Assembly (NCBI GenBank): GCA_964106915.2
Contig: OZ066928.1
Length of the DNA stretch: 64,000 bases
From: Podarcis gaigeae
Taxonomy: Eukaryota
Strand: one strand, 5' to 3'
Shown here: positions 1 through 64,000 of the stretch, piece after piece
How the letters are laid out: each line of letters starts with the position of its first letter
How positions within the stretch are numbered: the stretch's first letter is position 1
Notes under the pieces: model-generated
Databases searched by the model: none
Seen by the model: the letters and a program-made list of their open reading frames with translations, nothing else
Told to the model about the DNA's origin: nothing
Translations under genes and position numbers: made by a program

Positions 1-566
1 GTCTAGGGTGTAACTTCCACATTTTTCAAACCTGTAACTCTTCCCTCTTTTTCTACCTAGTCTCTCTCCCCAAACTCAGGAAGTTGATTAGGATTGCCCT
101 TCTGGAAGAGGATATTGTGTCACAGCTGGAGAACTAAGCTGAGTCACCAGTTGGAATGCAGGTAAAAACTTCATTCATACAAATGATGAGATGGTTAAAA
201 CTCTTGGTACCCCTTCAGACTACAAGTGAGGATTACATGGTTCAATGTATTTTCATACTGAAAGCTTCCCCACACATAGAAAGCTAGCACAACAGTGAGA
301 GTGTTCAGCTATAACTCTTCCCCCTGACATCTAGTTTTATATATGCAAAATTCTGATTTTATTTATTAGTACAGAGGGATTAGGAAAGTATTGAGTTAGA
401 AGGGATTTCAAAGGTCACCTAGTCTAGTCCCCTTCATGCCAATGCAGTAAATCCACTGCTACACCATTCTTGATAGGTGGCTGTTTTCTGTTTAGTAACC
501 TCTAAAGACAAGTTTACTTCCTTCCTAGGGAGTCTGTTCCACAGAACCATTTTGCTTCATTTATAT

Positions 567-645
567 AATAATAATAATTTATTATTTATACCCCGCCCAT
601 CTGGCTGGGTTTCCCCAGCCACTCTGGGCGGCTTCCAATAAAACA
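567..645 (-). mobile_element. L2-type LINE 3' tail fragment
   Basis: ataccccgcccatctggctgggtttccccagccactctgggcggcttcc with (TAA)n. The same tail recurs at ~32100, ~38850 and ~42600. Confidence 0.7.
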
Positions 646-764
646 CCAGAATACAATAACCTATATGACATCCCTTAAGATATTTGAAGATGCCTGTCCT
701 CCAGATTTAAGCCCAACTCACAGAACATGGTTTGCAGACCCCTCACCATCTTTGGGAGGAGATG

Positions 765-880
765 CCATGGCTCAGTGGCAGAGCATACACTTTGCATGCA
801 GAAGGTTCCCCTTTCACCCTCTGGCATTTCCAAGTACGTCTGGGATTGCCCCCATCTGAAAGCCTGGAGAGCTGCCAATG
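765..880 (+). mobile_element. Degenerate tRNA-derived SINE
   Basis: A-box TGGCTCAGTGG and a tRNA-like head. Related copies at ~13190, ~22200 (minus) and ~57500. Confidence 0.55.
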
Positions 881-1558
881 ATAAGATTTGGTAGAAGGCA
901 GGTTTCCTGTGTTGCTGTATTGCTCTCTGTTCCAGATTATCACTATGCTGCAAAGTCCAGAGCTAGATGCAGCACTCCAGGTGAGGTGAATTTCTTCAGA
1001 GTGGAAGAAATTATTACAATCTACATATATTTTTGCTGGTGCATTAGCCCCTTTTTTAGCCTCTGCATTCTGCTATTAACTCACATTTCACCTTGTGTTC
1101 TGTTAGAAATTTCAGGAACTTTTCGTGTGTTCCTGCATATGCAAGCCCCTACCTGCAGTCTGAAGCGTGAAACAGTTGTATCAACAGTTTTTACAATCTC
1201 ATCTGTTGTTTGTGTGAATGAGATTAGAGGTTCTAACCACTGATACCCTGTTGATCCTCTCTTTTGCTTCTTCATTCTCACAGCTGACTTAAATAATGAA
1301 ACCAGGTCTGGGGAACTGGTAGCCCTCCAGATGCTGTTGGACTCCAGCTCCCATCATCCTCAGCCAGAATGAGCAATAAGGGTGATGGGAGTTGTAGTCC
1401 AGCAACATGTGGAGGGCACCAGGCTAGAGAAGACTCTCAGTCAAATTTAATATGTCAGCAGCTTTTTGACTAAAGTAGATTTAAGTCTGTACTGTTGAAT
1501 ATACAGCTTACAAAGTAAATACATACAAATAAATAGAAGACAGGAAAATATAACTTGC

Positions 1559-1599
1559 CTGGCTTAATCTTTTTAAAAGTTCTGTTCCAATGCCCCAAC
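1559..1599 (-). CDS. SATL1: SAT1-like exon 5 (GWGIGTELLKRLSQ), acetyl-CoA-binding motif
   Basis: 41 nt, matches SAT1 GFGIGSEILKNLSQ. The donor is non-canonical, CAG|GCAAGT. Confidence 0.88.
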
Positions 1600-1914
1600 C
1601 TGCCAAAACAAAGTTCAGAAAAACCTCAGATGACAAAACTTGCAACATAGCCATGTGAAAAATTTGCCTGCTTTGACAATATGCTATTTTATCTTCTTTG
1701 CCATGAGCCATGAACAAAATAGGAACATTTACAGGTAAAATCTAATGCATTATCCTATACACATACAAAAAAAATAATTTCTTTGAAATTGCAAAGAAGC
1801 CTGTACATTTATCATTATTTTAGGAAAGAAAAGGAAATGGAACTGCAAGGCTAGCCTCCTTCCACCTGGTGCCCTACAAATTTTGTTGGACTCCCAAGTC
1901 CTATCAGCCCCAAC

Positions 1915-2320
1915 TAAGGATGGGTGAATCTATCAATTTGGGTTTTTCATTTTTTCACACTCAAATGCAGTTCTCCACACTGGCACATCACTTCACTTAA
2001 AAAAAAAAATTCTCATGAGAACTTAGTGATATTTTATTGTGCATTTTCCCTCATATATATATATACACAACTTTGCAATCTTCTCTAGCATATAGCTTTG
2101 CATTTTGTATGCTATTTTTACTAATATATGCATTTTTGTGCCCAGTTTATGCATTTTTCCACACATTACATGGCTTGGGAACTGTAGTGCAAAATTGAGA
2201 GGAGTGTGAATCTCCAAGGAAAGCTTGTGGCATTTCAGTTTGTGTATTGTTACAGAAAATGTGAATTAGGAAGCTTTGCCTATAAATGTGAACTGAATCT
2301 AGTTTCTCCTCCATCCCTAG
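1915..2320. mobile_element. Old non-autonomous DNA transposon-like element
   Basis: Ends TAAGGATGG...CCATCCCTA form an imperfect TIR; a related internal sequence lies at ~2960-3110. Confidence 0.45.
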
Positions 2321-2610
2321 CCCCAGCTAGCAGAGCTGATGATCAATGATTTTGAGAGTTGTACTGTAGTCCAAAACATTGCAAGGCACCAGGTTACTGA
2401 TGGTTGTTCAATGTAGAATGTAAATATTTATTCAAGGTGTTTACCTATACTGCCCCACAAAGCTGGCTCCATAGAATTATTAACAATAAGCATTAGTAAC
2501 AATTAGACAATAAAACAAGGCAAAATGAGAAATAACTCAATATTGAAATCCTATTCTCCCCTTTCCTCAGGACAAAATGGTTCTTCAGAAGCCACCATGG
2601 TTAGTGGCAG

Positions 2611-2772
2611 TTAAAAGGGAACCCTGACCATTAGGTCCAGTCGTGGCCAACTCTGGGGTTGCTGCGCTCATCTCGCTTTATTGGCCAAGGGAGCCGGCGT
2701 ACAGCTTCCAGGTCATGTGGCCAGCATGACTAAGCCGCTTCTGGCGAACTAGAGCAGCGCACGGAAATGCCG
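2611..2772 (-). mobile_element. Sauria SINE, 3' half
   Basis: Reverse complement of the 3' part of the copy at 17412-17761. Confidence 0.8.
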
Positions 2773-3313
2773 GGCAGTCTTAAATTCAGTTATTCACATT
2801 CCAAATCAGTGCAAAACTCCCAGTATAAACAATTTTGCAAAGCAATTTCCCTTACATGATTCATTTTTCACTAAGCAAGCCTGGACAGTGTATATGGTCT
2901 TGATGGTCCAAAGGAACGGAAAGCAATATGTTTGGCACCAGCTTGGTGCAGGGGTTAGGTGCATTTTATGCACATTTCACCCTGGTATATGCAATTTTGA
3001 ACACTTTCCTTGGTTGGAGAACTGCATCGCAAATTTCAAAGGATGACTGTTTCAGTTTGCATTTTGTTTTGGAAAGTGCAAATTAGGTATGTTTCCCTTT
3101 AAATGCAAACTGCCTTGCCCAACTGGCTGGGGCTGATGGGAGCTAGGAATCCAAGAATATATTGGGGGCCACAGTTTCCCTAACCCAGTTTTAGGCTTTA
3201 GCGCTAAGTGATGAGGACTTTATCTCCGGGGTCTTCCCAATCTCAGCCCAACTACCTAACCACAGCTCCACACTGCCTCTCACTTTATTATGTGCAAACA
3301 GTATTAGTTTTAC

Positions 3314-3415
3314 CTCTATATTCATCCATAACGTAGAAGTCTTCTAAGTACAACAGCTTGCCAATCCAAGGGTCATAAGTATAGTAATACATAGCAAACC
3401 CTACAACGTCGGTAT
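3314..3415 (-). CDS. SATL1: SAT1-like exon 4 ([34 protein letters not shown])
   Basis: 102 nt with canonical AG/GT. Nearly identical to SAT1 [30 protein letters not shown]. Confidence 0.95.
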
Positions 3416-4538
3416 CTGGTGAGACACAAAACAGCTATTGTAAGGAAATAACCACTATTGTGTAAGGCTGTCAATCAGCTAGAGAATTATGAATTAGTTA
3501 ATCATCTTAGACTGTATCCAACTAATTTCTACTCAGAGTGCACACATTTGTTTTAGTTTAGTAATAATCATTAATTTCCACAGGTCTAACATTAGATACT
3601 ACACCTTCCTTCTAAATGATCACTTCAACATAAAAAGACCAGAATTTTACTGAATTTGGTAATGGCACCTTTTGTAAGAAGTATTAAATTTGCACTTTTG
3701 AAAAAAAATATTCTTTTGTCATGGCCTTCCAAAGGAGCCAGGGGAGCAAACAAAACCATATGTAGTTATTTTTTTAAGCAAATCAAATTTCCTCAATATA
3801 AAAGGGCTTACTGTTTAATACAACAAAAGGAAAGAGAACCACACTGCTATAAGGAAAAGCTACTTCAATGTTTTTTTAATTAAAAACATTTTCAGTAACA
3901 AAGCCAAAATAGTCCCACACCAACATAATGATGCAATTGTGCCTCAGAAGCCCCATTAGTAATTCTGTCTTCCCCCTGAGCATACAGAGATTTTCTCCTT
4001 TCCTTTGTTGTCAGTGGTCCCACTTTGCCACCAATTTATTACTTATTTATTTTATTTACATTTATATAACACATTTTTCTCCATGGAGCTCCTCCTCCCC
4101 ACCACCCCTATGAAGTAGTACTGGCCCAAGGTCACCCAGAGAGCTTAATAACTGAGTGGGAATTTGAACCAGGACTTGGTCTGACACCCTAACCACTATA
4201 CCACACTGGCTCCAATCCTCGCTGCACTCAGTACCTGAGTTGGCTATAAGAGCAGCAGAGGCTGGTCTGTTTGGGTAGGTGGGAGCATTGCCCCTCCAAC
4301 CTCTGTCTACCTTCCTCTAGCGTCCTCATGTCTACCTTCTTAACTGCAGCTAGACCAGGTTGTACCACTGCCTCTCAACTTCCCCCTCCTTAGTCCCATT
4401 GTTGCCCTTGTAGAACTCAGCAGCCAGGAGGATGGAGACATAGCAAATTTATTTCACTCTCTCTGTCATTGGCTCTGGCTCTACCTGTTGTTTACTCTGG
4501 TGCCACCTTCTGTTGGCCTCCCTGCCTTCCACCCTACC

Positions 4539-4707
4539 CAGTGGCATAGCGTGGGTTGTCAGCACCCGGGGCAAGGCAAGTAATTTGCACCTCCTAACCC
4601 GTGGATTTGTGCCCCCTAACCCGTGGATTTGCGCCCCCTAAACCTAACCCCCAGATGTTGCGCCCGGTGCGGCCGGCCCCCCCTGGACCCCCCACGCTAC
4701 GCCACTG
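4539..4707. mobile_element. hAT-type MITE
   Basis: TIR CAGTGGC(A/G)TAGCGTGGG and a perfect 8-bp TSD ACCCTACC. Confidence 0.85.
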
Positions 4708-4744
4708 ACCCTACCAGTCCCAATGGACACTAACCACCACTGTA

Positions 4745-4986
4745 CAGTGGTACCTCGGGTTACATATGCTTCAGGTTACATACGCTTCAGGTTACAGACT
4801 CCATTAACCCAGAAATAGTATATTGGGTTAAGAACTTTGCTTCAGGATGAGAACAGAAATCGCGCGGCGGCAGCACAGCAGCAGCGGGAGGCCCCATTAG
4901 CTAAAGTGGTACCTCAGGTTAAGAACAGTTTCAGCTTAAGAATGGACCTCCAGAACGAATTAAGTATGTAACCAGAGGTACCACTG
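4745..4986. mobile_element. Tc1/mariner (Tigger-like) MITE
   Basis: TIR CAGTGGTACCTC.GGTTACATA with a TA TSD. Confidence 0.85.
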
Positions 4987-5543
4987 TATTAGATGCAGTG
5001 ATATCATCTTGGTGGATGGAAAGAAAAATAAGAGCCTATATTGCACTTGTCCTTTCCCCCCTAGAGAGCATTTTAATAGCTCACACATAGGTAAGGATAG
5101 GGGAAACTGTGTGAGAGGTTAATTACCTCTCTCTCCCAGCACTACTGCGCTAAGCCAAATACCACCTCCCCAACCACTGACTAAGCTCTAAAAAAAAGGC
5201 CAGGATCAAAGGGTTCAATTTTAGGTTCATGTAAATATCTTAATATTCTTGGTGGGGGGGTGTTAATTTTGTTTTTGTTGCACAGTTGACCCATTCTCCC
5301 TCCCATCAGGATATGCCAAGAATTGCTTTTGAAATATTTATTAGCTTCAAAACACCATTTGCCATCCAGCAGGGTGGTATATACATCTGTGACTAACAGA
5401 ACACAAATCTAAAAGCCTCTTTTGGATTGTGAAGCTATTGCCAGACCTTTAATGTTTAGCTGATTTTTTTAAAAAGTTTTTTGAATTCTCCAAGCAATTA
5501 AAAGGATTGAGGCTGTCATCTTTTAGGACACACTATGTGATTG

Positions 5544-5803
5544 TGAAGCTGAGGCTCCAGTACTTTGGCCACCTCATGAGAAGAGAAGACTCCCTGGAGA
5601 AGACCCTGATGTTGGGAAAGATGGAGGGCACAAGGAGAAAGGGACGGCAGAGGACGAGATGGTTGGATAGTGTTTTCGAGGTTACCAGCATGAGTTTGAG
5701 CAAACTGCGGGAGGCAGTGGAGGACAGAGGTGCCTGGCGTTCTCTGGTCCATGGGGTCACGAAGAGTCGGACACGACTAAACGACTAAACAACAACAACA
5801 ACA
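5544..5803 (+). mobile_element. BovB (RTE) LINE 3' end
   Basis: KLRLQYFGHLMRREDSLEKTLMLGK...WRSLVHGVTKSRTRL followed by a (CAA)n tail. Confidence 0.92.
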
Positions 5804-7438
5804 TGTGCCTCTTGGTCAAATGGCAGGAGGTTCAACAACATGTGCTGAAACTGATTTAAAATTGCATAAAGTATTTTGAGGGAAGTAGCAATCCGTTGTT
5901 GACAAGCAATTCCAAAACAAAGTAGAATATTCTCCACACTTTAAATGTCAAGGAGTGCAAGTTACATGTTTTAGGTCCTGGATAACAGGGGGGTTCTTGT
6001 GGGGAGATATTTATTATTGCCTTTCATGTGAGTCTGCGATTTACAAACATAAAAATGAAAAACAGTTTCGAAAAGAATAGGAAAAATCCAACTAAATACA
6101 GGCTTGCAAACAATACAAAGTGAACATTTAAAGCAGAAACCTTTCTCTTGAAATGTAGAAGCTTGTCAAAGCAATAATGTCTTTTATTTTCCCCAAAAGT
6201 AAAGTGGGTCCACGATTTACCCTCAATTTACCTGCGCAATCAGAACCTCTGGCACACAGCTGAAAAATAGTTGGAGAGCAGGGGAAACCCACCACAGAAA
6301 GAGCCCTCCATTTTGATTATCTGACTCTGGGAACTTCCCAGCATAAAACCCACATAAGTGGTGGGCTCACTATATCCCAATAGGGATGCTGTTCCACAGA
6401 ACAGGAGCACTGGCAATGAAAACCCTGCTCTGAGTTGTTGGGTTAAGTTAGCTATATTGAATTGTATTCTGTCGGTGGGTTCATGCTGTTGCCTTGTTGG
6501 GCTGTGTATGTGATAAAGGGGAGCCATGCTGAAGTGAAGGCATCCTCTTCTATTTCTCCCCATGTCAGTTTCAGTCTACTGGTTAGCTTTTCTAGTAAGG
6601 CTGTTTCCCATACTACTTGATACCAGTGTTCCATCTTTATTCCAGACAGGTCCCTCCAGTGTCTGGCTATGTTGTTTCTGGCTGCTGAGAGTAGGTGGGA
6701 TATGAGCTCTTTATAGGGTAAGTGGGCATTGTTATCTTGGAAGATATTCAGTAGGGCGTGACTTCTAGTACCTGTTTAGTTATTTTGCTTATTTCTTGTA
6801 TGACTGTTGTCCAGAAGAGTTGGGTTTGGGGGCATTCCCATCACATGTGGAGGTATGAGCCTGTGGAGGTGCAGCCTTGCCAGCATTTTGGTGAGGTTCC
6901 TGGGTGTATCAGTGCCAGTTTCTGTGGTGTTGGGTACCATCTGTAAGTGAGTTTCAGAGTGAGTTCTTCTTGCTGATATGGATTTAAAGGGAGGTTTAGA
7001 CCACATTCTAGTCAATTGGGTGGGGTTAATTTCACAGCCTATGTCGTTTTTTGATTATGTGAAGAGGGTTTGTGGGGCTTTGGAGCAGTGTTTTGTATAC
7101 TGTAGATACCATCCCCTTGCTATGTCCCATTGTTGTTAGGAGAAGACTTTTGAAGGTGGTCAAGAGCCTAGTGGCTGCTGGTTTTACTGCTGGGTTGTTT
7201 AAGGTGTGTAGTTGGTGGTGTGTTAGCCAGGATATTTATTTTGTATTTCTTGTGTCAATATGGGTTTGTTATTTTTGTAGAAGTCTGCTATGTGATATAG
7301 GCCTTTGGCTTGCCAGCTTTTTATCTGGAGATTTTGTCCTGCATGGTGGAATAGTAGGTGGTAAGCCAGGGGGATTAGTGGGCATGGGGTTGGGGACAGT
7401 TTGCCAACTTCTTCTTTCTGTGTAAACATGGTCTGTGT

Positions 7439-7574
7439 CAGGCTTCCTCAAACTCGGTCCTCCAGATGTTTTGAGACTACAATTCCCATCATCCCTGACC
7501 ACTGGTCCTGCTAGCTAGGGATCATGGAAGTTGTAGGCCAAAAACATCTGGAGGGTTGAGTTTGAGGAAGCCTG
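7439..7574. mobile_element. hAT-type MITE inserted in the L1
   Basis: TIR CAGGCTTCCTCAAACTC and an 8-bp TSD GTCTGTGT. Confidence 0.88.
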
Positions 7575-7647
7575 GTCTGTGTGAACCTGTTTAGTGTGGT
7601 GGGGATTTTCCTTAGTTTGTTTTGGAGGAATGTATATGCTGGGGTAG

Positions 7648-8010
7648 GGATGTGGGTGGCGCTGTGGGTAAAACCTCAGCACCTAGGGCTTGCCGATCGC
7701 ATGGTAGGCGGTTTGAATCCCCACAGTGGGGTGAGCTCCTGTCTTTCGGTCCCAGCTCCTGCTCACCTAGCAGTTTGAAAGCACTCCTAAGTGCAAGTAG
7801 ATAAATAGGTACCGCTTTATAGCGGGAAGGTAAACGGTGTTTCCGTGTGCTGCGCTGGTGCTGGCTCGCGAGAGCAGCTTCATCACGCTGGCCACGTGAC
7901 CCGGAAGTGTCTCCAGACAGCGCTGGCCCTCGGCCTCTTAAGTGAGATGGGCGCACAACCCTAGAGTCGGACACGACTGGCCCGTATGGGCAGGGGTACC
8001 TTTACCTTTA
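7648..8010 (+). mobile_element. Sauria SINE, full length, inserted in the L1
   Basis: Pol III A/B boxes, a BovB-like GAGTCGGACACGACT and an (ACCTTT)n tail. Confidence 0.9.
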
Positions 8011-9316
8011 TATAAAGGTAAAGGTACCCCTGCCCATACGGGCCAGTCATGGGAGTGTTTTCGATTATGTCTCTCTCCAAGTGTACCCATTGTTTCTTCT
8101 CATCTTCTAGAATGTATGGGATTATATGGTTGGCGATGTAGTATAGTTCTATGTTGGAGATTCCCCATGCTCCTTCTGAGGTGGGGAGGTGCAGGTGTTT
8201 GGGGCTTATTCTTGGCTTTTTGTGTGAGAAGATAAACAAGTGTTGTTTCTTCTGCCATTTGTGGAGTTGGGTTGGTGGAATCCAGATTGGAAGGGTTTGG
8301 AATAGGTAGGTTAATTTTGGAAGGGTAATCATTATGATCACGGCTATTATATCTGAGAGAGTGAAGTTAGTATTGCTCCATCTCATCAGGTCTTTGTTAA
8401 TTTGTCACCATAGGGGTTTGTAATTTGGTGGTACAGTTTTTTGTGTTTTCTGGTTATCTGTACCCCTAAGTATCTGAACTTGGTGCGGCAGACTTTTATC
8501 TTTGTGATGTTGGTGAACTCTTTTTGGATATGGAGGGAGTGTTGAAGTACATAGCCTCAGATTTTGCAAAGTTTAACCCGATACCATTGCAAATGTGCTG
8601 AGTTCTTTGGTTAAGGTGGTTGCTGTGTTGATGGGGTCTGGTGTTGTGACCATTAGGTCATCTGAAAGAGCCCTAATTTATAGGTTTTGTCTTTATTTCC
8701 ACTGCCTTGATGTCGGGCTGCCCAGATTCGGATTGCTAGAGGTTCCAGGGCCAAGATGAATAGGAAGGGGGGCAGTGGGCATCCTTGTTTCATGCACAAT
8801 GTACTACAATGTACACCCCTTATAGGTGGAGCAATGGATGCCAAAAATGACCTAAGTTAGTTTCTACAGACAAACACACTTTTTGATCCAGGCAGGCAGG
8901 CAAGAGGAACTCAATGCTACATTCCCTCAAGGAGGGGTACAGCTAGGGTGGGATTTGCTATGGTGAGAGTACCAAAGTTCAGATAGGGAGGCTTAGAAGG
9001 TTGCAGTTGAACTGGGAGCCTCAGCATTGCCAGTGATGAGGCTCTCCAAATGTCATTGGACCCCTCACCCACATCAAGCCCATTCAGCATATCCAGAAGT
9101 GATCAAGTTATAGTCCAGCAACTTCTGGAGGCCCACAGGTTCCCCACCCCAACCCACCTAGACCCTATTATCTTCAGAGGTCCTTCTCTGCATAACCCCA
9201 CCAGATGCAGTCCAGTGGGTAGCTTATTGAGGTGGAGCATTTTCAGTGTTGGCACTCATTCTATGGGATACCTAGTTATACAAATAAATGATAACTTTGT
9301 TTTCTTGAAAGCTTAC

Positions 9317-9397
9317 CCTGCATTGCATCATCCTTATTTGCTTCTGCTATTAAACACTGGAAGAAAGGACGTGATCCGAAACCATCTCGAAGCAAAT
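9317..9397 (-). CDS. SATL1: SAT1-like exon 3 (DLLRDGFGSRPFFQCLIAEANKDDAMQ)
   Basis: 81 nt, phase 1/1, donor G|GTAAGC. Matches SAT1 DLLEDGFGEHPFYHCLVAE. Confidence 0.92.
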
Positions 9398-9599
9398 CTG
9401 AAATGTTTAGATAGTTGAATAAAGCACTAAAATATAGTCCCAAGATAAAAGAAGATTCATAATAGTAGTACTAAGTAGTAGTACTTACTAGTACTAAGTA
9501 GTAGTAGTAGTAGGGTGGAGTGGAGTGCGAGGGAGGGAGGGAGGGAGGGAGGGTTAGGGTTTGTTGTTGGTTTGGCCTTGTTCTTGTTTTTATTATGTA

Positions 9600-9849
9600 C
9601 CGTATTTTTTGCTCTAAAAGACTCACTTTTTCCCTCCTAAAAAGTAAGGGGAAATGTGTGTGCGTCTTATGGAGCGAATGCAGGCTGCACAGCTATCCCA
9701 GAAGCCAGAACATCAAGAGGGATGGCTGCTTTCACTGCGCAGTGATCCCTCTTGTTGTTCTGGCTTCTGAGATTCAGAATATTTTTTTTTCTTGTTTTCC
9801 TCCTCCAAAAACTCTTGTGGTCTGGTGCGTCTTAGAGTGGAAAATATGG
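9600..9849. mobile_element. pogo/Tc2-like MITE
   Basis: TA-flanked CCGTATTTT...AAAATATGG termini; same family as 20709-21229. Confidence 0.75.
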
Positions 9850-10455
9850 TATTGGGGGGGGGGTTATCTTGTATTTTTATGTTGCAAATCGCCCCAGGAG
9901 CTACAGATGAATGGCAGTATACAAATTTAATAAATAATAAAAATGAATAATGTTGCCACCAGCATCTTCTCAAAGTAGAATTCTGGGTGGGTGTGGGAAA
10001 GCAGCCATGATGGACTGGAGGGTGTGAAATCAGAGGTTCACCCAAACAAAATTGTATTGTTGGGGCTCTTTTCTTTGGACAGCAACATGTGAATTGTGTT
10101 GGCAAAAAAGATCAAAGGCCAAAACAGGCATCTTCACAAAAATGCAGATCTGATGCAAGGCCAGACCACATGAACACCAGCCTTTTTGCTAAATCTGTTG
10201 GAACAGGGGTAGGTAGGTGCTGGTGGGTTTAAAATCCCTGCGTGTAAATAACCGGCATGTTAGGGAGATGTTAGACTAGTCTAATCTTAGCCAACCATAG
10301 CGTCCTCCAAACATCTTGGAGTCCAAACCATTCAGAAGGTGTCAGGTCATTCGAGCTAGAACCATCTTCCCTCACATTAGTTTTCTGTGAGCCAAATTAC
10401 ACTTGAAATGTGGATTTGCACAATGTGCAAGATTTCTTTCAACCCCAATGCAAAT

Positions 10456-10459
<4 letters not shown>

Positions 10460-10495
<36 letters not shown>
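10460..10495. repeat. (GT)n microsatellite
   Basis: Read directly from the sequence. Confidence 0.95.
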
Positions 10496-10497
<2 letters not shown>

Positions 10498-10851
10498 GAA
10501 AGACGATCAAATCAGGACCATAGCAAGGATGGAAACTGGTTCAATTCCATCTCAGTTCTTGCTCTGATCCTAAAATTACCACCAGCATCCTGCCACCAGG
10601 TGATGCAAGTTGTATATAAAAATAAAGACGTCTGCCTTGAGGAGAGGTAGAAGTGAGGGAGCCCAGGCCATCAGTTGGCATAAGAGGATGTCAGTCTCCA
10701 CCTTATATAATGTATTTGTTTTAGTGTTTTAAAATTGTAAACTGTGTGGTTCTTCACCTGAGGGACAGGGCCGAGGCGAGGACTTGATCGCATGTTACGC
10801 TCTGAAGAAGGCCTGGAGGTCAAATAAATAGCAGCTTCCTAAATTTAACAC

Positions 10852-11195
10852 AGGGATGCGGGTGGCGCTGTGGGTAAAACCTTAGCGCCTAGGGCTTGCC
10901 GATCGCATGGTCAGTGAGCTCCCGCCTTCGGTCCCAGCTCCTGCCCACCTAGCAGTTTGAAAGCACCCTTAAGTGCAAGTAGATAAATAGGTACCGCTTT
11001 ATAGCGGGAAGGTAAACGGCGTTTCCGTGTGCTGCACTGGTGCCGGCTCACCAGAGCAGCTTCGTCACGCTGGCCACGTGACCCGGAAGTGTCTCCGGAC
11101 AGCGCTGGCCCCCAGCCTCTTAAGTGAGATGGGCGCACAACCCCATCGGACACGACTGGCCCGTACGGGCAGGGGTACCTTTACCTTTTACCTTT
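10852..11195 (+). mobile_element. Sauria SINE with TSD
   Basis: Near-identical to the 7648 copy and flanked by a TAAATTTAACAC duplication. It ends about 30 nt from the exon 2 donor of the SAT gene. Confidence 0.9.
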
Positions 11196-11224
11196 AAATT
11201 TAACACGCTAGGCATCTACGTTAC

Positions 11225-11276
11225 CTGTTTCTGTTACTTTTACTGCATTAGGCATGTTTTCATAAGCAGCTAGTTC
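11225..11276 (-). CDS. SATL1: SAT1-like exon 2 (ELAAYENMPNAVKVTET)
   Basis: 52 nt, CAG acceptor, G|GTAACG donor. Matches SAT1 ELAKYEYMEEQVILTEK. Confidence 0.9.
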
Positions 11277-14200
11277 CTGCCAAGAGAAGAAATCAGAATA
11301 TCACCAAAATAGCAAAGCAGGCTTTAAAAACAACACTATGAAAGATTGGAATGGTGTTGTTAGTGAAGGTCAGCTCCTTGATGTAAGGAGAGCCTTGAGA
11401 GATTAGGCATATGCCCATCTAGTCAAGCATCCTGTTCCCGGAATTACCAATCGGATGTCCTAGAGCAGGGGTTTTCAACCAGTGTGTCTTGGCACTCTGA
11501 GGTGCCTTGGAATGATAGGGGCACCACAAGCCACACTGGCCTCTGCCCCTCCTTCCTTCCCTCCCTTCTCTGATGCCCTCTCTGTTTGTTGCAGCCGCCC
11601 TGGCTATAAGCTCCCCAGGTGAATGGTGCCTCTGCCAGGGGGTACTGGTTATACCAGGAGCTAAGGCGGACTAGGCAAGCAAGTGGGTGAGGGAACCCAG
11701 CCAGCCAGTCTACCAGCCCCTGCTGTTGGGAATGGATGGACAAGTGGGAGGCCAGGCAGGCAGGCGTTGCACTAACCTTTCTTGTGCTTGTCTGGAATAA
11801 CTGCCTGGGAGCTGTGTCCGGAGCCAAAGGGGAGCCTTTCCACCATGCAGGCAGAAATGCTCTGAATGCCCTGAGATCTTTGGATGAAGGGTGGTATACT
11901 GATTTAATAAATGTAAATAAATGAATAAAGGAGAAGAACTTTGACATGTGAATAAGAAGAGCATGTGGCCCACCATCCTGTTCTCATTGTGCCCAACCAG
12001 ATGCCTCTGGGAAGCCTACAAAAAGGACCTGGGTGCAACAATATCCTCCTACCCCCTTGTGATTCAGAGTTAGTACATAGCCGCCATGGGTGGTAGCCAT
12101 TGATTACCTTCTCTGTGAAACCAGGAGTGGTGGAAGAATTATCATGCAAGGTTGAATATTGGTGACGCCTCCCCAACAGGGAAACTGGGACAGAGACAGA
12201 ATCTGGCAAGTTTTTGGGAGGCTGGTGGCTGTGCCACCGACACAAGCAAAGTGATGGTGACAGGGATGCTTAGATTCCTTTCCAAGGTGCCATAGCTGAG
12301 CTGGGAGGGGGAGGCTTCTGGCTCATGGACCTCATTAGCCGCAGCAACCTGCCCAAAATTTGATATCATATATGATACCAGGTGTGTCTTTGGGCAAAGA
12401 CAGGTTTGCAAACACCAACAAATGGCTAATTAGAAGCTGCAGTTGTGTCTGGTACTCACAGACAAGGAATGGAAAACATGATGTGGGAGCCTCTGATAAA
12501 AGGCAAGTACAGGGAGAGAACAGAAAGCTCCACCCACGCACCTGTACCATGAAATGAAGGGGGAGACAGAAAATAGATGCTCTGTTACTTCCCCTCCTCC
12601 CGCCAGAGGCCACAAAGAATCACCATGAGAACGGAGTATGTTTTTCAACCCTGGGACATCCGAGCTTTTGAAATTATTCACTGGTGTAATGCAGTACAGG
12701 ATCATGTTGACCCGCTTATTTTATTAGGAGCCTTACAGAGTATCAGAACAAGTCAATGGATATTTGTTAGGCAGATTTGTTCTATGACTTCTATTTATGT
12801 ATTTTTCATAATCATAATAACAACAACAGCTACTACTATTTTGCTCCATAAATATTTGGGCTGTAAGCAATAGACTCTGTTGTATCACATATGTATACAT
12901 CTCTGCTGCCCACTGCACAAACCTTCCAATAAACAAATAAAAAAGAAATATTTTTTTATGTGCAAGTTTTAAAGCAACAGATTGAGCTGGAAACAGGATG
13001 GAACAGATTTATGAGTGAAACCCTTCAAAGCAGAAGCTTTGATAATTGATATTAATCATTGGAATATTCCATGCCATGAGCAACAAGATGCTGCTGCTTC
13101 TCTGTGGAACTTGCTAGCAGCCTGCTTTTTGTTTTTGTTACTTGCTGCTGCTTTTTGTTTTACCAAGGAAGATATGGAGATGCTTTCCATAACTCAGTGG
13201 CAGAACTCTGGCTTTGCAGGGAGAAGGTGCTAAGTTCAATCCCCGTCATCTCCAGTTTAAAGGAACTCAGATAGCTAAGCTGATAAATTGTTCTGCCACG
13301 GAGATACTGCCTGCAGCAGATAGTACCAGACAATATAGGCAAGTTATAGGGAAGTAATATAATGGCAGCATCATGGGTCCCTGGAACACAATCTGCAAGC
13401 TATATATTGTTCATTTCCTTGTGGTGGCTTGCATAAAGAATACATGATTCCTTCTTAACCACGGTTAGAAGAGTAGCTCAGGGTTCTTTCACATATTGCA
13501 CAATACTTCAATGTCAGTGGGGCTGAAAAGTGATGTGTGATGGGACAGTTTCTGAGAATGCTGGGCATTGGAACCTTCAGATCAACCTTCATCAACTTGG
13601 TGACCTCCATATGTTTTGGACTACAAATCTAGCTCTGGCTGTGCATAGTGGGAGTCCTTGTGCAAAACATTTAGAGAGCAGCAAGTTTGTACCCTTCCTC
13701 AGACAAAAATAGGGGCTTTTCTCACTCACTTCCCACTCCCTACTGACCCTTCTCAACCACCCTACATTTTTTGTGTCCCACCTCTAAAGCATTTCCAATC
13801 AGAAGGAGGGCGGGTTTCACCACCACTAGACCAATGGGACACAGCACACACACTCTACACTGTCCTAAGGAAACCCCTTAATCCCGATTTTATTTTATTC
13901 TTCGGTAGATTTACAAAAAAGAAATTCGCACACAAGTAAATTTTTAGAAAGCGGCAAGATTAGAATGAACACACAAAGCATTTTTTTTTTTAAGAAAAAG
14001 AAAAATCGACTCCTTGCACTCTACTCTCGCTTTCTTACTACCCAGGGTGGTCGTGCCCTCTGCCTGCCCATCAGAGCTGACATGTCACAAAGGGCTGCGC
14101 TTCCGCAGTGGAAGCTTCCCCTGCTCCTTCTCCTCCTCACATGCTTTACAGCAGCTGCCATGAGCTGCCCAAGGAAGGAAGCTGGCAGCAGCAGCCATGG

Positions 14201-16606
14201 AGCGGCAACGGATGCTCCCTCACAACCGCAGCTGCCAACACTGTCATAGCGCATGGGACAAGCGCCGGTTCATCTACTAAAATTAAGTTTCTTCCTAGAG
14301 ACACTTGAAAATCTCTGGGGATCATCAGTTCAGGTTTTGGTTGACTGTTATTGTTGTATTGATTGGTTTTCTTTTCCTTAAAATAAAAATTATACGAACT
14401 TCAAAAATATACACACATTCCAGATTTTCTCTAAAAAAACCAAACCAAACAAAATATGCCAAAACAAACACATCTAACTCTGGGTTGCCTCCATCATTGC
14501 TGCAGATTGGCCCCTGTTTATGGAAGCTGACAAAGTCCAAACAATATTTTTCAGGGAAGTCCCAAGGGCAGTGCCAGTACTCTTAATAAATTACGTCAGT
14601 TAGTAATCTATAGCTTTCCCTAGGTCACTGGCAGAGATCAGCCCAAGACCTATCTGTTGGTAGGAGAGATAAAATTCTTCTATATGTTGCATAATGCAAC
14701 TTGTTGTGCCTGTTCCTTGGAAACAGCTCAGATAAGATAGCTTCTCTGAAAGCAACAAACCACAATTTCTGGTTCCATATTTCAAGAGGCAAATTGTATG
14801 ATTAGTTTTCCAGCTCAATATATGTTTTAATATGTACCCTGCTTTGAGACGGAGAAGGATGCACATCCAATTTTGTCTAAGAGGAACTGGTACATACCAG
14901 CTTTTAAATGTCCTGGAGCATCAGAGCAAGAGCTCTTTGCACAGAAAGCTATAGGTGCGCCACTTGCTATTCTAAGAGCTGTTCTGCTTGCAAAATATAC
15001 ACCTTGCCTTAATCACTGGAATACTGATAGCTAATGACAACAATTAAAAGGGGTAATTCAGTATTAAAACAGGAAGATAAATAGATAAAACTGCTGACAG
15101 AATAGCATGGTTTTAAACCAGTAGAAGAGAGTGGTGGAGGGGTCAGAAATAATAGAAACTGCATCCATTTTTTCAAAATGCTAATTAAAGGACTGCTTTC
15201 TCTGCCTGGCTATCTCCTTGATTGCATTTGGGCAACAAATAAAGGGCTAAATTAGATGTGATGTTAAATGTGTTATTTGACCGAATGTGCTTGTAAAAAA
15301 TAAATAAATGTATATGGGTGTGGGTGGAAGGCAGGAAAAGCACTCAGGATCGCAATGATCGTGGGCAAAGAGGAGGGGTTTGTCTTTATTAGCAAACATT
15401 AACAGCACAGACCAGTGGATGTTTATTCAGAAGGAAGTCCCACCGAGTTCAATGGGGATTACCAACCAGAGAGAGCCAGTGTGGTCTAGAACCTGAAAAA
15501 CCAGGGTTCATAATCCCCATGAAGTTTTCTGAGCAACCTTAGAACAGCTATAGTCTCTCAGCCTAACCTACATCACAAGGTTGTTGTCAGAAGAAGCGTA
15601 CATGTTACCTTGAGCTTGTTAGAGGAAAGTGGGGTGGGGATATAAATTTAATGAAATGAAATGAAATAAACTTGGCTGTGCTGTAATAGTCCAGCACCGT
15701 CAGCCCTCCCTGCTCCCTCAGCTGGTCCCTGGGGGAAGCCATTTCATCAGACATCCTGACTGGGAGAGACAGGAAGCAGAGCATGCTTGCTGCTGTGCTG
15801 GCAGAAGTCACACTCATTAGTGTCACCCATGGCATTACAGCCCCTAAAGACTTTCTGTTTTCTTGTCTCCTTTTGTGTAAAATGAACCTATTAATTTTGT
15901 AAATGGCATTGGTTTTGCATTGGGGATTATTATGTGACTGGTTGTGGTGATTTTATGTGGCTTTGCTATCTGCTGTCCTCTTTGCTTTATACAGTATTTA
16001 AAGAGTTTTCACAAATTATGTATTATTTTAATTGCCTAGTTCATAATGTTTTATAGTGGCTCCTTTCTTATAAGCCACTCTGGGATGTTCTATGATCCTA
16101 AAAATGTTTAAATTTTCCTTCCTTCCGAAATTACCGCAATCATACTTATCTGCTAGTCTAGCAATTTATAGGATTGGACTGTGTCTCATGACAGTCCCAA
16201 GCCCAGGAGTCGCCAATGGATACAATGGCAACTTGGAGAACTCCTTAGGGTAGCTCTGGTCATCAGGTAGCAAAGGTAATTACCCTTTTCTACCTTGAGG
16301 AAAGAGTGGAAGAGTGATGTTCTTTCTCAGTTCCTCTTTCAGTGCTCAGATTAATTCTCTTGGATCCAATTTTTTACTCTGTTCCAATTTTTACCCTGAT
16401 ATTTTGGAAGAAGGAAGCATGTGTCTTTGTGTGTTTCTCTGTTCTTGTCTTTGGGTAGGGATGGGCAGATTCAGGGGAATGGGAGAAAGATAAACAGAAA
16501 GGGAGGCACCCACACAACTCACTCAAAAATCCAAATGTGTCCAATGGCCTAAAAACCGAACTTTCTTTCCCTACAGCCTCTCTTCCCTTCCCCACCCCCC
16601 TCTTAC

Positions 16607-16687
16607 TTTGATGAGACGCAGGATTTCCGTACAGTCCCGCGGTTCTGCTGGACGAACCCGGAAGCGGTTCAGAGAGCTGGCAGACAT
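16607..16687 (-). CDS. SATL1: SAT1-like acetyltransferase coding exon 1 (MSASSLNRFRVRPAEPRDCTEILRLIK)
   Basis: ATG at 16687 and donor AAA|GTAAGA. Matches the SAT1 N-terminus [22 protein letters not shown]. Confidence 0.9.
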
Positions 16688-17411
16688 CCTGAGAGCATAA
16701 AGCAGCAAGGATGCTGATCACTTCCCACAAGGGAGCTTGAGTGCTGCTGGGCCTCTCCTTGGGGGACTGACTTCATTCACCATCTCCAACGGCTATTGTT
16801 AGCCAAGGCACAAAAAATAAAAGGTGGGAAAAGATGTTATTCCTCCCCACCCTTCCCCACCCTGTTTTCTCCTTCCCCCTTTACATAGGTGGGGATTTGA
16901 CTTCCTGCTGCTGCCCAGTTTCCATCCCACCTTGTGCTTCAGTTGGTGGTTGAGCCATTAAGCATATGTGGATCATATGAAGAGTCACAATGGGATCAGT
17001 GTCACAATTCTCTACCTCCCCTAATCTCCTCCCCTTTAGTGAATTGCTTTGCACAGGTGGGAAGGAGAGGGACTCAAAGAAACAACAGAGAGGTGGGTCA
17101 ACTATTATGATAGCTTTCCATGTTCAAAAATCCTAGTGGGAGATATTTAGGCCCATCCTCATCCTTGCAGTCACCTAAGGCAAAGGTTCTCAAACAGTGG
17201 TCCACAAACCACCAGTGGCTTGTGAGCTCTGCTCAGGTGGTCCATGGAAAATCTGTGGAGTAGTCAATGATATGTTACTTTAGCACTGTGCCTGATTTTA
17301 CTTCTTCAAGATTAAGATAAGGGATGCCAGAGAATTCTGAAAGAAACAGAAACGGGAGCGGAAATTGCTGTTGTTTGTTTTACTTAATTACTTGTTTTTA
17401 TCCTGCATTTT

Positions 17412-17761
17412 GGGATTCGGGTGGCGCTGTGGTCTAAACCACAGAGCCTAGGACTTGCTGATCAGAAGGTTGGCAGTTCAAATCCCCGCAACGGGGTGAG
17501 CTCCCATTGCTTGGTCCCTGCTCCTGCCAACCTAGCAGTTCGAAAGCACATCAAAGTGCAAGTAGATAAATTCCAGCGGGAATGTAAATGGCGTTTCTGT
17601 GCGCTGCTTTGGTTCACCAGAAGCGGCTTAGTCATGCTGGCCACATGACCCAGAAGCTGTCTGCGGACAAATGCCGGCTCCATCGGCCAGTAAAGCGAAA
17701 TGAGTGCCGCAACCCCAGAGTCCGCGACTGGAGCTATTGGTCGGGAGTCCCTTTACCTTTA
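17412..17761 (+). mobile_element. Sauria SINE (second subfamily)
   Basis: A/B boxes, an ACCTTT tail and an imperfect TSD TTTAT(C/T)CTGCATTTT. Confidence 0.88.
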
Positions 17762-18400
17762 TTCTGCATTTTATTCTGTATACTGCCCTGAGATCTTATT
17801 ATGAAGGGAGAGTTAGAAAATGCCCTGGGGTATCGGCAGCCCCCCCCCCCATTCCTCCAGCTGTCCTTCGGTGAACATGGTTCTGGAAAAGCTACTGCCT
17901 TCTACTCCAGATGCTCCAGCGACACACATCATAATGATTTATGCACACTAATCTCCTGACTTTGTATAGTAATAAGCAGGAGACACCGTAGAACTAATCT
18001 ACTATTTATTTACAGACTATACACAGAGAAATGCATAATGGTTACCGTTCTCTTCAGCTCTGAGAACAAACGGGGACTGTAAAAGCAAAAGCACAGTTAT
18101 AAAAGAACATATGCAGCTGGAAGAGATAAGACTGTTTCTTCCTGTTCTCACATGCTCTCAAGATAGTCATGTGAATTGTACCAATTACAAAATGCAGCTT
18201 CGCTGGACTGATTTACTAACAGGGAGATATACAAATTTAATAAAATAAAATAGGACCAAGGGGTCCGTGGATTAAGAATTCCACAGGACATAGAATTTCC
18301 CTTGACTGTGTCTAAAGTAGCTTTTTGGCTTCTGCCAACTTAAAACATAATTCTGTTCTGACAGGCAAGTGCTTGCAGTTTTTCAGATCATGGTGCCTTT

Positions 18401-19966
18401 CATTCACAGTAGTCTGTTTTGGGTGGGTAGCTGTATGTAAGCTTTACTCCCCATTCTACTAGAGAACTACAGAACCCTTACTCCTGCCCTAAATATTTAG
18501 CTTCTTTATCACCTTGCCCACCATTTTTTCTCTTTTGCCAATTATTTTTATTGATATTCCATAATTTTAAACAAATTGTCACGAAATTAATACAAATTCA
18601 ATATAAATTTAAAAGTTGTCTTTCTACCCACCCCATATGTCCCCTCTATTTTCCTTCCTCATTTGCTGCTCTCAATAATATAACTTTCCCAACTATCATT
18701 TCATTCATCCCTTCTCCCTACACATCACCTGTTCAGTTACCAATTTCTGTTATAGCTTTTATACATTGTTATAACATGTCTTCAAAATAGTCAAGTAGAA
18801 TAAATCCTCTTCTATCTATCTCTAATAGCCATTCATCAATTTTCAAACATTTCCTTCTGATACATCTTGAGTAACACTTTGCCTGGGGGGGGGGGAAACA
18901 GACCTTGCTTCCTCACTGACAACATACACATATTCCTCCTTAATCTGGCCTTGAACATTGCTATCGGACATGTGGCCCCAGTAATGAACAACTCAGCCTC
19001 TGGCCCCCGTAGTTAACAACTCAGCCTCACGGGTGCAGTATGCAGAGAGTGAAAACGAAACCTCTAGAAACTTTTTGGTTTATATAATAGACATTCTCCC
19101 CCTCTAACGCTGCCAGTCTCCCAGCGTCACCAACCCTTCACATTTCGCCATATTTCATCCTCAATTTGACACACAAGTTCATTAATAAAGAAACACAATC
19201 CATATCTCTTCTTTTTTGTCTGAAATTCTCAAAAGCCGTCAACACACTGTGGTCCATCCTGTCCCGTTCACTGTTCTTATTTCCAACTTCAAGCTTCAGA
19301 GAGGGAGGCTGGTGTAATATTCAACAAAATCCCTGTCTCCTCTCCATCCTCCCCCTCCCCAACTAATTAATTTTCCTGCAGTCCATCTTTCCAATCCTCA
19401 GTTCCATTAGTCCTTAGTTATAAAATAAATGCAATGCAAGGAGTATCTTTAAAGTCCACTCTTCCCAAAAACTTTGCATTCCATTGCTTTAGGGGAGGGT
19501 AGATAACGCAGATCCCCCCCCCAAAAAAACCCATTACTTACAACATTGACTTCCTTTCCCCTCCAGCATAAATCAGGACCTATTTAGCAGGTTGCCTCTT
19601 CACTTGCCAATTATGTCCTAATTCAAAGGTATTCCAGAGTTTACCATGGTAGCTTGCTGGGGCTGTCCTTGGACGCAGCAATTAAGCCCAGCGCCCTTAC
19701 CTTTTCATCTAGGAGATGGGGATTTCCATCCCCGCTCACACACAAAAAAAAGTATTAACGGACGACCGTGGATTGTGTCCTTTCGATACCCTCAAAATGT
19801 TAGGGGAGACATGCCCCTTACCCAGTGCTTTTTTTCTAAAAAATAATAATAATGTTTAGCGATACTCTCATTTTCCTACACATATTGAAATATTGCCCCT
19901 CAATGAGGTCAAACTTAGATTCACAAAATGTTTAGGGATATGCGTCCCCCCAGAAAAAAATCACTG
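18401..19966 (-). repeat. Left arm of the ~1.55 kb inverted repeat (partner 33422-35040)
   Basis: Near-continuous reverse-complement match to the right arm. The arm is a composite of an L1-like 3' tail, unique-looking DNA and a terminal CAGTG...CACTG MITE (19823-19966). The outer boundary is approximate. Confidence 0.92.
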
Positions 19967-20035
19967 AATATAGCATTGTTGATTTATTTTGTATGCTATA
20001 AAAGAGCTATTAGAGGATGTGTTTTATATATTGAG

Positions 20036-20038
<3 letters not shown>

Positions 20039-20079
<41 letters not shown>
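20039..20079. repeat. (GA)n microsatellite
   Basis: Read directly from the sequence. Confidence 0.95.
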
Positions 20080-20083
<4 letters not shown>

Positions 20084-20395
20084 TGGAATATAAAACTAAA
20101 ACTCCAGGACAATGTTCAATGTTCATATATTATTTTCACTCATACAATTTGATCTCCTGCTCAAAATAGAATAGTAACCAAGGATAGCTATTAAGTTATG
20201 TAGTGCTCCTTAAACCACCATTGATGTGTGGTATTATGGAATTGTATATATATATTTATAAATATTTTATTTCTTTTGTAATTTCTAAAAATAAAAAAAT
20301 GGATCCAAATAGGTTTACCTTAGAAAAGTTAATTAGTAATTGCTTACAAGAAGGCTGCTGTAAAACAAGTTCAAACTCCAGGACCTTTGGTCTGC

Positions 20396-20402
20396 TATAA
20401 GG
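20396..20402 (+). promoter_or_regulatory. Candidate TATA box of the EGF-TM gene
   Basis: CTATAAGG lies about 105 nt upstream of the ATG. Confidence 0.5.
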
Positions 20403-20503
20403 AGAAAGAACAAGAACAAGAAATCAAAAGTGAAGGAGAATCGCAGATGGGCAGGAGAGTCCCAGAGAAGAGGATTAACTCTTGTTCTAAACAGCATCCC
20501 ACC

Positions 20504-20579
20504 ATGCTAACCTCTGGTGCTCTCTTCCTTCTCCTGGCCGTGTTGTCCAAGAGTTGGCTGACGACGGAAGCTGCAGATC
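20504..20579 (+). CDS. EGF-TM protein exon 1, signal peptide (MLTSGALFLLLAVLSKSWLTTEAAD)
   Basis: Kozak-like ACCATG, a hydrophobic core, and a phase-1 donor C|GTAAGA. Confidence 0.8.
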
Positions 20580-20708
20580 GTAAGAAACATTTGGGGCTGG
20601 TTATAGATGAGACCTAGTTGAACAAGATCCTCCTAGGTGCAAAATGCAATCCTGACTGATCCCCCTCACTTAGCAACAGTTTCCAGAGTTTCCTGGGAAA
20701 AGCGATTA

Positions 20709-21229
20709 CCGTATTTTTTGCCCTATAGGATGCACTTTCCCCCCCTCCAAAAATGAAGGGGAAATGTGGGTGCATCCTATGGGGCAAATACAGGCTTTTG
20801 CTGAAGCCTGGAGAGCGAGAGGCTCTTGCTCTCCAGGCTTCAGGAAGCTCTGCGCAACTGTGTCGGCCTCCAGAGGGTCGTGCAGAGCTGCCTGCCCTGC
20901 CGGGCTCTGCGCAGATCTGTGCGACCCTTCGGAGCCCGGCGCCAAGCTGCGCCGGGCTCCGGAAGGTTGCGCAGAGCTGCCTGCATTAGGAATCCTCAGC
21001 GCGCCCGGGCTTCGCACAGCTGTCCGCAAGCCTGGGGAGACCGGCGCGGCTGCCTAGGCTTGCGGATAGCAGGCTCTTCTGAGGGCTGGGGTCGGGGGAA
21101 GCTCGGGCTTCCCCCGCGCCAGCCCCGTGCCTGGGGGGGGAAATAATTTTTTTTCTTTATTTCCCCCCTCCCCAAAAAAACCTAGGTGTGTCCTATAGGG
21201 CGGTGCGTCCTATGGGGCGTAAAATACAG
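20709..21229. mobile_element. pogo/Tc2-like non-autonomous DNA transposon with a GC-rich interior
   Basis: TA-flanked TIRs CCGTATTTTT.GCCCTATAGGA.GCAC. Retained CpGs suggest a young insertion. Confidence 0.8.
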
Positions 21230-21337
21230 TAGTTGTTAAACTGCTCTGGGAATTGTAACTTTGTAAATAGATAAGAGTCTTCCTCGGCACCAATAACCAA
21301 CTACAGTTCTCAGGGTTCTTTGGGGGAGGGCATGACT

Positions 21338-21616
21338 GGGAGCGAGTGTGGTGTAGTGGTTAAGAGTGGTGGACTTGTAATCTGGGGAACCGGGTTCGTG
21401 TCCCCGCTCCTCCACTTGCAGCTGCTGGGTGATCTTGGGCCAGCCACACTTCTCTGAAGTCTTTCAGCCTCACTCACCTCACAGAGTGTTTGATGTGGGG
21501 GAGGAAGGGAAAGGAGAATGTTAGTCGCTTTGAGACTCCTTTGGGTAGTGATAAAGCGGGATATCAAATCCAAACTCCTCTTCTTCTTCTTCTTCTTCTT
21601 CTTCTTCTTCTTCTTC
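21338..21616 (+). mobile_element. tRNA-derived SINE (Squam3-like) with a (CTT)n tail
   Basis: TGGTGTAGTGG A-box and GGTTCG B-box; an inverted copy lies at 29104-29345. Confidence 0.8.
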
Positions 21617-23359
21617 AAGTGGTATAACACTGCTTTAGAAAATGTGGTGCACATGGGGCCTGAACTTAAGGAGTCCAATATTAATCTGCATTAAGTTAGG
21701 TTATGATTTCAGGGCAGGGCTGGGGAACTGTGCAACCCTTCAAAGGATGCTGGACTGCATCTCCCAATATCCTAGACTATTGGCCATTCTGGCTGGACGT
21801 GATGAAAATCCAGCAACGTATGAAAGGGGGACAAGTTCTCCGCCCCTGGACTTGGGGTACATCCCATTGAGCACAATGGGACTTACTTCTGGAGAAATAT
21901 GGGTAGAATTGTGCCGTCAGGCAGGGGTAGGGATGACAGACGTAGATAAGGGTGTACTGGAAGATCTCTAGATGGTGTGCAAAAGATCAACCAGGGCTTC
22001 CTCTAGACATCTGTTTGGTCACTTGTGGGGAAAAGGATACTGGACTAGGTAAGTATTTGGCTTCATCCAGCTGGAATCATCTTATGTTCTTATGTTTTTC
22101 TGACTAGCAATAGCAACAGTTAGAAAGCTTCCTAAACCAGGTTGCTGAAAGAGAACATTCAAAGGAAAAGCAGGAGTTGGCTTTTATTTGAAAGGATCTC
22201 CCAGCCCTCCCTGGACATGCCAGCGGGAACTGGACCTGGGACTTTCTACATGTAAAGCAGAGGCTCTACCAGTGAGCCATGGCTCTTCCCCTAATAACCC
22301 TAGGAAGGGAGGTACTTTAAAGTTTTCCATTAGCATCTCGAGGACAGAAAGAACAGCACTCAGGTTACCTGATCATAGTCTTCTCTGCATTAGTCATAAG
22401 TTTACATCCATACATATAAAATAGCACACAGAGATGTCATGCAGTTCTGTGTCCTCTTTTATGATAATGTGTTAATGGTCACCCTATCAACAACAGTGGT
22501 CCCTGCCAGTAATTCCGGAGGTGGATGATGATGATAATTATTAACCAGATGCAAAGGAGGTCACAGGCTTCTGATCTGCTCTCAGGTGTTTACTGGTATA
22601 CGTTTTCTCATATGCTATAGATACATCTCTTTACCTTGGCCTGTTCTTAACCCCACCCCCTATTCTTCTGATTGTAATTTGTTTTAACTGGTTTAAAATC
22701 TTTTTGTGTGGTTGTACCTCACCCTCACACCTTATGGTGTAGGTCAGGCAAATAGTAATAGTAGTAGTAGTAATAATAATAATAATAATAAACAAAAACA
22801 GAACAACAGAAGTAATTTTAGGAGGTACACCTTTGTGTATCTTTGCATCAGAGTAGTGCAAATGCACTGGCAGGAGTGTTGGATCAGCTCTGCAGGCAAG
22901 TTTTCACTGTACCAGCCTCCCTGTTGTCTCGTCCCTCCCAGCAAGCAGCAGAGACCTACCTTTCCAGAGTGATGTGGTTGCATATGGCAGCAGACCACCC
23001 TAGGTGGTTTTACTGGGATTAGTCCGGTTAAAATGAATGGATATGACTACCTGAAAGTTAGGTTATTTTAATTTCAGCAGGTCTGCTCTGAATAAAAGTT
23101 AAATACCACCCATAGTTTCTCAGTTTAGATGAAATAGGTATTGTTAATTAGAGGCTCTCTGGTTTAATTGTGGCTCGTATGAAGCAGGGAGCAAAGGTGC
23201 TTCGTGCATCGGGGCAGGTGTGTTTGTTTATATCAAATAATAATAATACGTAATAATGATAAATAATAAAGCAGGATGAAATGTTGGTGGTCCTATATAA
23301 ATCCACCACTAATGCACTGTTCTTGCACCGGTGGCATGTTGAATACCCGTTTCTGCTTC

Positions 23360-24200
23360 TTTGGCAATCACTTGTAGCCAAGTAAGATTGTCTTTCATGA
23401 ACACGGTCTTAACAGTGAGTCTGTAAGTGACTGTGGAGGCCAATTCTGGATCCACACATTCTTCCACAGTGGGGACCTAGGTTTCTGGTCAGGAGTTGAT
23501 CACAGTGTGGATTTGCCAAGTGTGCCTTCCTCTTGGCACATTTTCTCCTTTGCGTCCTGAGTTCATGCTTCTTCAAAGTCTATGACACCTTTGGTGAAGG
23601 CTGTTCTCCATTGGAGCACTCGCAGAGTTCCCAGTTATCTTTTGTTGTCCACTGGTATTTTGCTTTCCATTCTTAAGTTGGGAATATAGTAGTTGCTTTG
23701 GAAGATGATAATCAGGCACCAGAACAACATGACCAGTCTAACAAAGTTGATGTTGAAGAATCATTGCTTTGACACTGGTAATCTTTGCTTCATCCAGTAC
23801 ACTGGCATTAGTTCATCTGTCTTCCCAAGTGATCTGTAAAAAATTTCAGATGGAATCTTTCAAGGAGCTGGAGATGGCATTTATAAAAGGTTCATGTTTC
23901 ACAAGTGTACAGTAAAGTTGGTAGCACAATGGCTTGTTACTAGCATTTTGGTTTCCCTCTGAATGTCCTAGTCCTCAAACACTCTGCACTTCTATCAGGA
24001 GAAAGCTGTGCTTCTCGGAGCTCAGGCGATGCTGGATTTTGGCATCAATGTTGGCTTTTGTGGAAAGATAACTGCCTAGGTAGGAAAAGTGGTCAACTTT
24101 TTCCAACGTTACACCATTAAGTTGGAATCGTGGTGTTGCAGAGGGGTTGTTTTGTGCTTGTTGGTGCAGCACTTTGGGATTTTTTTGGATATTGAGCGAT
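23360..24200 (-). mobile_element. RTE-clade LINE 3' fragment
   Basis: Peptide NGVTLEKVDHFSYLGSYLS..NIDAKIQHRLS, frameshifted. Confidence 0.78.
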
Positions 24201-24369
24201 AGGCCAAGTGGCATGTTGAATAGCCCTGCAAAACAACTCAGGTCTGCAAGGCCCCTGAGACAAAGCAGCACTTCATTAGAATATGCTCACAAATTATCTC
24301 TATGGGTATCTTAAATTATGGTCAATATGACATTGCTATGCAGCTCAACTCTCTCCCCACTGTTTTCAG

Positions 24370-24475
24370 CCAATTGTTCCGGTGTGGCTGACCTTGATGA
24401 TTGTCCAGGCAGTACAAGCGATTTCTGCCCAGAAGGAGTTGCCTGTGGTTGTAAAGATCAATTTCCCTTTTGCAA
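24370..24475 (+). CDS. EGF-TM protein exon 2 (PNCSGVADLDDCPGSTSDFCPEGVACGCKDQFPFCK)
   Basis: Acceptor ctgttttcag, donor AA|GTAAGT, six Cys in an EGF-like spacing. Confidence 0.88.
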
Positions 24476-25387
24476 GTAAGTTACTTTCCTTCCTTTTAGG
24501 GTTTGGTTGAGCTTTGTGGGGAAAGACAATGGTTGGGCACCTGACCTCCCTCTGTCCACCTCACTGCTGTATATTATGACAGGGGTGTCAGGGAGAGAGA
24601 GGCTTGTAGCAAGGATGACATGGAATAGATGTGCAGCAGCTGAATTAGCTTTATTCCATTGCCTCTCCATCCTGTTATGCAGCATCAGTGCAGCCAGAAG
24701 GAGGTCAGATGAGTGGTGCAGCCCCACTGCACCAACTGCCATGTCTACACAGGCACCATGTGCTTAAGCCATGGGTAGGGAACTTTTTCAACCCAAGCCA
24801 CATTCCCCCAGAGGCAACTTTCAGGGGGTCGCATGCCAGTGGAGAAAGAAGCCAGATTCCACAGTCAGTGGGGCCATGGATATGACTTACCTTTCTTCAG
24901 TAGGCAACACCCCAGCTGTGTAAATGTCAGAGGCTGCGACATTCCCCACATTTCCACTACTCTCTATCCAAGCATGCAAAAGGCACTGTCCTAGGCTCCA
25001 ACCAGGCATAAGAAGCCAAGAAGGGTGTGGTCTGTCCCAACTTCTGCCAACCTAGCAGTTTGAAAGCACACCAGTGCAAATAGATAAATAGGTACCACTG
25101 TGGCAGGAAGGTAAAGAGCGTTTCCTTGGACTCTGGCACTCATCACGGTCCTTCATGTGCCAGTAGCGCTTTAGTCATACTGGCCCCATGGCCCCTGCAA
25201 GCAGTCCGTGGACAAACAAGTTCCATTGTGAGGAAAACAGCAAGGTTAAAAATTGCAGCCCTGCCCAATTTGACCGCACGTCACTGGATAGCACCCCAGC
25301 ACAAAAGCATTGCGATGGGTTGTAATCATACTATTAGGGGGTTGACGCAAACTGTTTTGATGTTGCTTTGCTTGATTCCATCCACAG

Positions 25388-25579
25388 GTGCCCTTCCTAT
25401 CAAAATGGCTGGAAAAATTACTGGTACATGGGTGTCAAATGCGAGGAGCTTTGGAGCACTTTGGACTTGATTTTAGTTGTGGTTTTCCCTGCAGTGGCTC
25501 TGTCTTTTGCAGCTGCTGTCACAACACAGTGGGTCCGGTATTGCAAGGACAAGCCAGAGAAAGAAGCCAAGCGAAACCG
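25388..25579 (+). CDS. EGF-TM protein exon 3: end of the EGF module plus TM helix (CPSYQNGWKNYWYMGVKCEELWSTLDLILVVVFPAVALSFAAAVTTQWVRYCKDKPEKEAKRNR)
   Basis: Acceptor tccacag, donor CG|GTGAGT. Contains the Y-x-G-x-x-C-E EGF terminus, a hydrophobic stretch and a basic stop-transfer segment. Confidence 0.9.
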
Positions 25580-25731
25580 GTGAGTCAGTATGTATTGCAG
25601 CCTTGTAGGCTGCAAATCTATGCACACTTACCTAGTTTGATCCCAAGTAAGAATCAAGGAGAAATTAGGTGCTGTTTGTATTTTAATGGAGAGCAATGGA
25701 CTTCACACTTCTTGAACTGAAATATGAATTT

Positions 25732-25940
25732 CTCTCGCTTGGACTACTGCAATGCGCTCTATGTGGGGCTACCTTTGAAGGTGACCCGGAAACTACAACT
25801 AATCCAGAATGCGGCAGCTAGACTGGTGACTGGGGGCGGCCGCTGAGACCACATAACACCAGTCTTGAAAGACCTACATTGGCTCCCAGTATGTTTCCGA
25901 GCACAATTCAAAGTGTTGGTGCTGACCTTTAAAGCCCTAT
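25732..25940 (+). mobile_element. L2-clade LINE ORF2 fragment
   Basis: [32 protein letters not shown]...LKDLHWLPV. Confidence 0.85.
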
Positions 25941-26379
25941 GGCAATCGTAATAGGTGTTGAAATTTTGGGAGGTTGGATAGTTACAAGGGAATGGTCTCA
26001 GGTGTGGGGTGCACATTTTATTTATTCTTATTACTTTGTTTTTTTAAAAAGGAGGAAGTGTAAGTGGTGGTACGTCACCTGCCCCACTGTTTCCACTGGT
26101 GCCAGAATGCCCTCCTCTCACCTGTGCACAGCTGCTGTACAAAGAAGACAAGTGACAATGCTTAGACGAACACCCCACTGAGAAAGGAGTGGGTATTCTG
26201 GCAGTGGTAGAAGTGGGGGCAGGGCACAGCACATTCCCATTTTGCCTCAGGTGGTGAAACGGGGCAGGCTGTTCCTGTTCTCACCCCTCCTCGCCAGCAG
26301 TGTACTAAATTTCTATATGTATGTGGAAGGAAGGAAGGAATCGAGGGCTCACATTCTTTTGACTCTTATATATTTTCAG

Positions 26380-26482
26380 TACTCAGGCAAGGCAGCTGAG
26401 ACCTGAACCACAGCATCATTCAGAATATGCTCCTAAACTGGCCAATAGGTTGAGATCCGCCTCTTATTCACAAGGAAGACAG
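26380..26482 (+). CDS. EGF-TM protein exon 4, cytoplasmic (TQARQLRPEPQHHSEYAPKLANRLRSASYSQGRQ)
   Basis: Acceptor tattttcag, donor CAG|GTAAAA, phase 2->0 fits. Confidence 0.75.
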
Positions 26483-28196
26483 GTAAAATATTTTGTTTGT
26501 TTATTTGTTTGTTTGTTTGTTTGTTTGCTTGTTTGCTTGCTTGCTTGCTTATTATGGACTTGGAATTTAATTGTGGTAAAAGGGGTGCTTTTTTTAATCC
26601 AGTGGATGGCATTGTTTATTTTTGAAATGCCCCGGGGTTTTGCATTATTTTTTGTATATGAGGGAAATAGCTGGCAGCCTTTTCTGAAAGGCGTTCTTCC
26701 CGTATCCACTCTGCAATTGACATTTACAATGGATGTCTGATATGTAAGATGAGATTAGGGCATTTGCATTAGCTGACATCAAATGGACTTCGTTTGCTTA
26801 GAAGCTGCAATATGATTGTCCTCCTTTATCCCAACCAGGCCTAGAAGACTCCTGGTGGGGTCAGAGGAGGAATCTGCAGCAACAAATAGCTGCTGCAGTG
26901 CCAAGAGTCCAGTTCAAGTTTTGTTACTCTTTGCAGTCAATGGCCATTACAACATAAGCATAAAACACATATATGGGGGGAGGATTATTCATCGCATAAA
27001 ACAGATAAACCCCAATAATACAAATAAATAGCATTTAAAGCATGGATTTCATTCAAAACTTCCCTTAACATTTAGCACTGATCTGAAAGGTGCCTCTAAC
27101 GGGATAAAGCTATCCTGCAGCTAATTAACTTGTTTACATCAGGCAGCAGACATCTTATTTAGAAAATGTCTCGTTTGCCTTCTAAGAAGGTCTAAAAGGC
27201 TAGAAGAAATGTCACACCTGGTAGGTATTGTAAAGGACAAAAGAATAAAGTGCAGCAAAAAAAAAAAATCTTATTAGAAAATCTGCCAGCCAAATATGCT
27301 ATAGGGGTAGTTTGGGAGCTAAGCTGGAAGTGTGCCTGACAAGGAAATAAGTTCAGTTCTGCAGATAGGTGGCCCTTCTATGGTTTGGTATCATACAGTT
27401 TTTTTTAGAACCACAACCACAACAACAACACCTTGTGCTCAATGCAGGAAATCCTTAGCTAGAGCATCACTGACCAATGGTTGTACAGCCCCTGCTTGAA
27501 TACCTCCAGTAAGGGACACTGGTAACTGGTCCCACAGTCAAACAGCTCTTACCACTTCTATTTCTTCTGTGGGAGAGAAAGCCACTGATTCTTTCATTCA
27601 TTCCTATACAGTAAGGATGGAGAACCTATAGTCCATCAGATGCTGTGCTACAACTAATATTATCTTTGACCGTCACCTGGCTGGGGCCAAAAGGAGTTAG
27701 GAGCTGCAGGTTCTCCACTCCCGATATACAGCTAAGGAACAGAAACTTTAATCATTTATGTGTAGAATGATGGCAGTATTTTCTGAGTTTTTGAAATAAG
27801 AAATATAGGGAGGACAAGGTACAATAACCAGGTTTGTTTTTAACTCTATCATGATGTGTTTGCAACTGGTCTTTATTTCACTCTGATTTTCTCTTCCTGT
27901 ATACCAACCTTCATCAACTTGGTGCCCTTCAGATATTTTTTAGGCTATATTGTAACTCCCATCTGCCTCAGTCAGCATGGGTCCCATATCTTGACGGCAT
28001 ACGGTTGATGAAGGCTGGTGAGTAATAGTAGACATATTATCTTATTATTTGTCTTCAGTATTTTGGGGATTGCATATTTGTTTTTAAGGGTTGCATCTTT
28101 ATCATCTATTTTTTCATAATAAACATTTTAAAATAACAAAACAGAAGTCAATTTGTCGCTTAATTCCCCCTTCTTTTTTTCTCTTTCTTGGTATAG

Positions 28197-28276
28197 GATA
28201 ATATTAAATTTCCCAAGTACAATCTCCAAAGTTACCCTCATGAACAAATACAGACACCATATGCTGGAGACTACAG
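28197..28276 (+). CDS. EGF-TM protein exon 5 (DNIKFPKYNLQSYPHEQIQTPYAGDYS)
   Basis: Long polypyrimidine tract then TAG, donor AG|GTATGA, phase 0->2. Confidence 0.78.
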
Positions 28277-29103
28277 GTATGATGTCCTTTGGTCAAACTT
28301 TTTCACAATGATGATATATTTTTCCTGCTAGAAGATAAATTGTGCACACTGCTCGGCAATGATGGAAATCATTATATATTTTCAAATGTAAAATGATCTT
28401 GAACTGTTCTGAAATTTGCCCTCCATTTACTTGAAAGCTTTCTTCTCCTGAGGAAGAAGAGTCCATTGTTCTGCATCATTTTCAAGGCATTTTAGAATTT
28501 GTATGGACCTGGAGTTTAGAACATGCCTTATAGTTGTCACGTAGTCTCATATTTTCTGTTTGTTTTTCTTACCAATAAACATTTATCCAGTTGCCTGCAA
28601 CCTTCCCAGCTGTTCAGGCCATATAACCTCCTCCCAGGCCACACCTCTCACTGGCCTTGTTTTGTACCTTCCTTAAGTGTTTTTGCCTGGACAGAGGATA
28701 TAGGTGTGTGTGTATATAGAAACTAGCTTACTGCACAAAGGCAAAATTTATATGCATCAATTTTTGCCTCCACTACCATGAGGCTCATGGAAGTTTGCCC
28801 AGAAGGCATTGTGGGCCTTGAGATTAAAAGGTTTCCCACTCCTGCTATAGGAGCTGCTTGCCTATCTCATCTCTATGTACAGAAAACCTGCAAAAGACAG
28901 AGTCCTCGGCTGCATGTTCATTCTATGTTCAGACCTTTGTATGAATGAGTGTAGGTCAGAAGCTGTGGTGGTGCCTGTGATCTGCAGGAGCTCATATGAC
29001 GCAACTAGGAAAAGGGATGAAGAAGGAAACAAGCAAACTGAGACAGAAGTTCATTCGCAGTTTTCTATAATGACCAGTTTGTAATGAAGGATCCGCTTAA
29101 GGG

Positions 29104-29345
29104 AGAAGAAGAGTTTGGATTTGATATCCCGCTTTATCACTACCCGAAGGAGTCTCAAAGCGGCTAACATTCTCCTTTCCCTTCCTCCCCCACAACAAAC
29201 ACTCTGTGAGGTGGGTGGGGCTGAGAGACTTCAAAGAAGTGCTATTAACCCAAGGTCACCCAGCAGCAGCTGCATGTGGAGGAGCGGAGACATGAACCCG
29301 CTTCACAGCTTACGATTCTGCCGCTTCTTACAACTACTATACCCC
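29104..29345 (-). mobile_element. Squam3-like SINE
   Basis: Reverse complement of 21338-21616. Confidence 0.8.
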
Positions 29346-29893
29346 ACTTACTCTTAGGAGAGGAAAAGCTAGATGGAGCTGGTGTCTCAGCTGAGCCAAC
29401 GGACTGGGCCCTGCTTCCCATCTTTCTTTTTGCTGCAGCCAGGTGGGATGCTTTGGGCTAAACTGATGCCAAAACTAAGATCCCAAAACTGAGGCCATTC
29501 ATTTTGATTCAGTGCATACAATAAGCGGTTATCATGTTGTTATGCCTAGATCTGTATTCCAGAGAAGTAGCCATGTTATTCTGTTGCAGCAAACGTAACA
29601 GAGGTGAAATCTACAAACATATTTAAAAAAACGCTGTGAAAATGCTTTTTAAAAAAATGTTTTGAAAAATACATTGAATTTGGCATAGCTCACTGCCTCA
29701 CATTTGTATATTGCACTTTACACATTTAAAATGTTTTATTTGCAGCTGTGTAGCTGAGTCCAGAGACTTGCAGCACCTTAATGGTTTACTGTGCCATATT
29801 TATCTTGAAACATAACTCTTTGTTGCATTTATCTGCCCATAAGAAATTTATATTTGCATTTTTTAAAAAAAGTGTTTAATTTGATTATTATAG

Positions 29894-30059
29894 TCAGATG
29901 CCTCACCAGCCATTGAGAAGAGCTGTTCCAAGCCAAGATGATGTATTTGTGGGTCGGTCTTTCCAAGCTGGCCAGCTTAACTCTTGGGAGAGTGAGGTGC
30001 CTGATGTGGATTATGAGGACATAAACCCATTTTCTGCTATGCCCATGCAACGATTTCCA
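29894..30059 (+). CDS. EGF-TM protein exon 6 (QMPHQPLRRAVPSQDD...EVPDVDYEDINPFSAMPMQRFP)
   Basis: Acceptor attatag, donor CCA|GTATGT, phase 2->0, open frame. Confidence 0.75.
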
Positions 30060-31495
30060 GTATGTACAAATAATCTCAGTTATACAAGGAGTGGGGGTTT
30101 TTGTTTTGTTTTTACTGGGGCAGGATTCAGAGAGAGCTCTCTGCATGAGTGGAAGGACCTCTTTCTTCAGTTTCCAGTGGGAACCTGCTACACTAGCCTT
30201 CCCTGACATGGTGCTGCCAGATGTTTTAGACTGCAACTACCACCAACCCCAGTCAGCATGGCCAATGGTTTGAGAGGATGGCAGCTGCAGCCCAAAGCAT
30301 CTGAAAAGCACCTGGTTGGGCGAGGATGCCCTACACCAGATGCCACATCATTCCCAGTCCTCAGGGGTTACTTTTCAGGGCTGCAGTAGGGAAAAGGAAC
30401 AATCCCCATCTGTAAACAGAACTCTGTTCACAATTCCCTAGATCCTACTGATAAAATTTGCACTAGGAAACTGGAAATGGAGCACATGTGAAGCCTTTGT
30501 GTATCAGGTTTACTACATAGGTGTTCAGGAAGCCTTAGGGCTTATTCAGACTTCCTTCTTTGCCATGCTTTCAGGCACAGACCCACAGTTTCCAGGTCTA
30601 TGTCCGAGCTGTGGTTTTTTTTTTGTCCCACCACTTACCCCAGAAAAGCCTGCTATTAACTGCTAAATCAGAACAAACAGCAATTGAGGTTTCTGTGGAT
30701 TGCTGTTTGTTCCGATTCAGCAGTAAAGGGTTTTTTTTTTCCATTAGGAAGCAGTGGGACAAAACAAAAGACCAGAAAATGAAACATAAAAGAAAAAACA
30801 ACTCACTGCTTAGACCTGGATTTGGAAAGAGCCCTTCGACGTAACTATGAGAGCCTGTCTGTTACATCACCCATTTCCTCTTCCTGATTCTTAGGCTGTG
30901 TGCACAACCATACATTTAAAGTGCATCCTTACCCCAACCCCACAAAGAAACCTGAGAGCTGCCATTTATTACCCAGAATTCCTACAGTTCCCAGAATTCC
31001 TGAGGGTGTGTGCGCGCCTTAAATGTATAGTGTGGATGCAGCCCCAGGGCTTAATCTTCTTCCCCACCTACCCACTCCCTTTCTTCTGTCTTATGCTGAC
31101 CAACCCCACTGCGACTCTCTGCTTCTCCATGGCTCTTTAAGAAAGTGTATCCACAGGAGTAGAAGCTGGTGGGAAAAGGGAAAAAATAATGGAACTCATG
31201 AACATGCCCAGAAGCAATTTTGGCCCTGTAGCAGGAGGAGGAGTCTGTCTAGAGCAGTCATGTGGTGTTTCTCTCCACCTGCTGCAAATTACAGTTGGTG
31301 GTAGGTGGCCCTGTGGGAAGTAGGGAAGAGAAAACAGTCTTGCTGGAACTGTAGCAAGGGCCTGGTGTTATCCTTGCCTGCTTCCCTCACAGTCCTGGAA
31401 TCCCACATGGCAGGTGGGAAGGAGGCTCTAGGAGAGGGGGCAGGGAGTCCTTCCAATGCAGCAACCAATTTTCATATTTTAACTTTCCCTTACAG

Positions 31496-31624
31496 AGACC
31501 CGGGGCATCAGTGGTACCTCGGCCTGAGCACCAGAAGTATGGTCATCAACCAGTGAATTACCTGAATGGTCAAAGAGCTGGAAGGCCCTATGGGCTCGGG
31601 CACCAGCAGGATAGATACACCTAG
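31496..31624 (+). CDS. EGF-TM protein exon 7, terminal (RPGASVVPRPEHQKYGHQPVNYLNGQRAGRPYGLGHQQDRYT*)
   Basis: Strong acceptor ttttaactttcccttacag, TAG stop, AATAAA at 31633 and 31848. Confidence 0.78.
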   Translation, partial: RPGASVVPRPEHQKYGHQPVNYLNGQRAGRPYGLGHQQDRYT

Positions 31625-31949
31625 GAACTTTTAATAAATATGGAAAACAGGTGCAACTGCAGAATCGTCCTCCATTGTTTGGTGCAGCCTCCATTGTTTG
31701 GTGCAGCCTCTCTTACCTCTACTTTTCTCCATGAGGGCTTTATCGCAAGCCACACCCAATGAATACATACCTATCAAGACGCAGCAAATATTTAATCAGC
31801 ACAGCCATTAAAATGAGAAATCTGTTTGGGCAGCATCTTTCTTATTTAATAAATGAACCTACCAATCCACCTCTTCCTGTCCAAAGCGTCTAATGTCCTG
31901 CTCTATAACATGTTGTTCTTCTAGCAATAATTGGTATTCAGTGGATCCA

Positions 31950-32170
31950 TTTTTTTCCGGTAGTGGCGCCTGCCCTGTGGAACGCCCTCCCATCAGATGT
32001 CAAGGAAATTAAAAACTGACTTTTAGAAGACTTCTGAAGGCAGCCCAGGATAGGGAAGCAGTATATGGAAGCTTTTAATGTTTGATGTCTTGCTGTGTTT
32101 TAATTTGTTGGAAGCCGCCCAGAGTGGCTGTGGTAACCCTGTCAGATGGGAGGCATGTGTATAAATAACA

Positions 32171-32213
<43 letters not shown>
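31950..32213 (+). mobile_element. L2-clade LINE 3' end with (ATT)n tail
   Basis: VVAPALWNALP motif, the conserved tail and a microsatellite. Confidence 0.8.
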
Positions 32214-32214
<1 letters not shown>

Positions 32215-33421
32215 GTTTTCTCTTTGGTATTATTGAACCTTGGATGGAGACAGGCTCAGTCACGGGGAGGGCTCCTCGGTCATTTTAGAACGTTCTGCAA
32301 ATTTCCCCCACAACGTGTACTTGTGTCTGTAAAACAGGGGTTGCCAGACTTTAAAAGCCTTTGGTCACATATGGATTTCTGAACAAATGATGTGGGTCCT
32401 ACTCTCTCTGGGCACTTTTATTCTCTTAGATCAACCCCCATCCTGTAAGGAAAGTACACTTAAAATTAGTTTATGCACATGCATAAGTAGATAGATGATA
32501 CAGATATAGATAGAAGTATAGATATGCTGTATGTGTAGGGGGACAGTGGGCACAGGAGACAGGTTTACACTGGGGTGGAATATTTTTTAGCAGAGCTGTG
32601 AAGTCCAGCCACTTTTATTTATTTATTATTATGGGGGGCTGGGACACACACAATTCTGTTCAGACACCCTGGGAAGTTGGAGGGGAGCCTTGAAGTAGCC
32701 ACAATTGTGGATGGTGCTCAGCATCTCTGTCTGTCAAAACCACCCAGGCTGCAGGCTGCTGCAAAGAGCTCTGAAAGGGCCTTTCCAGCTCCCAGTCACG
32801 CAAATGCTTGTTTTCTGCAAGAGTGAGATATGGTGGGGGCAGCCGGCCATTTTCTGTTGTGCCTCAGGCAGCAAAATGCATTGGGCCTGCCCTGGTCCTG
32901 AATCTGCCCTTTCCTGGCTGGCAGAGAATGCACTGGACAAAATATCAATAAAGGAAAAGGGAAAGTGCAATCGAAGAAATAGGCAGTAGATGCATGATGG
33001 AGTGATTACAGATGTAAGAAGAATTTAATGTGATTTGATATAAGATTTTCTATTGTTATTTTTGAATGAATTTTTCTTTGTTTTTTAATTTCAATATAAC
33101 ATTATTTATATATAAGAATCTCACTCAGTTCAATGGGATACACTCCCAAGAAAGGTGCACTGGATTGCATCTTTAATTCCAGAGGTACTATTGTTGTTGA
33201 CTGTCATTTATCTTGTGAGTTCAAAAGGCCTTATAAAAATCTAAAATTATCCAAGTGCCAACCTTTGCTTACATTTCATAGAAAATATTTTGTTCACTAA
33301 ATAAACTGGTTGAGAAACAATGGTGGGGCACATCCTGCTTTGCAGCGAAATTGGCAAGTCACCCTCTCAGGCACTCCAACACCTGAGAGGGGTCCCAGAT
33401 GGAAATTATTGGGGGTAAGGC

Positions 33422-35040
33422 CAGTGAGTTTATTTGGTGGTGGTGCAGAGGGACGCATACCCCTATACATTTTGTGAATCTAAGTTTGGCCTCATTGAGG
33501 GGCAGTATTTCAATATGAGTTGGAAAATGAGAGTATCCCTAAACATTTTTTTAAAGAAAGAAAGCACTGGGTAAGGGGCATGTCTCCCCTAACATTTTAG
33601 GGTATCAAAAGGTCACAATCCACAGTCGTCCATTAATGCTTTTTTTTGTGTGTGAGCAGGGATGGAAATCCCTGTCTCCTAGATGAAAAGGTAAGGGCGC
33701 TGGGCTTAATTGCTGCGTCCAAGGACAGCCCCAGCAAGCTACCATGGTAAACTCTGGAATACCTTTGAATTAGGACATAATTGGCAAGTGAAGAGGGAAC
33801 CTGCTAAAAAGATCCTGATTTATGCTGGAGTAAAAAATCATCAGTTTGGAAAGGCTTGAAAAGAATGAAAGATGCTAATTTCTGCTTTGCTTGAATGGTG
33901 TAAGGAGGGGAAAGGAAGTCAATGTTGTAGGTAAAGGGTTTTTTTGGGGGGGGGATCTGCGTTATCTACCCTCCCCTAAAGCAATGGAATGCAAAGTTTT
34001 GGGGATGAGTGGACTTTAAAGATACCTCCTTGCATTGCATTTATTTCATAACTAAGGACTAATGGAACTGAGGATTGGCAGGATGGACTGCAGGAAAATT
34101 AATTAGTTGGGGAGGGTGGAGAGGAGACAGGGATTTTGTTGAGATTACACCACCTCCCTCTCTGAAGCTTGAAGCTGGAAATAAGAACAGTGAACGGGAC
34201 AGGATGGACCACAGTGTGTTGACGGCTTTTGAGAATTTCAGACAAAAAAGAAGAGATATGGATTGTGTTTCTTTATTAATGAACTTGTTGCGTGTCAAAT
34301 TGAGGATGAAATATGGCGAAATGTGAAGGGTTGGTGACGCTGGGAGACTGGCAGCGTTAGAGGGGGAGAATGTCTATTATATAAACCAAAAAGTTTCTAG
34401 AGGTTTCGTTTTCACTCTCTGCATACTGCACCCGTGAGGCTGAGTTGTTCATTACTGGGGCCAGATGTCCGATAGCAATGTTCAAGGCCAGATTAAGGAG
34501 GAATATGTGTATGTCGTCAGTGAGGAAGCAAGGTCTGTTCCCCCCCCCCCAGGCAAAATGTTACTCAAGATGTATCAGAAGGAAATGTTTGAAAATTGAT
34601 GAATGGCTATTACAGATAGATAGAAGAGGATTTATTCTACTTGACTATTTTGAAGACATGTTATAACAATGTATAAAAGCTATAACAGAAATTGGTAACT
34701 GAACATGTGATGTGTAGGGAGAAGGGATGAATGAAATGATAGTTTGAAAAGTTATGTTATTGAAAGCAGCAAATGACGGAAGAAAATAGAGGGGACATAT
34801 GGGGTGGGTAGAAAGACAAGTTTTAAATTTATATTGAATTTGTATTAATTTCGTGACAATCTGTTAAAAATTATGGAATATCAATAAAAATAATTGGCAA
34901 AAGAGAAAAAATGGTGGGCAAGGTGATAAAGAAGCTAAATATTTAGGGCAGGAGGATTCTGTAGTTCCCTAGTAGAATAGTAGAATGGGGACTAAAGCTT
35001 ACCTACAGCCACCCACCCGAAATAGAATGTAACTGAAATG
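33422..35040 (+). repeat. Right arm of the ~1.55 kb inverted repeat (partner 18401-19966)
   Basis: Reverse complement of the left arm with substitutions and indels, including about 70 extra bp near 33830-33903. The outer boundary is approximate. Confidence 0.92.
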
Positions 35041-38000
35041 AATTACTTGGCTTATTAATATCCCAAGATTAATGGAAATGATACAAAATAGAATCATATA
35101 ATTTACATGCAAAATTGAAAAATATAAAATTGAATGGATAGAAATTGATACAAAATGGGGTAAAGGATAATATTATTAATTAGGTAGTAGCTGGATATGA
35201 TTGGCAAATGAATTTTAAAGTAGCATTGACAAAGCCACTAAAGTAAACGAAATAACTCCTATCTCCCTCCAGCCCATCTGGTTGTGAAATAATTCTAAGC
35301 ATATTACAGCAATATTAGGCTGCCCTGACCTCAGGAACTTTTGTGCCAAGTTTGAAAATTGGAAATATTTAAGGAAAATTATGGTCCACTTGAGAAATCA
35401 TGCATCAAATATATGGTCCCCTTGTAAAACGAAAAATAGATACTGCATACTTTCCAACAAGGTACCTTGACGCCAGAAACAGGAATGTGCGTCTTCGCAG
35501 CCCTGATCCTCCACAAGTCAGATTATCTGTGTGGGATCACTGAGCCAGAAAACATGTGTTTTGGGGCAAAACTCACAAGATCGCAACCTCACACAAAATT
35601 ACAATGCTCAAAAAAGCACATTTCTGGGCTCTCTGATTTTGCATCAAATCACAATCTTGCATGTTTTGCCCCAAAATGTGTGTTTTCAGGCTCCATGGTC
35701 TCACATGAGGTCCGAACCGCACACATTGTTGAGTAGCATGCTGAAAGTACAGCATCAAAAAATTGAATGCCCGGCTTAGATTGGAACAGTTGATGGGTAT
35801 GGATACTGTACTTGAATTGTCTTTGACAACATGGATTAAGACTAGTGCTCATTCTACAGTTTGAGTTATGGTGGCTTTTAGACAACAAGAGAGAATGTAA
35901 CCCATGATCTCAGACTCTTGAGAAGAGGCATCCAGTATATGGGCCCTCCCATATAAACAGATGGAAGAGAATCAAGCCTTGTAGCCACATTCTGAATGTC
36001 TTCTAATTTGGTTTCCAAATGTTTCAACTGAAACTGGGTTTGTGAATACAGGGTGATTTTTCATACCCTTTGATCTACTTCAATGAAATACGGCCTAAGG
36101 CAGACCCAAATATTGTGCCTACTTCACAGGAATTTGCAGGTTCAGTTGCAATAAAATATTGCCATATCTTCCAACATTCCTCAGATGAAAATAGGGACAT
36201 TTTTCACTCTCCCCAACGTACCCTCCTCAATCTCTTGTTTATTGCTCCGCACCCCCAAGCATTTCCCATCAGAAGAAAGGTGAATGCCACAGTCATTACA
36301 CCAGTGGGACACGGCACACACGTGCCCGGCAAAAACACCTTAATCCAGACTTTACAAAATGAGAAGCATGCACCATTTATTATTATTTTTAGAAAGGGGC
36401 ACCCCACTCCCCCTTTCTCCCACCTAGGGCAGCCCTCCCTCTGCCTGCCTCTCAGAATGACCAATACAATACAATGAATGACCAATACGAATGAAACTGG
36501 GAAAAGAGGACATCCTTGTCTTGTACCTTGGGCTAGTGTTATTTGTTCTGTTATTTGTTCTCCTCCTCCACTCTCCAGTAGCTGCTATGAGCTGCCCAAG
36601 GAAGGAAGCCAGCAGTGGCCATGGAGAGGCAACAAGGTGCTCCCTCACTGCTGCTGCCATCGCTGTTGCTTGGGAGAAGCACCAAATCATCCTCCTCCCC
36701 GATCTTGGTGGCAGTATCACTGGTGGGAGAAACAAGGACATTCCAGGATCAAAACAGAAGCCAAGATGGCTTCCAGAATTCTGGGATTGACCCTGGAAAA
36801 TTGGGACACTTGAAGGGTATGAGATATGCTATTAAGACAAATGGGTTACAAGGCCTGGAAGCTAATAAAGGATCAGTTTGCCCAGTGCTTGGTCAACCAG
36901 TAGAAGCAGTTTGGAAAGGTCCATTGGGATTACATTGTTTGCAATGGGGATAGGATTGATCTGAATATTTTGCAAAATGCAACAAGCACTTTGTTAGATA
37001 TCAGGCTGAATGTACTCTGTATAATTTAAGACCAATCCCGCTTCCAGAACTGGGCTTTTGGCAATATAGTCATAAGTGAGACTGGGCACCAGTGGCTCCA
37101 AGACCCTGGATCCGGTAATTTATTTCGTTTTCATGGTGTTCAATCTTTGATTTTTACCTTTATCTTCACCTTGTAAAATGTGTTCATTTGAAAGCTTTAA
37201 GGTTGTTTGTATTTTGATGCAGACTTTCTGATACTAAATGTTTCAGAGAGTAGTTATGTTCTTTTGTGTTGCTCAATGAATATGGATGAGACAATTTGAT
37301 CCAATAGGTTGTGCTATCCATAGACCTTAGCCTAACAGGTTATCAGGGCTGTTAATCCCAGGCCCTGCTGGACCTCCATATGCATCACAACCAGCAGTTA
37401 AGGTGTATTTTATGCACACGGGAGATGAGCCATGGTGGATCAATATGGATTATGCTATGCCAGTCTGTGTCTTTCCTGTGAAAGCTGCTTGGATCCGTGA
37501 ACACTTTTGCTGCTTCTGATAAAAAGCTCATGAAGAGCTTGGCAGTGCAGCTTGATTAGCGTGGTGGGAAAGCGTACGTGTAACCCAAACAACGTGGGGG
37601 TATAACGCTTCTTGCAAGCGAACTCTGCAAGTTTCACAAAGATTATTGCGTGGGGGGACTGCTTATACAACCAGGTTGCCCTTAGCTCATTCATATGGGT
37701 TTTATGTTGGTCCACCCCTATGAATAGAGCAACTGGTGGGAAGGTCCAACCCTCCTGCTCCGCCTGCTCAACAGTTAAAAAGCAACCCAGCTCTTGCGCT
37801 CTTCCTTTAACTTTTTTGGAGCGAAGGAGGTAACATCACTGTATTTTTCTTTCTTCTTGCTGATATCTGCCTTGCTTTGAGTCCGTTGCCTGTGGTAAGG
37901 ACAGGGCCTGGACTACGTTCGGTAAGTGAATTTTTACTGCTCTAATATGCTAGGAACTTCAAATTATTTCACAACTAGATTTGCTGCAGGTGTAGGAGTT

Positions 38001-39169
38001 GCATTATTTACTTTGAATGCTACTTTTTAACCCATATGCCAATCATATCCATTGTTTCCATTTTCTATATGAATTTTGTATCATTCATAATTCTATTTAA
38101 TAGCATTTACAATTTTCATTTCAATTTTTTTCATTTAATTTATTTTTATTTCATTTCATTTCAATTAAGCTTTGTATATCAAGTAATATGTAATGTGTTT
38201 CCGTTACATTCAGTTGTCAGTGAGGTTTTTTAAAACTGTGTTACTGGTAGCTTTACTGAGTTTCACTTGGCTACTTCATAGCAAAATTGAACTTATTGGG
38301 ATCCAATAAAAATTGGAGCATTGGGCAGGATTTGGCATGGTGTTTACCGAGCTTGATTGTATCACCATACTGGCAGTTTCTTATCTTGATAACAAGTATT
38401 GAGTCCCCCCCCCCCCGCGAATCTGTCTCCTCTTTATAGTAGTTCCAGGGGAGTCTTGCCAGTAGACCACATGCTGTGGTGTGGATCTTTGAACCATTCC
38501 CAATCATGCTAACTGTTGATGGCTAGAGAAACTCCTATATGAGAAAAGCTTGTGTTTAGGGCTTTTTAGTTCAGAAAAAAGGTAAATGGGGGCATGTAGA
38601 GGTTCATAAAATTGTGTACTGTGTGAGAAAGTAGGAATTCCACCCCCCCCCCTTGATATTTTCCATTGGTGGGATATTCAGGACAAAGTACTTGTTCAAT
38701 ACAAATCAGATTTTTGAAAGTATTATATAGCATTTTTTATCAATAGAAATGATACAAAAAATCACAAACATGATCCTTTCACACTTGAATTCAAATCTGT
38801 TATCAATAAAATGGAAGAGTGGAAGAGAATATATTTGCTATAATAATAATAATTTATTATGTATACCCCACCCATCTGACTGAGTTACCCCAGCCACTCT
38901 GGGCGGCTTCCAATCAACAATACAGCATTTGCTATGTGTTGAAAACAATACAGCATTTGCTATGTGTTGAAATGGATATTAATAGCACAAACAAGTGGGC
39001 TGCAGGGTTCTGTCTTGTTCAACGTCTTTATGGAGCTACTTGGATGAAGGAGTTGATGGGATGCTCATCCCATTTTGAAGTCATCAGCAAGTTTTACCAG
39101 CATCCCTTCATCCAGGTAGTTCATGGCACCTTCTAGAAAAATAGCACTGGTACTGCTCTATTGTGTCTT

Positions 39170-39597
39170 GGTCTTCTGTGTCTAGTTCTGTGTGCTGCAA
39201 TTTAAGGATACAGACAAGCTGGAATATGTGCAGGAGCGGATGATCAAAGGTCTGGAAACCAAACCTTTTGAGGAATGGTTGAATTGGAAATGTTTAGCTT
39301 GGATAAGTTGAGAATGAGAAGATATACGATAGCCATCCTCAAATGTCTAAAGAGCTTTCACATGGAAGATGGCGCAAGCTTTGTTTTCTCCTGCTCCTGT
39401 CCAATGGACTCTTGATTAAACATTAGGAAGAACTTTATGATGGCAAAAGCTTTCAGAAGTTGGTATGAGTCTCCTTCATTAGAGGTTTATAAGCAGAGTT
39501 TGGATGGCCATCTATCACAGTTGCTTTCGTTGAAATTCCTGCATAGCAGGGGTTAGACTAGATGACCCTTGGGGTTCCTCCCAACTTTATTATTTGA
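39170..39597 (+). mobile_element. CR1 LINE 3' end, degenerate
   Basis: Ends with gggttagactagatgacccttggggtt...ccaact, a typical CR1 terminus. Confidence 0.75.
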
Positions 39598-40249
39598 TCT
39601 CAGTGAACGTAATTAGTGTGTCGAGGATTATAGCCTAAAATACTTTGGCTTCAGGGTGATTAGCTGTTTCCTATTTTCAATGGGAAACTCTCCAGTAAAG
39701 GAGAGCAACAGCGCCATCTTATGCGTCCGAAGCCCAGCTGAATATTCAGCAAGGCTTGGGGTGCGATCCGATGGATTGCCGACTTAAAAAGCAAGCCCAC
39801 TGGGTTCCACAAGGCTTACTCCAAAGTAGCCCTTGGTTAGGATGGCAGCCGCGACCCCTTTGCCAACCGCTGAGGGGACAAAAGATTCCTTAAAGGGCTG
39901 GCCAGATACAACCGCGGCGACGTTTAAAAACGAGTTGGGGGAGCAAGAATCACGACTTGCACATGAGAAAAAGCGAACGGTAGAGAAACTCAGTTGTGTG
40001 TTTTTTGTGGGGAGGGGGACACCTGCCATGTCTTTTATTGCCTCTTTGAAATAACCATTCGACGCGTTTTGAGGTACCAAACTCAGTTATCGTTTATTGT
40101 AACGGTGATGAAATGACCTGTTAAGTTCCCGTGTTTTTTTTTTTGACTGGGGCGGGTTTCGAGATCAGAACTCCTGCCGTACCCACCCACCCCCAAAAAA
40201 TCAGGTCGGTTATTTTCCATCATTTATTTTTCTGGGGTATCGTCAAGAC

Positions 40250-41900
40250 CACATCACCCCTCCTTTCTGGTCAGCGATGGCGTGAAGCGACGGACCACCG
40301 AGCGCTCGCGCATCTTCGGTGGCCGCGATCCTCCCCCCCCCCCCCCCCGTCACTGCAGTCAATCCAGGGCGCCTCTCGACTGGCTTTTGTTTTGCTTGGG
40401 CTCCCCCCCCCCCGCGCGACAACTAATGGCAAGGAAAGTACTGGCATATAGAAAGCCTCATTCGCTTTTGCTACGCATGCTCTGGACACCAGCGGCGGCG
40501 GCAGGGTCTCAGAAGATGAGAGAGATGGGGGGGTTAAACAAGATGAGGGGGGCGCGCAAGTGCGCGCGGTTGATGCTTGCGCCTGGGTGACGTGTGTTCC
40601 AGCAACGGCTGGTCGCGAGACTGCTGGTGGTTGCGTGGGGGGGGCCGAGGGTGAAGAGAGAAAGGGAGGGGGGAGTGAGTTTGCGAGTGAGCAGGCCGCG
40701 CGCGCTCCCGCCCGCCTGCCGTTTCCTACCCTAGCCTGTGATTGGTGCAGGCCTCGGACCTGGCGGACCCCGAATGCCAGGCCCCGAAAAGCGACAGCCG
40801 AGGCGGCCGGGTCCTCGGGCCTGCACTCCCCACCCGCTCGGGCCCGAGCCCGCCAAGCGAAGGTGAGGAGGAGAGCGGCGGCGGTGTGGGGGGAAGCGGG
40901 GAAGGGGATGTACGCTCAGCCGCGGCAAGGGAATTGAGCAGAAATTCGATTTTATTTTTTAAAAAACGGGGAGGCGGCGGGGGAGGAGGCGCCAGGCCGC
41001 TTAGGCCCCGGAGCAGGCCGCGCCCCGAGGCCTACAGGGCCGCTCATCTAAACAATCGCTTTTTTATTATTTAAAAAACAGAACGAAGCAAAAATACGAA
41101 GCGTATGAACCGGCTCGCGCCTCACAGCCAGGCGGCCGCGAGCGAGCGCTCGGGCTTCTCCCCCTCCGCATACTGCTCGGCCGGGGCTGTGGCCGGGCCC
41201 AAAGGCAGCCAGAAAATGGCGGAAAATAAAATGGCGCCCGTTGCAGCAGAGAAGCGCAGCTCGGCAGAGGCCCTCGTCTCCCTCCACCTTACAGAAGCTC
41301 TTTAAAACACGCGCGTACACACATACACACACATGCCTGCCCGCCCGCTAACTGACACCCAGCGGCTGTAGCAATCAGACAAACCGTCCTCCCTCTTGCG
41401 CCTCATAGTGCCGCGGGACGTAGAAGCACGACAGAAAAGGGGGGGGGGGGAGAGAGAGAGAGAGAAGGAAGCGGCGGCAGTCCGGTGAAGACGAGGCCCG
41501 GCGATGCGGGGAAAGCGTTGCTTTCCCACCTCGCAACTCCTGCTAGGGGAGCTGTCCCTGGTGAAAGCCGCCTCCCGCCTTCCCCGAGAGAGTCTTTTGT
41601 CTCCCACAGCCGACGGGCCCCTTCGCTGCCGTGCTTCCTCTCGGGCCCCGCGCTAGGCACCGCTGGCTCCCTGCCCTCCCTCGGCCGCGCAACACCGCCC
41701 CGGGGAAGGATGGGTACAACCCCACCCCCTTTTGCCCGACTCGGGCTCCAAAGCGCCGCTTTATTGTTTGCTCATCACGGGCGCTGATTGGAAGCGAGAG
41801 GAAGAGGAGGGTTGTGTGTGTGTGTGTGTGTTTGTGTGTGTTTGTATATAGTATGCGCGTCTTCGTCCCATGCACGCGCATTTCCCCAGCTGTCTGTTGC
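40250..41900. promoter_or_regulatory. CpG island promoter of ZNF711, probably bidirectional
   Basis: Abrupt GC/CpG-rich block. ATTGG boxes at 40741 and 41787, YY1-type AAAATGGCG at 41213 and 41228, and a plus-strand donor AAG|GTGAGG at 40862/3. Confidence 0.85.
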
Positions 41901-42667
41901 GCGCTGAGGAATAGCAAGCTAGAAGCCTTATAGAAATGAAGCATATAAATTTAGGTAGCAAAGCAACGCGCCTTGGTCTCGAACATGTGTTTTTGATTCT
42001 CATAAGCAGTCCGATCTCCTCTGCATGTTTACTTTTAAGTTCAGTTGGAACTCACTCGCCCGTGTGCTTTAGTTTTGCAGAGCTTAGCCTGTTCGGGTTT
42101 CCTGGGAAATGATTCAGAAAAAATCCCAACCCAATCTTTTGACATCCTTAAGATGCTGCAGATTTATGCTATAAACTTCAATGGCCTAGAGCCTACTTCA
42201 TCGGATGCATATGATTAAAAACATCTGATCTTGTGTTCCGCTGCAACAGGCTTTTTTTGCTGTGGGAAGTAAGTGCAGCTGACATTCAGTAGGGCTGTAG
42301 ACCTAGATTTCTTACTGCAAGCAAGCATAGTTTATTTTTACCCGAGGAAGTATAATTTTGCATCCACAGTCTTCATTGGGTAGGTCAAGTCCTTTTCCAT
42401 ATATGTTTGTCCTGGACATTTCCATTTGTATTTAATTGTGCAAAATGCCTGGTTGTACAAAATAATTGTACAAAATTTAGGTGTTTCTTTATTAGCACCT
42501 GTAATTCCACTCTTTAAAAAGAAATAAAGAACCATCTGATGTTTAGAAGACATCTGAAGGGAGCCCTGTTTTTAACGACTGATGTTTTAATGTATTTTTT
42601 ATCTCTTATTGGAGGCCACCCAGAAAGGCTGGGGAAACCCCGCCAGATGGGTGGGGTATAAGTAATA

Positions 42668-42709
<42 letters not shown>

Positions 42710-43844
42710 GCCTAATGGCAGCTCTGTTGACTTGGTCCTGCTTAGCTCATCTGCTGTGCTGGTTGTTAAAGTGGCGGGCGAGACAATTGCAGCTGCAGCA
42801 GCCACTTAAAAAAAACAACAACTACCTGCAAACATTTGCTGCTAACAGCTGAGTGACTCAGAGTTACTGCTGTTGACAGGGATGTGGTCTTGCCCAGGAG
42901 GGACTCTATATGCCTTGCAAAAAGATGGATCCCTCATGAGTGGAATGCTTGCAGTGCTATTTATTGCCCACCCTGCAATTTCAGTACCCAGATGTGGCCC
43001 TTTAACAGAAAGATGTGCCTACCCTTGCTGTGGACATTTCTTAGGAACAAGTCCCCATTGAACCAGGGCTAGCTCCAGGTTTTTCTGAGCCTTGTGAATA
43101 TGACTTTTGGTGGGTCTCCTGTCACTGTCATACGCTCTTCTCACATATAAAAATGAAGCAACACATTCACTTTCTCACACAGACGGAACACTTGTCCTGA
43201 TCTGCTAGATTGGGTACTCCTCCGAGGTGGCACTCCTTTTCATACAGTACTGAACAAGGCTATTCAGGCCCTGCTCAGTTAATTTTACCTGTAAACATGC
43301 ATTGTTGGAAGAAAAGGGGAAATTATCTTTTGTGTGCATGGTCAGAAGGTTAAGCTATAAATAAATATGTCATAAGCCCCTGAAATCACATAGGTGATAT
43401 CTTCCATTCCCCCAAGTTACTCCTTGGGATGTGGGCAACAAATGGAAGCCTTAATTATTCAGCATAAGGCAGGTTGCTACTTACTGCTCCACAAAGTTAG
43501 AGCATGGTTAGTAAAACGTAAGAGGAAAGCCCTGTTGACTGGACCATCTCGGGGCCATCCTTTTTCTCACACTGGCCCACCGTGACTAAAGGATGATTAG
43601 AAAGGAAGGGTAGGGCAATCAGGAAGATTCCAGTTTGTCTCATTCAGACACCGGGATTCTGGTGGGATTCTGGTGAACATAGGCACAAGTGTTAACAATG
43701 CTGAGGGATATACCATGCGTTGATTCATACCTGTGTGAGGTGCTACATATTCCTTTTTTATGTAATAATACATTTTATTCAATTTTAAAAGCTTAAACAC
43801 ATTAACCTCAAATTCAAGATATGTTTCTTTTGCAAAACAAACAA

Positions 43845-44190
43845 GGTGACTTCCCACCCTTACCTCTGTGCTGTTCTTATTACCACCCATATTCTGTTGT
43901 ATTATATGTCAAACTATATCTAATACATGTTTCCTTTGTTACATTTATTGTCATTCTCAATCCACTGCTCATAGTTCAAATCCTGTTGATAATTTTGAGT
44001 ATAGTTTTTTCTCAAATACTGCGAAAAGGGTTTCCATTCTTCAATAAAAAGTTGGTCACTTTGGTCTCTCACTCTCAGCTTCACCAGTTCTGCATAGTCC
44101 TTTAGGTTTGCAACCCATTCCTCTTTGGTTGGGACTTTTTCTTCCTTCCAATTGTGCACATATAGGATTCTGGCAGCTGTCATTGTGCAG
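43845..44190 (-). mobile_element. L1-like LINE 3' end
   Basis: TAARILY..NWKEEKVPTKEEW...FIEEWKPFSQYL, resembling the L1 ORF2 C-terminus. Confidence 0.75.
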
Positions 44191-44580
44191 GTATGTTTAT
44201 GGACAGAGAACATGAAATGGTCTTTGTTATGTGGTGGTAAAATTATTGCTGCAGCCTTGTCCCAGTGGCTTTACACACCTGTTGCATGACTCTTTACTAT
44301 TTCACACTCTATAAATGTGCAAAAACTGCAACAAAAATCGTTAGCTGTCAAAGCACAAAATAAATGTATTATTTTATCTCCCCTGCCCTACCAGGAGAGG
44401 CTGAGGAGTCATGCTGATATTTGCTCTTGGTGTAAAGTCTAGTAAGAAGAAGATGCACACATGCACTTGCTAAATATGTGTGCACTGAATTCTGTATGAA
44501 ACACATTCTAAGATAGTTATGTTACTACAAGTAGTAATTTCTATTCACTTTCTTTTCTCAGTTTGTGAGCATAGAAGATT

Positions 44581-44659
44581 ATGGATCCAGGTGGTGGAAG
44601 TCTTGGGTTGCAGACACAGGAGTCCAAAATGCCTCACACTATGATTATGCAGGATTTTG
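44581..44659 (+). CDS. ZNF711: ZNF711 first coding exon ([26 protein letters not shown])
   Basis: Acceptor at 44561, ATG at 44581, donor G|GTAAAA. Matches the ZNF711 N-terminus. Confidence 0.93.
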
Positions 44660-46116
44660 GTAAAACAACAACAAACTTTTATTTTTAACTTGACTGTTTA
44701 CTAATCACCTGCTGTATATTATGAATGAATAACGAATGGCATGGGTGCAAAACATGGCATAGGTAGTAGGAGAGGAGCCTGAGAGTCGCTGTACCACAGT
44801 GGGTGGCTGACACTTTTGGCTACTTCTTCTGCGTAGCAGTATTGCTGGCTTGCTGCCTTAGTAGACCAGAGGCATGGGGAATGTGTATGGACTGCAGTAT
44901 ACACAATTGTTTATAATATTCTTGTATTTAATTTTTGAAATAATGGAATCCGCAATATTAGATGGCAGTAGAGAGTTAAAAATATTTTTTAATCAGTTGT
45001 ATTCCATATACTAGGAAAGCAATTCTATAACTAGATCTGCCAAGATGAGTGGGTTAGGATCCATAAAATCTTCAGCTCATCCAGGAGATTCCAGCACATC
45101 TAGGTTATGCTGGTTTAACTCTCTCATTCATTGCACACCAGTTTATCTCCCCCATCGCAGCTCAGCTGTAACTCAACTGACTCACTTGAGCCCAGTGGAT
45201 CTTAAGCTGGCATAAGTCTTGTAAAAATAACATGGTGTGTGCAGAATTAGAGAGACTTAGGCTGGATCGTAACCTGTTCAGGTCAGTCATGTGATCTGGC
45301 ATAAGTCAAGCCAGCAAAAAAGGTACTATATCTCAAAATATATATATATATTTGTAAGGCTTGTTTTCTCTCTGCCAGACTTAGGGCAGTAACTGTGCGC
45401 CTGAATAGCATTTGAATCTGGTGTAACTTTCTGGTGTAAGCCAGTTAACTTATACTGGCTTGCTTTACACCAGCTTCTTGTGTATAGAATTGCTCTATAA
45501 CAACCTAAGCATGTATACTCAGAAGTAAGTTCTTTGTACTGATTTTTAATCTCTAGTAGGTGTGTTGTACTATAGCACAAATACTTGCCAAAGTTGATCA
45601 TTATATGCATAATAATATAATTGAACAACTTAATTGAATTCCTTAAGCATTGGGTGATATCTAGGATAACACAAGAGGGTGCCTGCTCCTGTAGTGGGAT
45701 TTCTCTTTTGTCTCCTCACCCTGCGGTTTTCATGTGCACCTAAAATATGATCCAGAGGGTTGGATGACTCTTTAGAGCAGATCTTGGGGGCTGGAGAATA
45801 GAAACCAAAAACTTCATTGTGGTAGTGGAGTTTTGTTGCACAAGCAAGCAGACATTATTGAATGTCACAATTTTTTCTGAATATGGTTATCAAATATTTC
45901 CAGCAAAACCTCCCCTTCCCTTCAGAAGACCAGACTTCACATGAGCTACTGTCACCTATCCTACCTATGGGGAGGATAGCTCAATTACAGAACACTCTCC
46001 TAATATGCCCTCTTTAAACTAAAATTAAATGTAATGAAAGGTAGGAGAGTAGTTTGTCTGACTGCATTCATTCTATGTATTTCTTAGATGCATAGTATTG
46101 TTCTACAGCAATATAA

Positions 46117-46701
<585 letters not shown>

Positions 46702-47469
46702 TGACATTTGAGTCTGTTCAGACTAGAAGTGATCCAGTGATGAGAGGTTATGAAGTATAATTGGTTGTTAGTTTGAATATAATTTTCCCAATAAAATTTT
46801 GGAAGAAATAGCATTACAACCGTAAAATACTCAATACTGTTTAAAAATGGTTTCTAGTTAGTAGCGGTAGGTGGCTAGTGTACATAAATCTTTATCCAGT
46901 TGTACCCCTCTGCTTAAAGAATACTGTTGGATTGAGAAGAGGCTCCCATGAGCCAAAATGGAAATTTCTGCAAATTCCCCTTTCTCCTGCAATTATTCAC
47001 ACTTCCTACTTCACTTCCAAAGGGCTCACCAGCTCTCTTGAGCAGATTTTGGAGGAGTTGCAGAGGAAAGAGAATTTGAGAAAATAAATTCTACCTTCTC
47101 TTTCTGCTAACAGAAACCTCTTAGATCAAAGAGCCTTCTATCAGCAGAAGAACACGATAGGATAGAATACAGCTCACAGTGAGATTTTGTTTTCACAGTT
47201 AAAGAGGTTTATGGGAACAGTACAACATTCTAATATATATATATTCTTGGAACCATGGCTGGGAGGACTTGACAATTCTTATGAAAGACTCTTCAAAAAC
47301 AAAACAAAAAACTTCCATAGCAGTGCACATACAACACTTCAATTCTTTGCATTCTTTAGAACACATTTCCAAATGGAGTACTTCAATGTTAAATAAGTAG
47401 ACATTTTTAAAGGTTAATTTGAAAACAACAACAAAAAACTAATTTTATAATGGGCAGTTATGGGAATTA

Positions 47470-47720
47470 GTAGATCCCGAACGCCTTGGATCCCGAACGC
47501 CTTGCAAGTCTAACATTTTGGCTCCCAAATGCCGCAAACCTGGAAGTGAGTGTTCCAGTTTGCGAACATTCTTTGGAACCTGAACGTCTGACGGGGCTTC
47601 CATGGCTTCTGATTGGCTACAGGAGCTTCCTGCAGCTAATCGGAAGCCATGCTTTGGTTTGTGAACGTTTTGGAAGTCGAACGGACTTCCGGAACAGATT
47701 CCGTTCGACTTCCAAGGTAC
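47470..47720. mobile_element. Tigger-like MITE, partial
   Basis: CpG-containing repeat ending CCAAGGTAC, resembling the Tigger-like TIR. Confidence 0.55.
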
Positions 47721-49256
47721 ATGAATTGAAGATCGGATAGTAAGAACAACAGACTTGTGGCATCTTTAAAGACTTACAAAATTACCATGACATGAGCTTC
47801 TGTGGATTATGACCCACTTCATCAGATGCATGCAGGGTTTTCTGAGCTAGAAAGATGTTTGTTTGTGTTGCCGTTAAGGTGCCACCAAGACTCCTTTGTT
47901 GATTTTCTGAGGGAAACTAACATGGTATGACAACTGTTACAAGGAAGACATCAGTCTGTGTAAGCTAAAAAAAAAAAACCCCCACACAAATAATGAAATA
48001 TCTCTTTATTTTTGTTTTTGATGTTTGTGATGTTCAAACACCCACAGTGGATTGCTAGCTCTTGATCCATATGATAGCCCTGCATGCACAGTACTGGTAA
48101 TCCTATGCTACCCATTGCAGCTGTTCTTTAGGGGTAACATAATATTCCACTACCAGCTTCCTTCAAAAATCTGTTATTTTATTTAAAGCAATTTCTAAAC
48201 AACTTAAAATTGAAAGTCTCTAAGTGGTATACAAAAATGCAGACATGAAAACAGTAAAAACGAAAAGTATCATAAAAACAACAACAAAACCTAGTAATAA
48301 CAGGGTCCAATCTTATTCTTATTGCTTACTACAGTATAGTAGGTTGACAACGTTTTCGTGGTGTCACGCCACTTCCCTTAGCAAGGATTCCACCACCAGT
48401 AATGTCATCACGGCAGTCTGGATTGGTGGTGGAGTTTCTTACAAGCAATGTTTAGATTCACATTGTGGGTCATGCTGTAGACCACATGTTCAGAAATTAT
48501 TATTTGAGCCATAATATGGGTGGCTAAGCCACATCATTGTATGCTGGCCAAAAGTTACCTAGTCCTGCAATATGGTGCTGCATAGTTTGCTAAAATTAAG
48601 AATACATTCCTCTATTGAGATAGAACCTAGGTAAAGCAAATTTAAACTTACTGAATAAAAGCACAACTGTGAAACTACGTCTCATGGACTTCTGTGCTTG
48701 GTGTGACATCACCAGCATAGTCTATGCTGAGACATCATATGAATTGAGAGCTGGCAATCTACAGTGAATCTGAACATCTCACATCTGGAAACAGCTGAAA
48801 AGGGAAGTTAGAGGCGGCAAATATTACCCTTTTTCTTCTTTGGTAAACAGGCTTTTCTGCAGAATTTCTCTTGCAAACAATCCCTTCACACTTATTTGTG
48901 CTGAGAGCAACAATATAATATAACTGGAATTTACAGAATTTATTCAGTTTCTTCCACTAATGGGTTTACTATGTGGACCAGACCAGAAAGTAATAGTCCT
49001 GCAGCTATTACTTTAAAATGAAAATTTTGGTGAGGAGAGTTGTGAGATTATTAATGCATGAAACTGAAATTTCTTCATTTAGTTCATATCTATATGATGA
49101 TGTCTGTGCAAATCTTGTTACACCTAGGTATATTTTGTTGAGAAAGAAGCATGGGTTGAAGGAGGAATCCAAAGTGTGCATATTGAATGGAATTGACATA
49201 AGTAATTAACTTAGATGTCAAGCTATGGTTGATCGATACAGTACATTTGTCTGAAG

Positions 49257-49260
<4 letters not shown>

Positions 49261-49297
<37 letters not shown>
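49261..49297. repeat. (AC)n microsatellite
   Basis: Read directly from the sequence. Confidence 0.95.
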
Positions 49298-49302
<5 letters not shown>

Positions 49303-49810
49303 GTAGCATCCCTTAAAATACCTTGCAAGAGTTGAAAAATGTGAGCACATTTGCGACATTTTTATTTAACCCCTTGTTTCCAATATTTTAAGCACCTAAC
49401 ATGTCTCTGTAACAAGGGCTTTAAAAAATGGAAAAACAACAACAGTGTGATAAATTAATGTTTTGTAACCACTTGTAAGGTCTACCCGAAAAGCAATATA
49501 TAAACACCTTAAATAAATAAAAATAACACAGAACGTTGATAACTACTTCAGAAACAGTATGTTATTTCCTGACTTCCTGTGATTCCAGCTGAAAAGCTTT
49601 CTTTTCAAGCAGCTGTTTTCAGTAGAGTTTAACAATGTAATATCTACTTAGAAGTAATCCTGTCTGAGTTCAGTCAGGCTTACCAGCACTTACTTTCCGG
49701 TAAGTGTGTGTAGGACTGTATCCTAAATGTCTCCTCTGTTTGCATCCGACTAAATCCATGTCACTGTTCCACATTTTTAAGGCAGCATGTTTGGGAAAGA
49801 AATGTTAGTA

Positions 49811-50051
49811 CAGTGGTACCTTGGTTTATGAACTTAATCTGTTCTGGAAGTCTGTTCTTAAAGCGAAACCATTCTTAAACTGAGGCACGCTTTCCCTAAT
49901 GAGGCCTCCCGCTGCTGGTGCCCTTCCACTGTTTGGATTCCGTTCTTAGACCGAGGTAAAGTTTGCTAACCGGGATACTACTTCCAGTTTTGCTGAGTTT
50001 GTAAACCAAATAGTTCTTAAACAGGACTGTTCTTAAACCAAGGTACCACTG
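49811..50051. mobile_element. Tc1/mariner (Tigger-like) MITE
   Basis: TIR CAGTGGTACCTTGGTTTA at both ends. Confidence 0.82.
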
Positions 50052-51501
50052 CACTCCCTACTGCTTGAACCACCTGAACAGGGAAGAGTGTTTTGTCTGC
50101 AACACTAGACATTCTAAAAGCAGAAATTATATTCAATTAAAATATCCTACATTGCAGACATTTTGTGACTGGATGCAAACTTTATTATGTTTAAAGGACT
50201 TTGTTAAGCAGGTGTTAATTTGTTGTGTGGTACACACCTTTGAACCATGGATGATCATTTCAAGATACTACTTCATTATTATATTGCCTGTTGTAATGCT
50301 GCTGCCTTTCAGGCAAGACTTAACAATTTTAAACAGAAGTGTTTGGGAGAGAAAGAGAGGTAAGTTATGTGTTTTTTAATGTATTACAATAATGCTGGTA
50401 CTAATGTTTTACCTGAAGGTACTATTTTTGTGATAAAATATTTTTCCTGGCTTCCCCCCACCTGCCACGCTATATAGTTACTATTTGATAGAATACATTT
50501 ATATAGGATAAATGGGCAAGAAATGGTGAAGAATATAATTACACTTGACCACTGGAATACTTCAGTTCTTATCATCAACTCAGTGACTTAATGTCTAATC
50601 TCATCTCATTCATAAGTCATGCACTGAAATTTACAGAGGAGAATTTTTATTTTTTTTAGGAAGGAATTCAGCAACCTCATTCACCATATTATGGCTTGCT
50701 AGGACTGTGCAAACCTACTTGTTTCAAGAGAGGAACTTGTACCTCCTTTGCTTCTCCTCGGTCCTTTCAGCATAGAGTGGTATCTAAGCCAGTGTTTCAT
50801 TTAGTATGTCATCAGAACCAGGGATTGTGGTTAAAGTCTCTCCTTGTTAGCACCTTTGTCATATGTGATCCTCGAATGAAGGGTGGTATAGAATTTTTTA
50901 AAATAATAATAATAATATGAAAGCCATACAACATGCTAATTACCTCTTCTTTTGGTTGTTATATTTTGTATTTTACTTTTGGGGAGTATTTCCTATTCTG
51001 AAAACCAATAAAAGTTTTTCTTTTTTTTTTAAAAAAAAGATCTCTCCTCTTTAACTACAATACACACCTGTAAAACAACCTTGGTGGATAAAGAGGAGAT
51101 ACCTTCACCTCTCTGGTTTGGATGACATGCAAACCACTGGTTTCCAACATTTTGGCCTGAAGGAACATTTGGAATTTTAAGAAGGTGCTAAGGGCACCAG
51201 TCAGAAAATGGCTGGCACTTCCAAAAGAGCAGAAAAAGAAACCAGACAGGAATAGAACATGGTTCAAAAATGGAGGAAAAGCTATTCTTTTGTGTTAATT
51301 CGTTAGCAAATAAGTTTTGAAATGCTTTCTACTTTTCCAAACGCTGTTAAGTCTTGGATGTTATGTTTGTTGCTGGTGTGCTGCTGTAGATTAGAACTGG
51401 AAAATAAAATATAACTGAATCCTGAAATAATTTTAAATTACTATAGCCAGCCATATACATACATAGCCACAAATAAAGGCATGATGCTAGCTGGCAAGCC
51501 C

Positions 51502-51561
51502 TTTTCTTTTCTTTTCTTTTCTTTTCTTTTCTTTTCTTTTCTTTTCTTTTCTTTTCTTTTC
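51502..51561. repeat. (CTTTT)n pentanucleotide microsatellite
   Basis: Read directly from the sequence. Confidence 0.95.
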
Positions 51562-54500
51562 TGGCTATCTGCATTGAATAGAAAAAAATAGATAGACAAG
51601 GAAAATAACAAAATGAATATAAAACTCATCACAGTAGGCATTGAACATTGCAATGCTTGAGGTTGACTGTCATTTCCCCCCCCCCCCTCAAAATTAGGGC
51701 TGTATGAGGAGATAATAGTAATGTTTCTGGCCTTTGTACTGAACACTCCCTTCTGAAAACATATTGGGAGCAATCCTTGCTAGGCACCACACAGGAGGAA
51801 AAGTTCGTGATGATAATGATGCCTCTAAAATGCACCCCCAACAACAACTTGGAAACAATCAGGAAAAATGTGATGATAAAAATAATGACTCAGCATTACT
51901 ACTTCCACAATTTGGGAATAGCTAGAATTAATTTATTGTTGTTATGACACCTCTGTAATGAGTCCATCCTACAACTTTGGGACAATCCATGTTGTAGGGT
52001 ATGCAGCAGAAACAAGAAAAGGGTTACCATATTCACACCCACTCCTGTATTCAGTGGAGGCCTCTCAAGCAGCTTTCCGCTGCATGTTCCAGCAGGCAAA
52101 CTAAACAAACAGTGCGGCATCAGCAGGATTCCCATAATTTTTTCCTCACATTTTCAAAAAGTTGTTCTATATGGCCCATAGGCAGTTATTGGGGAGTTGC
52201 TTCTTCTACTCCCAGTTTTTAAGCAGTTCAAGTGGCTACCTGCATATTGCTCTGTGTGGCTGGAAGGCAGCAAAACAAAACAGGACAGCAGTTATGTGGA
52301 TCCGAGGACTAGCAAATAAGACAGAAGTAAGAAAAATACTAAAGTGCAGGGTGAAATGTTATGTTGCCTAGTATCCAAGCAACTCATCAGTCACAGCTCT
52401 GACTTCACTCATTGGCTAAGTACACCAACAGGTAGGAGCAACTAGATTGGTTCATTTCACAAAAATGTGCCTGCCCATTTTTCTTCACTTTTTTTCTCAG
52501 CTAGAGATTAAGCATTGTCATTTTGTTTTTGCTTATTCCTATGCATTTAGCATCTCAGGAACTTTGAATTTTTTTATGGCATTCTTTGTCTTATGATTCA
52601 CATTTATGTTCTTACTGCGTTATACTTGTTCTCTGAGAATTATATTTGATGACTAAAATTAAACCAGTGCATGAGAATTTGCAGAACCGGGCTGTTCTCC
52701 ATCAAACGGGGTTTTTCAACCAGAACCTTGAAAGAAGGAAACAGAAGAAAAAAACAATAGGCAAGGCACTAATGTTATCTTCAAAAACATCACGTTTTAT
52801 GCATGCTTGCCATCTTTTAGTTTTGACATTTGAGTACACATCTTCTGATTGCTGAATTATCGCTTCACTGTTAATGAATAGTCTGAAATTCTTAGGCTTT
52901 CTAGCCACAAGCGTTTACACATTACTTTTTATCACTAATATCCTCTATAGAGAATATTGCCTTTTTAAAATCCCACTGTGACATAGGTATACTGATTATA
53001 CTGATCCATGTAATTTTAAAAAGAATAATAAATACTTTGCATTTTAAAAACAAGGGACTATTATAGAAGAATAAAATGTTCATTGTTCCAATCTGGGATT
53101 AGGTTGTCCATTGTGAGTAGTTAAGGAGTTATTTATTAACCATATTTTTGAAAGAACAACTCTTTTTTTGTGCTGGTGGCACGATCCTCCCTTCCTGTGC
53201 AAATTGGAGGAGATCCCCCAATAATGCAGTCTCCCAAGTTTTCAGCATGCACACTATTTACTCTGATCAGCAAAGGCTCCCATTCTGCTTGCCAAACTTC
53301 TCAGCCTTGAGTCCAGGTGTTAGGCTGCAGTCCTCATCATTCTCAACCACTGGTCATGCTGGCGGGGATTACAGAGGCTGCATTCCAAAATCTGAGGACC
53401 AAAGGTTGGGGAAGGCTACTCTATGCCACAGAGATGCCCTCTCTCACAAGCAGGTTGCAGGTTGCATAAGGAGTGATGGATAATGCCCATTTTGCAAAAA
53501 AAAAAAAAAAACAAAAAAAACCAAGCACCCATGATTCACCATAGCATTACTGATAAATTTAAAAACAAAAATAGTGTTTAGCTTTTTATTTTTATTTAGT
53601 TCTGTTTTCAGTAGCTCCAGCAGTATTCTGATTCATTCACAGATTTCTGAAATACCACTTTCATCAATGACACCAAATACTGCTGCTGTTCAGCAGGTAT
53701 CATTAAATGACATCCAGCACAGGCAATATGAGCACACACAAATTTGCACTGTTAAATTCAAGTGTTACATATCATTAGTATATGTAAATATGTATTATGT
53801 GAAAATGAGCCCTATTTGCCTATTGCTGACCAATTGCAGAGAGGTGTCATATTGGGCATTTAATTCCAAGTTCCAGCAAAGGAAATTTTACTGAATTTTG
53901 TTAGTTTAAAGCACCTTGACTTGATGATACTTCTCATAGTATTGAAAGGGAATAATTGGTATGTTGTTTATGAGTTCAGAATTAAGCTCAATATAGAAGT
54001 AGTGTTCCAAATCAGCAGGGCCATATCAAATGCTTTCTTTCATTCTTCTTCCTGCGCTTGCACTGTAAGTCTAACTCAGGTTAGGATATGCATTGGCACT
54101 GGCCTGAAGCATAGTTAAACAAGATACAATGTGGCATTCAACACTAGTCTTACTCAGGGTAGACCCACTGAAGTTAACATACATAATTTTAGTGGGTCTA
54201 TTCTGAGTAGGACTTGGTTGAATACAACTCATACTGATCAATATCTAGAATTGTTTAGCATACTTGAGTTAAGAAAGAACCCTCATTAGGCCAACTGTGG
54301 TTAAGGTTAGTTTGGCATAAGTTTAATAATGCCTGTCGGGAAGGGGTATATTGGAGTGATAATGCTATCCTGTTTTGATTTATAAATCTGAAGTGTTACA
54401 TCTCTCCTGGAGTCTTACATCACCCTTACAGGGTGACTTGCTAACATTTATACTGTTGTTCTGTCACTCTGTCATCTTTCAGAATGCTATAGTCTGGAAA

Positions 54501-54864
54501 GCAAGCCACATCTTGGATTTGTTTGATATTTTGAAAATCTTGTAATATTTATGGAGAAAGGGGCAGCAATACAAAAACAACTCTGAGTTATTTGTTGCTT
54601 AATCAGACATTATAATGTAACAGACACGTTTCTACAGTGTGCTTGTAATTTTTGGTGGTGAAATTTATTAAAACAGTAAAATAAAACAAATCTATTCATA
54701 TGTGAAATATTCACAAAACAGGCAAAATAAGGTCTGCATGCCAGCTTTATATTGCAAATCATGTTGTGTTTTGCATATACGAGCTAAGAACAATTGAGCA
54801 ACATTGGTAATACTTGCTTCTTGCTTCCTTCTAACTGGTTTTTATTGTTGTTTGTTTTTTATAG

Positions 54865-55023
54865 TGGATGATGTTGGGGAAAAGCTAGACCATATTGGAA
54901 ACACACCTTTAAAAATCAGCACTGAGGTTTCACATGATGATGTATCTAAAGATGATGGTTTTGGTTCTGAAGTCATTAAAGTTTACATATTTAAAGCTGA
55001 AGCTGAGGATGATGTGGAAATAG
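54865..55023 (+). CDS. ZNF711: ZNF711 exon ([10 protein letters not shown]...[17 protein letters not shown])
   Basis: Conserved VIKVYIFKA motif and canonical splice sites. Confidence 0.96.
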
Positions 55024-55503
55024 GTAAGTATCACAACTTCTGATGTTGCTAGTTTGTAGTGTTTACAAAATCCAGTTGCTTACATTGTGTAAAACAAATA
55101 CTTCTTCGTAGTGGTTTCCAATTAAATTCCTTCCATTGTCTTTCATAAGGGAATCTAAAATAACTAAGATACCAAAACAAAACCATGAAAACTCTGCCCA
55201 TAGATTACATATAGCTTGAAGCACCCCCAGCTTCTGCCTTGGCTATCTCACTCAACTTCCAGAACCAACCCCTTTCCCCATGCCCTTGAAAGGACTCCTC
55301 TGAGTTTGTTCCTTTCTCCCATATGTCCAACCCATGACAATTTGTCATGCTAAATGGAAATTAAAATGCTGCCTCACCGTGCTGTCTTTCCTCCCAATGA
55401 CAGTTGTTGTCTTGTTATTTCATCAAGCACACAGAAAAGAAATGAAACATTTTACTGTTCCTATCAAAACGTTATCAAATAAAAATTACTTATTCTCTTC
55501 AAG

Positions 55504-55650
55504 GTGGAACAGAAATTGTAACAGAGAGTGACTTTCATAATGGGCATTCTGTAACTGGAGTTTTAGAGCAAGGCAGCGTCGGCAGAGTACAGCGAGAGAA
55601 AATGGTTTATATGGCTGTTAAAGATTCCTCTCAAGAGGATGAAGATATTG
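55504..55650 (+). CDS. ZNF711: ZNF711 exon ([11 protein letters not shown]...[19 protein letters not shown])
   Basis: Conserved REKMVYM motif and canonical splice sites. Confidence 0.95.
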
Positions 55651-56362
55651 GTAAGAATTATATTTTTGTGTGGCTAAGAAAGTAATATTGTCATTTCTGC
55701 CCCCCCCCCCACAACCACTGTGAACATGAAGGGATTTTATCCCTATATTGTTATATGATTATTTTATACTTAAAATGAGGATAGAGATCCTAACACACAC
55801 ACCCCGCCTAAGTTACATGCACCAGGCCACAAACAAGCTGAAATTCAATCAACTGCAAATGAGAGGTCATTGCAAACCTTGTCACTTTTGCTATTGTTTG
55901 CACTATATTGCACATCATGGACTTGTGATCCGATACATATATGGGCAGTTTTCTTTGAAATGCAATCATCAGCATTTTTATTTAGAACTAGGTGCAGCCT
56001 GTACTGCACCAACCTTCCCATCAGAGCTTTTTCCTGGTATGCACATTGACGCCACTAACAGGAAGTCAGCTATGTAGGTGTGCCCCTCCCCTCTTGTCTG
56101 CTCCTGCTGAGAAACAGCCCCTACCAAGTTAAGTGGGCTTCTTTCCTATGAGATATGTATCAGTTTGTAGTCTTGAACATAGAGGGGAAACTCTTGATGG
56201 CAATTCCATGAATCTGGCGTTCTGATTTTGGATTTTCACAAATAGATTGGTAGCTTCTGCTTTAGGAGATAACTACTAAATCAAATACGAATTAATTGAG
56301 CAAAGCTGGAAAATCGCATATATAGTGTCATTAATTTATATACCCTTTAAAACTAAATATAG

Positions 56363-56500
56363 GTTGTGCTGAAATAGCTGATGAAGTTTACATGGAGGTT
56401 ATTGTTGGTGAAGAAGAAGCAACATCGCTGCCTGAAGCACAGCTGGAAGACACTGGTGTGAATAAAACTTTTGTTCCTGTTGCATGGGCTGCTGCTTATG
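56363..56500 (+). CDS. ZNF711: ZNF711 exon (GCAEIADEVYMEVIVGEEE...VPVAWAAAY)
   Basis: ZFX-family EIADEVYMEVIVGEE and AWAAAY motifs; 138 nt, in frame. Confidence 0.93.
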
Positions 56501-57496
56501 GTAGGATGCTAGATTATGACTTCATGAGAGTCCCTTCTCTCCTTTCTAATTGTACTAACCCATCTCTGCCCAAATAATAATTTTAACATTTAGTGGACAT
56601 AAAAGCATAATAAAACATATTGTACAGAGGACCTTGGATTCATTTTAAAGACTCTCCAGAGTTCTTTCTGCCTTTAGCAGTTCATGTGGCAATTGAAATG
56701 AAGCTTTCAGAATTAAGTCTTAAGTTTTAATATTTAATAATAGTAAGGGAACTTCAAACACTTGCTCAAAGAACCCATTTTCATGCACGTGTCTGCATAT
56801 TCTGTTTGTAATTATAGGAAATTGTCAGCCCACCTACACTTAGACTTGCTGCTCCTAGGTTTACCCCTGTGCTACCCATTCTCTTTTTCCAGAAAATGTT
56901 ACAAAAATGGCTGAATTCACCTAATGAAATTAGAGAAGCATTTGAAACCCAGATCCCCAAAATACAAATATATATTTCATTTTTTAAAAAAACCTCTCAC
57001 TAGATGGCAAATTCAAATGGTGTTACAAATGTGACAAAAGTCATATGCTATCTGACCACTGTACAAAGCAGAGGTCCACAAATACTGTTAACACACTTTC
57101 CATACCAGACAACAATTTAATTCTGGTAGTCAGAATTGGGGGTATGGTTTCCAGAATAGAAAAGCTCTTATATTTTGCCCTTTTGGTTTTTTAAAGTGCC
57201 AACATTTTCACTTTTAAGCCCAAGTCTGCTGCAATATAGACTGCTGTTATGTCTTCCATCCTGTCCCATGTCCTCACAACTGGCTGAGCAAGAGCATAAT
57301 TTTTAAACTTCCTTTTAACTTTCCTCATTCTGTTTAGTTCCCTCTTATATATATACGCTTGTCTGAATCTTTGCACTGGAATAAAAGATTGTGGCAAAGG
57401 GAATACGGAGGGTTAGCCTGTAACTTGAAGGCCCTAGTTAGCCAAACAACCGCTGATGTGTAGCAATGTGTGCACATACCTATGTTCCTATGGGAA

Positions 57497-57570
57497 GGGA
57501 CGGTAGCTCAGTGGTAGAGAATATGCTTTGCTTGTAGAAGGTCTCAGGTTAAATCCACAGCATCTCTTTT
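57497..57570 (+). mobile_element. tRNA-derived SINE head (not a tRNA gene)
   Basis: TAGCTCAGTGGTAGAG A-box and a degenerate B-box; the stems are mismatched. Confidence 0.6.
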
Positions 57571-58101
57571 AAAAAGGGATTGCAAGTAGAAGATGCTAAA
57601 AAAGACAATTATCTAATACCCTAGAAAGTTACTGTCAAAGTTGACAAAACTAGGAAAGACTAATAGTCACACTCCGTGTAAGGCTGCTTCATATGATTCT
57701 GACAAATCAGAGGCTCAGTGCTAACAAGTTGTATGGTGTTTCTGTTAATGCTGTGAACTAATGTGCAAATGTTATTTTGTAGAATAGCTTCATACAAACA
57801 TTCAAAGGCTAGTTTTTTTTTGTGTGTGTAATGAAAAATAATAATGTAGACACTACATTTATGGCATAAAAAAGATGAATGTCTGGAAAGCAGTGACTAT
57901 TAGTAAGTTTTATTTTTGAAGCAACTGACAGCAAATCATGTATCTAAAGTGAAAGTTAGTGTGAGATTTGGGGGGGGGGTGGTAAAAAAGTAACTTGGAA
58001 ATAGAAATGATTAGCTTTGTTGTTTTCTGTGTTGGACTGCTTTGAAATCATCATGCAGTTGGAATGTGTGAACTGTTTCAATGAACTACCTGTTCCCCTA
58101 G

Positions 58102-58149
58102 GAGATGATAGAAGACTTCCCCGGAGGTATGAAGACTGTCAAACAACAG
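58102..58149 (+). CDS. ZNF711: ZNF711 48-nt exon (GDDRRLPRRYEDCQTT)
   Basis: Matches human DERRVSRRYEDCQAS; ctag acceptor and GTCAGT donor. Confidence 0.88.
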
Positions 58150-58967
58150 GTCAGTAGATGAAGAATTGCTCATATGTCTAGTATTGCAAAGATGTTGAGA
58201 ACTACATTTAGGCTTCATCAGCAACTATATAAGAATTGGCACATTAATATTAATACAGCAGATAATTCAATGTAAATGAAAACACAATTATGATATTAAC
58301 CAGCCCCTTGCGTAGGGCTGTCAATAGCCCTTCTGTGACATTCCCAAAACAAACCCTCTTTCCTTTTAAACTTGGCACCAGCTCTTACAAGCAGCTAACT
58401 CTGTTTCATTTTTGGATGAAATACTCCATTAAAATGCTAAAGGAAGCAAGAAGAAGCTATGCTGGAGCAATTTTTGTGCCTTTCTGCTCTATACCCAGTG
58501 CTGGATCCGGTGAATCTTTCATTATAGGAGTTCTTTTCAATATGTTACCTTAAGTATGTCTACTCAGAAATAAACCCCACTGAGTTCATTGAGAGTTACT
58601 CCTAGTAACGTGCATATGATCACAGCCTGAATGTGAGAATGATGTTGGCTGACATTTTTTTCATTTATTAATTCAAAGTATTTCCTCCTGTTCTTCACAG
58701 TCTTAGCTTCAGAACAGCTTGTGTAAGATGAATAGAAACAAAAGCAAATCATTGCTTTCTGTGTGTTGTATTAAAAATATATATGTAGCTATTATCCAGT
58801 GTGTGTTTCTAGCATCTTATGATGAAGCAGAATCCCATTGTCCCAATCTCAGTGCAAACACAATTGCAACAGATGGTCCTTTCTCTAAACAGCTTCAGTG
58901 TTCAAAATAAGCTCTTATAAGGTAGCCTCTTGCCACATTGTGATGCGTATCTGGTCTTTCACATCAG

Positions 58968-59111
58968 GAACCAACTTGGATGCAAGATTAGAAAACAAAA
59001 ATGTTAATGCAACACAATTCCTGCAAATCTGTGATAGCATTAGCACAAACAGACTGCTTAAACAGAAAGCCAAGAAAAGGAGGAGAGGGGAAGCAAGGCA
59101 GTGGCAAACAG
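58968..59111 (+). CDS. ZNF711: ZNF711 exon with NLS ([11 protein letters not shown]...[17 protein letters not shown])
   Basis: Basic NLS and canonical splice sites. Confidence 0.95.
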
Positions 59112-60800
59112 GTAAAACGACTTCCTTGGCTAGCTTTTACCTACTTATCTGTAGCTTTTAGCATTCTTAAATTAGAAGATAAAAGTGTAGTTGATTCCGT
59201 ATTCTTACAGTGTTAGGAGTTTTTCTTTTTTGGGAAAAGATACCTTACGATTTCATCCAGTTTTCTCTTATCTTATTAGCTGCATAGTCAGAAGTGTATT
59301 TCCTGACTTTCTTATACTACAAGTTCATGTAGTATTTCTGCAGTAGCTAAGTTCTTGTTATAGTAACATAGTAGGAGGCATGTGGATTGGAAATTTCTAA
59401 AAGGTAATTTATAAGAGATTATTTTTTGTTGTGTTGCACTGTCAGCTTGTGCATAGCCAGCACAAAGATTTATTTTTTTTAGCAAGGGCAAGGAACTCAG
59501 TGCATTTTTCATTGTAGAATTTACACAATATTAGACTACAGTGTAGTCATTATGGGACATAGTCATTTGCACAGCAGATATCCATGTTTCGGTAATTCAG
59601 CCACTTACATTTACAGTTTTCTTTCTGAAAACAAAAATAAAAAGTCTCCGCATAAAAATTCCAAGGAAATCAACTGAATTTTTCAATAGAAGTACTTCTT
59701 TACCCCAGCCAGTGTAAAATACTGGAGTAAAAATGTCAAACAGAAACTATCCAGGAATACATATAAATACCCAAACCTTGGAGATGTTTGTGTGTGCTTC
59801 TAAACACCATGGTGCATAGAATATGCCTTATTAGGAAGTTTTTTTATTCCGGCCAACTTAACGTGTTGGTAAAAATGTCCCACGCCATTTTTCAAACAAA
59901 AACTGATACAGGGAAATAGACTTAACCATCATCCTTCTAGCACCACACTTTTTCACTTTGGAATATTGTACTACCCTGACTTTGGAATTTTGGTTGAGGT
60001 GGTCAGTTGTCTTTGAAAGCCATCCATGTTGTTTTTCCAGTATTGTTTTAGGACTTAATCTCCATACTTGTTAGCCCAAATATTGATGACAAGTGTTTTG
60101 AGCTTATCCAGCTAGAAGCTTGCTAAGTTTGAAGTTCTTAGCTTCAGCTTTGGACACAAGAACTGTCTTTCATTCCTCAGTCTCTTTTGTAAAAGTGTTA
60201 AATTTCAGTGCCTCTTGGTAAATCCTCAGAAGTGAAGGCTTGTTTAATTGTTATCAGCAGTAAATTTCAGCATACGTTGACAAAATTATGAAGAATTGAA
60301 AATATGGTTGAATAATAGAAAGTGAAAAGACTATAAGAATTATAAGCAATAAATACAAATTCTAGTCGTAATAGGATTCTTAAGATCTAGTGAATGGGAG
60401 AGAGGTTGACCCTAGAAGAGGGTGATCCAACTTTGTATGCCTCCTCTTTGAGACTGCGGAAGCACAGATTTTGAAAATGGCAAAAAGAATGTTCCACGAA
60501 TGTGTTGAGACTGGATCCACAGAATTCAACCCACTCCCACTTCACTGATATCCTATTGAAATCAGTGGGAGGAAAACTTAAAAATAAATAAATCATAGCA
60601 TAGGAAAGGAACATTAAAAAGGCAAAATGTGGGGGCCCAATACTTTCTCCCCTGCTGGCAAGAACCTAGTTGGTCATAGGAAAAAGCAATTAATCTGCCT
60701 TTAGTTCTCACTCTCCCACTTTTGGATTGCTCTGTTCTTTATTCAAAACATTACATGATTGGTGTTTTTTAAAAAATGATACTGTGTTCTGCTTCATTGA

Positions 60801-62042
<1,242 letters not shown>

Positions 62043-63643
62043 CATATGAGCTGTAGAAGAAAACGGTTTAGAAACTGTGATCTGCTTAATTGGGGAAGAA
62101 AACTCTCATGAACTGTTTCTCCTGGTTTCAAAGCTTGATATTAAATCATAACTTTACATTCTTTGTATTACAAGTCTTTAAAAGTATTAGGGTTGACAGG
62201 GGATCTCATAGCCCTATGATTGTTGCTCATCAAAACCTAAAGAACACTATAAAATGCAGAGATGAATGTTTGAAAAGCTGCGGAAAGAGACCTTGAATGT
62301 CTTCTGTTTAAAGTGTTATATATAATTAAGCTAAAGAAAATACTAAGACCGTTATCTTAGCCCTTTATCAATAACGCCATTTATATCCTTAATGAAAACT
62401 GGGGGTGGGAGTTTTTGGAAATGTTTGCTATGGCAAGTCTACAATATGCAGGTAGAAGTCAGTTGCTTTGTCATTACATTTTTTAACTGTGCTGGGAAAC
62501 CAGAATTGGTTAGATTTTGAGATCTGTCTTTTTTTGTTGTTGTTGTTAAAGCAAACACACATTTCACCAGGAAACATAGTTTCCTTCCTTTATTTAGGTT
62601 CAATGAGCAATATTTAAACTTTTTTTCCCAGAGCTACTGACCTATGTTATCGCAGGATATGGTGTTAAAAATACAGCATTGTTTTTGAGCTCAAAAGGTG
62701 TTGTTCAGTACTAGGATTGAAGATGTGTGTATATATAATTTCCCTTTTTATCTGAAAACTGCAGTTGAATGTTCAGTATGGCACATATAAAAAAATTACC
62801 TTTTGGCCGATCTAATTATTATAATATTTTTGAAAAAGAATAAAAAATTGATGGCTGCGGCTGTTGGTGCTATGATTTGGCACTGTTTTTCTTGCTATTT
62901 TACTGTTTTCCTTTTTCAAAAAAGAGTATCAAGATTACATTAGTTGGAAATGCCTAGGGAATCTTAGGGGGCAGTGTTCCTGGCAAGGGTAGACTACTGT
63001 GGTCCTTCCTTGCAAATTAAAAATCTTTCCATATAGAAATGAAAATTGCACCTTTTAATCAATTCATACAAAACATATACCATACTATAAACATGCATTT
63101 TCAATCTGTAAGAAAGTTATATATGCAGTATTTAACCAGAACAATATGCTGCCGCTAGAGTTTGGAGGTGGATCTTCAGTTTACAGTGTATACATTTGAA
63201 ATATGCATCCCTTTAAACAATGCTTTGTGTTAGCATGCTGCAAATCAAAGTGGCGCTTAATATAACAAGCTGGTCTAGGGCTATTTAATAATTAAAAACT
63301 GTTCATAAATGTTATGCATATAATGTGTACTTTTTTAAAACTTTTTTTTTAAGTTGCTTTATGTTTGCACACAGCTGTTCACATAATAAATTGTAACTTT
63401 ACTTCATGCTACTATATTGTGGCTTTGTGTTTCAGATAATGTTCATACTTTGTTTTTGCACCAGATGAGAATCAGTTCCTTGAGAATAAATTTTTTTTAT
63501 ATTTCTAAACTTCAGAAAGTTAACTTTGGGAAACCTTGTGTTTTATGTGGCTGTAAAAAATGATGTACACGATGTAAAATAAGATTGTCACTGTTATGTG
63601 GGACTATTATTTCAAAATGTGTTACTCATTGTAATGAGCATAC

Positions 63644-63649
63644 AATAAA
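63644..63649 (+). terminator. Candidate ZNF711 polyadenylation signal (other AATAAA at ~63385 and ~63485)
   Basis: AATAAA at the end of an AT-rich ~1.6 kb 3' UTR, followed by T/GT-rich sequence. Confidence 0.55.
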
Positions 63650-64000
63650 ATGCATCTCTTGCACTCCAAGCTTCTTGAAAAAGTTTGCATTCCTTGCTCA
63701 GGCTACATATTTGTTTTGCTTACTCATCATTTAGTTCAAATTTTAATTGTTGACATCCTGATCACTGTTTTTGAGGATTTATTGTAAATCACAATCACAG
63801 TAAGCGCCAATTTTTTTTAAAAAAAATTGTAATTGATTAAGAGTGCAAAGACAGAACTCTCATTTACAGAAAAAGATAGTGGTTAAGCCTTTTTTCATTT
63901 AATTGTTAGTGTGTGATTTTAAAAATTGTGTTCATATTCAGTCTTGCCTCTTAAATTCTATTGAGTGAACCAATATTGCCCGTTCATTGAATCTGCAGTA

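Follow-up and report, generated by a model that had tools for sequence, protein, structure and literature searches.

A Podarcis-specific inverted repeat around an EGF-TM gene, probably grown from a pair of hAT-type MITE insertions

The window, meaning the whole 64-kb stretch of DNA analysed, contains a 13,455-nt spacer (19967-33421, plus strand) that carries a whole EGF-TM gene, with the ATG of exon 1 at 20505, an EGF exon at 24370-24475, an EGF/TM exon at 25388-25581 and a polyA signal at 31633. In Podarcis, Zootoca and Lacerta, the annotation lists orthologues of this gene as uncharacterised LOC proteins about 302 aa long. No other gene was found in the spacer, where a partial check of the larger open reading frames against Pfam gave nothing. 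The orthologous locus was compared between the window and five other lacertid assemblies, one per species, giving four Podarcis genomes (P. muralis, P. raffonei and P. lilfordi among them) together with Zootoca and Lacerta. All five other assemblies have the spacer collinear with that of the window and in the same orientation. In Zootoca vivipara and Lacerta agilis, an acetyltransferase gene (SATL1-like) lies on the minus strand and the EGF-TM gene on the plus strand, followed by collinear downstream DNA, while a downstream ZNF711-like gene on the plus strand was seen only in the window and P. lilfordi. Other squamates likewise carry the EGF-TM gene with its neighbours at this locus.

Self-BLAST and a repeat search of the window found one inverted pair (18413-19948 with 35026-33450), and the 64 kb contain no further copy of the arm. 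Exact bounds were set by global alignment anchored on the termini of two MITEs, which places the left arm, a copied body plus a resident MITE, at 18410-19966 (1557 nt, plus strand) and the right arm at 33422-35030 (1609 nt, minus strand). The arms align over 1507 columns with 57 substitutions and 14 indel events (96.2% identity, K2P 0.039), and a match of 1.5 kb at 96% excludes chance. This agrees with the earlier note on this DNA, which had described inverted repeats of about 1.55 kb, here separated by 13.5 kb, around the whole EGF-TM gene. The two length differences that it had reported are also recovered by the alignment, namely 77 nt kept in the right arm and lost from the left (33831-33907, minus strand) and a 28-nt diverged tandem duplication confined to the left arm (18987-19014, plus strand). 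The 77-nt segment is flanked by a CTCC repeat, is found in the right arm of Zootoca, P. muralis and P. lilfordi, and is missing from every Podarcis left arm as well as from the converted right arm of P. raffonei. This comparison with other species indicates a deletion from the left arm and not an insertion into the right.

Beyond the general risk attached to repeats, nothing favours an assembly artefact in which a segment was mis-joined or echoed. The arms differ by the 57 sites and 14 indels given above, and three other Podarcis assemblies carry the same structure. Short-read contigs of the same species run across the left outer junction and show 0 differences there; they and the window's assembly possibly share one sample, and so they test the assembly method and not a second animal. 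An R-type variant, lacking the 28-nt duplication, is also present among these contigs. Contigs of organism B, a sister species about 1% diverged, carry both the window's outer junction and the 28-nt duplication. Independent contigs of two species contain arms of both types as well as the left outer junction. The probability of an artefact is practically negligible, the earlier note having already argued against a simple assembly echo, and the two arms can be taken as true paralogues of each other, inverted on one chromosome. The short-read contigs break in the MITE.

The innermost part of each arm is a putative hAT-type MITE, assigned to this superfamily from its termini and 8-bp target-site duplications only. 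The left copy (144 nt; 19823-19966, plus strand) has the ends CAGTG...CACTG and a short terminal inverted repeat in which 14 of the 15 terminal bases pair. The right copy (148 nt; 33422-33569, minus strand) lies in its original insertion context; Zootoca has it at the same place and retains an intact inner duplication. Copies are small (144-152 nt) and non-coding, and in four species their contig depths add up to about 20,000 times that of a single copy. Duplications of 8 bp occur at two independent sites. The right MITE is bordered by the pair GGTAAGGC/GGTAAGGG, distinct from that of the left MITE; its outer half, GGTAAGGC (33414-33421, plus strand), matches 33570-33577 at 7/8 positions. At the left MITE, outgroup comparison identifies AATATAGC (19967-19974, plus strand) as the remaining half of its own duplication, and on the other side CCCTTACC (19815-19822, plus strand) is a copy of the right MITE's duplication, brought along with the body, at a junction that is the same in 4/4 Podarcis left arms. 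The left MITE has TATATAGC and AATATAGC on its two sides in L. agilis (L005, 9339-9485), and GATATAGC and AATGTAGC in Zootoca (L004, 8537-8684). Both outgroups carry a 148-nt hAT-type MITE at each arm position, each with its own 8-bp duplication, and no long repeat. These data show that two MITEs of one family inserted independently, in opposite orientation and about 13 kb apart, on either side of a resident EGF-TM gene, and that both insertions predate the split of Podarcis and Zootoca. As the outgroups without the long repeat share gene order and orientation, the gene was resident before the repeat formed.

The long repeat itself is present in 4/4 Podarcis genomes, all with the left-arm site occupied, and absent from Zootoca and Lacerta; no arm body adjoins the left MITE in L. 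agilis or Zootoca. The left body (18410-19814, plus strand) is a derived, inverted copy of the DNA adjoining the right MITE, since Zootoca and L. agilis match it only at the right-arm position, on the minus strand. The right body (33570-35030, minus strand) is the parental copy, because Zootoca has spacer, right MITE, body and flank in one unbroken run, with the outer part present in L. agilis; the right inner junction is ancestral, given the intact duplication of the right MITE. The inner left join reads identically in 4/4 Podarcis left arms, as CCCTTACC, then an L-type MITE, then AATATAGC. Within this MITE, L-type bases extend as far as the first few nucleotides, and the DNA of the right flank begins exactly at the element's end. 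At the outer junction, the P. muralis alignment follows ancestral left flank as far as AGT(G/T)CCT, where right-flank sequence takes over. As reconstructed from these junctions, the left MITE would have gained at its outer terminus, in the Podarcis ancestor, an inverted copy of about 1.8 kb of unique DNA adjoining the right MITE, the copy probably displacing about 140 nt of the old left flank and closing at the outer end by a microhomology join. The left arms of all four Podarcis have a single origin, a conclusion that rests on the shared junctions and one shared indel (the 77-nt deletion) and not on the tree, because arms group by species. The best explanation of the locus, in which we have high confidence, is a Podarcis-specific inverted low-copy repeat grown from a pair of transposon copies.

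The growth may have proceeded as follows. A double-strand break would have fallen at the left MITE's outer terminus or close beside it, leaving an end to be repaired off the inverted right MITE, with synthesis continuing from the MITE into the right flank, and the new strand may then have been joined to the other broken end at 3-7 nt of microhomology. The pathway would be one-ended synthesis-dependent or break-induced repair, completed by end joining. The initiating break could have come from transposase cutting, from replication-fork collapse or from another cause. The nearby templated copy, the junction at a few bases of microhomology and the small deletion resemble microhomology-mediated break-induced replication or template switching (PMC2621351), although one end in the lizard used about 148 nt of real homology, provided by the MITEs.

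Copy number differs sharply along the arm, with depth passing from about 10x to 55x and then 20,000x, and the arm is thus a mosaic. The part at 18440-18870 is old and moderately repeated, at least 12 other contigs per genome matching it at ≥85%. The earlier note had considered that one transposable element could have inserted twice independently, which holds for the innermost 144-148 nt, where two insertions of a high-copy MITE seeded the repeat, and fails for the 1.4-kb body. That each whole arm is a separate insertion of one 1.55-kb element is very improbable. Apart from the inner MITE, with its own ends, duplication and empty site, the proposal is contradicted by a body that has neither its own duplication nor terminal structure, by the mosaic copy number and by the right copy, which in Zootoca is ancestral contiguous DNA of the locus. 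The left copy, for its part, is joined by microhomology at its end, with 140 nt of target lost, and both arms share derived bases relative to other copies of the family (e.g., 18750, 18781 and 18800).

The exact coincidence of one border with a MITE terminus has a parallel in maize, where alternative transposition of Ac yields composite insertions and element-bordered inverted duplications (10.1101/2020.01.07.897926). The left body could on these grounds have been delivered by aberrant hAT transposition, as a composite insertion or a Pack-type capture using a MITE terminus and a surrogate end. In maize Ac/Ds products, too, an inverted duplication containing adjacent host DNA is bordered exactly by a hAT end, but these products show 8-bp duplications and two engaged element termini, and the lizard locus shows neither. 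A terminus occurs at one border only, no 8-bp duplication surrounds the composite, and the outer end, even in the least-eroded P. muralis, has neither a second hAT-like terminus nor a matching 8-bp duplication. At the outer junction, the sequences meet by microhomology and 140 nt of target are deleted; the border MITE was already resident in the outgroups and so was not delivered with the insert. Delivery by transposition is accordingly unlikely, and break repair primed by MITE homology is preferred.

The edges of the arms have continued to change. The present outer edge of the left arm is fixed by a deletion junction at 18409-18410, where P. muralis has about 845 nt more (L001, 6662-7506), of which 537 nt are ancestral flank and 309 nt extend the arm; the window's lineage has lost this segment by deletion. 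Contigs of organisms E and F diverge from the window sequence at 18409 and 18426, and organism B has the window's junction. The former outer extension of the repeat (35031-35339, minus strand) is now single-copy in the window; its reverse complement is found in the P. muralis left arm (L001, 7198-7498, 93.9%), and about 120-140 nt of it are left in P. raffonei and P. lilfordi. In P. raffonei, alignment shows that the right arm has acquired an L-type MITE and 115 nt of left-spacer DNA, rejoining at a TCCA microhomology. This inner-side change shows a second extension of the same type as the first. The arms of this species are 99.3% identical, a figure that comes from one assembly and may be inflated by assembly collapse.

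Tentatively, a more general process can be put forward, which we regard as possible though doubtful: nuclear inverted repeats may be born from inverted MITE pairs when transposase cuts a MITE terminus, the partner MITE templates the repair and synthesis enters the unique flank, in which case the locus would record two such steps in one genus with erosion by deletion between them. It would then be comparable to the 'ebb and flow' described for the inverted repeat of plastids (Goulding et al., 1996, cited in PMC2275221), where, in the account given there, a break is repaired off the other copy, synthesis overruns the old boundary, and contractions also occur. The plastid repeat, as presented in that source, belongs to an organelle with constant copy correction, whereas the lizard repeat is nuclear, was seeded by a MITE pair and has far ends formed by microhomology joins. 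If so, active hAT MITEs would have a route to inversion-prone architecture around squamate genes.

The two arms have also exchanged sequence since the repeat formed. A maximum-likelihood tree groups left with right arms by species (support 96/99 for the window, 95/95 for P. muralis and 100/100 for P. raffonei), and derived sites common to both arms of one species number 22, against 6 arm-type sites. Within the window, a substitution-free tract of 285 aligned columns (18973-19285, plus strand; permutation P=3.1e-4) is interpreted as recent gene conversion between the arms. Constraint alone does not explain it, because other species differ there (e.g., at 19109, 19236 and 19241). Taken together, the tree, the 22 sites and the tract show gene conversion between arms in every Podarcis lineage, and concerted evolution. 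As these show physical interaction between the arms, they are a conceivable substrate for inversion.

Whether the cassette inverts was addressed by its orientation, which is ancestral and identical in the six references (the window and five lacertid assemblies, one per species). A crossover between the arms could flip the intact gene, and none is seen in these six. The earlier note had suggested recurrent inversion. Under this reading, non-allelic homologous recombination would toggle the orientation within or between species. The arms are inverted and 96-99% identical, have longest perfect tracts of 158 nt in the window and 198, 307 and 157 nt in the other arm pairs, and clearly recombine without crossover. 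Such repeats often toggle in humans (PMC3961182), and spacer orientation of primate X palindromes differs in about half of species comparisons (PMC8327919). The ancestral orientation of Zootoca and Lacerta is nevertheless kept in 4/4 repeat-bearing Podarcis references, and the arms are short, with a longest perfect tract in the window far under the 11.3 kb at >99% of FLNA-EMD (10.1101/2020.04.20.051185). Recurrent inversion is thus rather unlikely, and a role of the arms as inversion substrate is possible but unsupported.

The earlier note's other suggestion, that the repeat was left behind as a scar when the gene was inverted or placed here, fares worse. In Drosophila, staggered breaks can duplicate one breakpoint in inverted form, and duplications at 17/29 inversions (PMC1885836) resemble the lizard repeat in their inverted geometry and in its size of 1.6-1.9 kb. 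There, too, inverted duplicates of once-unique DNA, up to about 1.9 kb, lie at both ends of a segment, but in Drosophila the intervening segment is inverted, whereas the lizard spacer is collinear with repeat-free Zootoca and L. agilis. Gene order and orientation are the same in Zootoca and Lacerta, the gene and its neighbours were already placed in these and other squamates, and the intact duplication of the right MITE marks the right inner junction as ancestral. This origin is exceedingly improbable.

Known systems with inverted repeats around genes provide a scale for the lizard locus. At human HsInv0389 (FLNA-EMD; PMC3961182; 10.1101/2020.04.20.051185), inverted low-copy repeats similarly bracket complete genes, the arms exchange sequence and a crossover would flip the intact genes, but the arms measure 11.3 kb at >99% and both orientations are seen, against 1.6 kb, 96% and one orientation (six references) in the lizards. 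Primate X-chromosome palindromes (PMC8327919) share the concerted arms, the genes in the spacer and structural change concentrated at arm-spacer boundaries; their arms exceed 8 kb at >99% and species often differ by inversion or replacement of the spacer, whereas the lizard arms are small and their spacer is stable. Because gene orientation is identical in the six lizard genomes compared, the repeat is an ordinary feature, its history being unusually traceable, and nothing suggests any consequence for the EGF-TM gene.

Recurrent inversions and genome instability have their basis in inverted low-copy repeats around genes, but to our knowledge the first origin of such repeats is rarely visible. 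Here, related lizards preserve every stage, from MITE seeds with their duplications through the copy of about 1.8 kb, its trimming and a second extension to concerted evolution. The locus constitutes a clean natural example for models of segmental duplications that start at transposon copies, and a concrete place for measuring the inversion rate of a 1.6-kb, 96% repeat.

A single long inverted pair, at approximately 18413-19948 and 35026-33450, has been detected by both a repeat search and self-BLAST of the window, with no third arm copy found elsewhere in the 64 kb. Each arm ends internally in a small hAT-type element (MITE), the remainder being referred to here as the body. When the arm ends are fixed at the MITE termini for alignment, the left arm (L) extends over 18410-19966 (1557 nt) and the right arm (R) over 33422-35030 (1609 nt), with 1507 aligned columns, 57 substitutions, a K2P distance of 0.039 and 14 indel events. 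The inverted repeats of about 1.55 kb described in an earlier note are thus borne out at 96.2% identity, and the arm details reported there are confirmed as a diverged 28-nt tandem duplication found in L only (18987-19014) and a 77-nt stretch found in R only (33831-33907). Over the 100 outermost columns at either end the arms are 89-91% identical, rising to 98-100% in the centre, and the longest run without substitutions between the two arms covers 285 columns (18973-19285; permutation P=3.1e-4).

The spacer enclosed by the arms holds the EGF-TM gene, a small membrane-protein gene. Its ATG (20505) lies in a signal-peptide exon, its EGF module is split between 24370-24475 and 25388 onward, and it further has a transmembrane stretch and, at 31633, a polyA signal. 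A homologue search using exon 3 alone as the query led to a protein family of about 250-300 aa. Existing annotations of P. muralis, P. raffonei, Zootoca and L. agilis list the gene (20505-31633) as an 'uncharacterized protein LOC...' with a length of about 302 aa (P0058, P0060, P0061, P0045), and homologues also occur in other squamates, turtles and salamanders, the 254-aa protein of the king cobra bearing the source label 'Meprin A subunit beta'. Downstream, on the plus strand, lies a ZFX/ZNF711-type gene with Zfx_Zfy_act and C2H2 finger domains, while an acetyltransferase (SATL1-like) gene is found upstream on the minus strand in the loci fetched from other species. Searches of the window for Rfam families and tRNAs returned no matches, Pfam detected no domains on spacer and arm ORFs, its sole matches being the ZNF711-like exons, and ten small ORFs near the junctions had no exact match in the protein collection searched.

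From a Rhineura member of this family, a lacertid cluster was reached and the gene was fetched with 10-kb flanks from five species, one assembly per species being compared: P. muralis (L001), P. raffonei (L002), P. lilfordi (L003), Zootoca vivipara (L004) and Lacerta agilis (L005). All five loci are collinear with the whole region at 12-40 kb of the window and share its orientation; the check on gene orientation proposed earlier revealed no flip in these assemblies, and minus-strand matches between the window and these loci are confined to arm against arm. The long repeat is present in all four Podarcis genomes, with the arms 96.5% identical in P. muralis, 99.3% in P. raffonei and 96.3% in P. 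lilfordi, and is absent from Zootoca and L. agilis at the orthologous locus. In these two species the left body of the window finds its match at the right-arm position only. Since spacer, MITE, body and flank of the right locus are uninterrupted in Zootoca, R is the parental copy. As the gene arrangement is older than the repeat, the suggested origin of the latter as a scar left by placing or inverting the gene does not hold.

The MITEs and their target-site duplications bear on the origin of the left arm. The inner 144-148 nt of either arm constitute a small element with the ends CAGTG...CACTG, and the terminal inverted repeat of the L MITE pairs at 14 of 15 positions. The R MITE (33422-33569) is flanked by GGTAAGGC and GGTAAGGG, and the L MITE (19823-19966) by CCCTTACC on the arm-body side, which is the reverse complement of GGTAAGGG, and AATATAGC on the spacer side. 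At the left position of both outgroups there is a MITE only, with its own 8-bp duplication on both sides (TATATAGC/AATATAGC in L. agilis and GATATAGC/AATGTAGC in Zootoca), so the two MITEs go back to separate, old insertion events, and one half of the left duplication persists as AATATAGC at 19967. All four Podarcis left arms have one join, running from the right-type duplication to the L-type MITE and on to AATATAGC, together with a common 77-nt deletion, features which point to a single event in a shared Podarcis ancestor. The least eroded left arm, that of P. muralis, reaches 309 nt further outward; the added stretch corresponds to window 35031-35339 in reverse complement and borders on the ancestral left flank at a switch point with the microhomology AGT(G/T)CCT. 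About 140 nt of the ancestral flank adjoining the MITE (Zootoca L004 ~8395-8536) are missing from every Podarcis. Given that the left MITE retains L-type bases as far as its outer terminus, we infer a repair in three steps. A break would have occurred at or beside this terminus, strand invasion of the inverted right MITE by the MITE end would then have primed synthesis running for about 1.8 kb into the flank of the right MITE, and the product would have been joined by microhomology to the opposite side of the break after resection.

Mechanistically, the nearest parallels are the shifting boundaries of the plastid inverted repeat (PMC2275221) and microhomology-mediated templated repair (PMC2621351). 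Other origins were considered and fail specific tests at this locus. Inversion with staggered breaks, known to generate duplications (PMC1885836), was rejected as the spacer is not inverted. Capture by a Pack-hAT element was rejected in view of the missing 8-bp duplication, and an origin as an Ac composite insertion (10.1101/2020.01.07.897926) likewise fails.

Following its formation, the left arm has been eroded at its outer end. The species of the window and organism B, one of the coded organisms of the public contig runs, have lost about 845 nt (P. muralis 6662-7506), which gave rise to the present outer edge between 18409 and 18410; at this edge P. raffonei and P. lilfordi share a separate loss of only about 245 nt. 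Sequence has also passed between the arms, which evolve in concert. In a maximum likelihood tree L pairs with R by species (window 96/99, P. muralis 95/95, P. raffonei 100/100), arm differences within species (1.2-3.3%) are smaller than those between orthologous arms of different species (4.0-5.8%), and 22 derived sites are common to both arms of one species, against 6 arm-type sites. The right arm of P. raffonei (L002 25218-27098) now contains two MITEs, one R-type and one L-type 97 nt further out, the latter accompanied by 115 nt from the left spacer, the (GA)n run among them, and the inserted stretch rejoins at a TCCA microhomology. This second extension resembles in kind the one that formed the left arm, but runs the opposite way. 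The 99.3% identity of the P. raffonei arms over 1.6 kb suggests a very recent conversion of the whole arm. The right MITE of P. muralis (L001 22586-22740) carries L-type diagnostic bases, and conversion appears to have passed from the body into it.

As the arms do recombine, the repeat is a possible inversion substrate. Recurrent flipping, as proposed earlier, is nevertheless unsupported among the references compared, the spacer having the ancestral orientation in all four of the Podarcis references. Known toggling repeats are far longer and more alike (PMC3961182; 10.1101/2020.04.20.051185; PMC8327919), whereas the Podarcis arms are short, with longest perfect tracts of 157-307 nt.

All public runs covering this stretch consist of contigs, from seven coded organisms, and four runs were compared over 17000-21300. 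In run X15, from the same species, a single-copy contig spans the left outer junction with 0 differences (record 3), and two others show the exact R-type differences (records 5 and 7); because X15 may be the very sample from which the window was assembled, this agreement speaks for the assembly method and not for a second animal. Organism B, at a divergence of about 1%, has the same left outer junction, the 28-nt duplication and the L-type absence of 77 nt, plus an R-type contig (records 10, 13, 14, 15). Organisms E and F diverge by about 2.2%; in them a flank contig matches to 18409 and then departs (records 20, 29), and an L-type arm contig begins at 18426 (record 30), with 3 differences over a stretch holding 16 sites at which L and R differ. 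Contig depth shows the element at 19736-20023 to have a very high copy number (about 20,000 times single copy) and indicates moderate repetition of the arm body (10-55 times); at 18750 there are at least 12 contigs. From contigs alone the history of the arms is ambiguous. A reading in which E and F lack the left arm, which might then be a recent independent insertion, was rejected, since the assemblies show a longer left arm in those species and the 845-nt deletion in the window's lineage accounts for their contigs.

Several other repeats and insertions were observed. A Sauria-type SINE at 21340-21580 marks the genome as that of a lizard, and the fetched loci identify this lizard as a Podarcis. 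This SINE, bounded at 21345-21584, and a second copy at 29104-29348, in opposite orientation and 85-90% alike, lie in introns of the gene, and the pair also occurs in P. muralis and P. lilfordi. An extremely high-copy element at 17412-17762 reaches a summed contig depth of about 600,000 times single copy, and another directly after exon 1 (20600-20890), enclosing a 46-nt palindrome at 20798-20846, reaches about 20,000 times. The (GA)n microsatellite (20025-20088), 60 nt inside from the left MITE, breaks every short-read contig; its position is kept across Podarcis, Zootoca and Lacerta, where it is preceded by a (TA)n run. In L. agilis (L005 25088-28472) neither the right MITE nor the inner 640 nt of the adjoining right body is present, about 3 kb of other sequence with a 300-nt palindrome (28141-28446) standing in their place. 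Lineage-specific insertions comprise 4.9 kb between spacer and right MITE in P. lilfordi (L003 29494-34394) and 488 nt inside the left arm of P. muralis (L001 7895-8383), which also has a SINE-like 370-nt insertion at the outer duplication of its right MITE (L001 22216-22585).

Follow-up and report, generated by a model that had tools for sequence, protein, structure and literature searches.

An annotated but uncharacterised small membrane protein with a likely EGF module: the Podarcis gaigeae orthologue of mouse 2010106E10Rik

The EGF module of ErbB ligands has six cysteines and a last loop of about 8 residues. A different kind of small protein, collectrin (CLTRN/TMEM27), is an apical type I accessory subunit that resembles the membrane-proximal part of some larger enzyme of the brush border. 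For ErbB-ligand genes, the Stein-Staros criteria are a splice site between EGF Cys4 and Cys5 and an EGF module beside the transmembrane (TM) helix, and an Arg before the sixth Cys is near-invariant in verified ligands (PMC1618406). In EGF, this residue (Arg41) contacts receptor Asp355. Tomoregulins are without the Arg, yet have been reported as active on ErbB4 (PMC1618406). In integrin beta3, the I-EGF4 module has a Cys spacing of 6,7,5,1,2,1,9, with bonds 1-5, 2-4, 3-6, and 7-8 (PMC3601072).

Between SATL1 and ZNF711, both of which lie in the window (the whole 64,000-nucleotide stretch of P. gaigeae DNA that was analysed), seven exons splice into one open reading frame (Table 1). A gene of this structure and position had been proposed in an earlier note on this DNA and was borne out: the seven exons lie where the note had placed them, every intron runs from GT to AG with a pyrimidine tract, and the frame stays intact through a CDS of 852 nt, giving 283 aa followed by TAG with intron phases 1,2,2,0,2,0. 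The start context at 20504 is CCACC-ATG. The seven-exon model is far above chance expectation.

Table 1. Coordinates of the gene, its promoter, and its surroundings in the window
Feature	Position	Strand	Remarks
SATL1	one exon near 3300-3400	minus	upstream flank
Inverted duplication, left arm	18407..19950		brackets gene; context, outside gene
Proximal promoter core	20321..20405	+	conserved upstream of chicken and mouse genes
HNF1-like site GTTAATTAG	20328	+	within promoter core
HNF4/DR1-like site AGTTCAAA	20368	+	within promoter core
TATA-like TATAAG	20396	+	within promoter core
Upstream in-frame ATG and 19-codon extension	20447..20503	+	lacertid RefSeq models use ATG 20447
Exon 1, coding part	20504..20579	+	signal peptide (aa 1-25); phase 1
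Exon 2	24370..24475	+	NCS sequon (24372-24380), Cys1-Cys6; phase 2 end between EGF-equivalent Cys4/Cys5
Exon 3	25388..25579	+	Cys7 (25389), 16-residue loop, Cys8 (25440), W-x-T-x-D, TM helix
TM helix	~25467-25535 (aa ~88-110)	+	invariant Pro, then Cys and basic stop-transfer
Exon 4	26380..26482	+	tail; N-x-A-[YF] motif site, degenerate (H replaces N)
Exon 5	28197..28276	+	tail; fastest-evolving exon among lacertids
Exon 6	29894..30059	+	Pro/Tyr-rich tail, P-x-x-D-Y motif
Exon 7, coding part	31496..31624	+	ends at TAG
Candidate polyA signals	31633, 31807, 31848		downstream of TAG
Inverted duplication, right arm	33450..35026		~93% identical to left arm
ZNF711	46153-62042	plus	downstream flank

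Exons 2–7 of the Podarcis muralis RefSeq model LOC114589572 have lengths identical to those in the window (106, 192, 103, 80, 166, and 129 nt), and Lacerta agilis LOC117040471 gave a collinear match to each window exon (68–100%). Exon 2 has a length of 106 nt in lizards as well as in chicken and mouse, and the intron phases are common to the window, P. muralis, L. agilis, chicken, and mouse. Purifying selection was indicated by dN/dS values against P. muralis of 0.36 overall and 0.13 for exons 2–3, both from small counts. A contig from SRR6291288 (L005), whose source was assigned to a squamate by protein similarity, carries the spliced reading frame, with junctions 1-2, 2-3, 5-6, and 6-7 at the window exon boundaries; spliced contigs were found in squamate, chicken, and mouse. 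That the splice model is a product of chance or non-functional is improbable to the point of being negligible, given these contigs, the selection, an exon structure common to two other lacertids, chicken, and mouse, and detection of the chicken protein; for the 2010106E10Rik family this reading is already refuted.

By sequence comparison, the gene was shown to be the lizard orthologue of mouse 2010106E10Rik (GeneID 67715, NP_001162062), named RGD1561958 in rat, LOC422270 in chicken, and zgc:158432 in fish. A query with exon 3 alone returned 39 matches (best E 1e-23). Annotated orthologues occur in sharks, bichir, gar, bowfin, otophysan and clupeid fish, and lungfish, and among tetrapods in amphibians, turtles, birds, echidna, bats, rodents, rabbit, horse, hippo, sloth, and tenrec, so the suggestion in the earlier note that the protein is lineage-restricted or mammal-lost did not hold. 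No haplorhine primate was present among the orthologue matches, and gene loss may be confined to certain lineages; two published studies of human gene loss do not mention the gene in their main text. Because it was already in databases, with annotated yet uncharacterised entries spanning sharks to placentals, the gene is not a discovery. The orthologue tree follows the vertebrate groups with 7 changes, which is the minimum. Shared with the orthogroup are the Cys spacing, the seven exons and their phases, the position after APOOL/SATL1, and the promoter core, whereas the lizard gene differs in its diverged tail, in the 19-aa N-terminal extension that lacertids may use and their degenerate N-x-A-Y motif, and in an inverted duplication around the gene in Podarcis-type genomes. 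As to synteny, an acetyltransferase gene (SATL1) lies upstream in lacertids and an ApoO-family gene upstream in chicken, and there are APOOL read-through models for pig, naked mole-rat, and mouse lemur. The herring neighbours differ, being TAF1- and IGBP1-like by Pfam.

The protein has the signal-peptide-like N terminus, NCS sequon, eight cysteines, hydrophobic helix, and ~170-aa tail that had been described for it, but its final Cys gap is x16 where x17 had been given. The spacing 8,7,5,1,6,1,16 is present in nearly all tetrapod orthologues; the eight cysteines are invariant in the family, with a last loop of 16 residues, or 12 in teleosts. The window protein was searched exon by exon; for subsequent searches and for folding the queries were database orthologues, one of which gave a model with pLDDT 86.6. 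From such models the ectodomain, ~60 aa in all, is likely an EGF module. The structural register places Cys2 and Cys8 on EGF Cys1 and Cys6, which leaves bond 1-5 by elimination; the disulfides would probably be 1-5, 2-4, 3-6, and 7-8. Just 8 strongly conserved residues separate the last Cys from the hydrophobic helix: the AlphaFold helix begins 6 residues past this Cys, the hydrophobic window 9–10 residues past it, and a predicted strand continues into the helix. W+4 and P+16 do not vary across 57 diverse sequences, and conservation within the TM helix was without helical-face periodicity (p = 0.32). An NPxY/F-like motif (N-x-A-[YF]) is found in the tail of most orthologues and is degenerate in lacertids.

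Searches of Pfam, PHROGs, and PDB sequences gave no significant match; Pfam gave no EGF match at threshold and holds no model for the 2010106E10Rik family, and a profile search for distant paralogues returned family members only. Matches to TMEM154 were set aside as generic TM similarity below the cut-off. Also rejected was a knottin reading (agouti-related or spider toxin), which draws on Cys spacing alone, whereas fold searches rank EGF domains. With the integrin I-EGF module the ectodomain shares eight cysteines and the spacings x7, x5, x1, and x1, but it is present as a single copy and no integrin was among the fold matches. Pfam EGF_integrin gave one weak match (E 0.55, 1/67), and tandem I-EGF repeats and PSI, hybrid, and I-like domains are absent (no Pfam domains; ectodomain of ~60 aa). 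The I-EGF likeness may be convergent.

The locus was compared with the ErbB ligands. In lizards, chicken, and mouse alike, the exon 2/3 junction falls within C-K|-C, which is the Cys4/Cys5 splice position, and the EGF module adjoins the TM helix. In common with ErbB ligands are also the signal-EGF-TM-tail layout, a Y-x-G-x-x-C ending, and the nearest PDB folds. The differences are two extra cysteines, a last loop of 12–16 rather than 8 residues, a long Pro/Tyr tail, and the residue at the conserved Arg position, which is Lys in the window and Asp or Asn in teleosts (in 57 sequences: K 39, D 8, N 5, R 2, G 2). In place of a flexible shedding stalk, the predicted strand runs straight into the helix. 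The earlier note had offered a ligand precursor as one reading; in the shed sense this is unlikely because Arg and stalk are both absent. A classical precursor of a soluble EGF-family growth factor would account for the ErbB-type gene structure and layout, but with 8 conserved residues between last Cys and helix, the strand entering the helix, and no receptor-contact Arg, it is very improbable.

EGF domains topped three fold searches, weakly (E at least 0.6, Z at most 4.3). Best rows were NRG1-beta, betacellulin, EGF, and Spitz in Foldseek, all weak at E of at least 0.6, and epiregulin (Z 4.2) and NRG1 (Z 3.9) in VIA, where factor XII EGF reaches the same Z of about 4 and TGF-alpha is 38% identical over 45 aligned residues. 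Atlas feature neighbours were NRG4, epigen, betacellulin, and tomoregulin (0.82–0.85). Similarity to ErbB ligands in sequence is below significance, the TGF-alpha match (E 1.4–3.7) being tied with agouti-related protein and spider knottins. Together with the two gene criteria, the TGF-alpha/epigen layout of signal peptide, one EGF, TM helix, and tail, and the reported ErbB4 activity of tomoregulins that also are without the Arg, these rankings argue for a membrane-bound protein that diverged within the ErbB-ligand lineage and would modulate EGFR, ErbB2, or ErbB4, either in cis or through juxtacrine contact, as has been reported for the MUC4 EGF module or the tomoregulins. Against it are the weakness of every score, the missing Arg, a C-loop longer by 4–8 residues, the extra Cys pair, and evidence favouring an apical site, enterocyte EGFR being mainly basolateral; we regard it as rather unlikely. 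Its wider form, a jawed-vertebrate-wide member with an integrin-type extra disulfide that would act as an abundant non-shed intestinal ErbB modulator, present in mice and perhaps lost in humans, is unlikely.

A broader juxtamembrane-EGF class of Stein-Staros candidates (meprin alpha/beta, MUC3/4/12/17, IMPG2, neuroglycan C, and tomoregulins) has the same intron rule and membrane-proximal EGF, an Arg that is variable or absent, and several members that are brush-border proteins. The orthologues differ from it in that the EGF module is the entire ectodomain and has an extra Cys pair, without astacin, MAM, MATH, SEA, PTS, or follistatin domains. By Pfam, astacin, MAM, and MATH domains are absent in all orthologues, including some that NCBI labels 'meprin A subunit beta-like'; the PTS repeat region and SEA domain of the transmembrane mucins (MUC3/12/13/17) are absent, and no mucin sequence was found at E <= 1 in a profile search. 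The W-Y-x-G loop and tail motifs may resemble those of MUC13/MUC17. Among Atlas structure rows were meprin (TM 0.50), IMPG (0.52), and CSPG5 (0.47), and the neighbours include SEA-EGF proteins.

For the promoter core, the region upstream of the chicken gene, which played no part in choosing the core, gave an alignment score of 75 (control maximum 34). The region upstream of the mouse gene gave 52 versus 34, the core having been chosen after mouse was seen; an unbiased 400-nt test with mouse gave 15/983. Mouse transcript-like contigs have 5' ends 24–44 nt downstream of the TATA-like site. The factor names HNF1 and HNF4 were assigned from consensus sequences that we take to be theirs. Most orthologues begin at the position equivalent to 20504, with the first Cys at residue 27–28, and ATG 20447 is probably a minor start.

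In the literature searched, the gene is confined to five tables of expression or proteomics data, without a dedicated study, and searches on zgc:158432 and on stalk length found nothing. In mouse small intestine, 2010106E10Rik has an FPKM of 162 and a 3' UTR edited by APOBEC1 (PMC4197816), and a caecum contrast lists it alongside Fgf15 and genes of the Defa group (PMC9871501). Low-level expression has been reported outside the gut, in kidney progenitors and chicken muscle. The chicken orthologue, undetected in caecal tissue, ranks 8–9 among host proteins of a caecal-microbiota fraction that also contains MUC13, ANPEP, MEP1A, SI, SLC15A1, and CPA1; its rank was 60 in the D1/R1 group and 8–9 in older-donor groups (PMC5042506). 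This rise into the top 10 would suit a lumen-facing mini-receptor or defence protein, whose disulfide-locked and glycosylated module would capture bacteria or some ligand of the lumen while the Tyr-rich tail signals or drives uptake, the protein also riding on brush-border vesicles that coat microbes. A seemingly protease-resistant design, the NPxY/F-like motif of most orthologues, and the meprin and SEA-EGF structure neighbours point the same way. However, the rank is explained by co-purification, since the ordinary brush-border and digestive proteins SI, ANPEP, SLC15A1, and CPA1 are in the same fraction, and the ectodomain is under purifying selection (dN/dS 0.13–0.36), unlike many fast-evolving microbe-binding surfaces. 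A 60-aa module would, moreover, sit below the glycocalyx, and a mini-receptor of this kind seems doubtful.

With its EGF module directly on the TM helix, the protein most likely works tethered and not as a shed growth factor. We tentatively favour a tethered brush-border accessory protein that binds a membrane partner in cis and is not a shed EGFR agonist, a reading with a reasonable chance of being correct. An HNF1/HNF4/TATA-type promoter, conserved as described, would drive the gene in enterocytes; the product would be a single-pass apical brush-border protein, as chicken lumen proteomics and mouse expression suggest; and the EGF module, with four putative disulfides, would be its sole extracellular part. 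The surface nearest the membrane, which is invariant (W-Y-x-G-x-x-C, W-x-T-x-D, L-P-[GA]-x-x-L), may bind the partner, candidates being a brush-border transporter, hydrolase, or receptor to which the protein would be an accessory subunit. Its fast-evolving Pro/Tyr-rich tail may dock sorting or signalling adaptors through the NPxY-like N-x-A-[YF] and Tyr motifs, and shed microvillar membrane would carry it into the gut lumen. The likeness to collectrin is a functional analogy only. Counting against the accessory-protein reading are the missing helical-face periodicity, the indirect nature of the apical assignment, fold and feature neighbours that are mostly ErbB ligands and also compatible with an ErbB partner, chicken data compatible with direct bacterial binding, and the low-level non-gut expression.

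With orthologues from sharks to mammals, the gene is old; mouse intestine expresses it well, and its protein is found in the chicken gut lumen. Placement of its eight-Cys module in a juxtamembrane-EGF class that includes the ErbB ligands makes function directly testable in mouse or zebrafish. Should ErbB receptors be modulated by the protein, a new regulator in gut epithelium would have been identified; if humans are without the gene, a mouse-human difference relevant to intestinal models would follow. The possibility that the inverted repeats bracketing the gene had moved or flipped it was rejected, as the window, P. muralis, and L. agilis all have the gene in one and the same orientation with respect to SATL1.

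The seven exons proposed in the earlier note for a small EGF-domain membrane protein were recovered at the same positions, with GT-AG at 6/6 introns (phases 1,2,2,0,2,0) and a coding sequence of 852 nt specifying 283 amino acids followed by TAG. Its placement between SATL1 and ZNF711 was likewise borne out, both genes being found on either side. The last cysteine gap is 16 residues rather than the 17 first counted, and an in-frame upstream ATG could extend the N terminus by 19 residues. The window gene was searched one exon at a time, and full-length searches and structure predictions were run on database orthologues. The gene is real, and is already annotated in databases yet unstudied. The genome belongs to a lacertid near Podarcis, dS being 0.08 against Podarcis muralis and 0.12 against Lacerta agilis.

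Positions of the gene and of surrounding features (in the window unless another locus is named)
Feature	Position	Strand	Remarks
SATL1 exon	~3300-3400	minus
Inverted duplication arms	18407-19950 and 33450-35026		~93% identical; gene between them
Arms in P. muralis (locus L002)	7198-9490 and 22612-24493
Element at inner arm ends	19819-19950 and 33422-33573		~150 nt
Inverted copy of element in L. agilis (locus L001)	9335-9485		upstream of gene
Promoter core	20321-20405		85 nt
Upstream ATG	20447
EGF-like membrane protein gene	20504-31624	plus	seven exons
Intronic inverted pair	21345-21584 and 29104-29348		~245 nt, 85%
Exon 4	26380-26482	plus
ZNF711	46153-62042	plus

Exon 3 by itself gave 39 protein matches (best E 1e-23), and the L. 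agilis protein was matched by every window exon, collinearly and at 68-100%. Family members, all uncharacterised, were found in squamates, turtles, amphibians, lungfish, gar, bowfin, bichir, herring-like and carp-like fish and sharks, where they carry the name zgc:158432. Birds, echidna, bats, rodents, rabbit, horse, hippo, sloth and tenrec also have the gene, with mouse 2010106E10Rik, rat RGD1561958 and chicken LOC422270 as named members. Intron phases are the same in P. muralis, L. agilis, mouse and chicken, exon 2 being 106 nt in each, and a 37-member tree recovered the vertebrate classes as groups with the fewest possible changes. A SATL1-type acetyltransferase gene lies upstream of the family gene in lacertids and an ApoO-family gene upstream of LOC422270 in chicken, in agreement with APOOL read-through models from three mammals. 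Orthologues range from sharks to placentals, in line with intron phases, tree and neighbours where compared, and the idea of a lineage-restricted or mammal-lost gene is therefore wrong; the gene is much older and more widespread. Among the matches named, which were part of those from word-limited searches, there was none from a haplorhine primate, carnivore, ruminant, marsupial or spiny-rayed fish.

In the herring locus (L022), the gene is flanked by a TAF1-like and an IGBP1-like gene instead of APOOL/ZNF711; TAF1 and IGBP1 are both at mammalian Xq13, which we take to represent the same ancestral linkage group. Models from naked mole-rat, pig and mouse lemur (P0086, P0089, P0102) join APOOL (MIC27) to exons of the family gene, probably through read-through or annotation fusion. 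Misleading automatic names also occur, namely 'meprin A subunit beta-like', 'protein SSXT-like', 'translation initiation factor IF-2' and 'proline-rich protein 2' (P0064, P0065, P0077, P0006, P0174, P0179).

Spliced contigs from sequencing runs hold the ORF in squamate, mouse and chicken, and junctions 1-2, 2-3, 5-6 and 6-7 of the squamate contig coincide with window exon boundaries. The promoter is conserved: its core aligned to chicken with a score of 75 against a control maximum of 34, and to mouse with 52 against 34, the core having been chosen after mouse was seen. An unbiased 400-nt test with mouse gave 15/983. By consensus, the core contains HNF1-like, HNF4/DR1-like and TATA-like sites, and the 5' ends of mouse contigs lie 24-44 nt past the last of these. 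In the chicken core, the HNF1-like and HNF4-like sites are kept and the TATA-like site is less clear.

The mouse gene is expressed in the gut, at 162 FPKM in small intestine, with a 3' UTR edited by APOBEC1 (PMC4197816), and a caecum contrast lists it alongside Fgf15 and defensins (PMC9871501). The chicken protein is lumenal, ranking 8-9 among host proteins in a caecal-microbiota fraction that also contains MUC13, ANPEP, MEP1A, SI and SLC15A1; in caecal tissue it was not detected (PMC5042506). The protein would accordingly belong to the small-intestinal brush border, probably at the apical membrane, and from there reach the lumen. A lumen-facing receptor or microbe binder would suit the microbiota fraction, in which the listed brush-border proteins occur too, and is a less likely but live alternative.

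The eight ectodomain cysteines are invariant across 67 ectodomains, and no Pfam family was matched. AlphaFold predicted the L. agilis ectodomain with confidence (pLDDT 86.6), and fold searches placed EGF domains, mostly of ErbB ligands, first, weakly: the best Foldseek rows were NRG1-beta, betacellulin, EGF and Spitz (E 0.6-2.5), and VIA gave Z values of 4.2 for epiregulin, 3.9 for NRG1 and 3.7 for the factor XII EGF, with 38% identity to TGF-alpha across 45 residues. Atlas neighbours were NRG4, epigen, betacellulin and tomoregulin by feature (0.82-0.85, leads only) and meprin, IMPG, NRG4, CSPG5 and NRG2 by shape (TM 0.45-0.52). Judged from the structural register, not from model coordinates, Cys2,3,4,6,7,8 would form the EGF six and the remaining pair would be 1-5, as likewise in integrin I-EGF domains (beta3 I-EGF4 spacing 6,7,5,1,2,1,9; PMC3601072).

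For ErbB ligands and candidates such as meprins and MUC3/4/12/17, Stein and Staros set two criteria, an intron between EGF Cys4 and Cys5 and an EGF module adjoining the membrane (PMC1618406). Here the exon 2/3 intron falls between these cysteines and the module adjoins the membrane, only eight residues separating the last cysteine from the hydrophobic helix. In verified ErbB ligands the Arg preceding the last Cys is near-invariant (PMC1618406), whereas the family has Lys, Asp or Asn there (Arg in 2/57) and a last loop of 12-16 residues. An ErbB modulator acting in cis or juxtacrine would agree with the intron and the juxtamembrane module but not with loss of this receptor contact, and is likewise a less likely but live alternative. 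We place the family among juxtamembrane EGF proteins as a stalk-less variant with eight cysteines, a classification that the literature searched did not contain.

Conservation peaks at the membrane boundary: neither W+4 nor the Pro of the TM helix varies, and in the predicted structure a strand continues into the helix without a flexible stalk. Against P. muralis, dN/dS was 0.36 overall, 0.13 in exons 2-3 and 0.54 in the tail (small counts). A classical shed growth factor would match the ErbB-ligand type of gene structure and layout and is unlikely; the ectodomain would not be shed. Given this peak of conservation and the loss of the ErbB contact, we tentatively favour a tethered accessory subunit of a brush-border membrane partner, which would be bound in cis. 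The tail is weakly conserved save for N-x-A-[YF], P-x-x-D-Y and a terminal R-x-Q-like motif, and may bind adaptors. In exon 4, the Asn of N-x-A-[YF] is His in the window lizard and is kept in P. muralis and L. agilis.

The inverted duplication arms are both present in P. muralis, while in L. agilis most of the arm is present as the downstream copy only. The arms group by species at 27 informative sites and by position at 3, which points to gene conversion between them. Arms evolving in concert thus recombine and could produce an inversion polymorphism of the gene, whose orientation is unchanged among the window, P. muralis and L. agilis. The chromosome is probably the lacertid Z, judging from ~50-Mb orthologous chromosomes. 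A short element lies at the inner arm ends, and an inverted copy is found in L. agilis. The members of the second, intronic inverted pair, also present in P. muralis, are probably copies of one short interspersed repeat.

What the first reader, a model, noticed from the sequence alone, without database searches (positions are those of the whole stretch)
24370..25470. EGF module has an ErbB-ligand-type gene architecture but 8 cysteines and no GxRC arginine
Seen: the intron falls between the 4th and 5th EGF cysteines (FC-K|C, phase 2), and the last Cys is within about 10 residues of the TM. Established: this combination is characteristic of EGF-family ligand precursors and of the juxtamembrane EGF modules of neuroglycan C, IMPG2 and MUC3/12/17. 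The long aromatic C5-C6 loop (NGWKNYWYMG) is closer to the latter group. Seen: two extra Cys (in NCSG and ACGC), and GVKC in place of GxRC. Inference: there is a fourth disulfide, and the protein is a stripped-down relative without mucin or SEA domains that probably does not bind EGFR canonically.
Basis: partly seen in the sequence, partly recalled or inferred. Interest (0 to 1): 0.7.

Follow-up and report, generated by a model that had tools for sequence, protein, structure and literature searches.

The report
Protease-less meprin-like eight-cysteine EGF protein
This is a real, spliced lizard gene, the counterpart of the unstudied mouse gene 2010106E10Rik, with relatives from sharks to mammals; it encodes a predicted small membrane protein whose eight-cysteine EGF-like module most resembles the membrane anchor of the gut protease meprin beta, and it likely works as a membrane adaptor in gut lining cells, not as a growth factor.

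Summary
The two exons belong to a 7-exon gene (20504-31624, 283 aa): predicted signal peptide, 8-Cys EGF-like module, transmembrane helix and ~170-aa tail. RNA-type contigs from two studies join exons 1-2-3 with no mucin or SEA exon. The gene is annotated but uncharacterised: ortholog of mouse 2010106E10Rik, chicken LOC422270 and fish zgc:158432, downstream of APOOL. All eight Cys are kept from sharks to mammals; no Pfam family reaches its cut-off. It shares the phase-2 intron and the Cys spacing. The tree does not resolve a sister group (62.9/33). The two extra Cys fit an integrin-type 1-5 disulfide (inferred). The missing Arg is real, but this genome's meprin beta lacks it too. The tail keeps a PxxDY motif (45 of 85 tails; shuffles about 4), the Eps8/Nck SH3 ligand type. 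Best reading: a gut-epithelial membrane adaptor, not a canonical EGFR ligand. No simian protein was found.

The parts
20504..20579 (+). Exon 1 coding part: ATG and predicted signal peptide (aa 1-~24); phase-1 donor
   Evidence: hydropathy only, no signal-peptide predictor run; contig joint 20579-24370; mouse RefSeq ortholog labelled 'precursor'
24370..24475 (+). Exon 2: Cys 28, 37, 45, 51, 53, 60 (N-terminal extra Cys, EGF Cys 1-4, extra Cys two residues after EGF Cys 3); N-glycosylation sequon at aa 27; phase-2 donor
25388..25579 (+). Exon 3: EGF Cys 5 and 6 with a 16-residue aromatic loop, short stalk, transmembrane helix, juxtamembrane Cys and basic stretch
25461..25532 (+). Predicted transmembrane helix (aa ~86-109). 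The Trp and Asp at its outer end and the mid-helix Pro are invariant in 72 of 72 aligned members
   Evidence: helix 104-133 of P0001 in the AlphaFold model
26380..26482 (+). Exon 4, cytoplasmic tail
   Evidence: joint 25578-26379 in 4 of 4 runs
28197..28276 (+). Exon 5, cytoplasmic tail
   Evidence: joint to exon 6 in 4 of 4 runs.
29894..30059 (+). Exon 6, cytoplasmic tail carrying the PxxDY motif
30000..30014 (+). PxxDY motif (aa 222-226), candidate Eps8/Nck-type SH3 ligand
   Evidence: motif specificity from PMC9407544 passages
31496..31624 (+). Exon 7 coding part to the stop codon; C-terminal Tyr motif; polyA-signal hexamers at 31807 and 31848, near where the contigs end (31839-31857)

Best explanation
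The gene is the lizard ortholog of mouse 2010106E10Rik and encodes a predicted single-pass membrane protein whose ectodomain is one eight-cysteine EGF-like module most similar to the membrane anchor of meprin beta, and which likely acts as a membrane adaptor in gut epithelium rather than as a shed ErbB ligand. Shown: exon structure, orthology, conservation of all eight Cys, absence of protease, mucin and SEA exons, highest similarity to meprin beta, and enrichment of tail motifs. Inferred: disulfides 37-51, 45-60 and 62-79 plus an integrin-type 28-53 bond that ties the N-terminal arm onto the hairpin (about 0.8); no canonical EGFR activation (about 0.85); common origin with meprin beta's EGF-transmembrane exons (about 0.6); brush-border location and PxxDY binding to Eps8-family or Nck SH3 domains, coupling a membrane partner held by the conserved loop and helix to the actin cortex (about 0.4).
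For: Orthology: 106 hits, a mouse cluster named 2010106E10, 44% identity over aa 8-142, E 1e-46. An ApoO-family exon lies 7 kb before the window, and mammalian models fuse this gene to APOOL. Meprin beta: the best-scoring hits outside the family among 1.84 billion representatives are meprin beta pieces (E 6e-8 and 1e-6). It is the top paralog in this genome (E 0.27, weak). Profile scores: meprin beta 34.8-46.3 bits (7 sequences), ascidian proteins 19-32 (5), IMPG2 17.5-22.7 (7), meprin alpha 17.9, CSPG5 15.4, ErbB ligands -3.4 to 14.8 (6). Spacing 4/5/8/1/12 in meprins; the family has 5/8/1 in the middle, 4 in the three shark-like sequences and 12 in teleost-type members. Only meprin beta (13-22) and one ascidian protein (17) score clearly positive over stalk plus helix. 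The integrin 1-5, 2-4, 3-6, 7-8 pairing is from PMC3601072 passages. Tail: PxxDY in 45 of 85 tails (300 shuffles: mean 4.1, maximum 12), and Tyr within the last two residues in 72 of 85. Gut: the mouse transcript has 544 reads at an edited site in an intestinal RNA-editing table (PMC4197816) and falls together with Fgf15 and defensins in a cecum table (PMC9871501).
Against: The tree gives family plus meprin beta only 62.9/33, and the AU test rejects none of five sister hypotheses (p 0.14-0.60). In the reciprocal search meprin beta's exon finds IMPG2 (E 0.004), another paralog and two mucin-like copies before this gene (E 0.35). The N-terminal half of the module gives no positive similarity to meprin beta. 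Mammalian orthologs mostly have PxxNY, not PxxDY, and several fish have neither. The tails are related, so the shuffle test overstates independence. Disulfides were not seen: the structure tool gave no coordinates. The chicken gene is also listed in breast-muscle RNA (PMC11997327) and the mouse gene in a kidney table (PMC5880790), so gut specificity is not shown. No tissue is known for the lizard runs.
Confidence: 0.5

Rival explanations
1. It is a stripped-down member of the SEA-EGF mucin/IMPG2 group and would act like a minimal membrane mucin.
For: It shares the aromatic C-loop and the phase-2 intron with IMPG2 and CSPG5. Five ascidian proteins with a long ectodomain and two Cys-rich modules before the helix score E about 1e-4 to 6e-4. 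A mucin-like gene of this genome appears to end in an RPQ-containing stretch like the amphibian and fish tails (exon not confirmed). The AU test does not reject this sister group.
Against: Profile scores are about 20 bits below meprin beta. The B-loop is 9-10 residues, not 8. No mucin or SEA exon is present. The mucin-like module could not be assembled and is not in the tree.
Confidence: 0.25
2. It is an accessory subunit that escorts or regulates a membrane protein (a transporter, a sheddase or meprin itself) through its conserved helix and aromatic loop, as collectrin does for amino-acid transporters (analogy recalled).
For: The Trp, Asp and Pro around the helix and the loop Trp and Gly are invariant in 72 of 72 members, more than a plain anchor would need (inference). 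The ectodomain is very small.
Against: No partner was identified. The tail motifs point to cytoplasmic signalling or sorting. This rival is not exclusive of the best explanation.
Confidence: 0.25
3. It is a non-canonical ErbB ligand or modulator, like tomoregulin, neuroglycan C or MUC4.
For: It meets both Stein and Staros criteria (PMC1618406 passages). That paper reports tomoregulins acting on ErbB4 without the Arg. Tetrapod members have the 7-residue first loop and an aromatic residue before EGF Cys 2 (102 of 119). The top fold rows are ErbB ligands.
Against: Arg is present in only 4 of 119. The C-loop is 12-16 residues against 8. Pro follows EGF Cys 2 in 105 of 119, and a polar residue stands five positions after the last Cys in 118 of 119, where ligands have receptor-binding hydrophobic residues (Leu15; Leu47 recalled). 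The stalk is very short. The tetrapod-type spacing is absent in sharks and most fish.
Confidence: 0.13

Closest known systems
Mouse 2010106E10Rik / rat RGD1561958 / chicken LOC422270 / fish zgc:158432
   Same: Same gene family: architecture, eight Cys, helix and position after APOOL.
   Different: No difference of kind. These genes are annotated as uncharacterised, a few automatically as 'meprin A subunit beta-like'. My paper searches found them only in expression tables.
Meprin beta (MEP1B) C-terminal EGF + transmembrane module
   Same: Phase-2 intron between EGF Cys 4 and 5, Cys spacing, aromatic loop, stalk register, highest profile score.
   Different: No astacin, MAM or MATH domain; two extra Cys; a 4-residue longer loop in tetrapods and sharks; a tail of about 170 aa with PxxDY instead of a short tail.
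IMPG2, CSPG5 (neuroglycan C), MUC3/12/17 juxtamembrane EGF modules
   Same: Same intron position and aromatic C-loop; the same long-loop group in the tree (mucins not in the tree).
   Different: No SEA, mucin or proteoglycan region; B-loop of 8 residues against 9; lower scores; eight Cys.
ErbB ligands (TGFA, HBEGF, BTC, EREG, EPGN, EGF, neuregulins)
   Same: Gene architecture and predicted fold.
   Different: Spacing 7/5/8/1/16 against 7/4/10/1/8; no Arg; short stalk. Gene names for the loci are my recall, not given by a call.
Integrin beta I-EGF domains
   Same: Eight Cys with a Cys-x-Cys at positions 4-5, which fits the 1-5, 2-4, 3-6, 7-8 pattern (PMC3601072).
   Different: A single module in an unrelated protein. 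No sequence or fold hit to integrins was listed. Likely convergent.

Membership tests
2010106E10Rik / zgc:158432 family | Sequence orthology over ectodomain and helix | tested here: met
   44% identity to the mouse protein, E 1e-46
2010106E10Rik / zgc:158432 family | Position downstream of APOOL | tested here: met
   ApoO-family exon on the same strand 7 kb before the window; APOOL-fused mammalian models; a Zfx/Zfy-type gene follows (the name ZNF711 is recalled)
ErbB ligands | Splice site between EGF Cys 4 and 5 | tested here: met
   criterion from PMC1618406
ErbB ligands | EGF module next to a transmembrane helix | tested here: met
ErbB ligands | Arg before the sixth Cys | tested here: not met
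   Lys here; Arg in 4 of 119
ErbB ligands | Six Cys with an 8-residue C-loop | tested here: not met
   Eight Cys, loop of 12-16 residues
ErbB ligands | Binds and activates an ErbB receptor | not testable with these tools
Meprins (astacin family) | Astacin protease, MAM and MATH domains | tested here: not met
   283-aa model and contigs without such exons; no Pfam match for P0001 or P0205
Meprins (astacin family) | Juxtamembrane EGF with x/5/8/1/12 spacing and phase-2 intron | tested here: met
   (loop 12 in teleost-type members, 16 here)
Meprins (astacin family) | Module forms one clade with meprin beta | tested here: inconclusive
   62.9/33; AU p 0.55, with no alternative rejected
Membrane mucins / IMPG2 (SEA-EGF) | SEA domain and Ser/Thr-rich region | tested here: not met
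   Exons 1-2-3 joined directly
Integrin-type four-disulfide EGF | Eight Cys with Cys-x-Cys at positions 4-5 | tested here: met
Integrin-type four-disulfide EGF | 1-5 disulfide actually formed | not testable with these tools
   The model output has no coordinates; no natural co-loss of the two Cys was seen
EGF-like fold | Structural match to solved EGF modules | tested here: inconclusive
   Foldseek's top six rows are EGF modules, TM 0.41-0.60 by target length, E 0.41-1.4; the wide search was filled by the helix; Atlas leads under 0.9 are EGF-clan

The most novel reading that the evidence does not exclude
An overlooked family as old as jawed vertebrates: a protease-less sister of meprin beta with an independently evolved integrin-type fourth disulfide, which couples the gut brush-border membrane (or meprin's own membrane partners) to Eps8-driven microvillar actin through a PxxDY tail, and which was lost on the way to monkeys and humans.
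Probability: 0.17. Interest if true: 0.78.

Novelty: new variant of a known kind. Interest (0 to 1): 0.5.

Why it matters
The list of proteins with ErbB-ligand gene architecture (Stein and Staros 2006, abstract and passages read) does not include this family, and Pfam has no model that reaches cut-off for it. A gene kept from sharks to mice, expressed in mouse intestine, with a meprin-beta-like anchor but no protease gives a clean test of what this juxtamembrane EGF module does by itself; the meprin review passages I read give it no function. If it is truly missing in simians, it would be a mouse-human difference in gut biology. The gene itself is already annotated; what is new is the classification, the predicted disulfide pattern and the tail motif.

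Tried and rejected
Extra mucin or SEA exons: a scan of intron 1 for open phase-1/1 exons printed no candidate, and contigs join across it. Homodimer prediction for ectodomain plus helix: no answer, score 0.02; neither for nor against binding. Second structure job on the short P0123 without an alignment: pLDDT 52, unusable and not searched, so the ectodomain was never folded well on its own. Wide fold search: filled by the transmembrane helix, best Z 4.2. PDB sequence search: 0 hits. Pfam on 16 members: no family at a convincing level, and an EGF-type model in only 2 of 16 at E 0.026. Tree: my first reading put 98/99 on family plus meprin beta; re-rooting had shifted the labels, and the true values are 98/99 for the family alone and 62.9/33 with meprin beta. 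Four IMPG2 rows were the wrong EGF module and were corrected. Four fish sequences fell outside the module pattern and are not in the tree; meprin alpha, the mucin-like gene, NRG2/3 and TMEFF are also absent from it. No run is on record as RNA. X15 showed no exon piece, which is no evidence. Loss in simians: no simian name among the hits or the 27 clusters opened; 11 unnamed hits were closest to bat, rodent, newt, lizard or bird proteins, one of them (P0094) only about 60% to squirrel and horse. Two pseudogene papers' supplements had no mention (two files of PMC6886504 were not searched), so the loss is unconfirmed. Paper search was swamped by a numeric term. Our-findings look-ups were empty. 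A test against the Eps8 SH3 domain or an ErbB ectodomain was not run, because no unsplit protein was held.

Full report
Observation. Following the splice signals gives a 7-exon, 283-aa open frame from 20504 to 31624: a hydrophobic N-terminus, eight ectodomain Cys, a helix at about aa 86-109 and a Pro/Ser/Gln-rich tail. Contigs from RNA-type runs of related organisms show GT..AG joints for exons 1-2 (2 of 4 runs) and for 2-3, 3-4 and 5-6 (4 of 4), plus a 6-7 joint in 4 of 4; one 1128-nt contig has exactly the length of the 7-exon model. A contig from another study has 106 nt between exons 1 and 3, and a DNA-type run covers intron 2 unspliced.

Identity. Exon 3 found 17 proteins among 33 candidates; a profile found 106 among 7144, and 81 at E up to 0.001 among 1.84 billion representatives. 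Named members span elephant shark, teleosts, lungfish, amphibians, reptiles, birds, echidna and many placentals, among them mouse 2010106E10Rik, rat RGD1561958, chicken LOC422270 and zgc:158432. Identity to the mouse protein is 44% over aa 8-142. An ApoO-family exon lies 7 kb upstream of the window, and a Zfx/Zfy-type zinc-finger gene lies downstream. Mouse lemur, pig and naked mole-rat models fuse the gene to APOOL. No simian protein was among the named hits, and the only carnivore hit is degenerate; loss in these lineages is a lead, not a result.

Cysteines. 119 of 154 family hits carry all eight Cys, 102 of them with the spacing seen here; most of the rest are partial models. With the three standard bonds in place the extra pair would be 1-5, the pattern reported for integrin I-EGF domains (PMC3601072, passages). 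The AlphaFold model of the Lacerta ortholog has pLDDT 80-91 over most of the module, with a hairpin carrying Cys 51, 53 and 60, but bonds could not be read. Foldseek's six best rows are neuregulin-1, betacellulin and EGF modules, none significant.

Closest relative. Stein and Staros (PMC1618406; abstract, outline and passages) list meprin alpha and beta, IMPG2 and mucins 3, 4, 12 and 17 as non-ligand proteins with this architecture; this family is not named in the passages I read. The best-scoring hits outside the family are meprin beta C-terminal pieces (named), followed by ascidian proteins with two Cys-rich modules; one long unrelated hit lies among them. In this genome the top paralog of exon 3 lies in a gene with astacin, MAM-like and MATH-like exons, with the same phase-2 intron. 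A family profile scores meprin beta at 34.8-46.3 bits, ascidian modules 19-32, an unnamed paralog 21-26, IMPG2 17.5-22.7, meprin alpha 17.9, CSPG5 15.4 and ErbB ligands -3.4 to 14.8. The 8-residue B-loop is shared only with meprins among the sequences compared. Against this: the reciprocal search ranks this gene sixth of 8 matches, and a 57-row, 62-column tree supports the family (98/99) and the long-loop group against ErbB ligands (98.5/100) but family plus meprin beta only weakly (62.9/33); an AU test on 31 rows rejects none of five sister groups. Meprin beta is thus the most similar module, not a proven parent.

ErbB binding. The Arg that contacts the receptor is present in 4 of 119 modules; Pro follows EGF Cys 2 in 105, and a polar residue stands five positions after the last Cys in 118. 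The loop is 12-16 residues against 8 in the ligand loci of this genome (gene names recalled). Canonical agonism is unlikely. The Arg alone is not diagnostic, because this genome's meprin beta has Lys and IMPG2 has His there, and tomoregulins are reported to act without it.

Tail and helix. Of 94 proteins, 85 had tails of 100 aa or more (1 skipped, 8 too short). PxxDY occurs in 45 of 85 (300 shuffles: mean 4.1, maximum 12), PxxDY or PxxNY in 62, a membrane-proximal Asn-x-x-aromatic motif in 43, and Tyr within the last two residues in 72; the sequences are related, so these counts are not independent. PxxDY is the ligand type of the SH3 domain of the microvillus protein Eps8 and of Nck (PMC9407544, passages); most mammals have the Asn form. 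Trp, Asp and Pro around the helix are invariant in 72 of 72, which suggests a membrane partner (inference).

Expression and literature. Three papers hold the mouse gene name, all in tables read as passages: an intestinal RNA-editing table with 544 reads, a cecum table where it falls with Fgf15 and defensins, and a kidney list. The chicken gene appears in a muscle table. Searches found no functional study; the library lacks most subscription journals, and supplements were searched for only two papers. PMC3573791 and PMC2725086 were read as passages; PMC2864566 and PMC6886504 as search listing and supplements only.

Verdict. This is a real, annotated but uncharacterised vertebrate gene. It is a new variant of a known kind; interest 0.5.

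Noticed in passing
window 18413-19948 and 33450-35026: The whole gene is bracketed by two copies of an element of about 1.5 kb in inverted orientation, most arms 92-99% complementary; probably recent copies of a transposable element.
   Followed up: partly
window 46117-62042: Zfx/Zfy-type zinc-finger gene (activation region and C2H2 array), probably ZNF711 (name recalled), with a GC-rich island at about 40000-42000.
   Followed up: partly
window ~27765-27780: Possible micro-exon matching a few extra tail residues in the Lacerta model P0001; skipped in the contigs whose lengths could be checked.
   Followed up: no
P0007, P0122, P0124: Mouse lemur, naked mole-rat and pig models fuse APOOL/MIC27 to exon 2 of this gene: read-through splicing or an annotation artefact.
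   Followed up: no
L014 and L015 (G000:C25:755173 and 826831): Two near-identical copies of a mucin-like EGF-transmembrane gene 72 kb apart.
   Followed up: partly
L013 (G000:C26:29612133), P0279, P0316: Another poorly annotated protein with two Cys-rich modules, an aromatic-loop EGF and the same phase-2 intron; labelled uncharacterised or IMPG2-like but forming its own clade (99.7/99).
   Followed up: partly
P0143, P0006: The raccoon-dog copy has lost several Cys and the helix; the python model has Phe in place of the last Cys.
   Followed up: no
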